From the NCBI GenBank assembly GCA_963663385.2, contig CAXXXD010000002.1, positions 672,001 through 736,000 on the forward strand: a stretch of 64,000 nucleotides of DNA, read 5' to 3'. The notes beneath the pieces were generated by a model. It was not told where the DNA came from, searched no databases, and was given only the letters and a program-made list of their open reading frames with translations. Shown piece by piece: positions 1 through 64,000 of this stretch. The position numbers were made by a program, and so were the translations under genes. The first letter of the stretch is position 1; each line of letters opens with the position of its first letter. The stretch is from Oceanispirochaeta sp. (GTDB lineage Bacteria > Spirochaetota > Spirochaetia > DSM-2461).

Positions 1-85
1 AGTAATACGGATGGTTTCTGTTTTTTTGTTTGAAAATTCCTCATAACAAGGGGGCTCCTTTTTTCTTTTTTTAAGATGGAAACAG

Positions 86-2170
86 TCAGAACCAGAGGAC
101 TCGGGTGTCTTCCGCTTCCGCTGCTCTTGTCATGGATGATCCTGAACCGGAAACAACCGCAACATGAGCGTACTGTTCGGCCAGTTCGGGATCCAGTCTT
201 CTCAGTTCTTCGAGGGCGGCATCCGCCTCGTTCTGATTTCCCGATGCGGCGGCGGCTTTGGCCAGATTGAACTGCAGTCTCGCATTACGGGGCAGCTGTT
301 CCGCCGCCTCCCGGTAGTACCCGTAGGCTGTTTCGGCATCCGACTGGAGCAGGGAAATATTTCCCAGATTGACCAGGGCCGATGCATTGCCTGCGTTGGC
401 CGCCTCTTTCAGATACTTCACCGCATCCGGATAGAACCCGTATTTCGCATAGAGAATCCCCCGGTTGTTGGCCGCTTTGGCATAGGAGGGACCTTTGTCC
501 AGGGGGCCGAGCCGATCCAGTCTCGCATTCAGCTCGTTGTTTGACGCAATGGTCTTTTCGGCAGTAAAGTTCCTGAGAATTTCATCCGGCCGGGGAAGCT
601 TTATTGCGGAACCGTCAGCGGGAAGGCCGACAGGGGCATACAGATTCCAGGCTTCATGAACCGGGTAGAGGGCCGCTTTATTATCCCCGGAGGCATTCCG
701 CCACTGCTCGGCTGCTTTTTTCCAGACTTCCGTGAAGCCGGCACTGCGCATGGTTGTTTCGATGGGAACCCAGACCTTATCATCCCGGACAATCAGATCA
801 TTCAGGTTCATGCCCCGGGCTGCTGCCCGGGAGGCACTCATTCCAAGGTCTGCGGCGATAAAAATATGTCCGGGAACTGTGATAAAGGCGGTTTCAATTC
901 CTGCAGCCTCGAAACAGGACGCATAGAGGACGGACAGGTCCGCACAGTCTCCGGCACGGAACCCAAGGGTCTGACGGGGGTATTTCAGGGTGTCCACAGT
1001 CGCCGTATCTACGATCTCTTTGGCAAAAGGCCGGTTGGGGCTGAGCATATAACTGATTCCGTAGGCTTTTAAACCCTCATGGATAGCGATAGCAGTCTGC
1101 AGATTCTTTGTCAGTTCCGGATTTCTTTCCGCCATAACCGTGGCCATTATGTTCCCGGTCAGATCCATTACCCATGGATCTTTGCTGGAAACGAAGGCTG
1201 CCGCTTTCCGGTCGTCGCTCCATGTCAGGGCATTCCGGTCATAGACAAGAACTGATGTCCCCCGGCTCTCTTCCATGCCGTTATAATCCACCAGAATCTC
1301 GCCGCTGACTTTAGTCGATTCGGTAATACCCAGAACACTGTCGTTGAAAAGTGCATAGAGTGGAACCTGAACAGACTCTCCGGGAGAAAGATTATTTATA
1401 GTATAGCTCTCCCGGGGGGCATCCATATACTGGCGGATGATAAAACTGACCCTGAGATTTTCAAGATTTTTTTTGCCCGTATTGGTAATGGTTGCTGAAC
1501 CGATCCGGCTGTCTTCATACTGTGATCTGAGACTGGGGAAAAGGTCGTTTACCTCGATTGAATAAAAATCCAGCATCCTGGGGGGAAGGGGTGAAGACTT
1601 TTCCGATACCGGGATATGGTAGCTGATGCCGAAGACCGCTCCGAGACCGGCTGTCAGTCCTGACTTATAAACAGCCGCTGTTTCCAGGCGGGCCGACCAG
1701 GCATCGCTTATCCTGAAGTCCAGACCGATTCCCGACTGGCCTGATCCGTAGGTTGTCGTTTTTCCCGTACTCAGTCTGCCGTAGGTCATTCCGGCATCCA
1801 GAAATCCGAGAAAAGTCAAACGCGAAGTCAGGCCGTAGCCGTAAACCAGTCCGGCCTGTGCGGAAACTTCCATAAGAGATCCTTTGACTTTCACATCTTC
1901 TACGGGCTGAAGGGGGGCTGCTGTATAAGCTCCGCCCAGGCGCAGGGAGAAGGGGCCTGCTGTCTGAATCCTGCGTTCCGCAGAGAGAGTTCCGCCCCAG
2001 GATGAGTTCAGTATTTCATTGGACTCAAAATCGCTGGTGACTGAAGGGTAATAATAAACGGGTGCTGAAAAGAGGGACCAGTTTGAATCGTATGAATCCG
2101 CTGCCTGGAGTAAGGGACTGAAGCTGAGTACCGGTAACAGTATAAAGGTGAATTTCCAGGATTTCATCAT
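86..2170 (-). CDS. Exported multidomain protein: putative N-terminal beta-barrel, Ig-like region, transglutaminase/papain-like core, C-terminal TPRs
   Basis: 694-aa ORF; signal peptide; amphipathic beta-strand pattern ending FGISYHI; GDCADL...GHIF...IET motifs; TPR-like helices (NNRGILYAKYG, ALVNLGNISL, FNLAKA). Confidence 0.65.
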   Translation of the reverse strand: MMKSWKFTFILLPVLSFSPLLQAADSYDSNWSLFSAPVYYYPSVTSDFESNEILNSSWGGTLSAERRIQTAGPFSLRLGGAYTAAPLQPVEDVKVKGSLMEVSAQAGLVYGYGLTSRLTFLGFLDAGMTYGRLSTGKTTTYGSGQSGIGLDFRISDAWSARLETAAVYKSGLTAGLGAVFGISYHIPVSEKSSPLPPRMLDFYSIEVNDLFPSLRSQYEDSRIGSATITNTGKKNLENLRVSFIIRQYMDAPRESYTINNLSPGESVQVPLYALFNDSVLGITESTKVSGEILVDYNGMEESRGTSVLVYDRNALTWSDDRKAAAFVSSKDPWVMDLTGNIMATVMAERNPELTKNLQTAIAIHEGLKAYGISYMLSPNRPFAKEIVDTATVDTLKYPRQTLGFRAGDCADLSVLYASCFEAAGIETAFITVPGHIFIAADLGMSASRAAARGMNLNDLIVRDDKVWVPIETTMRSAGFTEVWKKAAEQWRNASGDNKAALYPVHEAWNLYAPVGLPADGSAIKLPRPDEILRNFTAEKTIASNNELNARLDRLGPLDKGPSYAKAANNRGILYAKYGFYPDAVKYLKEAANAGNASALVNLGNISLLQSDAETAYGYYREAAEQLPRNARLQFNLAKAAAASGNQNEADAALEELRRLDPELAEQYAHVAVVSGSGSSMTRAAEAEDTRVLWF

Positions 2171-2354
2171 TCCTCCGGCATAGGCAAAAATTGTTCCATA
2201 ATCGTTTATTCAGATCACAGCTGAAAAAGAGTTTCAATCTCTTATGAGTTATTACAGAAACTACCACAGGAAAGAAGCAAGATCGTTCAGAAGTGCATTT
2301 CTGAACCTTTTTTCTATGAATCAGGATGAGAATTTGCCGTTTGAAGATGTTTTT

Positions 2355-3422
2355 CTAAATAGTATTGCTCCTGCGGAATTCACTGGGTGTCATTCCGTAT
2401 CGCTGTTTAAAAATTGTATTGAAAGTGCTTTTGGAGTTGAATCCGGTATAGAATGCAACCTCCAGAATATTCATGGAACGTTTTTCCAGGAGGATAACTT
2501 TTGCTTCCTCAAGACGGCGGGTATTTATAAGAGATCTGAAGTTCATTTCATATTTACGATTTACCAGCCGGGACATCTGATTCTCGGTAATGCCTATCAG
2601 TTCGGCAACCTGTCTGACAGATATATCAGAACGCGAATAGATGCGGTCTTTTTCTATCAGGACTTTAAGCTTCTGATCAGCTTCTTCAAGCCAGAGAGGA
2701 TTCTCATCCTTTTTCGGTGCCGGGGCCCTGGCGGGCATAAACAGCTGTGTTTCCTTAGGGTATCTGTAGGTAAACAGGATGGATGTGAACCCGAAGATTC
2801 CATATAAAACTATTGCGGCCATAACCAGAACATCGCTTTTAATAAAATGGGTTAACAGCATCATCGATGAACAGGTAAGGAACAGGACCGAAAGTATAAA
2901 GATCAGAAGGTTATAGTTATTTCTTTTACTCGAAATAATGCCTTTCTTTATAAGAAACAAGAAAAGAGCAGCTGCACATATTACAAAGAAATAATCTGAG
3001 AGGGAATTCAGAATCCGGAGTCTCTCAGGAAGAGCAAAATAGGGATGATAACTCCCGTCTGTATATTTGATTTCAACCGGATCTACAACATTAAGGAGAA
3101 CAATCACACTGAAAATAATTAAGAGCCACAAGAAAACGGGGATGATATACTGGTTTTTTTTCTGTATTGAATCAGTGATCATAGTAAAGTAAAGAAAAAG
3201 GAGTGGCCCGATAAAAAATGAGACGGCCGCATCGGTTCCATACAGGATTTCAGGAAGAACTGATGAATTATACATCCAGATATAAAACATATAATAGGCA
3301 AGGGAAAAGTACATAAAGGAAATAATATAGTTGAAAAAAGTCTTGTTTTTATAAACCAGCTGAATGACCCCTGCCAGAGAAAGACAAAGACTTGTTGCAA
3401 ATAAAAGGGATAAAACAATCAT
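2355..3422 (-). CDS. AraC-family regulator with multi-TM N-terminal sensor domain
   Basis: Hydrophobic N-terminal two-thirds; C-terminal AraC HTH (ILEVAFYTGFNSKSTFNTIFKQRYGMTPSEFR). Confidence 0.9.
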   Translation of the reverse strand: MIVLSLLFATSLCLSLAGVIQLVYKNKTFFNYIISFMYFSLAYYMFYIWMYNSSVLPEILYGTDAAVSFFIGPLLFLYFTMITDSIQKKNQYIIPVFLWLLIIFSVIVLLNVVDPVEIKYTDGSYHPYFALPERLRILNSLSDYFFVICAAALFLFLIKKGIISSKRNNYNLLIFILSVLFLTCSSMMLLTHFIKSDVLVMAAIVLYGIFGFTSILFTYRYPKETQLFMPARAPAPKKDENPLWLEEADQKLKVLIEKDRIYSRSDISVRQVAELIGITENQMSRLVNRKYEMNFRSLINTRRLEEAKVILLEKRSMNILEVAFYTGFNSKSTFNTIFKQRYGMTPSEFRRSNTI

Positions 3423-4351
3423 TACAATTACCTCTCAGCTGAAAAACAAAACCTGAGGAATCCTCAATTCTCCCAGGCAATTTATCATTTCTCCGGAATT
3501 TTGTCATTGTTTATCCTCTCAGAACTGAAGGCACTTTCCCGGCCCCTGCGGACAGCAGATCCGGCTGTCTGGGCAGGGCTTCTTTCGCCTCCTGTTCGGA
3601 AAAGAGATCGGCTTTGCGCAGGATGCTTGTTATGACCTGGCTCTGGCAGGGGAAGAGATAGGCCAGATCGAATACTCCGGCGGCGATTGGTCCATATTTT
3701 CAGAGCTGATACTGGTTTAGGCATAAAAAAACCTCTCCATCATAGAGAGGTATTGAGTAACACCTGTAAAGGCAATGACCTAAGTAAATAACCGTATCAT
3801 TCTGTTTTCTCAAGTGGTTTGATTTATTAACAGTCACAAGTATGTCTTCGTTTTCAATCCATACCAGAAGGTAAATTAAAAATAGAAACATAAGCGCTAC
3901 AAAGTAGGAAAATAAAAAAACCTATATAGTTCTACCTTATTGGAAAAGGCATGCAACTTTTCAATTTAAAATCATCTAATAATAAATGATATTTTAAATA
4001 ATATCGAACAGGCAAACAAATGTCAAGTATATTTAAATCATTTAATCTGTGGGCTGTTCGCCCGTTCAGTTTCAGCTGTTCCTTTCCGCTCCCTGCGGAG
4101 TTTCTTTCGCTCCTGGCGCGCCGTTTCGCCGTTTTATCTCTTTCTGACGTTTGTCAGATGAGCATCAATGCTTTGCCGGTTTCAGTTTCCCCAGCGGGGC
4201 TGGAAAAATAACAGGAGCCTATCTCATTCTTCACAAGAAGCTTCTTATTTGATTGAAAAGAATCACGAAAGTGCAGTAGGATACACTCTCGTGATTCAGA
4301 GAGTCACTATTTTCCACTTGCTAGATAGCTCTGAAGGCTGTCAGGAACAGA

Positions 4352-4618
4352 TTAAAACCTTCGACTATCCTGGCGTTCCACTGCCTCATTGACCCGTAGG
4401 TTACGGCCGTCAAGTTCTTTTCCATTGAAGGTCGAAATAGCTGCTGCAGCAGCATCGTCTTCTGCCATTTCAATAAATCCAAACCCTTTGGATCGGTTTG
4501 TATCCCGATCTGTAATGATACGGGTAGAGATTACTTCTCCATACTGTGCGAAAAGTTCGATGAGATCGTCTTCGATGGTATTCCAGCTAAGGTTACCAAC
4601 ATAAATTTTCTTAGACAT
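4352..4618 (-). CDS. RRM (RNP-1) RNA-binding protein
   Basis: RNP-2 IYVGNL and RNP-1 KGFGFIEM; start reassigned to ATG at 4618 (MSKKIY) after a GGAG RBS. Confidence 0.93.
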   Translation of the reverse strand: MSKKIYVGNLSWNTIEDDLIELFAQYGEVISTRIITDRDTNRSKGFGFIEMAEDDAAAAAISTFNGKELDGRNLRVNEAVERQDSRRF

Positions 4619-5330
4619 AATGTCTCCTATCCCGGAATGTTCCGGTATGTATAATTTTACTGAATGATTATTGAACTGCGGGAATCGGAATTGAAGACAG
4701 GAAACAAAAAATTGGTTACTTTTAAAACAATTATACGGTTCTACATTAAAAAGATCAGACTGTAGTCCAGATAATATGTGGTTTCCTGACAAATGTCAAC
4801 ATCCGGGCCTGTAAGAAACCGAAAACTGTTTGTTTCAATGATTAATTGTACAGATAAATTCGCCATATCCACAGGTTTATATATAACTTAGCTTTCTAAA
4901 AAAATATAAAACTATCATTATGATCAACTTGTAAACGAGAAAGACTGCTTTAATACAGAGTACGATACCTATCGATCAGGCTTTGAAACGGAGAATTCCT
5001 ACTACAGGAATATTACGCGCGACTTAAACAGTTATCCGTTCAATTACGGCCATGCCCCTTCCTTGATGAAAAACTCTTCAGCTTCTTGGGCATGCTAAAC
5101 CGGAAAGTCAAGTTAGAAGGCCGGGACAGACTGTTAAGACAGACTTTAAAAACAAACGATGGTGAACAGTCAATATATTTTGTGTAGGGGAACAAAAAGC
5201 AGAAAACACTTTATCTATAAATAGCACTATTACCAAAGCAGTTTGATTTGACACGATGATATAAAAAGTATTAGTAATATATTCTGTAACCAATTAATAA
5301 ATAATTAGTTAATATATAGATTATCTCATG

Positions 5331-5564
5331 TTATTCTTCATTCCGAGACTTTTTGTGGAATAGAGAATACTGAACGATTCCCCACAACAGTCCGACACCA
5401 ACCAGTACAAGCACTCCTATCCATGGAACAATTCCCAGTAGGTACAAAATCAAATTGAAAAGGCCGAATATAACACCTGTCAGAAAAAGATATACCAATA
5501 ACCAGACCCATACAGGTTTATCGATTAGAAATTCCCTCAATCGGCTATTTTTCTTTTCACTCAT
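5331..5564 (-). CDS. Small two-TM membrane protein
   Basis: 77 aa, two hydrophobic segments, GGAGGTG RBS upstream, downstream of radical SAM copy 1. Confidence 0.7.
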   Translation of the reverse strand: MSEKKNSRLREFLIDKPVWVWLLVYLFLTGVIFGLFNLILYLLGIVPWIGVLVLVGVGLLWGIVQYSLFHKKSRNEE

Positions 5565-5623
5565 ACTGACACCTCCCCAGGTAAATCTCTCATTCCGGTT
5601 AGATCCTTTATGGAAATTCTCCG

Positions 5624-7105
5624 TCAGATCGATTCGGCCACTCTCTGAAAATGATATCCATATACAGCAAAGGTAAGGACCATCCTCAGCTTATCAGGAC
5701 AGTTAAACAGTGTATACCAGATCAGTTTCCAGAAATAGAACTTTCCATTCTTTTTCAGAACTCCAAGCTTAAGAAGAACTAAGAAAAATGATCGCAGACT
5801 GGAAAATGGACTGGCGTTGAGGTTTTCAAAAGGGTCCCTGTACTCTTCGAGAAAAACCCGGATTCTCTCAAAAAACAGCCTGGGGGAATAGATCTTTTTC
5901 ATAAGGGATCTGTATCCATTGATCAGAACATCCGGATGAATTTGGGGGATAAAATTCAGAATCCCATCCGTGTTATTTCCGGTCATATCCGCAATTATCC
6001 TGTTTTCCTTTTTCAGCCTTTTATAGAGACGGGTTCCCAAAGGAGCATTCAGAAGCCCTACCATAGCTGTGACAATCCCGCTGTTCTGAATAAATCTGGC
6101 CTGTCTATCAAAAATATCCACAGGATCGTTATCAAATCCAATGATAAACCCTCCCGAAACATTAAAACCTTTCCGCTGCATGATTTTCACACTCTGAATC
6201 AGATCCCGTCCCTGGTTCTGAATCTTATGACACTCATTCAGACTGGCTTCTTCCGAAGATTCAATTCCGATAAAACAGGTACTGAACCCGGCCTGCCTCA
6301 TCATATCCATCAGTTCCTCATCATCAGACATGTTTATAGAGGCTTCTGTTGTGAAATTGAAGGGATAATGGTGATCTTCCTGCCAGGAGATCAAAGCCGG
6401 AAGCATTTCACTTTTCAAACGGTTTTTATTCCCAATAAAATTATCATCTACAATAAAGACAGAACCTCTCCATTTCGCATCATACAGCGATGTCATTTCA
6501 TCAAGAAACTGATCCGTTTTTTTTACACGCGATTTATGACCGAAAAGAGCGGTTATGCTGCAGAACTCGCAATTGAATGGGCACCCTCTGGAATACTGAA
6601 GATCCATTGAAGCATAATCATTCAGATGAAGTAGACTCCAGTCCGGAATGGGGGTTTGTGACAGATCTGCAAAATCACCGGTCTCATAGACTCTTTTCAA
6701 ATGCCCCGATTCCAGATCCCGGACAAAAGGTTTCATCGTAATCTCTGCTTCATTCAACATAAAACAGTCTACATCGGGAAAACTCCCGGGATGCTGGGTG
6801 ACCATCGGACCGCCGGCTACAATTTTCGCCCCGACCTCTTTGCATCTTTTAACCACTTCTGTAAAAGATTTCTTCTGAATATCCATACCGCTAATGAAAA
6901 CAAAGTCAGCCCATAGAATATCTCTTAGAGACAACCTCCGCGTATTCAAATCCACCAGCTTTTTCTCCCACAACGAAGGAAGTAAGGATGCAACAGTCAA
7001 CAGGCCCAGAGGAGGGTCTGATGCTTTTTTGCCAATAAAGCTTAAAGCATATTTAAAGCTCCAGAATGTTATAGGTATTTCCGGATATATCAGGAGAATC
7101 TTCAA
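5624..7105 (-). CDS. B12-binding-domain radical SAM protein (DUF4070-type), copy 1
   Basis: PPLGLLTVA cobalamin-binding N-terminus, CxxxCxxC (RGCPFNCEFC), VDDNFIGN, GGFIIGFDND. Confidence 0.92.
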   Translation of the reverse strand: MKILLIYPEIPITFWSFKYALSFIGKKASDPPLGLLTVASLLPSLWEKKLVDLNTRRLSLRDILWADFVFISGMDIQKKSFTEVVKRCKEVGAKIVAGGPMVTQHPGSFPDVDCFMLNEAEITMKPFVRDLESGHLKRVYETGDFADLSQTPIPDWSLLHLNDYASMDLQYSRGCPFNCEFCSITALFGHKSRVKKTDQFLDEMTSLYDAKWRGSVFIVDDNFIGNKNRLKSEMLPALISWQEDHHYPFNFTTEASINMSDDEELMDMMRQAGFSTCFIGIESSEEASLNECHKIQNQGRDLIQSVKIMQRKGFNVSGGFIIGFDNDPVDIFDRQARFIQNSGIVTAMVGLLNAPLGTRLYKRLKKENRIIADMTGNNTDGILNFIPQIHPDVLINGYRSLMKKIYSPRLFFERIRVFLEEYRDPFENLNASPFSSLRSFFLVLLKLGVLKKNGKFYFWKLIWYTLFNCPDKLRMVLTFAVYGYHFQRVAESI

Positions 7106-7190
7106 ACTTAAACCTTCTACTCACAAATATACTATATTTATAATTATACCAGCCTAAATAATGGGTAAAGTAAAAGAAGTGTAAAATCTG

Positions 7191-8153
7191 ATGAGCACAG
7201 TTAAGAAAAAAATAACCCTCCGGACTTCGGTGACTATGTTTGTTCTTGTACAGATTTTCTTTCTCATACTGATAGGGCTTTGGATTTGGTTTTTTCTTAC
7301 TGATAATGAAATCAATCAGTCGTCGAACACTGTAATCAATTTCCCATTTTTTTCAGTCCCTGTGAAGACAGTTCTCTTTCTTTGTGGGCTATTACTGATT
7401 TTCCTGAATTCCGGAGGAACGTATTATTTATTTCAGAAATTCATTAAACAGACAAGAATTAATCGTATGTATGACAATTTTATCATCAATATAGTTCATG
7501 ACTTGAAGACACCTGCAGCATCCATTCAGCTGATTGGAGAAACACTTGCCAACAGAGACCTCTCAGATGATACTTATCATGATTTTCTTAACCGCCTGGA
7601 AAACGACACGACAAGGCTGAATCTGTTGATCAAATCCATTCTGGAGATTTCCAGAATATACAAGAAAAGTGACATGTTTTCGTTTGTTTCATTAAATGCG
7701 GATTTTTATGTCAGAACTGCAATCCGAGTTCTTCAAAGCCAATTCAACCTGGATAAAGACAGGATTTCTGTTGTTGGATATTCCAAGTGCCAGATAAGAA
7801 TAGATCCTTCTGCTTTTACAGCAGTCTTAAGCAATCTAATTGATAACTCAATAAAATACAGCTCCTCACCGGTGAAAATTAAAATATATTTAGGATATAA
7901 AAAGAAGAAGTTCATTTTAATTTTTTCAGATGAGGGAAGCGGTATCTCCCGGAAATTCAGAAAGCGTGTTTTCAAGAAGTTTGTTCAAATAAGAACGCTC
8001 CCCAATTCTACCCTCACAGGCTTGGGGTTAGGTCTCAACTGGTGCAGAGAGATTCTCCATATACACAAAGGAAGAATTCAGATTCAGCAAAAAAGGAATA
8101 GTAAGGGTACCTTTTTTTACATTGAACTGCCGGGAGACAGGTTGATTAATTAA
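7191..8153 (+). CDS. Membrane sensor histidine kinase, copy 1
   Basis: Two TMs, H-box HDLKTP, N-box NLIDNSIKY, G1 DEGSGI, G2 GLGLGL. Confidence 0.93.
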   Translation: MSTVKKKITLRTSVTMFVLVQIFFLILIGLWIWFFLTDNEINQSSNTVINFPFFSVPVKTVLFLCGLLLIFLNSGGTYYLFQKFIKQTRINRMYDNFIINIVHDLKTPAASIQLIGETLANRDLSDDTYHDFLNRLENDTTRLNLLIKSILEISRIYKKSDMFSFVSLNADFYVRTAIRVLQSQFNLDKDRISVVGYSKCQIRIDPSAFTAVLSNLIDNSIKYSSSPVKIKIYLGYKKKKFILIFSDEGSGISRKFRKRVFKKFVQIRTLPNSTLTGLGLGLNWCREILHIHKGRIQIQQKRNSKGTFFYIELPGDRLIN

Positions 8154-8168
8154 TAAGAGGGGAACACA

Positions 8169-8897
8169 TTGGCTAACGGGGAATTAATACTTCTGATTGA
8201 AGACGATAGGAATTTGGCATCTAGTGTAATATACAATCTGGAAAATGAAGGTTACAGAGTTCTCTGGGCAGAAGAGGGACATCAGGCTATGAAACTGTCG
8301 GATAATGGTGACATAAGTCTTGTCATACTGGACATAATACTTCCTTATTACAACGGATTCACAATACTGGAAAAAATAAGGTCGGACTCGCCATCCTTGC
8401 CTGTAATTATCGTTTCAGCAAGATCTGAAGTACAGGATAAAATCATAGGCCTTTCACTGGGTGCTGATGATTATCTGCCGAAACCGTTTCATATCAAGGA
8501 ATTACTTATGAGAGTAGCCGGAATGCTTAAGAGAAGGAACTGGTATAGAACGAATATTTCCGATATGGACGATTTTTCCTTTGGCGAAAACAGAATCAAT
8601 TTTGAAAATGCGACCTGCCAGTCCCCCAAGGGGTCATTTAAGCTGACACCTCTTGAAAGCGCCCTGTTAAAGTGCTTTATCTTAAACGAAGACCAGATAC
8701 TATCCAAACAGGAACTTCTTATGAAGGTTTGGAAAACGAGTACTGAAACAGAAACCCGAACTGTCGATAACTTTGTAATGCGGCTAAGAAAATACTTTGA
8801 AGAAGACCCTTCCAAACCAGTGTATTTTAAAAATATCAGAAAAAGAGGATACATATTCTCAACCAGAGGAGAATGGCATGAAAAAGGAAAAGAATGA
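8169..8897 (+). CDS. OmpR/PhoB-family response regulator, copy 1
   Basis: Receiver LIEDD...LDIILP...KPF plus winged helix (TRTVDNFVMRLRKYFE); TTG start. Confidence 0.94.
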   Translation: MANGELILLIEDDRNLASSVIYNLENEGYRVLWAEEGHQAMKLSDNGDISLVILDIILPYYNGFTILEKIRSDSPSLPVIIVSARSEVQDKIIGLSLGADDYLPKPFHIKELLMRVAGMLKRRNWYRTNISDMDDFSFGENRINFENATCQSPKGSFKLTPLESALLKCFILNEDQILSKQELLMKVWKTSTETETRTVDNFVMRLRKYFEEDPSKPVYFKNIRKRGYIFSTRGEWHEKGKE

Positions 8898-9741
8898 ACA
8901 AACGAAACTATTTGATATAATTAGCAATAGAATCTTTACACACAGGTTTATTTCAGGTATTGCCGGGGATCGCTTACAGTCAACCGAAGAAAAAGAGCTC
9001 TATGAAACTCTTTTAGAAGAATCAGAAGGAGACCTGTATGTAAAAGTTCTCTTCCATCTTACAAATGAAGTCTTTAATAAAGAAAAAGCCATTACAATCT
9101 GGAAAGCCATAATTGATCATAAAAGTTACTTGTCCAGACAACTCAATAGAAATGTTGAAATTACAGTAGCGACTCTGGATTATCTGACAAATATTAAAGA
9201 TGAGATTACGGAACCTAAGATAATAGGAAGCGCCTTTTTGGGGAAGATTGTTGAGCTATCCTCTGTGGATACATTAACAAAATTGTACAACAGACAGCAC
9301 CTGATGCAGGTTTTATCCAAAGAGACCAGTCGATTCAAACGCTATAAGATTCCATTCTCTCTCCTGATGATTGATATCGATCATTTTAAATCTATAAATG
9401 ATAAATACGGGCATCAAACGGGAGATAACGTTCTGGTGGAAATCAGTAAGTTACTGATTCTCGATCTGAGAGAGCTGGATATCTGTACAAGATTCGGCGG
9501 GGAAGAGTTTATGATCGTTCTTCCTCATACAACAGAGCCTGAATCCTATGAACTAGCAGAACGCATAAGAGAAAGAGTAGAAGAAAAGTACCGGGATGAG
9601 ATGAGAATAACAATCAGTATAGGAATATCAATTATCACGGAACAGAATAATGAGATTTCGGAAATCATAAGGAGAGCCGATAATGCCCTTTATCAGTCAA
9701 AGAAAAATGGTCGAAATAAGACGACCCTCTCAGATATTTAA
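8878..9741 (+). CDS. Diguanylate cyclase (GGEEF) with uncharacterised N-terminal domain
   Basis: DTLTKLYNR, IDIDHFKSINDKYGH, RELD I-site, RFGGEEF; start moved to ATG 8878 after a GAGGAG RBS. Confidence 0.92.
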   Translation: MKKEKNEQTKLFDIISNRIFTHRFISGIAGDRLQSTEEKELYETLLEESEGDLYVKVLFHLTNEVFNKEKAITIWKAIIDHKSYLSRQLNRNVEITVATLDYLTNIKDEITEPKIIGSAFLGKIVELSSVDTLTKLYNRQHLMQVLSKETSRFKRYKIPFSLLMIDIDHFKSINDKYGHQTGDNVLVEISKLLILDLRELDICTRFGGEEFMIVLPHTTEPESYELAERIRERVEEKYRDEMRITISIGISIITEQNNEISEIIRRADNALYQSKKNGRNKTTLSDI

Positions 9742-10165
9742 GCTGCATAGCACAGAGGAATAATAGAATAATCTGACGTACTGTCCATTCTGGAAGATTG
9801 GTTCTTTCTTCCATAGAGTTCCAGTATTTTATAGAGGAACCCCGCATCGATACCGCCCAGATGCCTCACCTCTCCGCCATCGTAAAGGATCGACTGGTAA
9901 GACAGCCCCGGATTGAATGTTACCTGCCCCAGAGGGATATTTCCGGATTTTTTCTTCTTACGGAATCTGTTCCACATTCGAAGGTGGGGATATTTCCCGG
10001 GGATCCCTGATCTACAGATGGGAACATTGGGATGTCCCTCAATACCGGCAGAGGGAGAAAGACTCAATACACATGCTGAGAGAGTACTTTAACCGGTTCG
10101 GATCGGATGGTATATAATACCATTCCATTCCTGCGGTAACAGTTTACCGTGATCAGGAAAAAACA

Positions 10166-10197
10166 GTTGCGCACGCCACACTTGTATGGTAGTATAC
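10166..10197 (+). promoter_or_regulatory. Putative uxaC promoter/GntR operator
   Basis: GTTGCGCACGCCACACTTGTATGGTAGTATAC, nearly identical to the minus-strand element at 15586-15617. Confidence 0.7.
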
Positions 10198-10246
10198 ATT
10201 TTGTTAGTTAAAATATCCGAACAGGCTCAGAATTGAAGGAGCGGCT

Positions 10247-11647
10247 ATGAAGTTTATTCATAATGATTTCCTATTGGAAAACGATGCGGCAAAGCGCCTA
10301 TTTCACGATTACGCTGAAGATCTGCCCATTATCGATTATCACTGTCATCTGAATCCCCGGGAGATTGCAGAGGATGTCAGGTGGGAGAATCTGACACAAA
10401 TATGGCTGGGCGGCGATCACTACAAGTGGCGCTGTATGCGAAGCAACGGTATTGCTGAAAAGTATATTACAGGAGATGCCCCGGACCGGGAGAAATTTCA
10501 GAAATTTGCTGAGACTATGCCCTATCTACTCAGAAATCCCATGTATCACTGGTGTCATATGGAACTGGCCCGGTATTTCGGGATAGACGATCTGGTTTTG
10601 AATGGCGAGACCGCCCAGGAAGTCTGGGATCGTTCTCTGGAAGTTATCGGCAGGGGAGTCAGTGCCCGGCAGCTGATGATTGATAGCAATGTAAAGATTG
10701 TCTGCACCACTGATGATCCTGTGGACGATCTTAAATATCATAAGGCCCTGTCGGCGGAAAACTTTGCGATAAAGGTTCTTCCCACCTGGCGTCCCGACAG
10801 AGTCATGGCTATCGATAAGCCCGGATACAGAGACTATCTGATCACCCTGGGAAATACGGCGGAAGAGGATATCCGGGACTATGCGTCTCTGGTGAAAGCC
10901 ATTGAGATACGGCACGACTATTTTCACAGGGCAGGATGCCGTCTGTCAGATCATGGTCTGGATACCTGCTATGCTTCCGATTTCACAGAGATCGAGGTTT
11001 CCGGAATCTTTGATAGAGCCCTCTCGGGAGAACCCGTATCCGGAAAAGAGGCGGATAAATTTAAAACCGCCATGATGGTTCTTTTCGGACGGCTTGATGC
11101 CGGGAAGGGATGGACCAGTCAGATCCATCTGGGAGCACTGCGGAGCAACAACAGCCGAATGGTTGAAAAGCTGGGCGTTGATACGGGATTTGATTCCATC
11201 AATGACCAGAACTATGCCGGAGCTCTTTCCCGGTATCTGGATCTTCTGGATTCTGAAGAAAAGCTGCCGAAAACCATTCTCTACAACCTGAATCCCAGGG
11301 ATAATGAAATGATCGCCTCCATGCTGGGTAACTTTCAGGACGGTTCTGTTCCCGGGAAGATTCAGATGGGTGCCGGCTGGTGGTTTCTGGATCAGAGAGA
11401 CGGGATGGAGAGGCAGATGGAGGCCCTCAGTCAGCTGGGGCTTCTGCGCCGTTTTGTCGGGATGCTTACGGACAGCCGTTCCTTCCTCTCCTACACCCGG
11501 CATGAATACTTCCGCCGTATCCTCTGTAACCTTCTGGGGAGTGAAATGGAACGGGGGCTGATTCCTCCGGACTTTGATCTGGTCGGAGCCATGGTACGGG
11601 AGATCTCCTGCGAAAATGCCGGTAAATATTTCGGATTCGGAAAGTAG
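10247..11647 (+). CDS. uxaC: Glucuronate (uronate) isomerase
   Basis: IIDYHCHL, GGDHYKWR, CTTDDP, WWFLDQ, GMLTDSRSFLSYTRHEYFRR. Confidence 0.97.
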   Translation: MKFIHNDFLLENDAAKRLFHDYAEDLPIIDYHCHLNPREIAEDVRWENLTQIWLGGDHYKWRCMRSNGIAEKYITGDAPDREKFQKFAETMPYLLRNPMYHWCHMELARYFGIDDLVLNGETAQEVWDRSLEVIGRGVSARQLMIDSNVKIVCTTDDPVDDLKYHKALSAENFAIKVLPTWRPDRVMAIDKPGYRDYLITLGNTAEEDIRDYASLVKAIEIRHDYFHRAGCRLSDHGLDTCYASDFTEIEVSGIFDRALSGEPVSGKEADKFKTAMMVLFGRLDAGKGWTSQIHLGALRSNNSRMVEKLGVDTGFDSINDQNYAGALSRYLDLLDSEEKLPKTILYNLNPRDNEMIASMLGNFQDGSVPGKIQMGAGWWFLDQRDGMERQMEALSQLGLLRRFVGMLTDSRSFLSYTRHEYFRRILCNLLGSEMERGLIPPDFDLVGAMVREISCENAGKYFGFGK

Positions 11648-11682
11648 CAGGAGAGATATTGCAAGTGGCAGCGGTGAGAGTA

Positions 11683-12432
11683 CTATCTATTCATATCCTG
11701 AAAGAGCTTTTTCTCATCAAAGACTCCCAGACCTGTGATAGATTCATCCTCAAAATAGTCTGCAAATTTCTCAAAAATAATATTCTTTTCAATATCCAGT
11801 TTGCGCAGATGGGTTTTCATGGTCTCCTCTGCGGCATCAAGATCCCGATCCTCAATGGACTTGAGCAGCTCACAATGATGCCTGTAATTTGATTTCGATA
11901 CACCGCTGACGGACATGGAGAGTACTCTGACCCGTCTGTAATGACTCGAGAAACTTATAACAACATTGAAACACATAGGTCTTTCCGCAAGTTCAAAAAG
12001 CAGTGCATGAAACTGGTCGTCCAGCTCCATGAACTCTGTGGTTTCCCCCTTTTCAAGGGCCTTGTTCTGTTTTTCAAGGTTCCGGTACAGCTTTTCCAGT
12101 GAGAGATCGCTTCTATTCAGTATAATCTCTTCAATTACGGATGTTTCCAGGGACTCCCTCAGGAATCTCTCTTCCCTGACGCGGGAGAGGCTGATCTTTG
12201 AAACAAAGCTTCCTTTCTGGGGGACCACCGTAACAAGGGCCTGGTTTGACAGCTTAATAAATGCTTCCCGCACAGGGGTCCGGCTGACCTTCATACGCTC
12301 GGAGATATCCTTTTCACTCATAATCGTTCCGGGTGTCAGATTCAGGTTAATGATATTTCTGTGCAAAATATCATAGACCGTCTCGCTAGCTGTTTTCGTC
12401 TGTCCCTGTTCTCCCCATTTGCGACTGGCCAT
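11683..12432 (-). CDS. GntR/FCD-family transcriptional regulator
   Basis: VSRTPVREAF HTH, FCD domain (DDQFH). Confidence 0.93.
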   Translation of the reverse strand: MASRKWGEQGQTKTASETVYDILHRNIINLNLTPGTIMSEKDISERMKVSRTPVREAFIKLSNQALVTVVPQKGSFVSKISLSRVREERFLRESLETSVIEEIILNRSDLSLEKLYRNLEKQNKALEKGETTEFMELDDQFHALLFELAERPMCFNVVISFSSHYRRVRVLSMSVSGVSKSNYRHHCELLKSIEDRDLDAAEETMKTHLRKLDIEKNIIFEKFADYFEDESITGLGVFDEKKLFQDMNR

Positions 12433-12554
12433 TATATACCATCCTTTCCTGTTAAATCAGTCAGAGCATTCCGGATGTCCGGAATCGTTTTATTATATGC
12501 AGCATAATTGGCCGTCCCATTAATATAGAGAATCTGTTCTCCATTCTCCTTCCC

Positions 12555-14159
12555 TCAGTCCAGTATATATTTTTTCAGTGTATTCCGGATAGCGGCCGGA
12601 CCTGCCAGCATTTCCCTGAAAAAAGCTTCCACCTTACCTCCGAGATTATATTCATAGAGGTCTATTCCGAAAATCTCGCTGTCAGAAAGGAGCCCTTTCA
12701 GCTGTTCATGGACTTCTCCTGTATATGGTATTGAAAAGGATGCCACATAGGGTTGAACCTTGTCCAGATTGGGATCGGGACTGGGTTCAAATGTTTTTCC
12801 TTCATCATCAACAGCCATCAGGTATCGAAGCCAGCCGGCCATAAACAGAGGGATATAGTTCAGGAATGAGAGATCCGTCTTCCCCTGAGCTATATAGGCT
12901 TTCATGGTTTCTCCAAAACGGACCGGAATCTTTTTAGAGGTATCTGTGGCTATCCTCTGTGGTGTATCGGGAACAAAGGGGTTGGGGAACCGCACTTCGA
13001 TGCTGTCCCGGATAAAATCCTCTGCGTTCATAATACCGGGATCCACAACGACGGGCATTCCTTCGCTGTACCCCAGTTTTTCAATAAACCCTTTCAGCAG
13101 GGGATCTTTCATCTCGGCTGAAATGGAATTATACCCCAGGAGGCAACCGAAAACGGCCAGAACCGTGTGAAGGGGATTCAGACAGGTGCATACTTTCATC
13201 TTTTCAATCTTGTCGATGGTTTGTTTATCCGAGAAGAGAACTCCTGTCTCCTCCAGAGGAGGCCTGCCATTGGGAAAAAGATTTTCAATGGCAAGGTACT
13301 GGGACTCCTCCGCATTGACGAAGGGGGAAACATAGGTGTTCCTGGAGGTTTTGACCAGATCCATTCCTTCCAGACCGTCCTCGGCAAAGGTCTTTAAAAG
13401 AACCCCCGAAGGCCGGGGGGTGATCTTGTCTATCATACTCCAGTTGAAGGAGATTCTACTCTCGTCATTCAGATAAGCCAGGAAGGCAGCATCCGCATGA
13501 CCCTGTTCATTCCAGACTTCCGCGTATTCCATAACAGCCTGTTTCAGAAGGGTTCCGTTATGACTGCAGTTATCCATACTCACAAGAGCCAGGGGGGCAG
13601 CCCCTGTTTGAAACCGTTCCAGAAGAAGGCGGGTGATAATCCCGATGGTGCTGACGGGCTGTTTACCGAAGTTCTCCAGGTCCGGTCTGATCCAGGGAAA
13701 GTACTCTCCCTTTCCGTCTTTCAGGGCGTACCCCTTTTCCGTGATGGTCAGGCTGAGAATCTGCAGAGAGGGGGCGCAGAGAATCTCTTTCATCCTGTCA
13801 TAGTTTTCCGAGGGGATAAGCGATTCGGTCAGGCTGGCAACAATCTCCTTCTGAATATCTCCGTTTCCTTTCAGGGTTACTGCCAGGGCAAGGTTGTCAC
13901 AGGCTCTGTAGGCCTTCTCTATAATTTCCTCATCGAAGGTTTCGCAGACAATAATTCCCGTATCGGTTTTTCCATCATTCAGGAGCCTCTGCTGAAGAAC
14001 GGCAATAAATGCTCTGAAAATGTTCCCTGCGCCGAAGTGGATCCACCGCGGTGTTTCCCTGCTGCTCTTTCGAACAGACTCTATATCGAATAATGGCAGT
14101 ACATATCCCCTGGAAGTCCATTCGTCTTTATTTTTAATACTCTGTAAATTCAATTTCAT
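12555..14159 (-). CDS. Mannitol dehydrogenase family protein, probable D-mannonate oxidoreductase (UxuB-like)
   Basis: WIHFGAGNIFRAF, LTITEKGY, SMDNCSHNG, MIDKITP; directly downstream of uxuA. Confidence 0.88.
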   Translation of the reverse strand: MKLNLQSIKNKDEWTSRGYVLPLFDIESVRKSSRETPRWIHFGAGNIFRAFIAVLQQRLLNDGKTDTGIIVCETFDEEIIEKAYRACDNLALAVTLKGNGDIQKEIVASLTESLIPSENYDRMKEILCAPSLQILSLTITEKGYALKDGKGEYFPWIRPDLENFGKQPVSTIGIITRLLLERFQTGAAPLALVSMDNCSHNGTLLKQAVMEYAEVWNEQGHADAAFLAYLNDESRISFNWSMIDKITPRPSGVLLKTFAEDGLEGMDLVKTSRNTYVSPFVNAEESQYLAIENLFPNGRPPLEETGVLFSDKQTIDKIEKMKVCTCLNPLHTVLAVFGCLLGYNSISAEMKDPLLKGFIEKLGYSEGMPVVVDPGIMNAEDFIRDSIEVRFPNPFVPDTPQRIATDTSKKIPVRFGETMKAYIAQGKTDLSFLNYIPLFMAGWLRYLMAVDDEGKTFEPSPDPNLDKVQPYVASFSIPYTGEVHEQLKGLLSDSEIFGIDLYEYNLGGKVEAFFREMLAGPAAIRNTLKKYILD

Positions 14160-14220
14160 AGCTATTCCCTCTATTGGATTGTTTCAGGTCAAAAGGCTCC
14201 CACGATCATGACCCTCAGCA

Positions 14221-15282
14221 TCAGGATTTCCTTATGGCTTCCAGCAGACCCAGAAGGTACTGAGATCCCAGGGCCCTGTCGTAAAGGCCGTAGCCGGGCA
14301 TGGCCTTTTCTCCCCAGATGGCACGTCCATGATCGGGGCGGACAGGCCCGTCATATCCGATTTCTACAAAAGCCTTCATGATTTCATACATATCCAGCGA
14401 TCCGTCTGATGAAAGATGGGCCGACTCTTCGAAGATCCCGGGCGCCGTATGTTTGGTATTCCTCACATGGGCAAAGTTGATTCTACCCTTGAGGGAGCGG
14501 ATGATATCGGGAATGTCATTGTCGGGATTAGAGCTTAATGAACCGGTGCAGAGGGTTACGCCATTGTACGGGGAGGGCACTTCCGTAATCAGACGCTGCA
14601 GGTCCATTTTGTTTTTTACAATACGGGGCAGACCGTAGACGCTCCAGACGGGATCGTCAATATGGATAGCCATTTTTACCCCGTATTTTTCACAAGTCGG
14701 CATAATCGCCTGGAGAAAGTACTTCAAATTCTGAAAGAGTTCTTCATTATCCGTGTCCTTGTAGAGGTTGAAGAGCTCCTCCACCTTCGCCATCCTTTCA
14801 GGCTCCCAGCCGGGCATCATAAAGCCGTTGGAATCATCATCGATGTGTCTGAATATCTCCTTCGGATCAATGGCGTCAACCTTTTCCTGGTTATAAGCCA
14901 GAACGGTAGAACCGTCGGGACGGGGTTTGGCCAGCTCGGAACGGGTCCAGTCGAATACAGGCATAAAGTTATAGCAGACCATATTGATGCCCTCATCGGA
15001 AAGCTTTTTCAGGGTGCTGATATAGTTTTCAATATGCTGGTCACGCATTTTATGTCCGGCTTTTATTTCATCTGAAACATTTACGCTTTCGATACCGTAG
15101 ATCGAAAGGCCCGCCTCTTCCACGTCTCTTTTAAGACTCTGTATATCTTCCCTGGGCCAGTCTTCGCCGGGATTCCTGTCATAAAGTGTGGGGATAACGC
15201 CGCCTACCCCCGGAATCTGACGGATCTGTTCCAAAGTTATACTGTCATGGTTTTTTCCGTACCATCTGAGACTCATTTTCAT
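14221..15282 (-). CDS. uxuA: Mannonate dehydratase
   Basis: MSLRWYG, CYNFMPVFDWTRS, HIDDP, RPDHGR, PGYGLYDRALG; start reassigned to ATG 15282 after GGAGG. Confidence 0.96.
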   Translation of the reverse strand: MKMSLRWYGKNHDSITLEQIRQIPGVGGVIPTLYDRNPGEDWPREDIQSLKRDVEEAGLSIYGIESVNVSDEIKAGHKMRDQHIENYISTLKKLSDEGINMVCYNFMPVFDWTRSELAKPRPDGSTVLAYNQEKVDAIDPKEIFRHIDDDSNGFMMPGWEPERMAKVEELFNLYKDTDNEELFQNLKYFLQAIMPTCEKYGVKMAIHIDDPVWSVYGLPRIVKNKMDLQRLITEVPSPYNGVTLCTGSLSSNPDNDIPDIIRSLKGRINFAHVRNTKHTAPGIFEESAHLSSDGSLDMYEIMKAFVEIGYDGPVRPDHGRAIWGEKAMPGYGLYDRALGSQYLLGLLEAIRKS

Positions 15283-15299
15283 TTTTTGTTTTTTCCTCC

Positions 15300-15555
15300 A
15301 TTTAAATAGATCAAATTGGGTATGAACATAACTACATCGGGAATTAGGAATCATTATGATCATCACCACACCAGTACGATGATCGTGATATGGAAGGAGC
15401 ATTATACTTGCCAAATCCGATATAAAGCTGTTCCACCTGTCGTGTTCATGCATCCCATAGTTATAAATGTCATCATTGGAATACAGAGATGAACCGGATC
15501 AGTTCCTCTCCTTTCCATTATCAACAGCATCCCGCCGACCATTAGCAAAAAAGTA
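15300..15555 (-). pseudogene. Remnant of TRAP transporter large permease (DctM) C-terminus
   Basis: Minus-strand fragments FLLMVGGML...DPVHLCIPMMTFITMGCMNTTGGTALY and, in another frame, PDVVMFIPNLIY; these resemble DctM (in-window DctM: SPIHFGIVM...TPPVGACLF...FPGISTFLPTLL). Confidence 0.65.
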
Positions 15556-15585
15556 CTCTTCTCTAATTATCCACTACGTCTGGAA

Positions 15586-15617
15586 ATATACTACCATACA
15601 AGTATGGAGGGCGCAAC
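15586..15617 (-). promoter_or_regulatory. Putative uxuA-operon promoter/GntR operator
   Basis: Reverse complement GTTGCGCCCTCCATACTTGTATGGTAGTATAT matches the uxaC upstream element. Confidence 0.7.
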
Positions 15618-15998
15618 AACTTCTTTATTTTATTTATTCATGATGGACAGGGGGGATATATTATCCCTTTTTTCCGTTTATTTTTGATGAGGCCTATCCG
15701 GAATGGCCGCAGGGTTCTCAGCCGGGCTTCTCATATCCAACTGTTCAAACCCTTTCTAAATAAAGGCCTCCTCAGCTTTTATAAGGATCCTGTTTTCCGG
15801 ATCTTCTATGATTTCTGGCATTTTTCTCTCTTTATGAACAACGCTCATAAAAATATCAGACCATTCTGATCCGGTCAAATTCTCCTGCAGAGGAGAATCT
15901 CACCATTTTTAAGGGAGACAGGACCTTTTTTACTGCGCAAAGGAAGAAGGTGGAGTCTATAATTATATCTATGGGTTGAACAAGTACAGGAGGTGTCT

Positions 15999-16304
15999 AT
16001 GGAGGAGTCGAATTTTCATGATCGACTGAAGAATACAGGCCGGAATGATCTGTGTCCCTGCGGATCGGGAAAGAAGTATAAAATGTGTCACCTGGATGCG
16101 GATGAACATCTGCAGCTTGAAGAACTCAAAGCTCGGGACCAGGCACGCCATGAGGAGGAACACGAACCGGCCCCGGCCGATGAATCTCCTCATTTTGAAA
16201 AAAACGAGAGGGTAGAGCATTCGGTCCATGTTCCGCCTCAGCGGGCCAGGGGGATTCAGGGGCGTAAGGGCAATGGTGTTCCCAGAAGATCCGCGTCTTC
16301 CTGA
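15999..16304 (+). CDS. Stand-alone SEC-C metal-binding motif protein
   Basis: GRNDLCPCGSGKKYKMCH; AGGAGG RBS before ATG 15999. Confidence 0.8.
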   Translation: MEESNFHDRLKNTGRNDLCPCGSGKKYKMCHLDADEHLQLEELKARDQARHEEEHEPAPADESPHFEKNERVEHSVHVPPQRARGIQGRKGNGVPRRSASS

Positions 16305-16510
16305 GCGGGAATTGAATCGGGACTCCATCGAAACTTCACAATCTGCAGATTAATATAAAGAGGAAGCTGTTCTATGATGGCCGGTCCCTATCTGGATTAC
16401 GGGCAGCTGTTTCTGAAGACCCTGGAGTCAACTGACGGTATCTTCGGATTGAAAACGCCCTTTTCCTCTTTTACGGGACGGAAGCCGTTGCCTTTCTGCA
16501 AATGAACTGG

Positions 16511-18058
16511 CTATTGTTCCGGCGGGGTGCTTCTCACGCCGGGAATCCTTACCTCTCCGTCAATGAGTCTGCCTTTCCAGCTTCCCCCGGGGATCTTCCG
16601 GATCTTTCCGGTTAGAATCATTCCTCCGATTATCTCCATTACATCATCCGGATCCCACTCTCTGAAAATACCGAAGCCCGGGGACCTGTAATACCGTCCC
16701 TGCCGGATTCCGCTGCTGAATCTTCCCAGCAGGAAATCTCCCAGCAGCCGTGAATCAAACCGTTTTCTATATACCCGGACAACACCTTTAACTGTATCTT
16801 CCGCCGGATCCTTCAGTATCACTTCGCCCCGGCAGACATCACAGTTGTCGCAGTCCTCGGGTTCAGCCTCCAGAATGGCCAGGAGACTCTCCCGGCGGCA
16901 GGTTGTTGAATCTTCTGCAAAGGCAACCAGTTTTCCGTACCGTTCCCGCAGCTCGGATCGGGGATTCGCCTTCTCCCGGTCGCGATCCTCCGGATGATAG
17001 AGCAGCACCGCCCGGCAGGGCTGTCTGTCCCGTCCCGCCCTGCCCGATTCCTGCAGGTAGGCCTCTACAGAAGAGGGGAGGGCCAGGTGAATAACCGTGC
17101 GGATATTTCCCTTGTCCATTCCCATGCCGTAGGCACAAGTGGAGCATAATATTCCTTCAGAAGAATCAAAAAACCATTTTTCCCGTTTTGTCCGGAGAGT
17201 GGGAGACAAGCCTGCATGGTAGTAGCGAATCTCATCAGGTACCAGTTCATTTATTCTTTCCCGAAGAATAAGAGCCACCTGTTCACACAGACGGCGTGTA
17301 GGGCAGAATATAATAGCCGGTCTTTCCGCTGTCTTTAAAACATCTTCCAGACCTTTTGTCCGTGAAAGAACCGGACGGACCTCATAATGGATATTCACCC
17401 TGTCCGGATTAGCCCTGACCAGATTAAAAGATCTGTCTTTTAAAAGATAATCCTGAATCTTTCCCAGAATAAGGGGCGAGGCGGTGGCGGTAAAAGCGGT
17501 GACCTGCTCAACCGGAAGATTGTTAAAGGTTTTACCCAGCTCCAGGCAGGCCGGGCGGAAGGTCTCACCCCATTCGGGAATGGTATGGGCTTCGTCGATG
17601 ACCAGATGGGAGATTTTCACATCTTTCAGTTTGTCCTGTACTTCGGGCAGGGTCAGCATCTCCGGGTTGGTCAGAAGCATCCGGATCTCTCCGGCCTGTA
17701 CGGAGCGCCATATATCCTCCTTCTCTTTGCGGCTCATTCCGCCCTTCAGCAGGGCCCCTTTCATCCCTGCCTCCTCCACCCGGCGGAGCTGATCCGCCAT
17801 TAATCCAAGGAGGGGAAACACGACAATCGTCAGACCCGGGAGAAGGGCGGCCGGCAGCATAAAGCAGAGGCTCTTCCCGGCCCCAGTGGGCAGCAGAACC
17901 ACCTGATTGGGCGGGGCTTCCTCCGCTTCCTCTCTGGAGAAAAGACCGGCTTTGCGGAGGATGTTTGTAATAACCAGGCGCTGGTAGGGGAAGAGGTAAG
18001 TGAGACCGAAGCGTTCGGCGGCGGTACGGGTGAGGATATCGGTTTTTTGTTCTTCCAT
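16511..18058 (-). CDS. recQ: RecQ-family ATP-dependent DNA helicase (intact)
   Basis: LPTGAGKSLCF, IDEAH, TATA, YHAGL, YGMGMDK, QESGRAGRD, Zn site CRR...CDNCDVC, RQC-like C-terminus. Confidence 0.93.
   Translation of the reverse strand: MEEQKTDILTRTAAERFGLTYLFPYQRLVITNILRKAGLFSREEAEEAPPNQVVLLPTGAGKSLCFMLPAALLPGLTIVVFPLLGLMADQLRRVEEAGMKGALLKGGMSRKEKEDIWRSVQAGEIRMLLTNPEMLTLPEVQDKLKDVKISHLVIDEAHTIPEWGETFRPACLELGKTFNNLPVEQVTAFTATASPLILGKIQDYLLKDRSFNLVRANPDRVNIHYEVRPVLSRTKGLEDVLKTAERPAIIFCPTRRLCEQVALILRERINELVPDEIRYYHAGLSPTLRTKREKWFFDSSEGILCSTCAYGMGMDKGNIRTVIHLALPSSVEAYLQESGRAGRDRQPCRAVLLYHPEDRDREKANPRSELRERYGKLVAFAEDSTTCRRESLLAILEAEPEDCDNCDVCRGEVILKDPAEDTVKGVVRVYRKRFDSRLLGDFLLGRFSSGIRQGRYYRSPGFGIFREWDPDDVMEIIGGMILTGKIRKIPGGSWKGRLIDGEVRIPGVRSTPPEQ
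17120..17997. repeat. recQ duplicated segment, copy A
   Basis: Near-identical direct repeat of 24598-25475 (offset 7478). Confidence 0.97.
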
Positions 18059-18280
18059 ACCCCTATATACACAGCCACATCCTCTGCTGCTTCAAAGGTT
18101 ATTTTAATATAATTTTGAGCTGTATCGAATCTCGGGAGGACTATATAAGGTACTGGCAAAATTCCGGATTCAAAAAAACTTCCAGGTAATGGTCAAATCA
18201 AGAAAGATTCTGTATTGGAAGGGTTACACCACAATTATTACCGGAGTACTGCTTGAATGCTGAAAAAGCCATTCCACGTG

Positions 18281-19762
18281 TCAGATAGATTCGGCCACTC
18301 TCTGAAAATGATATCCATATACGGCAAAGGTAAGAGCCATCCTCAGTTTTTCAGGATAGTTAAATAATGTATACCAGAATAGTTTCCAAAAATAGAACTT
18401 TCCATCCTTTTTTAGAACACCAAGCTTAAGAAGAACCAGAACAAATGATCGCAGACTGGAAAATGGACTGGCGTTGAGGTTTTCAAAAGGGCCCCTGTAC
18501 TCTTCGAGAAAAACACGGATTCTCTCAAAAAACAGCTTAGGGGAATAGATCTTTTTCATAAGGGACTTGTATCCATTAATCAGAACATCAGGAGGAATCT
18601 TGGGGATAAAATTCAGAATTCCATCCGTGTTATTTCCGGTTATACCCGCAATTATCCTTTTTTCCTTTTTCAGTCTTTCATACAGACGGGTTCCCAATGG
18701 AGCATTCAGAAGCCCTACCATAGCTGTGACAATCCCGCTGTTCTGAATAAATCTGGTCTGCCTATCAAAAATATCCACAGGATCGTTATCAAATCCTATG
18801 ATAAACCCTCCCGAAACATTGAAACCCTTCCGCTGCATGATTTTAACACTCTGAATCAGATCCCGTCCCTGGTTCTGAATTTTATGACACTCATTCAGAC
18901 TGGCTTCTTCCGAAGATTCAATTCCGATAAAACAGGTACTGAATCCGGCCTGCCTCATCATATCCATCAGTTCCTCATCATCAGACATGTTTATAGAGGC
19001 TTCTGTCGTAAAATTGAAGGGATAATGGTGATCTTCCTGCCAGGATATCAAAGCCGGAAGCATTTCACTTTTCAAACGGTTTTTATTCCCAATAAAATTA
19101 TCATCTACAATAAAGACAGAACCTCTCCACTTCGCCTTATACAGCGATGTCATTTCATCAAGAAACTGATCCGTTTTTTTTACACGTGATTTATGACCGA
19201 AAAGAGCGGTTATGCTGCAGAACTCGCAATTGAATGGGCACCCTCTGGAATACTGAAGATCCATTGAAGCATAATCATTCAGATGAAGTAGACTCCAGTC
19301 CGGAATGGGGGTTTGTGACAGATCTGCAAAATCACCGGTCTCATAGACTCTTTTCAAATGCCCCGATTCCAGATCCCGGACAAAAGGTTTCATCGTAATC
19401 TCTGCTTCATTCAACATAAAACAGTCTACATCGGGAAAACTCCCGGGATGCTGGGTGACCATCGGACCGCCGGCTACAATTTTCGCCCCGACCTCTTTGC
19501 ATCTTTTAACCACTTCTGTAAAAGATTTCTTCTGAATATCCATACCGCTGATGAATACAAAGTCAGCCCATAAAATATCGTTTAGAGACAACCTCCGCGT
19601 ATTCAAATCCACCAGCTTTTTCTCCCACAACGAAGGAAGTAAGGATGCAACAGTCAACAGGCCCAGAGGAGGGTCTGATGCTTTTTTGCCAATAAAGCTT
19701 AAAGCATATTTAAAGCTCCAGAATGTTATAGGTATTTCCGGATATATCAGGAGAATCTTCAA
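18281..19762 (-). CDS. B12-binding-domain radical SAM protein, copy 2
   Basis: 493 aa, near-identical paralogue of 5624-7105; differences concentrated in the C-terminal third. Confidence 0.92.
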   Translation of the reverse strand: MKILLIYPEIPITFWSFKYALSFIGKKASDPPLGLLTVASLLPSLWEKKLVDLNTRRLSLNDILWADFVFISGMDIQKKSFTEVVKRCKEVGAKIVAGGPMVTQHPGSFPDVDCFMLNEAEITMKPFVRDLESGHLKRVYETGDFADLSQTPIPDWSLLHLNDYASMDLQYSRGCPFNCEFCSITALFGHKSRVKKTDQFLDEMTSLYKAKWRGSVFIVDDNFIGNKNRLKSEMLPALISWQEDHHYPFNFTTEASINMSDDEELMDMMRQAGFSTCFIGIESSEEASLNECHKIQNQGRDLIQSVKIMQRKGFNVSGGFIIGFDNDPVDIFDRQTRFIQNSGIVTAMVGLLNAPLGTRLYERLKKEKRIIAGITGNNTDGILNFIPKIPPDVLINGYKSLMKKIYSPKLFFERIRVFLEEYRGPFENLNASPFSSLRSFVLVLLKLGVLKKDGKFYFWKLFWYTLFNYPEKLRMALTFAVYGYHFQRVAESI

Positions 19763-19847
19763 ACTTAAACCTTCTACTCACAAATATACTATATTTATAA
19801 TTATACCAGCCTAAATAATGGGTAAAGTAAAAGAAGTGTAAAATCTG

Positions 19848-20810
19848 ATGAGCACAGTTAAGAAAAAAATAACCCTCCGGACTTCGGTGACTATGTTTGT
19901 TCTTGTACAGATTTTCTTTCTCATACTGATAGGGCTTTGGATTTGGTTTTTTCTTACTGATAATGAAATCAATCAGTCGTCGAACACTGTAATCAATTTC
20001 CCATTTTTTTCAGTCCCTGTGAAGACAGTTCTCTTTCTTTGTGGGCTATTACTGATTTTCCTGAATTCCGGAGGAACGTATTATTTATTTCAGGAATTCA
20101 TTAAACAGACAAGAATTAATCGTATGTATGACAATTTTATCATCAATATAGCTCATGACTTGAAGACACCTGCAGCATCCATTCAGCTGATTGGAGAAAC
20201 ACTTGCCAACAGAGACCTCTCAGATGATACTTATTATGATTTTCTTAACCGCCTGGAAAACGACACGACAAGGCTGAATCTGTTGATCAAATCCATTCTG
20301 GAGATTTCCAGAATATACAAGAAAAGTGACATGTTTTCGTTTGTTTCATTAAATGCGGATTTTTATGTCAGAACTGCAATCCGAGTTCTTCAAAGCCAAT
20401 TCAACCTGGATAAAGACAGGATTTCTGTTGTTGGATATTCCAAGTGCCAGATAAGAATAGATCCTTCTGCTTTTACAGCAGTCTTAAGCAATCTAATTGA
20501 TAACTCAATAAAATACAGCTCCTCACCGGTGAAAATTAAAATATATTTAGGATATAAAAAGAAGAAGTTCATTTTAATTTTTTCAGATGAGGGAAGCGGT
20601 ATCTCCCGGAAATTCAGAAAGCGTGTTTTCAAGAAGTTTGTTCAAATAAGAACGCTCCCCAATTCTACCCTCACAGGCTTGGGGTTAGGTCTCAACTGGT
20701 GCAGAGAGATTCTCCATATACACAAAGGAAGAATTCAGATTCAGCAAAAAAGGAATAGTAAGGGGACCTTTTTTTACATTGAACTGACGGGAGACAGGTT
20801 GATTAATTAA
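19848..20810 (+). CDS. Sensor histidine kinase, copy 2
   Basis: Four visible aa differences from copy 1 (K/E, V/A, H/Y, P/T). Confidence 0.93.
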   Translation: MSTVKKKITLRTSVTMFVLVQIFFLILIGLWIWFFLTDNEINQSSNTVINFPFFSVPVKTVLFLCGLLLIFLNSGGTYYLFQEFIKQTRINRMYDNFIINIAHDLKTPAASIQLIGETLANRDLSDDTYYDFLNRLENDTTRLNLLIKSILEISRIYKKSDMFSFVSLNADFYVRTAIRVLQSQFNLDKDRISVVGYSKCQIRIDPSAFTAVLSNLIDNSIKYSSSPVKIKIYLGYKKKKFILIFSDEGSGISRKFRKRVFKKFVQIRTLPNSTLTGLGLGLNWCREILHIHKGRIQIQQKRNSKGTFFYIELTGDRLIN

Positions 20811-20825
20811 TAAGAGGGGAACACA

Positions 20826-21530
20826 TTGGCTAACGGGGAATTAATACTTCTGATTGAAGACGATAGGAATTTGGCATCTAGTGTAATATACAATCTGGAA
20901 AATGAAGGTTACAGAGTTCTCTGGGCAGAAGAGGGACATCAGGCTATGAAACTGTCGGATAATGGTGACATAAGTCTTGTCATACTGGACATAATACTTC
21001 CTTATTACAACGGATTCACAATACTGGAAAAAATAAGGTCGGACTCGCCATCCTTGCCTGTAATTATCGTTTCAGCAAGATCTGAAGTTCAGGATAAAAT
21101 CATAGGTCTTTCACTGGGTGCAGATGATTATCTGCCGAAACCGTTTCATTTAAAAGAATTGCTTTTGAGAGTAGCCGGAATGCTAAAAAGGAGGAACTGG
21201 TATAGAAATAATATTTCCGATATAGACGATTTTTCCTTTGGCGAAAACAGAATCAATTTTGAAAATGCGACCTGCCAGTCCCCAAAAGGGTCATTTCAAC
21301 TGACACCTCTTGAAAGTGCCCTGCTAAAGTGCTTTGTCTTAAACGAAGATCAAATACTATCCAAACAGGAACTTCTTAAGAAGGTTTGGAAAACGAGTAC
21401 TGAAGCAGAAACCCGAACTGTCGATAACTTTGTGATGCGGATAAGAAAATACTTTGAAGAAGATCCTTCCAAGCCAGTGTACTTCAAAAATATCAGGAAT
21501 AGGGGATACATATTCTCAACCAAAGGATAA
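20826..21530 (+). CDS. OmpR-family response regulator, copy 2
   Basis: Paralogue of 8169-8897, 8 aa shorter at the C-terminus. Confidence 0.93.
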   Translation: MANGELILLIEDDRNLASSVIYNLENEGYRVLWAEEGHQAMKLSDNGDISLVILDIILPYYNGFTILEKIRSDSPSLPVIIVSARSEVQDKIIGLSLGADDYLPKPFHLKELLLRVAGMLKRRNWYRNNISDIDDFSFGENRINFENATCQSPKGSFQLTPLESALLKCFVLNEDQILSKQELLKKVWKTSTEAETRTVDNFVMRIRKYFEEDPSKPVYFKNIRNRGYIFSTKG

Positions 21531-21770
21531 TGAAAGGAAAGAGGAAAAGAATGAGCAAACGAAACTATTTGATATAAAAGGATGGTTAAATAAAATACCG
21601 CAAAGGGGATTTCCCGGAAAAACTGGAATCGGCTGAAAACACTTCTCAAAAGACTCAAAGCAAATTGACAGGACACAAGTACACACAATTCAAATGAAAA
21701 GGTTTATACTTAAATATATGTATACTTGATAATCTAAAAAGATTATTTCGGGAAATAAAGGATAGACACT

Positions 21771-24308
21771 ATGGCTGCAGAATGCAATTTTGAGGGAATA
21801 AAAAAAATAGCTCACCCCAGAATTTCTCGTGATCTGCTTGAAGTGATATGCTCGGAGAAAGAAGCATCAGATAAACAAAAAAAGGAGATCGCAAAGATAT
21901 CCACAGACTTAGGCAGTAATTTCTATAGGGAAGTTCTTTTTTTATTGACTTATAGCGAGATTGATAACCCCGAAGTTGCAGAAAGAATCTGCCACAGTAT
22001 CGCAAAACATAAAATTGAAATGCAAAAAAAGCTTAAAAGAACTGTTCTTCTGGAAATTGCCGCATTGGACTATATCCATTCCAGAAGCAAAGCTGACTTA
22101 CCCGTTATGGTCAATAAGGATAATATCATCAATCAAATAGCCAGGCAGGCCATTACGGACAGTAAAACCACAGCATTCTCTGGTGAACAGTTGAAGGTTG
22201 ATATTCAAAAGGAAATGGATAGGACATTTAGATACGGCTTGACATTTTCTGTCATCATGATTGACCTGGACAACTTCAAAGCGATAAATGACACTCATGG
22301 ACACCAGAAGGGAGACCTTGCACTACAATTCTTCGCCTTACTCGTAGTTGAAAATCTCAGAAAACTGGATATTTTGTATCGTTTCGGCGGAGATGAATTT
22401 CTCATACTGCTCCCTCAGACTAATATTAAAGGGGCAGGGAAAATTGCCCTCAAATTACTAAAACTGCTCAATACAACTCCCTGTGAAGCTATTGGGCAGA
22501 CGATCTCTGCCAGTATGGGAGTTTCAGCTTATGGGAATATATACAGCAATAGTTATACAAAGCTGATTGATAGTGCAGACCAGGCTCTATACAAGGCGAA
22601 AGCAGAAGGGAAAAACCTTATAGCCCTATTCAGAGAAGGGAAATGTGTAATTCTCAAACAGGGAAAAGGCAAACAGCTAAAAAGCAGCAAAAATGAAAAT
22701 GAAAAAACTCCATGCCATCCAATTGTACCGGGATACGCTATGGGAGAGATTTATCTCTACAAAGATATTTTCTCCAGCCGAATAAGCCAATATGAAATTA
22801 AAGCAGAGGAAGTGGAAAATGAACTGGAGCGGATCAGGATAGCCATAATGAGTGTTGTCGATGATCTGTCGGAAATGCAGAGCATCGTTGAAGAAGAAAT
22901 GAGCAAAGAGCATGGAGCTATTTTCCTCGCCCACAAGTTGATTCTTCAGGACAGCCATATTTTCAATGATATAGAAAATGAATTAAACGAAAAATTATTA
23001 AACGGTGAGATTATCGTCAGAGATATATTCCGTAAACTGGAAACGAGATTTCTTCTATTCGAAGACAAGCAACGAAATGACAAAGCCAAAGATATCAGGG
23101 ACATCGGCGGTAGAGTCGTAAGAAAACTTCAGGGTAAAGACAAAAACCTGCTATCATCGCTACCGGAAAACACCATTCTTCTCTCTCAGAGACTACTTCC
23201 TTCCGATACTGTTTTCCTCGATAAGAAACATGTCAGAGCAATAATTACCGTAGAGGGGAGCCGCGGTTCCCATTCCGCCATTCTGGCGCGCGCTCTCGAT
23301 ATCCCCTATGTAACAATACGCCGGGAAATTGAACATCTGCCCAATCATACACAGGTTATTGTCGATGGCAACGGCAGCTCCATCATAACCAACCCTGATG
23401 CCCAGCTCATAAAAAAATACAGCGAACTTATAGAAGAGCAGAAATCAGCGGCCCTTCCGCAGGTCGTCTCTAGCAAACCTCTTGAATTCCATGGTAGAAA
23501 AATCTCACTTTTAGCTAATGTTTCCTGTCGGGAGGAAGCTCTGGAAGCCTTGTCAGCCGGAGCGGAAGGTGTAGGATTGTTCCGTGTGGAAAACATCTAT
23601 ATGTCGAGCCGAACAATGCCCGATGAAGATTATCTCCTGTCCCGTTTCACAGATATCCTCAACCCTTTGAAGGGTAAGGAGATAACTGTCAGGCTGGTAG
23701 ATATCGGTTCTGATAAAGTTCCGTCATATCTCAATCTGGGTAATGAAATCAATCCGGCTCTGGGTCTCAGAGGGGTGCGACTTCTCTTAAAACACAGAAA
23801 ACTGCTCCAAACACAACTATCTGCTTGTATAAGATTGAATAAAGAAATACCTGTTAAAATCATGCTTCCCATGGTAACGATGCCCTTGGAAATCAGACAA
23901 GTGCGCAATATTTTGAATAAAATGGATGGCGGAGACAAGATACAGATAGGAACCATGATTGAAACTCCTGCCGCAGTATTCCATATAGATGAGATATTGG
24001 AGGAATCTGATTTTATCAGCATAGGTACCAATGATCTCATTCAGTACACCATGGCATCGGACAGGGAAAATAAAGATGTAGCAGAGTATTTTGATAAAGG
24101 ATTTCAGGCACTGAGCAGAACTCTCGAAAATATATTCAAGAAGTCCAGAGAGGCTTCAAAGGACTGTGCGGTCTGCGGTGAAGCCGCTGGAGACAGCGAT
24201 TATATTCCGTCGCTGCTTAAACTGGGTCTAACGAAATTCAGCGTACTGCCGAATCTTATCCATAGGGTCAGAAAAGAAATTATCGAATACTCTGAAGCTG
24301 AGAATTGA
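21771..24308 (+). CDS. Fusion: uncharacterised N-domain + GGDEF diguanylate cyclase + PTS Enzyme I (PEP-protein phosphotransferase)
   Basis: IDLDNFKAINDTHGH, RKLD, RFGGDEF; then EI motifs GSHSAILARALDIP, GVGLFRVE, RLVDIGSDK, NPALGLRGVR, MIETPAA, SIGTNDLIQY, VCGE. Confidence 0.92.
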   Translation: MAAECNFEGIKKIAHPRISRDLLEVICSEKEASDKQKKEIAKISTDLGSNFYREVLFLLTYSEIDNPEVAERICHSIAKHKIEMQKKLKRTVLLEIAALDYIHSRSKADLPVMVNKDNIINQIARQAITDSKTTAFSGEQLKVDIQKEMDRTFRYGLTFSVIMIDLDNFKAINDTHGHQKGDLALQFFALLVVENLRKLDILYRFGGDEFLILLPQTNIKGAGKIALKLLKLLNTTPCEAIGQTISASMGVSAYGNIYSNSYTKLIDSADQALYKAKAEGKNLIALFREGKCVILKQGKGKQLKSSKNENEKTPCHPIVPGYAMGEIYLYKDIFSSRISQYEIKAEEVENELERIRIAIMSVVDDLSEMQSIVEEEMSKEHGAIFLAHKLILQDSHIFNDIENELNEKLLNGEIIVRDIFRKLETRFLLFEDKQRNDKAKDIRDIGGRVVRKLQGKDKNLLSSLPENTILLSQRLLPSDTVFLDKKHVRAIITVEGSRGSHSAILARALDIPYVTIRREIEHLPNHTQVIVDGNGSSIITNPDAQLIKKYSELIEEQKSAALPQVVSSKPLEFHGRKISLLANVSCREEALEALSAGAEGVGLFRVENIYMSSRTMPDEDYLLSRFTDILNPLKGKEITVRLVDIGSDKVPSYLNLGNEINPALGLRGVRLLLKHRKLLQTQLSACIRLNKEIPVKIMLPMVTMPLEIRQVRNILNKMDGGDKIQIGTMIETPAAVFHIDEILEESDFISIGTNDLIQYTMASDRENKDVAEYFDKGFQALSRTLENIFKKSREASKDCAVCGEAAGDSDYIPSLLKLGLTKFSVLPNLIHRVRKEIIEYSEAEN

Positions 24309-24591
24309 TCGCTATATAATTGCACATGAGTCTAAAACCCTGGCGGAAATTCTATTATTTGAGTGAGAACCCCGCCCCAATTCTTTTAGACTTCAACCGG
24401 ATTTATGCACTACTTCGGAAATTATGGACATATGAATCCTCATTATGAGATATATGCGGCGCTCACCATTCACTTGTCCTCTGACGAGTGAAACTTAATA
24501 TAGAAAATTTGAACAATTATGCCCGCTCTGTAAAGACATTACAGAATATACTGATTTGAAAGAGGCGAGAAATTATTAAACCCAACATAAA

Positions 24592-25533
24592 TTACAGTCC
24601 CATGCCGTAGGCACAAGTGGAGCATAATATTCCTTCAGAAGAATCAAAAAACCATTTTTCCCGTTTTGTCCGGAGAGTGGGAGACAAGCCTGCATGGTAG
24701 TAGCGAATCTCATCAGGTACCAGTTCATTTATTCTTTCCCGAAGAATAAGAGCCACCTGTTCACACAGACGGCGTGTAGGGCAGAATATAATAGCCGGTC
24801 TTTCCGCTGTCTTTAAAACATCTTCCAGACCTTTTGTCCGTGAAAGAACCGGACGGACCTCATAATGGATATTCACCCTGTCCGGATTAGCCCTGACCAG
24901 ATTAAAAGATCTGTCTTTTAAAAGATAATCCTGAATCTTTCCCAGAATAAGGGGCGAGGCGGTGGCGGTAAAAGCGGTGACCTGCTCAACCGGAAGATTG
25001 TTAAAGGTTTTACCCAGCTCCAGGCAGGCCGGGCGGAAGGTCTCACCCCATTCGGGGATGGTATGGGCTTCGTCGATGACCAGATGGGAGATTTTCACAT
25101 CTTTCAGTTTGTCCTGAACTTCGGGCAGGGTCAGCATCTCCGGGTTGGTCAGAAGCATCCGGATCTCTCCGGCCTGTACGGAGCGCCATATATCCTCCTT
25201 CTCTTTGCGGCTCATTCCGCCCTTCAGCAGGGCCCCTTTCATCCCTGCCTCCTCCACCCGGCGGAGCTGATCCGCCATTAATCCAAGGAGGGGAAACACG
25301 ACAATCGTCAGACCCGGGAGAAGGGCGGCCGGCAGCATAAAGCAGAGGCTCTTCCCGGCCCCAGTGGGCAGCAGAACCACCTGATTGGGCGGGGCTTCCT
25401 CCGCTTCCTCTCTGGAGAAAAGACCGGCTTTGCGGAGGATGTTTGTAATAACCAGGCGCTGGTAGGGGAAGAGGTAGGTAAGTCCGAATACTTCGGCGGC
25501 GGTCCGGGTCAGAAGGTCGGGGGATTGGTCCAT
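24592..25533 (-). pseudogene. recQ: 3'-truncated recQ copy (ends in helicase motif V)
   Basis: Matches the intact copy up to STCAYGMG, then L-stop; lacks motif VI, Zn site and RQC; probable start MDQSPD at 25533. Confidence 0.9.
24598..25475. repeat. recQ duplicated segment, copy B
   Basis: Near-identical to 17120-17997. Confidence 0.97.
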
Positions 25534-25798
25534 ATCTGTTTTATGCCCGGAAACGGGGTTGTGATTCAAAGGTGGTTTATCTGTACAGGATAAAGCTAAG
25601 GAAAAGAGAAAAAACAACCTCACCAGTATTTTAACGGGACTTGCTGTCATATACGGAATACAGATTCCCGTTGACAGGCCGGCATTTATAAAGGATAGTT
25701 TATTCAATGAATTAACTATCGAAATCGTATCTGAATTTCACCAGTTATCCGATATTTCAACGCCGGAAACTCCAAATAATAATCAATGAGGAAAAATC

Positions 25799-26131
25799 AT
25801 GAGTACGAAAATCGTCAGAAGAATGGAAACGAAGAATCTGCTGGAAGGCGACGAGTTTACCAAAGTCTATTTTCATACGGACAAGCTGATTTTTGCAGTC
25901 AGTACACTGCTGCCCGGACAGAAAGCCTGTCTGGACAAAGGCCATCAGGATTCCGATGAAACCTGTTATGTTATCGAGGGGCATGTGGCCGTTCATCTGA
26001 CAGGTCTGGATGAAGTTCACGAACTGGAAAAGGGCGACTGCATTCTGATTCCCAGAGGGGAGCCTCACTATACCGTCAATATCGGCGGGAGTCAGTCAGT
26101 CACAGCCTGGTCCTGTGCTCCCCGTTTGTAG
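25799..26131 (+). CDS. Cupin-domain protein
   Basis: GHQDSDETCYVIEG and GDCILIPRGEPH cupin motifs. Confidence 0.88.
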   Translation: MSTKIVRRMETKNLLEGDEFTKVYFHTDKLIFAVSTLLPGQKACLDKGHQDSDETCYVIEGHVAVHLTGLDEVHELEKGDCILIPRGEPHYTVNIGGSQSVTAWSCAPRL

Positions 26132-26162
26132 GGAAATCGGTCTTTTTTATACTGTCGGCAGG

Positions 26163-26184
26163 TGCCCCGGGCAATGGGGCATTT
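26163..26184 (+). terminator. Putative intrinsic terminator after cupin gene
   Basis: TGCCCC-gggcaat-GGGGCA followed by TTTT. Confidence 0.55.
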
Positions 26185-26342
26185 TCCCGAATCCTGTCTG
26201 CAGATTAAAAAAATCTGTTTTGTACGAAGAGTAACAGACTGTTCTGCAATTTATATACTCCTCTATCCTCAATACGACCTCCCTTGACTCTGTAAAACCT
26301 CTCTTCTAAAATCTAGTAATTTCCTATAGGAGAAGATATACT

Positions 26343-27416
26343 ATGTTTCGTCCGGATGAGTATTTCAACCTTTTTGTCTGCGGACTTTGTGTTGTCATGT
26401 CCCTCGGACTTCTTCAGAAGCCCATTAATCTGAGGAAAATCCTTCTTGCCTGTATTCTCCTGTCTCTCGGGTACATTCAGTTTGTTACAGTACTGATCTC
26501 TTCCCGCCTTGTTTATCACTATCCCGGGTTCTATTACAGTTCTCTTCCGTTTGGCTATTCTCTCTCTCCTCTGGTTTACTTTTATATCAGAAGTTTCATG
26601 CAGGAAGCTCCGAAGTTTAAAAGAAGAGATCTGCTGCATTTTGTTCCGGCCCTGCCTCTGGCAGGCATTTACTTCAATTATCGTACCCTTCCCCGGACCG
26701 ATATGATTCTGAAAATCGATATGTTCTACGATGGGCTGTCATCTTTCGGGCTATGGATCTGTCTGAATATTCTGGTGTATACACTCTATGCTGTGTTTAT
26801 AGGTAAGGCTTTGATCAAAGTCTTTCACAGGGAGAATCCCCTGCACCGTCGCCTGGTCCGATTGTTTTTACTGCTTCTCTCCTGGGCTATTCTGCTTACC
26901 GCCCGGGTGATCAGTATGCGATGGAGAATTGATCTTCTCTGGCGGATTGTCGATTGTGCGATTTGCCTGGAGCTGCTTCTGTTTTATTTTCATCTGCAGC
27001 GTTATCCCGTTCTCCTCAGTTACGCCCATATAGGGAACACCGTGAAGAAGCGCAGCGGTTCTTCCATTCTGGAAGGACTGGATACGCAAAGTCTTAAACG
27101 GAATATTGAGATTATGATGGATGAAGACAGGCTTTTCTGTGATGAAGATCTAAGCCTGAGCCGTTTTTCCCATGCCCTTGAAATCAGCTCCCATCAGCTT
27201 TCCGCGTTTCTTAATGAGCATTACGGAAGGAATTTCAACGTTTTTGTCAACGGCTACAGGATTCGTTATGCCTGTGAACTTATGAATACCGATTCCGATA
27301 TGAGCACACTCTCCATTTCATTTGCCTGCGGATTCAATTCCTACTCCGCCTTTTTTGCGGCTTTTAAAAAGGAGACGGGCCAATCACCACGGGACTACAA
27401 GAATAATTGCAAATGA
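26343..27416 (+). CDS. AraC-family regulator with multi-TM N-terminal domain
   Basis: Hydrophobic N-terminus (PLVYFYIR, LLHFVP); AraC HTH (ISFACGFNSYSAFFAAFKKETGQSP). Confidence 0.9.
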   Translation: MFRPDEYFNLFVCGLCVVMSLGLLQKPINLRKILLACILLSLGYIQFVTVLISSRLVYHYPGFYYSSLPFGYSLSPLVYFYIRSFMQEAPKFKRRDLLHFVPALPLAGIYFNYRTLPRTDMILKIDMFYDGLSSFGLWICLNILVYTLYAVFIGKALIKVFHRENPLHRRLVRLFLLLLSWAILLTARVISMRWRIDLLWRIVDCAICLELLLFYFHLQRYPVLLSYAHIGNTVKKRSGSSILEGLDTQSLKRNIEIMMDEDRLFCDEDLSLSRFSHALEISSHQLSAFLNEHYGRNFNVFVNGYRIRYACELMNTDSDMSTLSISFACGFNSYSAFFAAFKKETGQSPRDYKNNCK

Positions 27417-27544
27417 TATTCTGGAAAAATTCCTTCCTGAATTATAAATCAGAAGATTTTTTTTGTTTCTGAAAGATAATCCTGTAAGACCCTGATCCGA
27501 ATCCGTTGTATACCTCTGGTTAATAATTTTGACGGAGGTTCATT

Positions 27545-30415
27545 GTGAACAGAATTATAAAGTTGGCCGTAAAACGGCCGATCTTTTGTCTCACATTGCT
27601 TCTGGTGCTGACGGGAGTCTTCTTCCTTGGATTAAAGAATCTAAGGGTGGAGCCCTCAACCGAGGCGCTTATGCCGGAGCATGTGGAAGAATATCGCTAC
27701 AATATGCGAATGAAAAAGGTATTCGGTGATTCCAAGCTGTACCTGCTATGTCTTGTAGAGGCGCGGGAAGGCGAACTGTTTACTCACGAGAATTTCATTT
27801 TACTGAATGATCTTGTGGAGGAGATAGAAGAGTTTCATACCTTTAATTATGATACAGAGAACAACCGGTTGGATACACTGATCTCTATGGGAACTGTAAC
27901 GCACAGGGAAGATCGGTTGATTCAAAATACCGCGGTACAGTATAAGTTGTCCGATGAGGATCTGGATGCCCTTCTTACAGATGATACTGCAGATATAGCC
28001 TTTGGAGAAAATGGGTACTTTGATGTGTTTGCCATAGACGAACCTATTCCTGAGGATATGTATATACGCCCGCTTCGGGAGAAGCGGACATACTCTCTGG
28101 ATCACTATAACGGAGTCCGCTGCGGAGATTTGAAAAAGGCCCTGGATTCCGGCGGTCGCCGGCAGCTGGAAACCGTTCTTAACAGAATCGGGGCAGAGTA
28201 TGCCAGGGATGATCATGTATTTGAGGCGGATGAATATGCCCTTATTCTGAATGAATTCGAAGAAGCCTACCTCCATAAGTCAATGGAAGCGGTGAAAAGT
28301 TTTATGAATCCTGTATCCGGAGAGGATATTCAGGGGAGTGAAGATGCTCTTACCTCTGTGGAGATGATAGAAGAGAACGACCGGGGCGAGCGGTTACTGC
28401 CCCGGAATCCTGCCGATTTCAATAACTACAGACAGAAGCTTCAGGCCAATCCCATATTGGAAAATATGATATATACGCTTGACAATGAGGAAAGCATTGA
28501 TTCCCTGGCTATGAATATCCAGTTTCAGGTTATGGAGAATCCTGACTATATACGGGATTATTTCATGGATATCTTTGATAAGCACAATACCGGTATTCTG
28601 GAGTTGACGCCCGTAGGCGTCCCGGTATTCGAATTCTATATTCAGAAGTTTATGAAGCAGGATATGAAGAAGTTCATGCCTCTGGTTTTTCTGGTTGTGA
28701 TTATTACTTTTTTTATGAATTTCCGGTTATTGAGAGGTGTCCTTCTTCCTACGGTATCCATCCTGCTTTCCATTATCTGGACTATGGGGTTAATGGGATT
28801 CCTTGGGATCCCGCTGACAATTGTTGTGAATATCCTGCCGACTATACTTGTTGCCGTGGGGAGCAGTTATTCCATACATATTATCAACCAGTACCTCCAT
28901 GACCGGGAGATGATCCGCATAAAAGGGAAACAAAACGGACTGGTTTCTTCCATGTCGCATATTTCCGTTACAGTCCTGCTGGCATCACTGACAACCTTTA
29001 TCGGGTTCTCTACCCTGGGCTTCAATCAGGTGGTTTCGCTCAGGCATTTCGGGATATTTTCTGCCATCGGCACTCTGTTTACCATGCTGATAGCGACTCT
29101 TCTGATTCCCTCTGTATTATCCCTTAGCAATATCCCCCGGGAAAAAGCTCACAAAGCGGCAAAACCCGATTTTCTTCAAAGGGTTCTGTTAGGAGCCGGT
29201 CATTTTACGATAAGAAAGCCTGTACCTATACTGGCCGGTACTGTTCTGATTTTGTTCGTCTCTCTTATTGGAATTACCCGTCTGAACATAGAATCCGCAC
29301 CCACCTTCAACTTCAAGGATGATTCCTATGTCGTTCAGGCCGATGAGAAGGTCAGTCAGGTTCTTAAGGGGTCAATCCCCATCAATCTGATGATTGATAC
29401 AGGTAGAGACGGAGGAGTAAAAGATCCCGAATTCCTTAAACATATGGATGAACTGGCTGTCTGGGCGGCAAACGAAGAAAATTGCAGGCAATACAACCTG
29501 CTGAGCTGCTATACTTTCTCTGACATTATAAAACGCATGAACAAGGCTATGAACGGTGAGGATCCGGATTACTATTCCATTCCTGAAGATTCGGCTGCGA
29601 TTGAAGACTATCTGATGTTATACAGCGGAGAGGACAGAGATTCTGACGGGTTGCCTGATACAATGGAGCGCTTTACTGATCCTCATTTTCGAGTGGCCAA
29701 TGTATTCATCAAAACCGGGTATTACCAGGGAAGAAAATACTCGACCAAACGTCTTCTCAGTGCTATTGAATCTTTGGAAAATTATCTGGCATCAGATCCT
29801 TACTTTTCTCAGTTCAAGTATCAGTGTGCCGGTCAGACAATCAACTATGCCGTATTAAACAAACTGATAGCCCGGGGGCAGATTGTAACGATTGTTCTGA
29901 CTCTGATTATTATCAGCACAATCATCTTTATTCTGTTCAGAAATATAAAGGCGGCTCTGGTCTCTCTGATTCCCATTTCATGCAGTATCCTGGTTGTCTT
30001 CGGTATTATGGGGTATTTTCAGATTCCTCTGGATATTACAAAAAGCATTATTGCTGCCGTAACCATAGGTATCGGTATCGACGATACAATTCATATGCTG
30101 AAAACAATTCGTTATTATCAGATGAACGGGTACTGTCTTAAAGAAGCTATATACGAAGCTTACAGAGAGGCGGGGAAAGCTATTGTCTATACATCAATCG
30201 CTCTGGTCTGCGGATTTGCCGTCCTTATGTTTTCACAATTCAAAGTCCTTTATTATCTGGGATTGCTGGTTGCTATGAATATGATCACCACAACCATTGC
30301 GGCTCTGATTGTTCTACCTGCTGCTGTGTGGGTGTTCAAGATCCGTTTTAATCCATCTGAAAAAAGTAACATCAAAAATGTCAAACAGGCAGAACTGCGT
30401 CTGGAAGGAGAATAA
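27545..30415 (+). CDS. MMPL/RND-family lipid transporter
   Basis: 956 aa, two repeats of TM + large loop + 5TM; GIGIDDTIH motif. Confidence 0.9.
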   Translation: MNRIIKLAVKRPIFCLTLLLVLTGVFFLGLKNLRVEPSTEALMPEHVEEYRYNMRMKKVFGDSKLYLLCLVEAREGELFTHENFILLNDLVEEIEEFHTFNYDTENNRLDTLISMGTVTHREDRLIQNTAVQYKLSDEDLDALLTDDTADIAFGENGYFDVFAIDEPIPEDMYIRPLREKRTYSLDHYNGVRCGDLKKALDSGGRRQLETVLNRIGAEYARDDHVFEADEYALILNEFEEAYLHKSMEAVKSFMNPVSGEDIQGSEDALTSVEMIEENDRGERLLPRNPADFNNYRQKLQANPILENMIYTLDNEESIDSLAMNIQFQVMENPDYIRDYFMDIFDKHNTGILELTPVGVPVFEFYIQKFMKQDMKKFMPLVFLVVIITFFMNFRLLRGVLLPTVSILLSIIWTMGLMGFLGIPLTIVVNILPTILVAVGSSYSIHIINQYLHDREMIRIKGKQNGLVSSMSHISVTVLLASLTTFIGFSTLGFNQVVSLRHFGIFSAIGTLFTMLIATLLIPSVLSLSNIPREKAHKAAKPDFLQRVLLGAGHFTIRKPVPILAGTVLILFVSLIGITRLNIESAPTFNFKDDSYVVQADEKVSQVLKGSIPINLMIDTGRDGGVKDPEFLKHMDELAVWAANEENCRQYNLLSCYTFSDIIKRMNKAMNGEDPDYYSIPEDSAAIEDYLMLYSGEDRDSDGLPDTMERFTDPHFRVANVFIKTGYYQGRKYSTKRLLSAIESLENYLASDPYFSQFKYQCAGQTINYAVLNKLIARGQIVTIVLTLIIISTIIFILFRNIKAALVSLIPISCSILVVFGIMGYFQIPLDITKSIIAAVTIGIGIDDTIHMLKTIRYYQMNGYCLKEAIYEAYREAGKAIVYTSIALVCGFAVLMFSQFKVLYYLGLLVAMNMITTTIAALIVLPAAVWVFKIRFNPSEKSNIKNVKQAELRLEGE

Positions 30416-30417
30416 TC

Positions 30418-31167
30418 ATGTTACGTACTAAAGGAATTTCTATCTGTGTATTTCTAATGACTTTCTTTATCCCCGGCTTGCCTCTGGCTGCAGCTGAGAG
30501 TGCTCAATCCATTATGGAAAAGAACTACGCCATACCCGATGGAGAGAGTTTTCAAAAGGAGTCTGTTCTTTTAATTGTCAAATCGGGAAGCACTGAAAAA
30601 AAGGAGTTTGTAACCCTGGGCAAGGAGTACGACCGCAGTTGGCGCAGTCGTATTCAGTTTACCTTTCCTTCCACAGTAGGGTTTCTGATCTGGGACGAAC
30701 CTGGAGAGGACAGCCAGCAGTGGATTAAACTGACAAGCGGTAAAGTTCGGAAAATCGCCGGCAGTGAGAAAGGGAAGCCCTGGATGAATTCCCATTTTTA
30801 TAATCAGGATATCTCCCGCACGTATATTGAAGATTATGAATACAGTCTCCTGGGCGAAGGATCGGTAGATGGTCATCCCTGCTATAAAATCAGAGCCGAG
30901 AAGATCCGGGGTGAAAGGGTCTACTCCCATTCCGTCCTCTATATCGGAAAGGAGGATTATCTAAAATACAGGATTGAGTTTTATGAGAGCGGGCTGCATA
31001 CCAAGACTCTGGACTTTACTAACTATGAGATCATAGATGGGATTCCCACTCCCCGGAAGCTGACCATGACCCGCAGCGACGGACGGGGGAAGAGCGTTCT
31101 CTACGTGAAAACGGCCGTTTATAACCTGACTGTTGACGATCGGAAAATGACTCGTGAGGCCTTCTAG
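30418..31167 (+). CDS. Outer-membrane lipoprotein-sorting (LolA-like) protein
   Basis: Signal peptide; QWI...KVRKIAG...WMNSHFYNQD pattern; typical partner of MMPL genes. Confidence 0.8.
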   Translation: MLRTKGISICVFLMTFFIPGLPLAAAESAQSIMEKNYAIPDGESFQKESVLLIVKSGSTEKKEFVTLGKEYDRSWRSRIQFTFPSTVGFLIWDEPGEDSQQWIKLTSGKVRKIAGSEKGKPWMNSHFYNQDISRTYIEDYEYSLLGEGSVDGHPCYKIRAEKIRGERVYSHSVLYIGKEDYLKYRIEFYESGLHTKTLDFTNYEIIDGIPTPRKLTMTRSDGRGKSVLYVKTAVYNLTVDDRKMTREAF

Positions 31168-31177
31168 GGGAAGTTTA

Positions 31178-32593
31178 ATGAATATGTTTAAAAGAAATAT
31201 ACTGTTTTCTATTCTTTTTGTACTGTGGCGTCTCTTTCCCCTTTCCGCTCAGACCGAGGAGGAGTTGGACCAGCTCCTCCTGGGGGGGGATAGCAGCGAT
31301 CGTATAGAAGAAATGAGCATGCCCGAGTCCGAACCTCCTTTCTCCCTCTCCGGTTCGGCCGTGTATGAATCCGGTCTTTCCCTGAACGAAAACTCTTTTG
31401 AATTGAATCGCTTTTACCGGAATCAGGGGCGGATCAAACTGAAACCCCTTTATGAGACAGAGAATACCAGAGCCTATGGGGATCTGGATTTCTTTGTGAA
31501 TTCCGGTGTTGAGGGGGAAACCCGTGAAAGCAGCAGCCTGGAGTGTGTGGAGGCCTATGCTGAAGGTTCAGGCCTGCTCCTGTGGAAGATCGGAAAACAG
31601 CGCTTTAACTGGGGTGTCGGGGATTCCTGCCAGCCCACGGACTTGATGGACCGTCCCGATCTGCGCGATTCCTTTATGCGGAACATCGATGACCGTTATA
31701 CAGGGGTATATGCCCTTTCCCTGAAGTATCTGGCCGGAGACTATGCCCTGGAGATCGCTTTGCGCCCCGTAACGGAAACGGCTCTGGTTCCAGCCGGGTT
31801 CTATGCTCTGGAAGCAGATGCTCTGACATCTGCCGCCGGAACTGTCTCTCCCCGCTATCCGGAGAGTGAGGTGCTGTCCGCACTGGAAGACGTTTCGGCG
31901 GGTATTCGCATTGGTGGAACCAGCGGTATCCTGGATTGGCATCTGACGGGGTACAGTGGAATGAACAAAGAGTTCCTTTATCGTTCTTCAATTAAAAGGG
32001 ATGAGGATACTTACTATCTCGATATCTGTCCTGTTTACAGACGGATGAACGCTCTGGGTGCCGATTTCTCCTTTGCTCTGTCCAGGTTCAACTTCCGTCT
32101 GGAAGGATATTACTCCTCCGATATGCCGGCTCTGAGTACGATTAGGGAGAGCGATTTCACCCGGGCGGGATCCTCCCTTATTGCGGGAGCAGCCAGCGTA
32201 GAGCTGCAGACTGTAGAGAAACGGGATTTCTTCAGCTACAGTTCCGGATTTGATATCAACCTCTGGGGTAATTGCGGTACTGTTTACTGCGAATGGATGC
32301 AATCCCGCTATATTGATGAAGATGATATCAATCCCCTTTTACAAAGCGATATACTAATGATTCGTATTGAGGATTCACTCTTCAATCAGGAACTGAATCT
32401 ATCGGCCGGATCAATGATCCGTACCAGGGACGGTGTTCCCGGGCTGGTATTCAACCCTGAAGCGGAATACGATTTTAAAACAGGTCTCACAATCGGGATG
32501 GGTGCCTATCTGTTTATGAGCAATGATGACGAGTATATTGAGATGATGGAAGATAAGGATACGGCTTATGTAAAAGTACAGTATTCATTTTAG
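31178..32593 (+). CDS. Putative outer-membrane beta-barrel (DUF1302-like)
   Basis: Signal peptide, IGKQRFNWGVGD...PTD motif, C-terminal YVKVQYSF barrel signal. Confidence 0.72.
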   Translation: MNMFKRNILFSILFVLWRLFPLSAQTEEELDQLLLGGDSSDRIEEMSMPESEPPFSLSGSAVYESGLSLNENSFELNRFYRNQGRIKLKPLYETENTRAYGDLDFFVNSGVEGETRESSSLECVEAYAEGSGLLLWKIGKQRFNWGVGDSCQPTDLMDRPDLRDSFMRNIDDRYTGVYALSLKYLAGDYALEIALRPVTETALVPAGFYALEADALTSAAGTVSPRYPESEVLSALEDVSAGIRIGGTSGILDWHLTGYSGMNKEFLYRSSIKRDEDTYYLDICPVYRRMNALGADFSFALSRFNFRLEGYYSSDMPALSTIRESDFTRAGSSLIAGAASVELQTVEKRDFFSYSSGFDINLWGNCGTVYCEWMQSRYIDEDDINPLLQSDILMIRIEDSLFNQELNLSAGSMIRTRDGVPGLVFNPEAEYDFKTGLTIGMGAYLFMSNDDEYIEMMEDKDTAYVKVQYSF

Positions 32594-32598
32594 AATAG

Positions 32599-32640
32599 GA
32601 CCTCAGCTCTGTTCGGATCAAATCGGGGAGAGTTGAGGTC
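32599..32640 (+). terminator. Stem-loop after MMPL operon
   Basis: GACCTCAGCTCT...AGAGTTGAGGTC followed by ATTTATTT. Confidence 0.6.
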
Positions 32641-32674
32641 ATTTATTTATAGAATAAGGAAATGAAAGCCTCTA

Positions 32675-32713
32675 TTGACATTCATATGTATCTGGTGTTA
32701 GTGTTTGCTAACA
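32675..32713 (+). promoter_or_regulatory. Sigma70 promoter with palindromic putative TetR operator
   Basis: TTGACA-N18-TAGTGT overlapping TGTTAG-N6-CTAACA. Confidence 0.7.
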
Positions 32714-32786
32714 TCGGTTTTGAATCATTACATTATGACGATCCTTTAGTTTCAAGCGTATGTAAGTATACAGGAGTATCATTTCT

Positions 32787-33380
32787 ATGAAAACCAGATC
32801 AAAGATTATTCAGGCGGCAACGGAGCTTTTTTCTGAACTTGGATACAGAGGTTCCACAACAAAAGCGATTGCCCAACGGGCGGGAGTCTCCGAAATGACA
32901 GTGTTTCGACAGTTCGGTAATAAAATCGGTGTTCTAAAAGAAGTACAAAAAGTAATTCTTTCGAATCAATCAGAAGTAATCGATTTCAATCCCGAGACTT
33001 GCAGCGATATAATAGGCTGGCTGGGGAAAATTGCTGAAATTGAAATTCGAAATACATATGATTACGGTATGCTTGTTTTAAAGTTGATGCTGGAGGCGCA
33101 ATCCTCGGAAGAAATTATGAATTTATACAGGAGCGCTCCCAAAAGTGACGGAGCCCGAAGATTAATTGAGAATATTCAATATCTGCAGGATACCGGTACC
33201 ATCCGCAAGGATATGACCGCTTACGCTATAGGGAAACATTTTTTGAATCTGGTTTTTATGCATGTTATGGGGCGGTTGCTTTTACAGCCTGAAAGGAAAA
33301 GCAGTGTAGAAGAGCTTATCAATGATTCTGCTGTAATGATTGATATATTCTGGCGTGGAATACGGAATAATCACGCATAG
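32787..33380 (+). CDS. TetR/AcrR-family regulator
   Basis: IIQAATELFSELGYRGSTTKAIAQRAGVSEMTVFRQFGNK HTH. Confidence 0.95.
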   Translation: MKTRSKIIQAATELFSELGYRGSTTKAIAQRAGVSEMTVFRQFGNKIGVLKEVQKVILSNQSEVIDFNPETCSDIIGWLGKIAEIEIRNTYDYGMLVLKLMLEAQSSEEIMNLYRSAPKSDGARRLIENIQYLQDTGTIRKDMTAYAIGKHFLNLVFMHVMGRLLLQPERKSSVEELINDSAVMIDIFWRGIRNNHA

Positions 33381-33389
33381 AGAGAGTCT

Positions 33390-33638
33390 GGATTGACAAC
33401 TCACATTTATAATGATAGTGTGTACTAACTAACATTTGATCGTGATATCTGGTCTGTGAAGTATGCCGGAATAATATTCCGGCCAGCTCCCGAACCTTTA
33501 TTGCGGGAAAATTGATCTTGGGCCGAATCGGGATAATTCGGATCGGAAGGTATGTCTGGTGGCAAGTACAACACTTATATATGATGTTGATGAAATCCCT
33601 CACATGGTTGAATGATATGGTTAACCGGGACATTGAAA
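33390..33638 (+). pseudogene. Decayed duplicate of the promoter and 5' end of the 35225 gene
   Basis: Shares GGATTGACAACT...TGATAGTGTGT.CTAACTAACATTT, ATAATATTCCGGC, TCTGGTGGCAAGTACAACA and TGGTTGAATGATATGGTTAAC with 34971-35324, but is frameshifted and deleted. Confidence 0.8.
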
Positions 33639-34121
33639 AAAATGACGGTAAGGATCGCCTTTTAACGAATTCCTGTATTTTGAAGTTAAATTGATACAAG
33701 CCTAATCGTAGTGGAAGTGTCTACAGGACAGGAAAAAAACATCATGGGACTGCTTACCGATGGTGTGAGTAAGGTTCTGGTAATTGTAAACAAGGATACC
33801 TGATCCTGACTTTAATTCCACCAGAATAAGATTTAATCAACCATGTGAAGAATGTTTTATGATAAGAGCGCACAAAAAGACAGTTTCAATTGGCTGCTTC
33901 TACGGTAGGAATGGCAACCTTGAGCAGTCCATAGCCCAGTTAAAGTAGAGAGCAGAGGCATATGCCTTTGCTTTTCAGGATAAATTCAATACCAATGCTG
34001 AACAAGCCCGTTTCCTTGCATGATGCATCATGTGGTGATGATAGATACTGGTGGGACAATTGTTAAGTCTTTGATCATCGGGCAGGGAGTTCAGCTTTGA
34101 TTTCTGTTTTTACGGAGGAAT

Positions 34122-34898
34122 ATGAACGCACAAAAGGATTTTATCGGTAAAAAAATTATCTTTGTGCATCCGCCGGATCTGGTCCGTGGTCCCCTGATGG
34201 ATCTGCTTTCAGAACTGGAGTATGAAGCGTACGTCCTCAGGTCGCACAGTAAAATCCCCGATATTTACAAAGCCTATCCCGATACTGTTTTCTTTCTGAA
34301 TATCGACACCGCTCTCAACGATACAGAGTGGCAGATCTATATCAAACATCTTAATCGGAGCTGCCCCGGAATCCTCCTGGGAATTTTTTCCTTCAGGATT
34401 TCGCAGAAGGACCTGGTACAGCACTATCTGTTGGGGCTGGGTGTCAGTTGCGGCTTTATTCAGATGAAACAGGGGGTAAAGGCTGCCGGGGAAATGATTC
34501 TGAAAGTGCTCAACGCCAACGAAGTAAAGGGGCGGAGGAAGTATCTTCGGTATCAGTGCTATCCAAAAGACCATTCTATAGTTCATTTTTTCAATGAAGG
34601 GACAGATGTCACAGGCAGAATTCAGGACATCACTTCCGTCGGCATGTCCTGCCGGATGGCCTCCTCCGTCAGCCTGGTTAAAAACCAGCTGGTGAAGAAT
34701 ATGCAGCTGCGTCTGAAAGGGGTAATTGTCAGATGTGATGCCGTACTGATGGGGAAAAAGGCCATCAATGGTCAGGACGCTCTTTATGTCTTTCTGTTCC
34801 GCATGGAGTCGCAGGACAAAATGAAAAGCCGTATCCGTTCCTATATATACGGTGCGTTGCAAAGGCAGCTGAATCATGATTTTGGACTGGCGGAATAA
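34122..34898 (+). CDS. PilZ-domain c-di-GMP receptor (spirochaete PlzA-like)
   Basis: RRKYLR (RxxxR) and DITSVG (DxSxxG-like) motifs in the C-terminal domain. Confidence 0.8.
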   Translation: MNAQKDFIGKKIIFVHPPDLVRGPLMDLLSELEYEAYVLRSHSKIPDIYKAYPDTVFFLNIDTALNDTEWQIYIKHLNRSCPGILLGIFSFRISQKDLVQHYLLGLGVSCGFIQMKQGVKAAGEMILKVLNANEVKGRRKYLRYQCYPKDHSIVHFFNEGTDVTGRIQDITSVGMSCRMASSVSLVKNQLVKNMQLRLKGVIVRCDAVLMGKKAINGQDALYVFLFRMESQDKMKSRIRSYIYGALQRQLNHDFGLAE

Positions 34899-34973
34899 TA
34901 TTGCTATATTGCCATATTGCTGAGCGTTTATCCAAAAGTAAAGATTTATTTACATAATTTGATAGTGACCGGA

Positions 34974-35015
34974 TTGACAACTAATAATTGATATGATAGT
35001 GTGTGCTAACTAACA
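34974..35015 (+). promoter_or_regulatory. Sigma70 promoter with degenerate TetR-type operator
   Basis: TTGACA-N17-TAGTGT; TGATAG-N6-CTAACT(AACA). Confidence 0.68.
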
Positions 35016-35224
35016 TTTTATCTGGAAGATTCAGTTTGTAAAGTATGTTCATAATATTCCGGCTGGCTCCTGTAACTTTGTACTAATTTAAATGATCTTG
35101 CTCCAAAAGGACAATATTTATGGGAGGGATTAAAAAGTCGGTAATATTGCTTATATCAAATTTTCTAATAAAAAGTTTACTGTATTGGGGAAATTGGAAT
35201 AATACGGATTGTAAGGAGTTTCTG

Positions 35225-35650
35225 GTGGCAAGTACAACATTTTTATCTAATACTGATGTTGATGAAGCAGCTGTAGATGAGTCTCTTATCTGGTTGAATG
35301 ATATGGTTAACTGGGAGATTGAAAGAATTGTCCGTCAGGGAAGGGACATAATCGATGCTGCTTTTGAAATGGAGAATGTTATTGTTCTTTTCCGTTATTG
35401 CAGATTATCCTCAGAGAAAATCCCTCTTATGATCACAAATAAACTCATATCTTTGCAAAATGGTAAAGTTATACGAAATGATCTGGATATTACTCATACT
35501 ATTGAAGTCTTCAGGCGCATGATAGAGACTCATCTGGTCACACTGTTTCTATATGAGGATCTGGACTCTTTCGATATGAATAAGTCCCGCCGGGATGTTC
35601 AGGATTATATTAGGATCTTCTGGCAGGGGTTGGAGCCGGATTATGTTTGA
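35225..35650 (+). CDS. TetR C-terminal-domain-only protein (no HTH)
   Basis: GTG start after AAGGAG; LIWLNDMVNWEIE / LQNGKVIRNDL / IRIFWQGL align with TetR 32787 IIGWLGKIAEIEIR / LQDTGTIRKDM / IDIFWRGI. Confidence 0.68.
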   Translation: MASTTFLSNTDVDEAAVDESLIWLNDMVNWEIERIVRQGRDIIDAAFEMENVIVLFRYCRLSSEKIPLMITNKLISLQNGKVIRNDLDITHTIEVFRRMIETHLVTLFLYEDLDSFDMNKSRRDVQDYIRIFWQGLEPDYV

Positions 35651-37019
35651 TAAGGGTAGAGGTTGGAAAAGAAATATTTTATGCTTTCTTAAAAACAGAG
35701 GGCTGGGATATCTCATTATTTTACTGTTTTACCAGTGCAGGCTGAAGAGTGTTTTAAAAAACAGAATCTTCTGCGGAAAGCCGATAAAGGATAATCCGGT
35801 ATTTTACCGTTTTTATATTGTAGAAGTGGATCTTTCGGGCTTCCTTCTGCGTTCCCGCACTTCGCATAACACTGCAATGTATATGAATTATAGGTATCTG
35901 ATGCAGGTTCTGCTTGAACGGCTGAGGCGTTGGAGCAGGTTCAAGGCGTCTCTCTTTTTCTCTCATCCAAACCGTATAATATTTATAACTCCGAATTACT
36001 CTTCCAATCTATATCAGGATAATGATTTATGCTCTGTGCTGGAGCCCCCTGTCCATTGTGATAAGGGGTTTGTCCAAATTCCTATCTTCCGTATCGGTTC
36101 CAGTGTTATCCCTTCTGGGAGGAAAAATGTCAGGAACGCCTGGCGTGAAGCGGAAGTCGCTCTTCAAATGTGTCAGTTAAGGAGTCCGAATGTCCTGGTA
36201 TATAACGAATCTATAAATAAAGCTTATAAAAAAAGGCTGTTTGTGTTATCTCATTTTGAGCTATCCCTGCAAAACTCAGAAATTTCAGTGAATTTTCAGC
36301 CTTTATGCGATAAAGATGGTATTTTACTGGGGTTTGAAGCATTGGCGCGTTGGCATTCGCGTGAGTTTGGCATGATAGCACCCGATGAATTCATTCCTCT
36401 GCTTGAACGATATGGCCAAATATCAAAATTGACGGAGTTTATGCTTAAACAGGCCGATTCTTTTTTATCTGCCGGCAGTTCCGTACAGTCTTCCGGGTTT
36501 TTTGTTTCGGTAAATATTTCGCCCTATGAATTGTTGCGCCTTGACTGTGTTGAACGAATCCGATTGCTTTTACAGAGAGGTGTTATCCGGTCCCGGGACA
36601 TTGTCCTGGAAATAACGGAATCCCGGTATATCAGTGAGAATCAGCAGGTTCAGCAATCCATTAGGGAATTGAGAAGCATGGGGTTTCAAATTTGTCTGGA
36701 CGATTTCGGAACAGGTTATTCCAATCTATCCTTAATCAGAGATCTTCCACTTAAACATATCAAGCTTGATAAAAGTTTTCTAAAGAGAATTCCGGATGAT
36801 GAATATTCTCTAAGAATATTGGAGGCGGTCATTAATTTTTCCTCCGCTATTAATAAAACCCTTGTTGTTGAAGGGGTTGAAGAGAAATCCTATGTAGATC
36901 TCCTAGCCAGGATGGGGTGTCGTGTCTTTCAGGGATATTACTTTTCAAAGCCTGTTTCTTTTGAAAATGCCTTGGCATTGATAAATCATTCTTCGGCAAG
37001 AATGGAGGTGACCGTTTGA
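35643..37019 (+). CDS. EAL-domain c-di-GMP phosphodiesterase
   Basis: FQP, GFEALARW, SVNISP, LEITES, DDFGTGYS, IKLDKSF, VEGVE, QGYYFSKP; ATG overlaps the upstream gene. Confidence 0.9.
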   Translation: MFDKGRGWKRNILCFLKNRGLGYLIILLFYQCRLKSVLKNRIFCGKPIKDNPVFYRFYIVEVDLSGFLLRSRTSHNTAMYMNYRYLMQVLLERLRRWSRFKASLFFSHPNRIIFITPNYSSNLYQDNDLCSVLEPPVHCDKGFVQIPIFRIGSSVIPSGRKNVRNAWREAEVALQMCQLRSPNVLVYNESINKAYKKRLFVLSHFELSLQNSEISVNFQPLCDKDGILLGFEALARWHSREFGMIAPDEFIPLLERYGQISKLTEFMLKQADSFLSAGSSVQSSGFFVSVNISPYELLRLDCVERIRLLLQRGVIRSRDIVLEITESRYISENQQVQQSIRELRSMGFQICLDDFGTGYSNLSLIRDLPLKHIKLDKSFLKRIPDDEYSLRILEAVINFSSAINKTLVVEGVEEKSYVDLLARMGCRVFQGYYFSKPVSFENALALINHSSARMEVTV

Positions 37020-37202
37020 TGGTTGGCACTAAAAAGAAGGGGTTGGTAAGAGGGCCGTTCCGGAATCTTTTGAAATTTAGCAAAAAGGTATCTTATGCGG
37101 GGATAGCAATATATCTAGCTGTTATGTATCCCTATTCTCTTGAGGGTTTATATGATAATCGAATGACGTTATGCGAATTATAAATATATACAAGGATTTA
37201 TC

Positions 37203-37760
37203 ATGAATGATCTGGATTTAGAAAAGGTTCAGGAGCCTGTAAATGAAATTATGGAAATGGATCAATATTTGACATTCACCCTCGATCGGGAACTGTACGC
37301 TGTAAATGTAATGAATATACAGGAAGTTCTGGAGTATCAGAGTATTTCCAGAGTACCGGGAATGCCGGAGTATATGATGGGTATCATTAATTTGAGGGGG
37401 AGTGTCGTTCCCGTATTTGATCTGAAGTTGGAACTTGGTTTAGGCAAAACAGAGAGGACAACAGAAACGGGTATCATTGTTGCCGAGTTACAGCTTGATA
37501 AGACTCTGATCGAGATTGGGCTGTTAGCGGATTCTGTCCATGAAGTTGTTGAACTGCGCAATGAAGATATGGAGCAGGCTCCGAATATTGGCATAAACAT
37601 AGATACTTCATTTATCAGGGGGATGGGGAAACAAAAGGACGATTTTATTCTTATCCTTGATGTCAGAAATGTGCTTTCCAATCAGAAGATAACCTCATAT
37701 AAAAGCGGAGAAATCGGCCTGACGGAATGTGAAAGTGCTCATTGTGGTATTGGTTGCTGA
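37203..37760 (+). CDS. cheW: Chemotaxis coupling protein CheW
   Basis: QYLTFTL...GIINLRGSVVPVFDL...GLLADSV. Confidence 0.95.
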   Translation: MNDLDLEKVQEPVNEIMEMDQYLTFTLDRELYAVNVMNIQEVLEYQSISRVPGMPEYMMGIINLRGSVVPVFDLKLELGLGKTERTTETGIIVAELQLDKTLIEIGLLADSVHEVVELRNEDMEQAPNIGINIDTSFIRGMGKQKDDFILILDVRNVLSNQKITSYKSGEIGLTECESAHCGIGC

Positions 37761-37864
37761 TGATTCGAAGGTTCTTCGAGAAGTGTAGGGTACCGTATGT
37801 TACCAATACTTTTTCAGGAATACTTTAATACGGAAGAATTGGTCTCTGGAGGAACCTAAGAGGA

Positions 37865-38146
37865 ATGGAAAACGCGCCTTGCGGACTGGATTGTTCAAAA
37901 TGTGAATTTTACAGGGAGAATATCAGAAAGAAAAAAAGGTATAAGATCTCCAGAAACTGGAACATTCCATTTGATTCCGTCCTATGTCCGGGATGTAAAG
38001 TTCGAAGCCGGCAGTACTTTCTCGACAGCTCAAGACACCTGTGCATTATTAAGGCATGTCTGCAGGAGAGAAACATCAAATCCTGTTTGGAATGTTCATT
38101 GTTTCCGTGTTTTCTTACCCCCCCGGAGTGTCGCAGGTCATGCTAG
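37865..38146 (+). CDS. Small Cys-rich protein (DUF3795-like)
   Basis: APCGLDCSKC...CPGC...CIIKAC...CLECSLFPC. Confidence 0.7.
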   Translation: MENAPCGLDCSKCEFYRENIRKKKRYKISRNWNIPFDSVLCPGCKVRSRQYFLDSSRHLCIIKACLQERNIKSCLECSLFPCFLTPPECRRSC

Positions 38147-38234
38147 ATCCTCCCCTTTTCGCCTGCAGTCACTTTAAGTATGCTGGAAATTTTGGAGAGT
38201 AAATCTCCTGAAAATAATTATCGAGGTTAGTTGT

Positions 38235-40208
38235 ATGTTAGGTAGATCATTAAGGAAAGACAGGTTTTATGGAATCGGTTTTAAAATATCATTTATGTTC
38301 AGTCTGCTGGCCGTCATTCTGATTGTGTTGATGTCCTTCTCATCCTACAGGGAGGAGAAGAGGTCGCTAAGCAGTCAGATATTTACTAAACTGGAACTGA
38401 TGGTTTCCAATGGGGTGGGGGAAGTTAATGGGTGGTTTATGCAGCGTAAGGAAATTATCGATTGTACCGCTCAAATGTACAATAGTCTGGATACTTTGAA
38501 TTCTTTACTCTCTTTTCCCCCTAATGAGAATCCCCTTCTGATTCTGGGAGAGACTACTTCCGGACTGAAATCCCTCTATATGGCAACGGCTGAAAAAAAG
38601 TTTTATACCGGTTCCGGCTGGCTGGCACCGGATGATTACGATCCCACAGGCCGGCCCTGGTATAAAGGAGCCGTAGAGGCGGGAGAAACGGTACTTTCAG
38701 ATTTTTATATAGATGCCAATACGAAAAAACCGGCCATTTCAATATCGGCCCCTTTGATTACCGAAGAGAACGAAATACTGGGGTGCATCAGCAGGGACAT
38801 TTTTGTCGACGATATCCTGAACTGGGTTCAGGAAAATCAGGAGGAGGGGATCCGGATTGGAATTCAGGATAGAAACGGGACAGTTCTGGTTCACCCCGAA
38901 CCCGAAATGATCGGAACGAATATCCTGGAGCATCCCCAGCTTAAAGACCTGTTTCAGACAGTTTACAGGGAAAAGGCGGGGTATCAGTTCTACTCCTTTG
39001 AGGGTAAGGAAAAACTTATGTTCTATGATCAGATACCGTTGACGGGGTGGCAGATTGTCTACTTTGTTGATTTGAAGATTTTAAATGCTCCCCTGGCCAA
39101 GTTGAAATTACGCTTTTTAATCTTTACCTTCGGGACGATCGGTATTTTCATCCTGTTGTCCATTTTTATAGCCCGGCATTTTTCCGTTAGAATCAATGCC
39201 GTATCGGATAACCTGAAGACAATTTCGGAAGGGGATATGGTGCTGAATATCGATCCTGATTATTACAGGGTCCGGGATGAAATCGGCCGTCTTTCCCTGA
39301 GTTTGAGAAATATGGTCCTCCAGCTCAGCAAAATGGTGGGGAACGTTGATACAAGTGCCGGCAAGGTGGCACTGGGCAGCAGTCAGGTACGGGAGAATGC
39401 TCAGAAGATCAGTACGGGAGCCTCTCAACAGGCATCTCTGGCGGAGGAAGTTTCCAGTTCCATAGAGCAGATGAGCGCCAATATACAGCAGAACTCCAGT
39501 AATGCCCAGAGAACGGGAACCATTGCCAATAATGCTGCTATTGATGCCCAGGACAGCGGGATGGCAGTTGAAAAAGCCGTAACGGCTATGAAGCAGATAG
39601 TAGAAAAAATTACGATTGTTGAGGAGATTGCCCGGCAAACGAATATGCTGGCCCTTAATGCGGCCATAGAAGCCGCCAGAGCGGGAGAGCATGGCAAGGG
39701 TTTTGCTGTCGTTGCATCCGAGGTTCGTAAACTGGCGGAGCGCAGTCAGACGGCAGCGGGAGAAATTACAACTCTTTCCATGACGACGGTTAATGCGGCT
39801 ACAAGTGCTGGAGAGATGCTGAACAAGCTTGTGCCGGATATAAAGAAGACAGCGGAACTGGTTCAGGAAATCAGTACTGCATCGCAGGAGCAGAGCGAGG
39901 GAGTTGAGCAGATCAGCAGTGCCATCCTGGAGCTGAGCAGTATCATTCAGCTGAATGCGACAAGCTCGGAGGAAATGGCCGGAACATCCGATTTACTGGC
40001 TGGGCATTCTGATGATCTGAGAACTCTTATTGCTTCTTTTACTATAGACAAGAAGGAGGTGGAATCCAGAATGATCTCCGCACCTTCCGGTAATTCAGGA
40101 GAGATGAACGAGGTCTCTTCAATCGGGAGCATGGTATCGGCGTCTTTGCGGCAATCTACGGCAACCGCTGTTATCGGAACGGATGATGAGGAGTTCGAGC
40201 AGTATTGA
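38235..40208 (+). CDS. Methyl-accepting chemotaxis protein with dCache sensor
   Basis: TM-dCache (YDPTGRPWY)-TM-HAMP-MA domain ([37 protein letters not shown]); C-terminal EEFEQY. Confidence 0.96.
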
Positions 40209-40428
40209 GCCATAGTACAAGAGGATACTTCTCCAAGTGGATTTGAGAGCTGAGTGGTTATGAATCTTTAAGATATAAATAATCATTAAGATCATTCGAA
40301 TCCGGTTCTATACATTCTGTTTTATTTATGTATGCGGCTGCATGGTACGTTGTAAAAGCTGGTTATACCAGATCAACAGTAAGTGTCTTTTGAGCTTCTG
40401 GTTGACTTGTTTTAGGAGTCTGGAATAT

Positions 40429-42256
40429 ATGAAAAAAATCAATGACTATAAAATCGGGACAAGATTGGTTATGATCTTTTCGGCTGTGGCACTGATCATG
40501 GTAGGGGCGCTTGTTCTCTTTGTAGGGCAGAGGGTCTCTCATCTGGCTGAACATAATGCCTTGGATGTTTCTGAATCGGTGGTCAATGAGTATACTCTCT
40601 GCACAGAACAGATCATGAAAAGGGTTTTGTCTGTTAGCCAGGCATTGGCAAGCACTGCCGAAGCATTTATGCATGATGAAAATACCTCTCATACCAGAGT
40701 AGAGGCTGATAATATCCTTATCAGAACACAGGAAAACAATCCTGAGTTGTTAGGAGTTTATTATCTTTTTGAGCCTGATCAGTTTGATGGAAGAAATGTT
40801 ATCTGTCGTCCCTTTGAGTATAATGCTAATGGGGAACAGGTTCTCATGATAGATCTTGTAGTTCCTATCCGTAATAGCAGGGGAGATTTCATCGGAATCG
40901 CGGGCTGTGACATTTCAATAAAAACCCTTGATCAGGCTATCAGCAGCATCTTACCTTTCAAGGAATCAGGCTTCCTGACGGTGTTTGCTCAGGACGGAAC
41001 GATTATGGGAGGAGCAGGGAGTCAGTTCACAGGACAGAACATTTTGGACCTACCGGGAATCCCGCAAATTACTCTGGCTGGTATATTTAGTAAAGAGGAT
41101 TACTCCTTCGAAACCTATGATGATTTTCTCAAAGAAGATTTTCTGATCTACGGCTCCCACTTCGCGGTACAGGGAACGGATTATATAACTACTGTTCAGG
41201 CCAATATTCCCACATCCGTCATATATGAGGAATCAAGATCGATTGTTACTGTTGTAACCCTGCTGGGCATAGCTGCTCTGGCCGTCATTATTCTTGTCAT
41301 ATTTTTCTTTGCCCGGCAACTGAATCTGGGAGTGGATTTTGCCAGTGAGATGGCCGAAGGGAATCTTGCGGCCCGCTTCGAAATCGATCAGAAGGATGAG
41401 ATCGGGTTGCTTGCCTCTGCATTGACCTCAATGGCAGACCAGTTAAAGAAAATTGTATCGGATATCAGAGCTGCCTCGGGCAATGTCGCTACCGGCAGCG
41501 GCCAGATCAGCTCCACCTCCCCGGAGTTAAGCCAGGGGGCAAGCAAGCGAACAGGCTGCCAGTACAGAGGAGGTTTCGGCCTCTATCGAACAGATGACCA
41601 GCAATATCGAACAGATGACCAGCAATATCGAACAGATGACCAGCAATATCGAACAGAACTCGGAGAACGCTTCCAAAACAGAAAAAATCGCTCAAAAAGC
41701 CGCCCGGGCCGGAGAGGCCGGCAGGGGATTTGCCGTGGTGGCCAGTGAAGTCCGGAAACTGGCGGAGCGGAGCCAGACAGCCGCGGCGGAAATCATGGAT
41801 CTGTCCCGGGACAGTATGAAGGTGGCCGAAAATGCCGGGACTTTGCTGGACCGGATCATCCCCGATATACAGCATACTGCCGAACTGGTGCAGGGTATCT
41901 CGGCAGCCAGTGCTGAACAGAGAAGCGGTGTCCAGCAGATTAACGCGGCTGTCTTCCAGCTGGATAAGGTGGTCCAGGTCAACGCCTCCTCCTCGGAGGA
42001 ACTGGCGTCCATGTCGGAGGAGCTCTCCTCCCAATCAGATCAGATGATCAGTACCATGGCGTTTTTCAGGGTTGATCAGGAGGCCCGGAAGGTGATTGAA
42101 GATAAAACGAGAACCTTCAATACCGGAAGGAAAATAGAAGAAGGGATCTCAACGCTGAGCAGAGGAGAAACAAATCAATTGATTGCGAATACCATTTCCC
42201 AGACTTCCGAAAGGGCCAAAGTATCAGGCGGAGAAGATGAGTTCGAAGAATTTTAA
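40429..42256 (+). pseudogene. Decayed MCP (frameshift, repeat expansion, deletions)
   Basis: AAGC duplication at 41541-41548 shifts the frame; ~46 aa of the signalling hairpin missing versus the adjacent MCP; Cache and HAMP regions look shortened. Confidence 0.88.
41584..41657 (+). repeat. 21-bp tandem repeat x3.5 (encodes heptad IEQMTSN)
   Basis: ATCGAACAGATGACCAGCAAT repeated perfectly. Confidence 0.97.
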
Positions 42257-42274
42257 AAAAGAAAGGCAATTAAT

Positions 42275-42796
42275 ATGGAAACTAGTTTTAAAGAGAATAT
42301 AGAAGAAGAAATCCAGAAGGCCGACTCGGATAAATACCTCTCCTTTTTTGTGGCAGGAGAGCAGTACGCCCTGAATGTCCTGAATATCCGGGAGGTTTTA
42401 AGCAATCAGAGTGTTAACCACATTCCGCGGATGCCTTATTTCATGCGGGGTATCATCAATCTTCGGGGGCACGTCGTTCCGGTTATTGATCTGAAAATGA
42501 AATTCGGACTGGGAGAGACCACGGACAGTATTGATACCAGCATTGTTGTTACGGAAGTTTCTATAGGGCAGGATGAAATTATCATGGGGCTCCTTACCGA
42601 TGGGGTGAATGAGGTTCTTGTGATTGAGGAAAAGGATATCGAGGCTGCTCCTGTTTTTGGGACGGAAGTTGATGCCAGCTTTATCAAGGGAATCGGAAAA
42701 AGAGATGACACTTTTATCGTTATTCTGGATATTAACAAGTTTCTGTCCATTGGGGATTTAAGCGCTCTTACAATAGAGTCAACCCTTGAATCGTAG
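42275..42796 (+). CDS. cheW: Chemotaxis coupling protein CheW (second paralogue)
   Basis: KYLSFFV...GIINLRGHVVPVIDL. Confidence 0.94.
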   Translation: METSFKENIEEEIQKADSDKYLSFFVAGEQYALNVLNIREVLSNQSVNHIPRMPYFMRGIINLRGHVVPVIDLKMKFGLGETTDSIDTSIVVTEVSIGQDEIIMGLLTDGVNEVLVIEEKDIEAAPVFGTEVDASFIKGIGKRDDTFIVILDINKFLSIGDLSALTIESTLES

Positions 42797-42811
42797 ATAT
42801 AAAGGAGTGGA

Positions 42812-43606
42812 ATGGAGTATGTCCAAAGCAGTACCTGGCGGGAGGTGCTGGACAAATACGGGAGTTGGGATATCGATCTCATCCCCGCCCTTGGTCCGGA
42901 TGATTGTATTGGTAGGGAGATCATCCGGACCGATCCTTATATCTCCTTTCCTCAGGTGATTGTTACAGGACCGGATATAGACTTTATCTGCAGCACTACA
43001 AAACTTGAAGGGAAGAGGGTAGGGGTCGGAGAGGGTTATACGAGTTACCATTTTATGAAGAATAACCATCCGCAGATTGAACTGGTCACGACTGATAATG
43101 TTCTTGAGGGACTCCGGCTTCTCGATAAAGGCAGCATTGACGCTTTTGTCGGTCATCTGGCTGTTGTCCGGGATGGCGTCGAAAAATCCCGTCTGAATCT
43201 TCACATTGCAGGAAAAACCGAATATGTATTTGAGCATTGTATGGGGCTGCCTCAGGAGCATGCCCGCACTGTTGCCATATTTAACAAAGTTTTTGAGGGA
43301 ATGACAGCAGAGGATCATAGCCGGATCTATAACAGGTGGATAGATATGGAGAGGAAGCGGATCAAAGGTTTGCTCGAGGATCTGGAAATTCTGAGGGTTA
43401 AGCTGGAGGAAAGAAACGATGAACTGAAAAGGCTGGCAATTACCGATAAGTTGACAGATCTGTACAACCGTTTCAAGCTGGATGAAGCACTCTATACCGC
43501 CAAAAAAACGGAAGGAACAGGGTGGTCATACATTAAGTTCGGTATTTGGATTTGCATGATTCATGTAATAGAGGCGGATCATCATCTCTTTGAGATGTTT
43601 TATTGA
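42812..43606 (+). pseudogene. Truncated PBP2/SBP-sensor diguanylate cyclase remnant
   Basis: Partial family-3 substrate-binding domain (LEGKRVGVGEGY...GSIDAFVG), coiled coil, AITDKLTDLYNRFKLDEAL, then no GGDEF core; no signal peptide or TM. Confidence 0.65.
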
Positions 43607-43665
43607 TTTCAATTATCAATTTTAATAAAAAATTGTTGCATATTAATAAAATAAGGAGTTTTCCT

Positions 43666-44739
43666 TTGAAAGATAAGTACATTAATATAATTCTGTTTTT
43701 TTTGATACTGATTGTTCCTCCCTTAAGCGCAATTGAGAGGGGAGAAGACTGGGGGATAACTCCCCTTCCTGTTGTTGCCTATACTCCTGAAACAGCTTTC
43801 CTTTTTGGATTTAGCGGTCTGGCCTGGTATCAGCCCCCGGAAAATACCCTGACAAATATGTATATGTTTGAAATGGTCTACACAACAAAGAAACAGTTAG
43901 CCCTCAGGGTGGGACTGGAACACTATGCTCTGGAAGAGAAGTTAAAAGTGGAAACGGAAGTTTCCTACTCTCTCTTCCCCGACAGTTTCTGGGCAATAGG
44001 TCCCGATGCTCCAGACTGTTCACAGGAGGAATATACACCCTTAAAACTGGAGTTGCGGCAGTCTTTACCCTATCGGATATTTCCTGCTTTTCACCTTGGT
44101 CCTGTTTTTAGGATTACCCGGCACAAGCTGGATGATATGGAAGAAGGGGGCATCCTGTATAAAGGAATCACAGGAAGTGAGGGGGGCCGGAATCTGGGGC
44201 TGGGGTACTGCTTTATCTATGATACGAGGGATTCCAATATATACCCAGGAAAAGGAACGATTGTAAGTTGTTCAAATATTTATTTTTCCGAATGGGGAGG
44301 ACTGGGGGAATATTCATACCAGTGCTGGGAAGTGGATTTGCGCAAATATATAAGCCTCTCAAAAAAGAGTCAGCTTGCCTTGAGAGGAACAGCCTTCTTG
44401 AATTCGGGAAGTCATATCCCTTTTCAGGAGCTTCCAGTTCTGGGTGGACCCTTCCTGATGCGGGGATACTACCAGGGGCGTTACAGGGATAAAAATACGT
44501 TCTCTCTGCAGGGGGAATACCGATTTCCTATGATCGGCCGTCTTCGGGGTGTTCTATTTGGCAGTGCCGGGGCGGTGGCATCTGCCATTGAAAAGTTTTC
44601 TGATTCACCCGTCAGGCTAGCTGGTGGGACGGGGTTGAGATTTGCGGTTAATAAAGAGGAGAATCTGAATCTCCGGCTGGATAGTGCCTACTCTGCTGAG
44701 GGATTCAAGATCTATTTTGGTGTGCTGGAGGCGTTCTGA
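43666..44739 (+). CDS. Omp85/BamA-TamA-family beta-barrel lacking POTRA domains
   Basis: Signal peptide, YDTRDSNIYPGKG, LGG...MRGYYQGRYRD, NLRLDSA, C-terminal EAF; TTG start after AAGGAG. Confidence 0.85.
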   Translation: MKDKYINIILFFLILIVPPLSAIERGEDWGITPLPVVAYTPETAFLFGFSGLAWYQPPENTLTNMYMFEMVYTTKKQLALRVGLEHYALEEKLKVETEVSYSLFPDSFWAIGPDAPDCSQEEYTPLKLELRQSLPYRIFPAFHLGPVFRITRHKLDDMEEGGILYKGITGSEGGRNLGLGYCFIYDTRDSNIYPGKGTIVSCSNIYFSEWGGLGEYSYQCWEVDLRKYISLSKKSQLALRGTAFLNSGSHIPFQELPVLGGPFLMRGYYQGRYRDKNTFSLQGEYRFPMIGRLRGVLFGSAGAVASAIEKFSDSPVRLAGGTGLRFAVNKEENLNLRLDSAYSAEGFKIYFGVLEAF

Positions 44740-45791
44740 TGAAGTTTAGAAAAAGATATCTTATACTTTTTTTCTTGCTGTTTATATCTCTTTTCTCAAA
44801 TTGCAGGACAGGGGAAACCACCGGACGGGAGGATCTTGGCGGAAGGATCGAAAAACATGAAATGGTTTTGATCGGCGGAATGAAACAGGCCATTACTATC
44901 CGGGGAAATCACACGGACAGTCCGGTTCTCCTTTGGTTACACGGAGGTCCCGGAGCTTCACAGATGGCCGTGAGCCACCATTATGATACTGCTCTGGAAG
45001 ATTCATTTATTGTCGTTCAATGGGATCAACGAGGAGCCGGGAAGTCTAATCCGAAGGGATTTGATGAGACAACCATGACAAATGCTCAGTTTATCCGGGA
45101 TTGTCATGAACTGACCCGGTATTTAAAAAAGGTTCTGGGAAGAGAGAAGATCTATCTTCTCGGACACTCCTGGGGGACCCAGCTGGGGATTCAAGTGGCC
45201 GGACTCTACCCGGAAGATTACCTTGCCTATATAGGAGTCAGTCAGGTTATTAATGCTCTGGATGCTCATGTTGTAGGAGAGAGATGGTTACGGGAGACTT
45301 TAATCAGTGAGAATAAAAAACGGGATATTAGGAAACTGGACAAACTTGGTCCGCCCCCCTACCGCGACCATGAAGATTTTGTTCGTTTTATCCACCTGAT
45401 TGACAAGTATGGCGGTAGCTTTGATATCTCCTTCGGAAAATTGATTCGAATAGCCATAGGCTCCCCTTATTACTCCCTTTCAGATATGAAAAGTTGGTTG
45501 AACGGAGCAAACCGGGGCAGCGGTCCCTTGTGGGAAGAGTCTTTACGTTTTGATGCGAAAAAGGATATCCCTCATTTGGATTTACCGGTTCTGTTGATTG
45601 CAGGAACGGGGGATTACAATACCCCTATAGACCTGGTGGAAGAGTATGCCAGTATGCTTCAGACGCCCAGTATTAAAAGAGTGGTCAGAATTGAGGGCGC
45701 TTCCCATACTCCTCAATTTAAAGATCCTGAAGGGTTTGCCCGTATCCTGAGAGATTTCAGGAAAGAGGTGGAAGGGGATAGGGCAAAATGA
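44739..45791 (+). CDS. Alpha/beta hydrolase, probable lipoprotein
   Basis: LFSNC lipobox-like; LHGGPG, WDQRGAGKS, GHSWG nucleophile, GDYNTP, ASHTP. Confidence 0.9.
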   Translation: MKFRKRYLILFFLLFISLFSNCRTGETTGREDLGGRIEKHEMVLIGGMKQAITIRGNHTDSPVLLWLHGGPGASQMAVSHHYDTALEDSFIVVQWDQRGAGKSNPKGFDETTMTNAQFIRDCHELTRYLKKVLGREKIYLLGHSWGTQLGIQVAGLYPEDYLAYIGVSQVINALDAHVVGERWLRETLISENKKRDIRKLDKLGPPPYRDHEDFVRFIHLIDKYGGSFDISFGKLIRIAIGSPYYSLSDMKSWLNGANRGSGPLWEESLRFDAKKDIPHLDLPVLLIAGTGDYNTPIDLVEEYASMLQTPSIKRVVRIEGASHTPQFKDPEGFARILRDFRKEVEGDRAK

Positions 45792-46551
45792 GAGGAATCT
45801 TAAAGAAATCGTGAATCGGCAGATTCCTTTACACTCTTTGGACACTGTCTGAGTTATCGCAGCTTTTTCTGCTTTTCCAGTGTTAGAAACGGCTGAATTT
45901 TAATTTTCAGCCGGATTTAATCTATGCCATTGGTTGCTATAATGATAAATCGATGACATATAAAATCCACTTACCTCTCTTCTTCTATTTTTTTTATATC
46001 ATGAAAATCTGGTCCATATATTTCTCTATTTCTAAATCTTTAATCTGCCAGGGTATATATTTTAGATAGGGCCTCCTGAAAAAGTATTTCAGGAAGTTTA
46101 TATTTCTCCAATACTGAGTCTTTCATCAATTTCTGTCATTTCTGTGGGACATATTTTATCCAAGTTCATGCCCAAAACAGCCAGAAAGATTTCTGTTTTA
46201 CTGGTTGATCTTAATATGGATTTTATCAAGTACAACCCTTATTTTAAGAAGAAAACTGCTTTGCATAGTCATTCATTTTACTCCGGGATACTTTTTCTCT
46301 CAATCCTTCCTCAGTCTCCTGCAATAATACTTATGGTCGTTTTTTTTCCTTAACGGATGAGGCCTCTATCGAAGTTCTTATTGGGAGTCTGAATGTAAAT
46401 GAGTGCAGCATTTTCCAACTGAAGCGGGATGCAATTATTTTCTGCTATCATAATATCAGACTGATAGACAATTAATACCCGTTCTTTTTTGTATTACTAT
46501 ATTCCCATTAAATATCAATTTATTTCAAAAAAAAATGGAATTCTTCCAAAG

Positions 46552-46589
46552 AAATTGTAACACATATGAAAATTTCAATGTTACAATTT
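46552..46589. promoter_or_regulatory. Inverted repeat operator upstream of TRAP operon
   Basis: AAATTGTAACA-N16-TGTTACAATTT, spacer containing TGAAAATTTCA. Confidence 0.65.
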
Positions 46590-46640
46590 TATCAGGATCC
46601 CTCGTCGGGGGACAAATACCAAACAATGCGGAGAGAATAG

Positions 46641-47678
46641 ATGAAAAGAAAGATTACTTTTGTTTTGCTGATGCTGATTGTAATGATGCCCATGCTGATA
46701 GGCGCTCAACAGATCACGATTAAACTGGCACATTTGAATCCTCAAAATCCTTTCGATGTCCCTTCAGCAGCCATGGCTGCGGCTTTTAAAGCAGAAGTGG
46801 AATCCCGTTCAAATGGAGAAATCGCAGTAGAACTATTCCCGAATGGCGTCCTTGGTAAAGAACGTGAGACCATGGTCCAGGTAAAAGGGGGCGTGATACA
46901 GTCCTATATTGCATCCACCGGCGGTATGTCCTCCTATTACCCGATGATCGATGTAACCAATCTTCCTTTCGCCTTCTCAAGTTACAATGTGGGGTATAAA
47001 GTTTATGATGGCGATTTCGGTCAGGAATTCGCTGCGGATATCGAAAAGAAAACCGGTTTTAAAGTTCTTGGATTTGGAGAATCAGGCGGTTTCTTTGCCA
47101 TTACCAATTCGAAGAGAGAGATCCGTTCTCCCCGGGATATGAGAGGATTGAAGATTCGTACAATGACCGTTCCCCTTCACCAGAATATCATCAAATCATT
47201 GGGAGGATCAGCCACACCGATTGCCTGGGCCGAGGTATATACGTCTTTGCAGACTGGTGTTGTCGATGGACAGATGAATCCTGTATCTATTATTAATATG
47301 GCGAAATTTCAGGAAGTTCAGAAATACATAACTCTGACAAATCACCTTTATGCTCCCTATGTATGGATTATGAACGGTTCATTCTATAATAAATTGTCAG
47401 AGGAACATAAAAATATTATAGATGATGCCTCAAGAACAGCGATCCTTGCCGGACGCGGTCTGAGCAGGATTATTGATTCCTCTGACAAGGGACTTCCCGC
47501 TCTGCAGAAAGTAATGGACGTTTATGTCCCCACTTCCAGTGAAATGCGGCAATTCCGTGATGCTACTATCCCCGAGGCCAGAGCGTTTATTGAAGGAAAA
47601 TACAAACAGGATGGAAAATACTGGATTGATAAGTTCCTGGATGCAATTGAAAAAGCTGAAAAGGAACTTGGTTATTAA
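46641..47678 (+). CDS. dctP: TRAP transporter solute-binding protein
   Basis: Signal peptide; DMRGLKIRTM, WAEVYTSLQTGVVDGQMNP. Confidence 0.94.
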   Translation: MKRKITFVLLMLIVMMPMLIGAQQITIKLAHLNPQNPFDVPSAAMAAAFKAEVESRSNGEIAVELFPNGVLGKERETMVQVKGGVIQSYIASTGGMSSYYPMIDVTNLPFAFSSYNVGYKVYDGDFGQEFAADIEKKTGFKVLGFGESGGFFAITNSKREIRSPRDMRGLKIRTMTVPLHQNIIKSLGGSATPIAWAEVYTSLQTGVVDGQMNPVSIINMAKFQEVQKYITLTNHLYAPYVWIMNGSFYNKLSEEHKNIIDDASRTAILAGRGLSRIIDSSDKGLPALQKVMDVYVPTSSEMRQFRDATIPEARAFIEGKYKQDGKYWIDKFLDAIEKAEKELGY

Positions 47679-47770
47679 TATCTGTCCTGAATCCTGAATC
47701 TCGAATATCGGGACTATCGCAGAAGTGCTCTTTGTAACTTTTGTGATAGCCCCTTTAAGGAAATATCAAA

Positions 47771-48304
47771 ATGAATACAAATCAAACAGAGAAAGGCTCC
47801 CTTCTCCAGAGGTTGTCCGATCTGCTCTCGAGGGTTGTACAGTACTCCTGCATATTCGCCATGGGTACCATGACCCTTGTGGTTCTTCTGGGCGTTATCT
47901 TCCGCTATATCTTTTTATCTCCTCTGAGCTGGTCTGAGGAACTGTCCCGTTATTTAATGATATGGGGAGCTTCACTGGCCATAACAATTGGTATCAGGGA
48001 AAATGAACACGTGGGCCTTACCGTATTGATTGACCAGACCGGATCAAAAGTCATCAGGATTATTCTGAATACGATTATTTTTGCTGTAACAGCAGCTTTT
48101 TATAGTGTGATGATCTACTTTTCCATAAAAATGACAATAGAGGCAAAATGGCAGTATACTCAGGGACTTGGTATCTCGATGGTACTTCCCTCTCTGGCTA
48201 TCCCTGTTGCCATGACAACGGCGCTGATGCAGCTTATCATCAGTTATATATCCTCTCCGGATCCTGGTACTCATGGCCAGGATATTCATGTCATTGATAT
48301 TTAA
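47771..48304 (+). CDS. dctQ: TRAP transporter small permease
   Basis: Four TMs; VIFRY...WSEELSRYLMIW. Confidence 0.93.
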   Translation: MNTNQTEKGSLLQRLSDLLSRVVQYSCIFAMGTMTLVVLLGVIFRYIFLSPLSWSEELSRYLMIWGASLAITIGIRENEHVGLTVLIDQTGSKVIRIILNTIIFAVTAAFYSVMIYFSIKMTIEAKWQYTQGLGISMVLPSLAIPVAMTTALMQLIISYISSPDPGTHGQDIHVIDI

Positions 48305-48319
48305 AATAAAGGATACCAA

Positions 48320-49609
48320 ATGATTTTATCCATCATAATAGTCTTTTTTACTCTATTGATACTGGGGATTCCCATTGGAATTACAATCGGCTGTGCCGGG
48401 CTGGTCGGGCTTTTCATGATGACCTCCGATATCAGTATGTTTTCTATGGCTCCCCTGCAGTTTTTCTCAGGGTTGGATATGTTCACTCTGATGGCCATGC
48501 CCTTTTTTATACTGGCTGGAGAGATTATGAACAAAACCGGGATTACCCACAGACTGGTCAAGTTTTCCAATATTCTGGTCGGCCACTGGCGGGGCGGTCT
48601 GGCTCATGCCAATATTATGGCAAGTATTTTCTTTGCGGGTATGACCGGAGCGGCTGTATCAGATACGGCTGCCATAGGTACTATGCTGATACCGGCCATG
48701 GAAAAAGACGGATACGACCTGGACTTCTCTGCCGCAGTTACAGCCTCCTCTTCCATCATCGGACCAACGATCCCCCCTTCCAATATGATGGTAATCTATG
48801 GTTCTCTTATGAATGTTTCAATTGCCGGTCTCTTTGCTGCGGGATTTCTACCGGGTCTGGTTCTTGGTGCTATGCTTATGGTTCTCTCATCGATTATTTC
48901 TATTAAACGGGGTTATCCCAAAAGCGAAAAAACCAGTTTCAGGGAAAAGCTGGTAGGCTTTAAAAATGCCATTCTGCCTCTTTTGATGCCTGTAATTATT
49001 CTGGGAGGAATCCTCTCGGGAGTCTTTACACCGACTGAAGCGGCAGCTGTAGCGGTTGCCTATGCTTTTTTTGTCGGATTCTTTCTACTGAAGAGCATCA
49101 GGATCAAAGATCTTTCCGGGATGCTTATTAATACAGCAAAGATTACCGGCGTTGTCTTCCTGATTATCGGGACGGCGTCTATTCTCAGCTGGGTCCTGGC
49201 TATTAATCAGGTACCTCAGGCTATCGCAGACTTTCTGCTTGCAGCGACAGGTAATCCAAAGATCGTTCTGCTGTTGATTATTCTCCTGATGCTGGTGGTC
49301 GGAATGTTTATGGATATTGCTGCAGCACTGATTATTCTGGGGCCCATCCTTCATCCTATCGCTGTATCAATGGGTATGAGTCCTATCCATTTCGGTATTG
49401 TCATGGTTTTATCTTTGAACATTGCATTGATGACCCCTCCGGTAGGCGCCTGCCTGTTCGTGGCCTGCAGCATAACAAAGCTGTCCCTGATGAAGCTGAG
49501 CAGAGCAATCTTCCCCTTCATTATCGTGGAAGTTGTTGCACTGTTTATCATTGCCTATTTTCCCGGGATTTCAACGTTCCTGCCCACCCTGCTGGGATTC
49601 AGCGGCTGA
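48320..49609 (+). CDS. dctM: TRAP transporter large permease
   Basis: AMPFFILAG, IPPS, TPTEAA, TPPVG. Confidence 0.95.
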   Translation: MILSIIIVFFTLLILGIPIGITIGCAGLVGLFMMTSDISMFSMAPLQFFSGLDMFTLMAMPFFILAGEIMNKTGITHRLVKFSNILVGHWRGGLAHANIMASIFFAGMTGAAVSDTAAIGTMLIPAMEKDGYDLDFSAAVTASSSIIGPTIPPSNMMVIYGSLMNVSIAGLFAAGFLPGLVLGAMLMVLSSIISIKRGYPKSEKTSFREKLVGFKNAILPLLMPVIILGGILSGVFTPTEAAAVAVAYAFFVGFFLLKSIRIKDLSGMLINTAKITGVVFLIIGTASILSWVLAINQVPQAIADFLLAATGNPKIVLLLIILLMLVVGMFMDIAAALIILGPILHPIAVSMGMSPIHFGIVMVLSLNIALMTPPVGACLFVACSITKLSLMKLSRAIFPFIIVEVVALFIIAYFPGISTFLPTLLGFSG

Positions 49610-49854
49610 GTCGGCATGATAAACCGTTAAAGACCGCAGATGGCTCTGCAGCCTTTAGCGGTTTGACCTGCCCGGGTAATGGCCGGGCCTTGAAAGGCTT
49701 CTGCAGGTAAACTGTGAGCGGAGAGAAGCAGGTCCCTGCCCGCGGATCCCGAACTTCCCCGGAAGATCAGGGAGGGGCGGGAGAATGAGATCCGGCGCTG
49801 CATTGTTTTCTGCGACTGCTTCGAATCCCTGAACCGGGGATTCCCCCTGAAGAG

Positions 49855-50721
49855 TCAGGTTCTCCCTCTCCGGCTTCTCTGAATCATTCCCATCACATTG
49901 TATATCAGCTGGGCGGCGGTGAAGTCGCAGAATCCGAGATGCTTTTGCGGCGCCAGTTCCACGCAGTCGAACCCCACTACCTGCCTCTGGCCGATGACAG
50001 ATTCCAGAAGGTCCAGGGTCTGATACCAGCTCAGTCCCCCCGGAACAGGGGTGCCTGTAGCCGGAACCAGGCTGCTGTCCAGCCCGTCGATGTCTATGGT
50101 TATATAAAGGAACTCCGGAAAGTCGGCGGGGAGGGACAGTGTCCGGATCTGTTTTGAAGAGGCTTCTCTGCCTGTGAGGCAGTATATCCCTTTTTCCTTT
50201 TGATACAGGTACTCCTCTTCGCACCAGGCCCTTATTCCCAGCTGGTAGATTTTCCACCCGCTCAGTTCATGGATTTTCCGTATCACCGAAGCGTGACTGT
50301 AGGGATTCCCTTCGTAATTGTCCCTCAGGTCCGCATGGGCATCGATCTGGACCAGTCCGACCCGTGTGCCGAAGCAATCGAAGACAGCCTGGGCGGCCCC
50401 CAGGCTGACCGTATGTTCTCCCCCCAGAAGGACGGGTATTTTCTGCATGCCCAGAACCCGGTTCGTCTGCTTCCTTATCCCTGCAACAACCTCTTCCGCA
50501 GTGTTTCCGGTTACCGCTTCGGCTGTGTAAATCCCTTCTTCGAAAGGAGAACTAAGGCCGTCCCATGTCTCCAGCTGGCCGGAAGCTTCAAGAATCGCCT
50601 CGGGTCCGCCGGCTGTTCCGCCGCCGTAGCTGACGCTTGCTTCAAGTGGGGCGGGGATCAAATGGAACAGAGCCTGTTCCGGTGCTGTGTTGGCCATTTC
50701 AGAGTAGAGAAAATGCTTCAT
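49855..50721 (-). CDS. speB: Agmatinase
   Basis: GGEHTVS, DAHADLR, DIDGLD, TGTPVPGG; in polyamine operon. Confidence 0.92.
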   Translation of the reverse strand: MKHFLYSEMANTAPEQALFHLIPAPLEASVSYGGGTAGGPEAILEASGQLETWDGLSSPFEEGIYTAEAVTGNTAEEVVAGIRKQTNRVLGMQKIPVLLGGEHTVSLGAAQAVFDCFGTRVGLVQIDAHADLRDNYEGNPYSHASVIRKIHELSGWKIYQLGIRAWCEEEYLYQKEKGIYCLTGREASSKQIRTLSLPADFPEFLYITIDIDGLDSSLVPATGTPVPGGLSWYQTLDLLESVIGQRQVVGFDCVELAPQKHLGFCDFTAAQLIYNVMGMIQRSRRGRT

Positions 50722-51875
50722 GACAGACGGCTCCTGAAGTCGCTATATCCAAAATGCTTCACCAGCTGCAGCTGTCCGCTCCCGGAATCGTAAAGGTATT
50801 GGCTCGGCAGTCCTATGCCGTTGAAAGTCGTGGTTTTTACCATGGTGTAGTGGGCCATATCGCAGAATACCACTTTATCTCCGGCTGCCAGGGGAGTATC
50901 GAAACTGTAGTCTCCTATCACGTCTCCGGCCAGACAGGTTACCCCCCCCAGACGGTAGGTTACAGCCTTTTCTCCCCCCCTGCCGGCACCGGCAATCTCC
51001 GGCCTGTAGGGCATTTCAAGCACATCGGGCATATGACAGCTGGCGGAAGTATCCAGAATAGCCAGATCACCGCGGTTCCTGTGTATGTCCAGAACCGTGG
51101 CGACAAGATAGCCCGCATTCAGGGCCCAGGCTTCTCCCGGTTCAAGATAGACCTTTACCCCGTACCGTTTACGGATTTCCAGGATGAGTTCTGTCAGTTC
51201 ATCGGTCCTGTAGCCTTCCCTTGTTATATGATGGCCTCCTCCCAGATTGATCCATTTCAAACCTTCCAGTTCATCACCGAGGCTTCTCTCCACTGCTTCC
51301 CAGGTGCGCAGGAGAGCTGAGGAGTCCTTTTCGCAAAGGTTGTGAATATGGAGACCATCCACTTTTTTCAGAAATCCCGCGGGGAGTTCCTCCCGGATGG
51401 TTCCGAGACGGGACAGAGGAGCCGAGGGGTCATAGATCGCTGTGTCGGTCTCCGAATGGGAAGGGTTGTACCGCAGTCCGAAAGAGACTCTTCCGGCATA
51501 CTCCTCCCTTTCGGATGAGAACCGCTCCCACTGGGAGGGCGAATTGAAAATCAGGTGGTCCGAATGCTGAAGCAGCTCCTTCAGACTCTCATGGCTGTAG
51601 GCGGGGCTGTAACTGTGAACTTCCAGTCCCATTTCCTCCCGTCCCAGTCTGGCTTCATGAGGAGAACTGGCGCATATGCCGGAGAGATAGGGCCTGAGAA
51701 GATCGAAGCACGAGAACATGGAGAACCCTTTCAGGGCCAGAAGAACTTCGGCACCGCTTTCCCGGCCTACCGCCTGCATGATCCGCGCATTGTTTTCCAG
51801 CAGGGCCAGGTCTACGACGAATGCAGGACTCTTAATGCCGGAAAGGTCTAATCCTTTAAGGTAATCACATTCCAT
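50718..51875 (-). CDS. nspC: Carboxy(nor)spermidine decarboxylase
   Basis: LLALKGFS, NLGGGHHIT, LEPGEA, HMPDVLEMPYRP, CLAGD, HYTMVKTTTFNG. Confidence 0.95.
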   Translation of the reverse strand: MECDYLKGLDLSGIKSPAFVVDLALLENNARIMQAVGRESGAEVLLALKGFSMFSCFDLLRPYLSGICASSPHEARLGREEMGLEVHSYSPAYSHESLKELLQHSDHLIFNSPSQWERFSSEREEYAGRVSFGLRYNPSHSETDTAIYDPSAPLSRLGTIREELPAGFLKKVDGLHIHNLCEKDSSALLRTWEAVERSLGDELEGLKWINLGGGHHITREGYRTDELTELILEIRKRYGVKVYLEPGEAWALNAGYLVATVLDIHRNRGDLAILDTSASCHMPDVLEMPYRPEIAGAGRGGEKAVTYRLGGVTCLAGDVIGDYSFDTPLAAGDKVVFCDMAHYTMVKTTTFNGIGLPSQYLYDSGSGQLQLVKHFGYSDFRSRLS

Positions 51876-53032
51876 GGCAGTCCGTATACACCCAGGTCGT
51901 CCATAAAAGGATCGGGATCAAACTGTTCCATGTTGAAGACTCCCGTTCCTTTCCATTTCCCTTCCAGGATCATCTTGGCGCCTATCATGGCGGGTACGCC
52001 TGTGGTGTAGCTTATCGCCTGGCTTTGAACCTCCTGAAAGGACTTTTCGTGACTGCAGATGTTATATATGTATTTTTTCAGTGTTTCTCCTTCTCTTTCT
52101 CCCTTGATGATACAGCCTATGCATGTTTTTCCTTTGGTCAGGGGACCCAGACTGCCCGGATCGGGGAGGAGAGATTTGAGAAACTGGAGAGGAATAATCT
52201 CTTTGCCTTCGAAGATCACCGGATCAATCCGGGTCATTCCGACATTCTGCAGAACTTCAAGATGTTTCAGGTAGTTGTCTCCGAAGCTCATCCAGAACTG
52301 GGCCTTTTTCAGGGTCGGGAAATTCAGGGTCAGCGATTCCAGCTCTTCATGGTACATCCTGTAAATATTGTAGGTTCCCACGTTTTCGGGACATGAGAAG
52401 GACTTTTTCCGGCTCATGGCAGTGGTTTTGACAAACTCACCGTCTTCCCAGTGACGGCAGGGTGCTGTTACCTCCCGGATATTGATTTCCGGGTTGAAGT
52501 TGGTAGCGAAGGGCTGTCCGTGATCCCCTCCGTTCACATCTATAATATCCAGCTCATGGATTTCATCAAAATAATGCTTACTCAAATAGGCCGTGAATAC
52601 ATTGGTTACACCAGGGTCGAAACCGCTGCCCAGAAGGGCCATCAGGCCCTTTTCCCTGAAACGGTCCTGATACTCCCACTGCCATCTGTATTCGAATCTG
52701 GCTGTCTCCGGCGGTTCGTAGTTGGCCGTATCCAGGTAGTTTACTCCCGCATTCAGGCAGGCGTCCATTATAGACAGATCCTGATAGGGAAGGGCCACGT
52801 TTATAACAAGGTCGGGTTTGTGTTTTTTTAAAAGCGCCGTCAGCTCATCCACGTTATCCGCATCAACCTGTTCGGTTACAACGGGCATGTCAATCTGGTC
52901 GGCAATGGCGTCGCATTTGCTCTTTGTTCTGCTGGCCAGTACTATTTCACCGAATACTTCGGGAACCTGGGCGCATTTCCGGGTTACTACGGAGCCGACG
53001 CCTCCGGCGCCGATAATCATTACTTTGGACAT
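51848..53032 (-). CDS. Carboxy(nor)spermidine dehydrogenase (saccharopine dehydrogenase family)
   Basis: IIGAGGVG, NVALPYQDL, YLDTANYE, GSGFDPG, FATNFNPEINIRE, SYTTGVP; adjacent to nspC. Confidence 0.93.
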   Translation of the reverse strand: MSKVMIIGAGGVGSVVTRKCAQVPEVFGEIVLASRTKSKCDAIADQIDMPVVTEQVDADNVDELTALLKKHKPDLVINVALPYQDLSIMDACLNAGVNYLDTANYEPPETARFEYRWQWEYQDRFREKGLMALLGSGFDPGVTNVFTAYLSKHYFDEIHELDIIDVNGGDHGQPFATNFNPEINIREVTAPCRHWEDGEFVKTTAMSRKKSFSCPENVGTYNIYRMYHEELESLTLNFPTLKKAQFWMSFGDNYLKHLEVLQNVGMTRIDPVIFEGKEIIPLQFLKSLLPDPGSLGPLTKGKTCIGCIIKGEREGETLKKYIYNICSHEKSFQEVQSQAISYTTGVPAMIGAKMILEGKWKGTGVFNMEQFDPDPFMDDLGVYGLPWNVITLKD

Positions 53033-53034
53033 AC

Positions 53035-54963
53035 TCAATAATTCTCCCTTTCATAATAGGTATAGCCTCTGAGGCTTTTTTCAAAACATGAAACGATGTT
53101 CTGCCTTTCCCGGGGGCTTATCAGTCCTTCTTTAACAGCTCTTTCCGCTTTCCGCCGGTATTTGTCCAGCAGGTTTTTGGGATCGTACTCCACATAGCTC
53201 AGAACATCGGCAACAGAATCGCCCTCCAGCTCGCGTGTAATTTCAAATGATAAATCCTCTTTCACACGGATACTCACCACATTGGTGTCCCCGAACAGGT
53301 TGTGGAGGTCTCCCAGGGTTTCCTGATAGGCTCCAACCAGGAAAAATCCCAGGTAATAATCCTCGTCGGTTTCGATTTCATGTACAGGCAGGGTCTTTTC
53401 AAGTTCTTTCAAACTGATGAATTTGTTGATCTGACCATCGCAGTCGCAGGTAATATCCGCCAGTATCGCCCGTCTGGTGGGAGCTTCGGAAAGACGGGAA
53501 AGGGGCATGACCGGGAATATCTGATCGATAGCCCACACATCGGGGAGCGACTGAAACAGGCTGAAGTTGGCGTAGTAGATATCCGCCAGGTTCTCATCGA
53601 TATTTTCCAGTCCCGGCGGGAGTTTCTTCATCCTGTTCATCTGTCCCTGGATGCGGTGGATGATAGTGAGATAGATATTCTCGCACAGTGAACGCTGCCG
53701 CAGTGTGACCTGACCGTATTTGAACAGCTGATGCATCTGGTCCCGGTAGAACAGGGCATCATTGAAACATTCCTGAAGGTTCTTGCTGTTCATGTCAGTC
53801 AGAATCGCCATCATATTATGGATCAGTTCAGGAGAATCCTCCGGAAGAGTCTCTGGAAGCGGGGTGGCTTCGAAACTGGTCACGTCAAGTATGTTTACCA
53901 GGAGAACCGAGTAGTAAGCGACAGTCGCCCTGCCCGACTCGGACATCAGAATAGGATGGGGGATCTCTTCCTCGGTGAACACCGACATGAGAACTTCCAC
54001 AATATCGTTTGCATACTCGTCCAGGGTATAGTTGCGGCTGTGCATGTAATTAGTCTGTGAGCCGTCATAGTCCACAGCCAGTCCGCCTCCCAGATCAAAG
54101 TACCCCATGGTTGCCCCTTCGGCTATAAGGCCTCCGTACAGGCGCGCCGCCTCCAGAATGGACTGTCTGATGTCCCGGATATTCGGTACCTGCGAACCCA
54201 GATGGAAATGCAGAAGCTTCAGGTAGGACAGTTTTCCCTGTTCTTTCAGCTGGTCAACAATCTGGATAATCTGGGTGCTTGTCAGACCGAAAAGGCTTCG
54301 GTCTCCTCCGGATTCGCTCCAGTGTCCTCCCGCCCGGGCGGATACTTTGAATCTCACTCCAAGAAGAGGGGCTACCTGAAGAGCTTCGGCCCGCCGAAGG
54401 ATTAAATTCAGTTCTCCGGGCATTTCGAGAACCAGGAAAACCTTGTATCCCATTCGAGTCGCCTGCAGCGCCAGGTCGACGAACTCTTCATCCTTGTAGC
54501 CATTGCAGACAAGGCAGGACTCCCTGTCTTCCATAATTGCCAGCGCGGCTATTAACTCCGCCTTGCTTCCCGCTTCCAGCCCATGGTGATAACGGGCGCC
54601 GAAACGGGTAATTTCCTGGAGAACCTGCTCCTGCTGGTTGACCTTGATAGGGAAAATCCCTCTGTATTCGTTCTGATATTTCTGTTCTTTGATCGCTTTT
54701 CTGAATGATTCATTCAGAAGGGTTATCCGTGAATCCAGAAAGTTCTCTATTCGCAGAAGGACAGGAAGATTCATTCCCCGTTCTGTAATCCCCGAAATTA
54801 TTTCCTTGAATGGTATTGTGATTTTCGTACCATTCACAGTTGTCTTAATACATAATTCCCCTTCGTCATTGATCCCGTAATAACCGTCACCCCATTCGTG
54901 GATACCGTAAAGGTCAGAAGATTTATGCCGATTCCAGCTATTCCAGACGTCTTTTCCTGTCAA
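53035..54963 (-). CDS. speA: Biosynthetic arginine decarboxylase
   Basis: PIKVNQ, GLEAGSKAEL, HFHLGSQ, DLGGGLAVDYDGS, ESGRA, FQSLPD, GAYQE. Confidence 0.96.
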   Translation of the reverse strand: MTGKDVWNSWNRHKSSDLYGIHEWGDGYYGINDEGELCIKTTVNGTKITIPFKEIISGITERGMNLPVLLRIENFLDSRITLLNESFRKAIKEQKYQNEYRGIFPIKVNQQEQVLQEITRFGARYHHGLEAGSKAELIAALAIMEDRESCLVCNGYKDEEFVDLALQATRMGYKVFLVLEMPGELNLILRRAEALQVAPLLGVRFKVSARAGGHWSESGGDRSLFGLTSTQIIQIVDQLKEQGKLSYLKLLHFHLGSQVPNIRDIRQSILEAARLYGGLIAEGATMGYFDLGGGLAVDYDGSQTNYMHSRNYTLDEYANDIVEVLMSVFTEEEIPHPILMSESGRATVAYYSVLLVNILDVTSFEATPLPETLPEDSPELIHNMMAILTDMNSKNLQECFNDALFYRDQMHQLFKYGQVTLRQRSLCENIYLTIIHRIQGQMNRMKKLPPGLENIDENLADIYYANFSLFQSLPDVWAIDQIFPVMPLSRLSEAPTRRAILADITCDCDGQINKFISLKELEKTLPVHEIETDEDYYLGFFLVGAYQETLGDLHNLFGDTNVVSIRVKEDLSFEITRELEGDSVADVLSYVEYDPKNLLDKYRRKAERAVKEGLISPRERQNIVSCFEKSLRGYTYYERENY

Positions 54964-55309
54964 TAGACAACCCTCCCCGTGTTATAGATATTCATCATAA
55001 AACAGAAAATTAAACATCGTAATATTTCGTATATATTTTATGAGAAGTCAATGTCATTTCAGTAATTATTGAAAAAAAACAGCCCGTTCCATCCTCTATC
55101 GGACTTTTTCCAGTGATTATCCAGTGGCAACCGATGGAACCATAGTTACAGAAGACGTCGGTACCCCCCTATTATTTCCTGTATAAATATCTTCGATTGG
55201 TTAAATATTTATCTTTTTCGTTTTACTTTTTACCGTAAAATCCAATATTCCTATATATATAGAGGTTTCAAATCCGGTAGGGCCGGGAAATAAGGAATTG
55301 CCAATTTCA

Positions 55310-55807
55310 ATCTTCCCGTAGTGGATGAATAAAAGTACTTAATACGGGTGCCGAATTCTCTATAGGCAATAGAGCCGCGGAGAATCGGGAGCCATAGGAG
55401 TGCAGTTTTTTGATAATGGAACGGACGCCCTGATCTATCTGGAGAAGAGTGGGCCCCCGGATATACTTATTACCGATATGCTGATGCCGGAAATCAATGG
55501 ATTGAAGATACGGGGAATATTAAATATCAGTCATACATATGGAGGCAACTGTTTATTATTGAACCAATGGGAAATCCCCGTTCCCTATATTGAGGCGGCC
55601 TTACATTACCGGGATCCCTCAATATATGACGGTGAAAACCGGGGAATTGTGAACACCCATCCTATCGGCTCACACATCGCCCGGCGCAGGCTGAATCAGG
55701 AAATTTTCAATTACCCGCTGCAGATGAATGGGGTGAAAGCAATCGACTGTAATTCAGAAGACATTGAGGGACTGATTCGCAGCACCTGTACTGACCCGGT
55801 GGCCTAG
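55310..55807 (+). pseudogene. Collapsed receiver + HDOD-domain regulator remnant
   Basis: Receiver fragment DALIYLEK...DILITDMLMPEINGLKI joined directly to an HDOD-like tail (ISHTYGG..LLNQWEIP..YIEAALHYRDP); no intact start. Confidence 0.55.
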
Positions 55808-55819
55808 TACTGTCAGCTT

Positions 55820-56164
55820 TTATATGGTGTTTTTCAACAGGTTATCGTATGAAAACTTCGCCATTTTATAACGCCATCTGGTAAAGGGGTTCCGGGTTCC
55901 CTTAATGATAATTTCAATATTTGTAATATTAAGTTTGAGCACGCACTTCTGTACGCTTGGTTTGAGATTCTTGAAAGCCCTGCTTCCGGGGGCCTGGCCC
56001 GTTTGTAAAAATGCAGTAAGAGCTTTTCTGTCGGAGCCTGATAAAAGCTTGAGCATTTTCTTGAGTCTTTTTTCCTGTTTGGTTTGTATCTCTTTTTGTA
56101 TCTCCGGTTTCAGTTTCAAAGGTTCACTCTCCAGGTAAGGATGTTTTTTATTTAATTCAAGCAA
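55820..56164 (-). CDS. Hypothetical basic protein
   Basis: 114-aa Lys-rich ORF with TTG start in otherwise empty space. Confidence 0.55.
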   Translation of the reverse strand: MLELNKKHPYLESEPLKLKPEIQKEIQTKQEKRLKKMLKLLSGSDRKALTAFLQTGQAPGSRAFKNLKPSVQKCVLKLNITNIEIIIKGTRNPFTRWRYKMAKFSYDNLLKNTI

Positions 56165-56377
56165 AGATTCTACAACATAATGGAAGAAAAGAGAAAGACG
56201 GAACCAAAAAAAGCTTGCATAGATTGTTGAAAACAGCGGTTAATATTTTATCCCTGTCATTATGGGATTATTTCTTTTTTATCATCTGCCAGAGGGCTTT
56301 TATAGACTTACTGGAAATCGACTTGCTTACATTGGGCAGTCCCTGAACATCATTGATTATTCCGAGCTTCCCGTTTT

Positions 56378-57304
56378 TCAGTTTGCTCCTGTATGAACCT
56401 TCAATCCTGCCAACCGGCCTATCTCAGCCCATTCTTCGCATACTGATTCATCCAGATTGGGAACAGATCCCATGGCATATTCCATTCCCAGTCCTTCATA
56501 TTTGCCAAGTCCCAAACGGTGAAAGGCAAGGAGCTCCACTTGCTGTGCCGCCGTCTGCTCCTTGATGAACCGGAACATAGCCGAAATATCTTCCCTGCTG
56601 CTGTTTACATCAGGGATAACTGGTATCCGAATGATCAGATTTTTATGGTGTCGGGAAAGCCACTTTAAATTTTCCTGTATCTGTTCAGGGTAAACCCCGA
56701 TATTGGCATAATGCCTGTCCCGATCAATATGTTTAAGGTCAAAATAAATAAGATCTATCAGTTCTGAAACCGATTTCAATACAGAAAGGGAGACCAATCC
56801 TGCTGTTTCTAAAGTTGTATGAATCCCTTCTTCCCGGCACATCCGGGCCAGTTCCATAATAAAATCACTCTGAAGCAGCGGTTCCCCTCCGGAAAATGTA
56901 ACCCCGCCCCCTGAATTCCGGTAGAAAGAGTTGTCCCGGCGGATCTGTATCATTACTTCTTCTGCAGAGAGGGCGTTACCGATCAACCGTCTGGCATCAG
57001 AAAAGCAGACCTCTGAGCATTTCCCGCAGGCAGTACATTTATTATGATCAGTAATCAGGCCGAATACCGGATCTTCAGATATAGCTTTTTGAGGGCATAT
57101 TTCCAGGCAGCGGCTGCAGCCAATGCATTTGTTGCGAAAGTACATGATTTGAGGGGCTGTTTTCTGTGACTCGGGATTTTGACACCACAGGCAGCGAAGA
57201 TTGCAACCTTTAAAAAAAATAACGGTTCGGATTCCCGGGCCGTCTTTGGTGGCATAGCGTTCTATATCAAATATGGTTGCTTTATTTACTGTTTTTGCGG
57301 ACAT
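56378..57304 (-). CDS. Glycyl-radical enzyme activating protein with ferredoxin insert
   Basis: DGPGIRT, GCNLRCLWCQNPES, two CxxCxxCxxxC clusters, GGVTFSGGEP. Confidence 0.95.
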   Translation of the reverse strand: MSAKTVNKATIFDIERYATKDGPGIRTVIFFKGCNLRCLWCQNPESQKTAPQIMYFRNKCIGCSRCLEICPQKAISEDPVFGLITDHNKCTACGKCSEVCFSDARRLIGNALSAEEVMIQIRRDNSFYRNSGGGVTFSGGEPLLQSDFIMELARMCREEGIHTTLETAGLVSLSVLKSVSELIDLIYFDLKHIDRDRHYANIGVYPEQIQENLKWLSRHHKNLIIRIPVIPDVNSSREDISAMFRFIKEQTAAQQVELLAFHRLGLGKYEGLGMEYAMGSVPNLDESVCEEWAEIGRLAGLKVHTGAN

Positions 57305-58302
57305 TTGATGCAGGTCTCTCCAATCTTCAGTTTAGTCGGAATAATCACGCGTTCCGGATCTGTATGCGTCTCCGTGTTGTTTAATTTGTTAAGCATGATC
57401 TCGAAGGACTTCTCGCAAAGTTCATCAAGATTCTGTTGGACAGCTGTGAGCTCTGATGAAAAGCGGCTGTATAAGGGGATGTCGTCGAAACCTACGAGTG
57501 AAATGTCTCCAGGAATGGAAATCCCCATGGTTTTTGCCTTTGTAAGGACTCCGAATGCCATCTGATCATTTGCGCAGAATATGGCCGTCGGCCAGTTGGG
57601 GAGGCTTAAGAAATATTCAAAAGCGGCAATACCGGATTCAAAGCGTAAATTCCCCTGGTATAGAAAGTCCTGATTCAGGGGAATTCCGTATTTTTCCAAT
57701 GTGTCTTTATATCCCCTGTAACGATCCTCTGCAGAAGTCCATCCTTGAGGACCGCCAATAAAACCGATTTTTCTGTGCTGTAGCTGGATTAAATATTCGG
57801 TGGCCTGGCACCCCCCCCGGTAGTTATCACTAGTCACTTCCGAGATAATCCCTTTCTTGAAATGGCGGTCTATCATTACTGTCTGGGTTGACTTTGAAGC
57901 TCTTTCTATGGTTGCAGCCGATATCCCTTCTGTAAAAATAATGCCCCCTATTTTATTTTCAAGAAGGTAATCCAGATATACCTGTTCTTTCTCTGTATTA
58001 TTTTCTGTATCGCAAACAGTAAGGGGAATGCGCTGCTCCATGGCTTTGTGTCCGATTTTACGGACAATCTGGGCAAAAAACGGATTCAGGATATCAAATA
58101 CAAACAGGGCAAGACCCCATTGGGATTTTGAACTCAACCGTGAGGCGAACGGATTTGGTTTATATCCAACCTCGTCCATCTTATTGAGGATCTGAAGGCG
58201 TAACGGTTCTGCTACCAGTTCCGGATGATTCAGTACTCTGGATACAGTCGTGGGAGAGGTATTGCAGATTTCTGCTATCTTCTTGATGTTATATTTACTC
58301 AT
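57286..58302 (-). CDS. LacI-family regulator
   Basis: NIKKIAEICNTSPTTVSRVLN HTH; AIFCANDQMAFG, ISLVGFDD. Confidence 0.94.
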   Translation of the reverse strand: MSKYNIKKIAEICNTSPTTVSRVLNHPELVAEPLRLQILNKMDEVGYKPNPFASRLSSKSQWGLALFVFDILNPFFAQIVRKIGHKAMEQRIPLTVCDTENNTEKEQVYLDYLLENKIGGIIFTEGISAATIERASKSTQTVMIDRHFKKGIISEVTSDNYRGGCQATEYLIQLQHRKIGFIGGPQGWTSAEDRYRGYKDTLEKYGIPLNQDFLYQGNLRFESGIAAFEYFLSLPNWPTAIFCANDQMAFGVLTKAKTMGISIPGDISLVGFDDIPLYSRFSSELTAVQQNLDELCEKSFEIMLNKLNNTETHTDPERVIIPTKLKIGETCIKCPQKQ

Positions 58303-58306
58303 TGTT

Positions 58307-58322
58307 ATGAAACCCTTTTCAT
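58307..58322. promoter_or_regulatory. LacI-type operator at lacI start
   Basis: ATGAAACCCTTTTCAT (reverse complement ATGAAAAGGGTTTCAT). Confidence 0.7.
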
Positions 58323-58466
58323 TTGTAAAATCTTACAATCAGAATTCCGAATTGTCAATATTGTAGAAATCTGAAATATAGTAGGAATTTATGGGTTATT
58401 CTTCATTTGAACTCATAAAATTAATTTGTCAAGTAAAATAATCCATGGTAGAATCAAATTAAATGA

Positions 58467-58482
58467 ATGAAAACGGTTTCAT
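58467..58482. promoter_or_regulatory. LacI-type operator at GRE start
   Basis: ATGAAAACGGTTTCAT, CG-centred palindrome. Confidence 0.75.
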
Positions 58483-58497
58483 AAAACGGAGGTTAAA

Positions 58498-60918
58498 ATG
58501 ACTGAACGAATTCAAAAACTTAGAAACGGTCTGTTTGAGAGTATTCCGGCCATATGTCCGGAACGTGCAGTTCTGTTCACCGAATCCATGAAAAAAACAG
58601 AAGGACAGCCGATTGTCAAAAGACGGGCAGAAGCTTTCTATCAGGTCCTTGATCATATGACCATATTTGTCCGGGATGGAGAACTCCTTGTGGGAAATCA
58701 AGCCAGTTCTGTTCATGCCGCACCGGTCTTCCCTGAATACTCTACCGACTGGATTGTAAGTGAATTTAATGGCATGCCGTATCATTTCTCTGAACGTCCC
58801 TGCGACCAATTCTCCTGGACGGAGGAAGCAAAAGATCAAATACTGAATACGATTGCCTACTGGGAGGATAAATCCCTGATCCGGTTAGTTTGGAGTCAAC
58901 TGCCGGAATCAGCAAAAAAGGCCTGGGAAATTAATGCCATAGATGATACCTGGTGTGCTGCCGCAGGGCTTGGTAATATTCTGCCGGATCATGAAATGGT
59001 TTTAAAGGAAGGGTTGAACGGCGTTATTGCCAGAGCGCAGACCCGGCTGGACAGCCTTGATTTAACAGAACCCGATGCCATAAAACAACAATGGTTTCTT
59101 CAGGCTGTTGTCAAGAGTAATGAGGCCGTTCTCCGCTTCGCTGCCCGATTTGCCGATGAACTCGACCGGCTGGCGTCTGAAGAAACAGATACCAGCCGCA
59201 GAGAGGAACTTAAGGTCATGGCTGATAACTGCCGCCGTGTACCTGGCGAACCGGCAGAGACATTCTGGCAGGCTATACAAACAGTCTGGTTTATACAGCT
59301 TGTCCTTCAGATAGAGACTAACGGGCATGCCATCTCTTTAGGCCGATTTGACCAATACCTCTGGCCTTATCTGGAAGCTGATCTGAAATCCGGTATTCTT
59401 TCTGAAGAATTTGCCCTGGAACTGATTGAATCTTTTTTTGTAAAGGCGAATGAAATCAATAAATTGAGATCCTGGCCGGATAGTGAGTTTTTTCCAGGTT
59501 ATCATCTGGCCGAGAACCTGGCTATCGGGGGACAGACAAAGGATGGTTTGGATGCGGTAAATAAACTGAGCGAACTTGTTCTGAAGTCAACGGCGGAGAT
59601 GGGTTTGACAAAACCGTCGGTTTCTGTGAAATGGTTTGAGGGAACAGGGGACAGATTTATGCATCAAGCCCTGGAGACAATTCAGACTCATCAGGGAGGG
59701 CAGCCTGCTCTTTATAATGATATCTGTGTTATGAATATCCTGCGGAATATGGGAATCCATGAGGAGGATCTGTATAACTGGGCTCCGGTGGGATGTATTG
59801 AATCTTCCATCCCCGGAAAATGGGATTTTGCCGCTAAGGGCTCCTGGCTGAATCTTGGTAAAATATTTGAAATTACTATAAATAACGGTATCGATCCGGC
59901 CACAGGGGTACAGCTTCTGCCGGGAGATGGTACGCTTGAAACCTTTTCAAGCGCGGATGACATTTTGAAGGCCTATAAAAAACAGTTGTATTTTTACATG
60001 CAGCAGCAGGTTATTGTTGAGCATATTAGCGATGAGATGCACATTCTTCATGATCAGAATGCCTTCCGTTCTTCTCTGGTACATGACTGTATTAAAAGGG
60101 GAAAGTCCCTGATTGAGGGCGGAGCTGTATATACCGCCGACGGCGGACCTACAGCTGGCGCCATGACTGTGGGAGATTCCATCGCAGCCATCGACTGGGC
60201 TGTTTTCGATAAAAAACTGTTTACAGCCGAGCAGCTGGTTCATGCCTTAAAAACAAATTTTGAAGACCAGAGTACATCCCCAACGGGTAATGAGATCCGG
60301 TTGACTCTTATAAACAAGGTTCCGAAATTTGGAAATGATGATGACTACGCGGATAGGTGGACTGTTGCTATCGATGATTTTCTGGGGGAAACCTATTTTA
60401 CCAAATTTAAAAGCTCCCGATATGGAAAGGGGCCTGTTCCTGCTACGTTTGCCTTAAGTCAGAGCTCTGTTACCGGAAATATCGCTTTTGGTAAATCCGT
60501 GGGTGCCCTGCCAAACGGGCGTAAAGCCGGAACTGCAACAAATAACGGAGTTTCTCCCTCTAATGGAATGGAGCAGAATGGCCCAACTGCGTTAATCAAT
60601 TCAGAAGCCAAACTCCCCAGCAAATGGTTCCAGAAAGGATCTCTGTTTAATATGCGTTTATCTGCCGACAGTCTGCTGACAGAAGCGGGCCGGGACCGAA
60701 TTCTGGCTTTGGTGAAAACTCACTTCCTTAACAATCAGTACCATGTACAGTTTAATGTCGTTGATGATGAGACCTTAATTGATGCACAGGAGCATCCCGA
60801 GGAATACAGAGACCTGATGGTTAGAATTGCCGGTTACAGTGCTTTCTTTACTCCATTGAATAAAGAACTGCAGGACGATGTCATAGAAAGGATGCGATTT
60901 GAAGTGAATAAGAGTTGA
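58498..60918 (+). CDS. Glycyl-radical enzyme (eliminase/PFL2-like), substrate unknown
   Basis: 806 aa; ISLGRFDQYL, Cys loop VGCIES, KFGNDDD, Gly loop VRIAGYSAFF. Confidence 0.93.
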   Translation: MTERIQKLRNGLFESIPAICPERAVLFTESMKKTEGQPIVKRRAEAFYQVLDHMTIFVRDGELLVGNQASSVHAAPVFPEYSTDWIVSEFNGMPYHFSERPCDQFSWTEEAKDQILNTIAYWEDKSLIRLVWSQLPESAKKAWEINAIDDTWCAAAGLGNILPDHEMVLKEGLNGVIARAQTRLDSLDLTEPDAIKQQWFLQAVVKSNEAVLRFAARFADELDRLASEETDTSRREELKVMADNCRRVPGEPAETFWQAIQTVWFIQLVLQIETNGHAISLGRFDQYLWPYLEADLKSGILSEEFALELIESFFVKANEINKLRSWPDSEFFPGYHLAENLAIGGQTKDGLDAVNKLSELVLKSTAEMGLTKPSVSVKWFEGTGDRFMHQALETIQTHQGGQPALYNDICVMNILRNMGIHEEDLYNWAPVGCIESSIPGKWDFAAKGSWLNLGKIFEITINNGIDPATGVQLLPGDGTLETFSSADDILKAYKKQLYFYMQQQVIVEHISDEMHILHDQNAFRSSLVHDCIKRGKSLIEGGAVYTADGGPTAGAMTVGDSIAAIDWAVFDKKLFTAEQLVHALKTNFEDQSTSPTGNEIRLTLINKVPKFGNDDDYADRWTVAIDDFLGETYFTKFKSSRYGKGPVPATFALSQSSVTGNIAFGKSVGALPNGRKAGTATNNGVSPSNGMEQNGPTALINSEAKLPSKWFQKGSLFNMRLSADSLLTEAGRDRILALVKTHFLNNQYHVQFNVVDDETLIDAQEHPEEYRDLMVRIAGYSAFFTPLNKELQDDVIERMRFEVNKS

Positions 60919-60932
60919 TTCTCGATAAAAGT

Positions 60933-60972
60933 AAAGAACAATCCTTGTGGTAACAGCTGAGGGTTGTTCTTT
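60933..60972. terminator. Bidirectional terminator between GRE and DeoR
   Basis: AAAGAACAATCCT...GAGGGTTGTTCTTT inverted repeat between convergent genes. Confidence 0.65.
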
Positions 60973-60989
60973 GCAGTTTTTATATTCAA

Positions 60990-61754
60990 TCAGACAATGT
61001 AAAACTCAAGATTCATTTTTCTGATGATATCTACCTCTTCTTCAGAAATATTCGAATCAGTGATGGCGATGTCAAAATCCTCAAGATTTGAAAAATAGTT
61101 TGTATAGACTTCGCCGAATTTGGTTGAATCGGAGATGATAATCTTGGTCTGGCTTGATGCTATGGCCAACTGTTTTGTTTTGCACTCAAAAGGATTGGAA
61201 CAGGTTATTCCCAACTCGGTACTGATCCCCTTGGCTGTTATAAATGCTTTATTGGCACGGTTATGACGTAAAAGTTCCAATCCTTCTGAGCTTTCAAATA
61301 CCATGGAACTCGAATGGTAGTATCCTCCAGCGAGAATCAGTTTGCAATTTGGTTTTTTACTGATTTCACTTGCAATGTTCAGAGCAAAGCAAATAACTGT
61401 CAGAGGAATATCTGCGGGTATGAAGGAGGCAAGTATTTCACCGGTTGATCCGGCATCTATAAAAATTATGTCATTAGGTTCAATCAGGGATACCGCTTTT
61501 TTAGCGATTCTTCTTTTTTCCTGAATCATTGATATCCTGGCATTGTTCATGGAATAAACGTTTTCCTGCTTACTTTCCAGGAACATCACACCGCCATGGA
61601 TGATTTTTATCGGTTCCGATTTTGCCAGCAGTTCCAAGTCCCGTCTTATTGTCATATGGGACACAGAGAAAGCCTTCGCCAGTTCTAATATGGTCGCAGA
61701 CATATTGCTTTGTAAGTATTTGAGTATTAATTCTTTACGTTCACTACTATTCAT
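60990..61754 (-). CDS. DeoR/GlpR-family regulator
   Basis: FSVSHMTIRRDLELL HTH; IFIDAGST; DSTKFG. Confidence 0.94.
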   Translation of the reverse strand: MNSSERKELILKYLQSNMSATILELAKAFSVSHMTIRRDLELLAKSEPIKIIHGGVMFLESKQENVYSMNNARISMIQEKRRIAKKAVSLIEPNDIIFIDAGSTGEILASFIPADIPLTVICFALNIASEISKKPNCKLILAGGYYHSSSMVFESSEGLELLRHNRANKAFITAKGISTELGITCSNPFECKTKQLAIASSQTKIIISDSTKFGEVYTNYFSNLEDFDIAITDSNISEEEVDIIRKMNLEFYIV

Positions 61755-61940
61755 ATCATATATTATACCTGAAAATGTTAAAAATATAAGATATTTTTTT
61801 ATAATGTAAATAATATCATAATATATGATTGATTATGTGAAAAAATGTGAATTAATTATTTGACAGGATTAGCAAAGTGTTGTTAAAATAACATTAGATG
61901 TTAAATAAATAACATAAATATTTCAAATCAGGAAGGATAG

Positions 61941-62603
61941 ATGAATAATCTGGAAATAAAAATACCTTATTTAAGAAAAGTCGTTGACGGCGGTATGGAG
62001 ATGGTTAACAGGGGGTTGACCGTTGGGACATGGGGAAATATCAGTGTGCGTGACCCCGAGACAAATCTCTTTTACATTAAGCCCAGCGGAATGGTCTACA
62101 GCGAAATTACTCTGGAAGATGTCGTTGTAATGAACAGTGAGAAAGAAATCGTTTGGGGCCATCGAAAACCTTCAATCGAGTTTGATATGCACATCTCCAT
62201 TATGAATAAACGTGAAGATGTGAACTGTGTAATTCATACACATCCTATCTATTCCAGCGCCTTTGCGGTTGCCATTGAAGAGCTCCCTGGAGTCAGTGAA
62301 GATTTTGTACAGATCGTGGGTGACAAGGTTATCTGCTGTGATTATTCTCTTCCCGGTTCTCCTGAGCTGGCTGTCAATGTTGTTAAAGGTCTTGGTGAAA
62401 GAAATGCAGTTCTGATCCCCAATCATGGTACTGTATGTGTAGGAGTCGATGTCCCCAGTGCTCTGAAAATTTGTCATGTGGTTGAGAAAAATGCTCAGGT
62501 CTATATCCTGGCGAAAACTATAGGTACTCCTCAGGTGATTTCTGATGAGGATATTAAGGCTATGCAGTATTTTGCCAAAAATCTTTATGGACAGGGTAAA
62601 TAA
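61941..62603 (+). CDS. Class II aldolase/adducin family (FucA/AraD-like)
   Basis: GTWGNISVR, IKPSG, KPSIE, IHTHP, NHG. Confidence 0.92.
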   Translation: MNNLEIKIPYLRKVVDGGMEMVNRGLTVGTWGNISVRDPETNLFYIKPSGMVYSEITLEDVVVMNSEKEIVWGHRKPSIEFDMHISIMNKREDVNCVIHTHPIYSSAFAVAIEELPGVSEDFVQIVGDKVICCDYSLPGSPELAVNVVKGLGERNAVLIPNHGTVCVGVDVPSALKICHVVEKNAQVYILAKTIGTPQVISDEDIKAMQYFAKNLYGQGK

Positions 62604-62651
62604 CTAGACAATGTAAAAAAGTGAAAAAGTAATTAAGGAGGATTGTTATTT

Positions 62652-63599
62652 ATGCATTCGATTGAAAAAAATAGAATAATAGCTGTTCTTGAGAGGAACG
62701 GCATTTATATCGGATTTCTTCTGATCTTTATTCTGTTTTCTTTTTCAAGTCCCTATTTCTTTGATCTGAATAACATTAAAAACATTGTGGTTCAGTCATC
62801 TATTGTGGCCATTATCGCCATCGGTATGACAATGGTCATCCTGACAGGAGGAATAGAACTCAGTGTCGGTTCGGTTGTTGCTCTGTCATCCATGGTTTCG
62901 GCTATCTTTATAAGTAAAATGGGGCTTTCTGTAGGCGTCAGTGTTATTATCGGTATTCTGGTCGGTGCGCTGGCAGGGCTGACGAACGGTTTCATCATTA
63001 GTTATGGAAATGTTCCCGCCTTTATCACGACCCTGGGTATAATGGGATTTGCACGGGGGCTGGCTCTTTTTCTGACCGGAGGAAGACCTATCGCCGAGTT
63101 GCCTTTGAGCTATGAGGCTCTTGCCAGTTCAAGTCTTCTGGGAATCCCCGTTTTTATCGTCTATACCGTAATAGCCTACGGCTTGGCCTGGGTTTATCTG
63201 AACCTTTGTAAGGGCGGCCGATACATCTATGCCATCGGCGGTAACCGGGATTCGGCCCGACTTTCGGGAATCAACGTGAAGTTCCACGAAACCATGGCTT
63301 ATGTATTCTGCGGTCTTGCATCGGGTATCGGCGGAGTTCTGCTAACCGCCCGTCTTAACTATGCTACTCCTACAGCCGGTTCCGGCTTTGAGATGGACGC
63401 TATTGCGGCAGCCGTTATCGGAGGAACAAGTCTTGCCGGCGGTCAGGGAAATATCCTGGGAACTCTTCTGGGTGCAATCCTTATCGGGATGCTGAAGAAC
63501 GGCCTTACCCTGATGAATGTTTCTTCCTATCTGCAGCAGATGATTATCGGAGTTGTTATCGTATTAGCCGTATTCTTTGACAGATTTAAATCAAAATAA
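62652..63599 (+). CDS. Sugar ABC transporter permease (RbsC-like)
   Basis: ILTGGIELSVGS, PAFITTLG, YAIGGN..SARLSGI, IAAAVIGGTSLAGG. Confidence 0.93.
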   Translation: MHSIEKNRIIAVLERNGIYIGFLLIFILFSFSSPYFFDLNNIKNIVVQSSIVAIIAIGMTMVILTGGIELSVGSVVALSSMVSAIFISKMGLSVGVSVIIGILVGALAGLTNGFIISYGNVPAFITTLGIMGFARGLALFLTGGRPIAELPLSYEALASSSLLGIPVFIVYTVIAYGLAWVYLNLCKGGRYIYAIGGNRDSARLSGINVKFHETMAYVFCGLASGIGGVLLTARLNYATPTAGSGFEMDAIAAAVIGGTSLAGGQGNILGTLLGAILIGMLKNGLTLMNVSSYLQQMIIGVVIVLAVFFDRFKSK

Positions 63600-63643
63600 A
63601 TATCTACCTGGGGTAGGTGTTTAAAATATTAAAGGAGTCTTTT

Positions 63644-64000
63644 ATGAAAAAGTCAGTATTGTTTGTGTTGATTCTCTTGATGGCCGCTTCTTTCTCGTTT
63701 GCCAATGGGCAGCAGGCTGGATCGGATGAAAAGGTAATTGGTTTTATCCCCATGACCATGAATAATGAGTATTTTATTACCATGGTTAACGCAGCTGAAA
63801 AGGAGGCTGCAAAGCTGGGAGCTTCCTTGAGCGTTCAGGCCGGAGATTCGCACAGTTCTGCAGATGCACAGCTTATGATTATTGAGAATATGATTCAGCG
63901 TCATGTAGATGCCATCTGTATCGTTCCCAGCTCTTCAAGTTCCGTTATTGTTGCCTTGAAGAAAGCTGAAGCTGCCGGTATCCCCGTCATAAATATCGAT
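63644..64000 (+). CDS. Sugar ABC transporter substrate-binding protein (RbsB-like), runs off window
   Basis: MKKSVLFVLILLMAASFSFANGQQ...MNNEYFITMVNAA...VDAICIVP...GIPVINID; not in ORF track because it has no stop in the window. Confidence 0.9.
   Translation, partial: MKKSVLFVLILLMAASFSFANGQQAGSDEKVIGFIPMTMNNEYFITMVNAAEKEAAKLGASLSVQAGDSHSSADAQLMIIENMIQRHVDAICIVPSSSSSVIVALKKAEAAGIPVINID

Follow-up and report, generated by a model that had tools for sequence, protein, structure and literature searches.

A diguanylate cyclase module fused to a complete Enzyme I in Oceanispirochaeta: a candidate sensory input to a regulatory phosphotransferase system

PleD and WspR are I-site-regulated diguanylate cyclases, and PelD and PopA are c-di-GMP receptors with degenerate GGDEF domains. 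In the Enzyme I (EI) protein PtsP, autophosphorylation is reported to be set by the N-terminal GAF domain, whose ligands are glutamine and alpha-ketoglutarate (PMC13104625). In Vibrio cholerae, EIIA-Glc controls the c-di-GMP phosphodiesterase PdeS, and EIIA-Glc has also been linked with CsrD/MshH (PMC8846402, PMC10333796). To judge by these two papers, the links between the PTS and c-di-GMP described so far are non-covalent, are found at the EIIA tier only and come from Vibrio and enterobacteria (PMC8846402, PMC10333796). Here we describe a gene of Oceanispirochaeta sp. that encodes a sensor-cyclase module and a complete EI in a single polypeptide. It lies in a stretch of 64,000 nucleotides (hereafter the window; positions 672,001 to 736,000 of contig CAXXXD010000002.1, or C2, assembly GCA_963663385.2). 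A preliminary description of the window knew of no characterised example of this architecture, and a search of the full-text literature, with subscription-only papers outside its scope, likewise yielded no paper on a GGDEF-EI fusion; the tables of GGDEF Pfam partners that accompany PMC8846402 may already include PEP-utilizers among the rare ones.

The gene is one 845-aa ORF with an ATG start and, in the ORF listing, no internal stop or frameshift (Table 1). AAAGGA is found 9 nt upstream of the ATG, and scans for promoters and terminators gave counts no higher than the shuffled expectation. Pfam matched GGDEF, PEP-utilisers_N, PEP-utilizers and PEP-utilizers_C in this order, with 120.7 bits for PF00990 against a cut-off of 23.8, and the NCBIfam GGDEF model TIGR00254, whose cut-off is 37.4 bits, was likewise far exceeded. 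With its three EI domains in order, the protein belongs to the PTS_I_fam family (TIGR01417; 408.6 bits against the curated cut-off of 341.7). By comparison, it reached only 275.5 bits with the EI-Ntr/PtsP model NF008283, for which the cut-off is 583, and Pfam matched no GAF domain in it. The preliminary description had claimed exactly this anatomy, namely an unbroken ORF with an N-domain, a GGDEF domain and a full EI, distinct from the GAF-bearing EI-Ntr; each motif that it named was recovered, and Pfam and NCBIfam agree with its GGDEF and EI calls.

Table 1. Features of the fusion gene and of its surroundings (window coordinates)
Feature	Position	Strand	Evidence
Whole gene: N-domain-GGDEF-Enzyme I fusion, 845 aa, stop codon included	21771..24308	+	ORF, domain searches, spanning contigs
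N-domain, uncharacterised, helical, aa 1-126, invariant H80, R90, D100	21771..22148	+	Model and alignments
GGDEF diguanylate-cyclase domain, aa 127-282	22149..22616	+	PF00990 6.5e-35; TIGR00254 144.2 bits
I-site RKLD, aa 197-200	22359-22370	+	Motif positions
A-site GGDEF, aa 206-210	22386-22400	+	Motif positions
GGDEF-EI linker, aa 283-316, Lys/Ser/Asn-rich, length varies among homologues	22617..22718	+	pLDDT, indels
EI N-terminal (HPr-binding) subdomain, aa 317-432	22719..23066	+	PF05524 3e-16; aligned to solved EIN structures
EI mobile phospho-histidine domain, aa 465-534	23163..23372	+	PF00391 2.3e-15
His501 codon	23271-23273	+	Alignment to phospho-His motif of solved EIs
EI C-terminal PEP-binding/dimerisation barrel, aa 574-838	23490..24284	+	PF02896 5.2e-79
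Cys802 codon	24174-24176	+	Aligned to MCGELAGD of solved EIs
Stand-alone N-domain+GGDEF paralogue, ~287 aa from Met 8878	8878..9741	+	GGDEF 4.5e-47; N-domain match G000:C2:680959-681192
Copy 2 of 3.3-kb segmental duplication	18280..21577		blastn: 96.8% identical to 5623-8920
Radical-SAM/B12/DUF4070 gene in copy 2	18281-19762	-	Pfam
Histidine kinase in copy 2	19848-20810	+	Pfam
OmpR-type response regulator in copy 2	20826-21530	+	Pfam

In the cyclase half, IDLDNFK begins at residue 164 and NDTHGH..GD at residue 173, YKAKAEGKN is also canonical, and the RxxD motif has the canonical spacing, the five residues ILYRF separating RKLD from GGDEF. The metal- and guanine-binding residues that flank GGDEF presumably have the same roles as in PleD. 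The motifs of the EI half start at residues 500 (SHSAILAR), 602 (GLFRVEN), 641 (RLVDIGSDK), 665 (GLRGVR), 729 (MIETP), 752 (GTNDL) and 801 (VCGE). Alignment to the solved EIs 2hro, 2wqd and 2kx9/2hwg revealed that GLFR, RLVDIGSDK, GLRGVR, MIETP, GTNDL and VCGE all match, and that His501, within GSRGSHSAILARA, pairs with the phospho-His motif GGRTSHTSIMARS of 2kx9/2hwg; we take its counterpart in E. coli EI to be His189. Judged by these residues both halves appear catalytically complete, and both enzyme activities are predicted. It is conceivable that the GGDEF domain is no cyclase in vivo and only senses GTP or c-di-GMP, which would make the protein another sensor-EI. The N-terminal placement, as in the sensor domains of other EIs, would suit such a role, and degenerate members of the family do exist, including a paralogue on contig C3 of the same genome that has DRNRF with RLTD. 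However, the metal Asp of IDLDNFK, NDTHGH, GGDEF and YKAKAEGKN are all canonical in the fusion and its Pfam and TIGR scores are strong, so that we consider this reading very unlikely.

The junction between the two halves is found repeatedly. Single contigs of three runs from three studies (X1, X2 and X6) cover positions 21600-24400 with 0, 0 and 2 differences and no indels, although one of the three may be the window's own source. Furthermore, full-length orthologues are present in the genomes of three other species (98%, 66% and 64% identity) and among many metagenomic proteins; Spirochaeta isovalerica also has an orthologue, P0011. The chance that two neighbouring genes were joined wrongly by assembly or annotation is, given these spanning contigs, the orthologues and the uninterrupted ORF, negligible; nothing was found in favour of such an artefact, though recent segmental duplications surround the gene.

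The N-terminal 126 residues define a family of their own. A model of aa 1-130 (pLDDT 73.9) has helices at 20-28, 34-60, 67-88, 94-106 and 116-129, the last of which falls mostly within the low-confidence connector between N-domain and GGDEF; a predicted N-domain homodimer scored 0.39 against a mark of 0.42 and is given no weight in either direction. Searches with the N-domain returned only noise in Pfam at E<=10, no convincing fold match in the PDB (Foldseek, best E 1.7), histone-fold-like helices at a Z of at best 5.3 with VIA-align wide, which is below the meaningful level for helical models, and only unnamed clusters in an ESM Atlas feature search (best score 0.82). These missing matches do not show that the fold is new. 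A sequence search with the N-domain gave 55 matches at E<=1e-3, with H80, R90 and D100 invariant in 54 rows, and the fusion has the features of this family: a helical domain of ~125 aa with invariant H, R and D immediately before GGDEF. Among the 42 of the 55 matches that were scanned, 24 carry GGDEF only, 15 GGDEF and EI, 1 GGDEF and a receiver (REC) domain, and 2 no Pfam domain. GGDEF begins at residue 106-168 in 39 of the 40 that have it, the sole exception being P0163, a cut sequence, at 211. Matches outside the window's genome (G000) in the 401-genome phylum sample lie in frames of 278-433 aa. By sequence, the N-domain with GGDEF is thus also a stand-alone cyclase family of ~300 aa that occurs without EI. 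One member is encoded in the window itself, 12.8 kb upstream of the fusion and after copy 1 of a duplicated histidine kinase-response regulator (HK-RR) cassette; its listed ORF starts at TTG 8797. In P0131, the REC-bearing member, the receiver domain is C-terminal to the N-domain-GGDEF module.

The N-domain-GGDEF-EI architecture itself was found in ~30 distinct proteins, which carry the labels Spirochaetota, Elusimicrobia, Fibrobacterota and Omnitrophota; those with a name are without exception annotated simply as PtsI. An alignment of 28 fused homologues (A2) shows the His and Cys of EI in every sequence, along with H80, R90 and D100 of the N-domain. The PEP-site residues are kept in 27, with R605, D644, D755 and C802 invariant and a degraded PEP site in P0150 only. 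GG[DE]EF is intact in 22 and degenerate in 6; because it is intact in these 22 and in the window's protein, cyclase activity is probably under selection. Both patterns of decay occur, a dead GGDEF with an intact EI in those six and a degraded PEP site with an intact GGDEF in P0150. The invariant N-domain residues are retained even in the six with a dead GGDEF, and since catalysis is lost there, the conserved sensor of these proteins could act only through EI. Five of eight degenerate members (the six from A2 plus P0006 and P0013 from alignment A1) keep RxxD, the C3 paralogue among them. This retention is not specific to the fusion, because RxxD is typical of the N-domain-GGDEF family as a whole: of the relatives lacking EI, 24 were checked (23 GGDEF-only proteins and P0131) and 22 have it. 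In a tree, the EI part falls in a 26-row clade of 17 fused and 9 unfused proteins (SH-aLRT 98), nested in a larger group (SH-aLRT 100) that contains neither the plain nor the GAF EIs of the genome. In a separate locus search based on A2, the GTNDL pattern drew in mostly ordinary EIs; among the 80 loci retained, L035 from an Elusimicrobia MAG aligns to the query from inside GGDEF (residue 144) and L072 from residue 271.

The genome encodes five EI paralogues: a plain ptsI (C4:957498-959186; 580 aa, 653.6 bits), two of GAF type, the GGDEF fusion and the degenerate-GGDEF paralogue on C3. Its single HPr, P0175, with His15 and Ser46 contexts, is on contig C1 beside HprK, and ten EIIA-Ntr-type (EIIA_2) domains are fused to transporters, HTH, CBS and diadenylate cyclase domains. 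EIIB and EIIC were not found in the genome. The preliminary description had noted the lack of HPr and EII genes in the window, had taken this to fit a signalling role and had raised the question of a separate canonical ptsI. None of the genome's HPr and EIIA_2 matches falls within C2:672001-736000, the canonical gene is present, and the signalling context is strengthened, as the PTS here appears to be purely regulatory, for signalling and not for transport. This apparently regulatory-only PTS favours the N-terminal module as an input to EI, and so do the GAF or weak GAF domains that the remaining extended EIs carry at the same N-terminal position and the separation of the fusion's EI clade from plain and GAF EIs. 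A second link between a diguanylate cyclase (DGC) and EI points the same way: a propeller/Y_Y_Y-GGDEF gene adjoins the GAF-EI gene in 6 of 11 loci, all 6 from the window's genus, which has 7 of the loci.

The immediate neighbourhood is silent on this point. Copy 2 of the duplication, which contains an HK-RR cassette, stops 193 bp short of the ATG of the fusion, and we considered an operon with this cassette as functional evidence and rejected it; the duplication is recent, and the orthologues in G009 and G016 do not have the cassette upstream.

Taken together, these observations suggest, tentatively and at somewhat less than an even chance, that the N-domain/GGDEF module, besides making c-di-GMP, serves EI as a regulatory input, much as GAF does in EI-Ntr. 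In this protein a sensor-cyclase, consisting of the helical N-domain and an active-looking GGDEF with an RxxD I-site, would precede a complete EI, joined to its N-terminus by a flexible linker, in the place where GAF sits in EI-Ntr. A ligand would bind the N-domain at the H80/R90/D100 site, and c-di-GMP, either self-made or drawn from the cell pool fed by the genome's GGDEF domains (up to about 59), would bind the I-site. Binding of both may alter the packing of the two N-terminal modules in the EI dimer and, with it, the swivelling of the EI N-terminal domain needed for PEP-dependent autophosphorylation of His501 and transfer to HPr, such that c-di-GMP status would be reflected in the phosphorylation of HPr and of the EIIA domains and in what these control. 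The module would, in this protein and in most of the family, synthesise c-di-GMP as well, which would make the protein both source and local receiver. Both the partner, HPr, and the way in which the coupling runs are inferred.

The direction might also be the reverse, with EI as the input and c-di-GMP synthesis gated by PEP status. PEP and Mg favour EI dimerisation, and either PEP/Mg-driven tightening of the dimer or phosphorylation of His501 would decide whether the tethered GGDEF pair meets; the amount of c-di-GMP made would in that case mirror the PEP:pyruvate ratio or the phosphoryl backlog on HPr. The intact catalytic motifs here and in most fused homologues, the conserved dimerisation barrel and PEP site, and a flexible tether suited to proximity control are consistent with such gating, and cyclase activity could be what the protein mainly delivers, under the control of EI. 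In addition, the receiver of P0131 stands at the position of EI and, as a parallel for a C-terminal phospho-domain controlling a cyclase, fits phosphorylation acting on the cyclase. However, EI dimerisation is not needed to build an N-domain-GGDEF cyclase, because the family occurs without EI; in 24 of the 42 scanned matches the module stands alone, where it presumably dimerises and is regulated by itself. PEP gating would also leave unexplained the six fused members in which the cyclase motif is dead and EI and N-domain are intact. We therefore regard it as rather unlikely. The preliminary description had put forward both directions, gating of synthesis by EI and tuning of PTS flux from the I-site; its anatomy, intact catalytic modules and signalling context stood, and on the direction the sequence evidence leans to the N-terminal module and I-site tuning EI.

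The linker between the halves bears on every reading. It is predicted to be flexible (pLDDT <50 at aa 298-307 and a pTM of 0.50 in the full-length model) and has indels among homologues at columns ~320-345 of A1. This flexibility suits a regulatory input, yet in the model the disordered linker and the pTM leave no defined interface for controlling EI, which counts against it. The flexible linker of variable length, the low-confidence domain arrangement and the decay of either half by itself in some lineages would also accord with two independent activities on one polypeptide, joined for co-expression or co-localisation (for example, local c-di-GMP near PTS partners) and free of allostery. Against this, domain order and spacing are unchanged in several phyla, even at identities as low as about 33-36%, and the same genus conserves the DGC/GAF-EI gene pair; these two observations point to a functional bond beyond chance co-expression and make independent activities improbable.

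With the N-terminal module as a regulatory input to EI, the sensor-EI concept would be widened beyond GAF, in a lineage with several EI paralogues as parallel inputs to one HPr. One gene physically joins two major bacterial signalling currencies, and the covalent fusion places both predicted activities in one purifiable protein, in which the coupling direction is open to simple assays. Furthermore, it defines a new putative sensor domain of cyclases with an invariant H/R/D triad. A more speculative and, in our judgement, doubtful extension is a three-messenger cascade with the fusion on top, in which c-di-GMP that the N-terminal module produces or binds would itself set the phosphoryl flux from PEP to HPr through this dedicated EI, and the relay would control the EIIA-fused diadenylate cyclase and the EIIA-fused ion and amino-acid transporters. 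If true, c-di-GMP, PEP status and c-di-AMP would act in series through covalent fusions in a transport-free PTS.

Compared with known systems, the fusion most resembles EI-Ntr (PtsP), in that a complete EI follows an N-terminal small-molecule-sensing domain (putative here) and probably feeds HPr/NPr and EIIA-Ntr-type regulators instead of sugar transport. It differs in having a helical N-domain and GGDEF in place of GAF, in an EI of another clade than the genome's GAF-EIs, and in a module that is itself predicted to make a second messenger. With PleD and WspR it shares the GGDEF A-site, an RxxD five residues upstream and a sensor or dimerisation module in front, whereas its sensor is an uncharacterised helical domain and not a receiver, and behind the cyclase comes a predicted PEP-dependent phosphotransferase of 530 aa. 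Five of the eight family members without GG[DE]EF resemble PelD and PopA in keeping RxxD; the window's protein, in contrast, keeps a canonical GGDEF. Finally, like EIIA-Glc with PdeS and with CsrD/MshH, it joins the PTS to c-di-GMP metabolism, but those links are non-covalent, lie at the EIIA tier and involve a phosphodiesterase or a degenerate protein, whereas here the link is covalent, lies at the EI tier and involves a cyclase.

The N-domain-GGDEF-EI fusion is a real, conserved and uncharacterised architecture. As the preliminary description had claimed, the gene is read in a single frame without a break and its Enzyme I (EI) part is complete: Pfam places a GGDEF domain before all three EI domains, in order, and the NCBIfam model PTS_I_fam scores 408.6 bits against a curated cut-off of 341.7. 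The NCBIfam GGDEF model scores 144.2 (cut-off 37.4), and the EI-Ntr equivalog 275.5, well short of the 583 it requires; by all sequence-level criteria the protein is both an Enzyme I and a GGDEF cyclase. When the protein is aligned with EIs of known structure, His501 coincides with the phospho-histidine motif and Cys802 with that of the catalytic cysteine (His189 and Cys502 in E. coli EI), and the PEP-site motifs match as well. All motifs described earlier were found in the fusion at the expected positions.

Features of the window and of its genome (G000; C2 and C3, its contigs; L numbers, extracted loci)
Feature	Position	Strand	Remarks
N-domain+GGDEF gene, stand-alone	window 8878-9741		after copy 1 of duplication
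RecQ/DEAD-type helicase ORF	window 16511-18058	-	515 aa
N-domain-GGDEF-EI fusion gene (GGDEF-EI)	window 21771-24308	+	single 845-aa ORF, ATG start, no internal stop
GGDEF	aa 127-282 of fusion		Pfam, 6.5e-35
PEP-utilisers_N	aa 317-432 of fusion		Pfam
PEP-utilizers	aa 465-534 of fusion		Pfam
PEP-utilizers_C	aa 574-838 of fusion		Pfam, 5.2e-79
RecQ/DEAD-type helicase ORF, apparently truncated	window 24592-25707	-	371 aa
Propeller/Y_Y_Y-GGDEF cyclase gene	L114:1257-4340		1027 aa; directly upstream of GAF-EI, same strand
GAF-EI gene	L114:4216-6588		790 aa; start overlapped by cyclase gene; pair, G000:C2:62756-68087
Plain EI	G000		580 aa
Weak-GAF EI	G000		749 aa
Degenerate-GGDEF EI	G000:C3 paralogue		808 aa
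EIIA_2 fusions to Na+/H+ exchanger, amino-acid permease, HTH_17 and CBS pair (one each)	G000 L011, L015, L013 and L017
EIIA-Ntr-type (aa 15-145) + DAC diadenylate cyclase (aa 310-435)	L016:613-1935; G000:C2 near 337661-338056	-	441 aa

An assembly or annotation artefact is a negligible explanation of the fusion. Single contigs of three runs from three studies, one of which may be the window's own source, cover 21600-24400 free of indels, showing 0, 0 and 2 differences, and relatives carry the same architecture, so that the junction stands. A word-indexed protein search returned 18 clusters, 34-100% identical, in which GGDEF and EI domains occur together (two of them Spirochaeta isovalerica and an Elusimicrobia MAG), and the start codon is consistent with the orthologue N-termini in homologue alignment A1.

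Full-length orthologues were found in only four of the 38 species genomes surveyed in the window's family: G000, G008 (98%), G009 (66%) and G016 (64%, another genus). Outside this count stand a G026 match, to query 225-838 in a frame of 827 aa, and certain EI frames of 844-912 aa from G024, G033, G034 and G037. A diverged paralogue type with degenerate GGDEF occurs in G000 (C3), G005 and G017, where it is cut by the contig end. Since plain-length and ~750-790-aa EI matches are also present in all four orthologue-bearing genomes, the fusion is an additional EI, not the sole one. When the N-domain by itself was searched, without a profile, against 1.84 billion representatives, 55 proteins reached E<=1e-3; 42 were domain-scanned, leaving aside 12 short fragments and the already known P0011. 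N-domain, GGDEF and EI were combined in 15 and N-domain and GGDEF alone in 24 (mostly 270-320 aa), while one carried an additional receiver and two had no Pfam domain. The receiver of the metagenomic P0131 (424 aa) lies C-terminal to N-domain and GGDEF, an order unusual for a response-regulator cyclase. Source labels among the fused proteins included Chitinispirillaceae/Fibrobacterota, Spirochaetales and Omnitrophota; one further protein lies on a 3.5-kb contig binned as Promethearchaeota, a label we judged untrustworthy. Every named fused protein is annotated merely as phosphoenolpyruvate-protein phosphotransferase. Across 401 genomes sampled evenly from the phylum, the N-domain occurred in 18, and outside G000 always in stand-alone frames of 278-433 aa.

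Conservation was counted in alignment A2 (28 fused sequences), to which A1 adds P0006 and P0013, two further members with degenerate GGDEF. The EI His and Cys and the N-domain triad H80/R90/D100 are invariant in 28/28, and PEP-site residues are retained in 27, the exception being P0150, in which three of them are replaced by Q, Q and G. In this metagenomic protein (867 aa) the GGDEF is intact and the phospho-His retained, with a degraded PEP site (QLPD, MIQTP, DSGDL, LCGK), a pattern opposite to that of the degenerate-GGDEF members. GG[DE]EF is intact in 22/28 and degenerate in six, including the C3 paralogue of the window's genome; that the GGDEF of the fusion itself serves as a sensor only we consider very unlikely. 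The RxxD I-site is retained in 5/8 degenerate members, and because 22 of 24 checked relatives without EI also have it, it is a trait of the family and not specific to the fusion.

The N-domain has no Pfam family and is predicted to form a helical bundle (pLDDT 73.9), for which no convincing structural neighbour was found (best E 1.7 with Foldseek, best Z 5.3 with VIA-align); its H80, R90 and D100 are invariant in 54 sequences, fused and stand-alone. The full-length model (pLDDT 80.8, pTM 0.50) has low confidence at 1-15, 108-127, 298-307 and 658-661, and gives no basis for a defined interface between the two halves. The third of these segments is the GGDEF-EI linker, which is Lys/Ser/Asn-rich and differs in length among homologues. 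We think it improbable that the halves are simply uncoupled activities.

In a quick IQ-TREE phylogeny of the EI part (LG+G4, 57 rows, SH-aLRT only), all 17 rows with a GGDEF group within one starred clade of 26, the remaining nine being unfused EIs; this clade is nested in a larger group (support 100) that lacks G000's plain EI and two GAF-type EIs. The internal branching order is unsure because several rows are long-branched, and a single origin of the fusion would be compatible with the tree.

The 5.3-Mb genome (98% complete) encodes five EI paralogues above the TIGR01417 cut-off, among them the separate canonical ptsI that the preliminary description had proposed to look for. A single HPr, with His15 and Ser46 contexts, adjoins HprK. 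EIIA_2 has ten matches, two in 619- and 634-aa frames; of the eight whose architectures were inspected, three stand alone and five are the fusions tabulated above, EIIA-DAC included. Searches of G000 for PTS_EIIC, EII-Sor, EIIC-GAT, PTS_IIB, EIIA_1 and EIIA-man gave no match, and each of the six families was detected in control genomes. The PTS here thus appears to serve regulation only. The EIIA-DAC protein suggests that c-di-AMP synthesis is controlled by PTS phosphorylation. With 59 GGDEF matches, the genome has a large c-di-GMP network, and a second cyclase-EI link exists as a gene pair: a propeller/Y_Y_Y-GGDEF cyclase upstream of GAF-EI. The pair is kept in 6 of 11 loci, all within the window's genus (seven examined there), and absent from four loci of other genera and one of the same genus; the sensor parts of the paired cyclases share 52-61% identity.

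The neighbourhood gives no functional clue, because the upstream histidine kinase and OmpR-type regulator, together with a radical-SAM/B12/DUF4070 gene, belong to a 3298-bp direct segmental duplication (18280-21577 vs 5623-8920, 96.8% identical), and other genes precede the orthologues: a helicase and a Crp-type regulator in G009, a radical-SAM gene and a PAS protein in G016. Each copy precedes a different N-domain-GGDEF gene, the second stopping 193 bp upstream of the fusion. A 926-bp direct repeat (98.5%; 17117-18042 and 24595-25520) inside the two helicase ORFs brackets the fusion-gene block, suggesting recent rearrangement. G+C is 0.53-0.55 at 1-2000, 16001-18000 and 50001-52000 vs ~0.39-0.48 elsewhere.

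EI autophosphorylates from PEP on a His in its swivelling N-terminal domain and hands the phosphoryl group on to HPr; GGDEF cyclases work as dimers, which c-di-GMP bound at RxxD cross-links and immobilises. In EI-Ntr, metabolites bind the N-terminal GAF, which sets autophosphorylation (PMC13104625). The N-domain/GGDEF module would take the position of this GAF as a regulatory input of EI, and in most members would also make c-di-GMP. Judged from sequence, the module may well be an input to EI, a tentative reading that we hold at slightly under even confidence. Regulation of EI, with c-di-GMP synthesis in most members, is the most economical reading, since the module sits at the GAF position and both it and the sensor triad appear under selection even after cyclase catalysis is lost. 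The reverse direction, PEP status gating the cyclase, as the preliminary description proposed, is in our judgement rather unlikely; it is a serious rival because most fused members keep an intact cyclase motif and one stand-alone relative has a C-terminal receiver domain.

A full-text literature search found no description of a GGDEF-EI fusion. In the sections of the literature consulted, known PTS/c-di-GMP links are non-covalent and at the EIIA tier (PMC8846402, PMC10333796); in the corresponding portion of a 2022 census covering the sensory domains of c-di-GMP proteins, EIIA_1 and EIIC are the only PTS domains named (PMC8846402), and a 2005 signalling-protein census explicitly excludes PTS components (PMC1183210). 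The fusion is of solid interest because the direction of PTS/c-di-GMP coupling becomes directly testable within one protein. It belongs with known kinds, the sensor-EI and the cyclase with a fused partner, and forms no new category. Although its score keeps it outside the EI-Ntr family, EI-Ntr is the closest system in working: a sensor-EI feeding a regulatory PTS.
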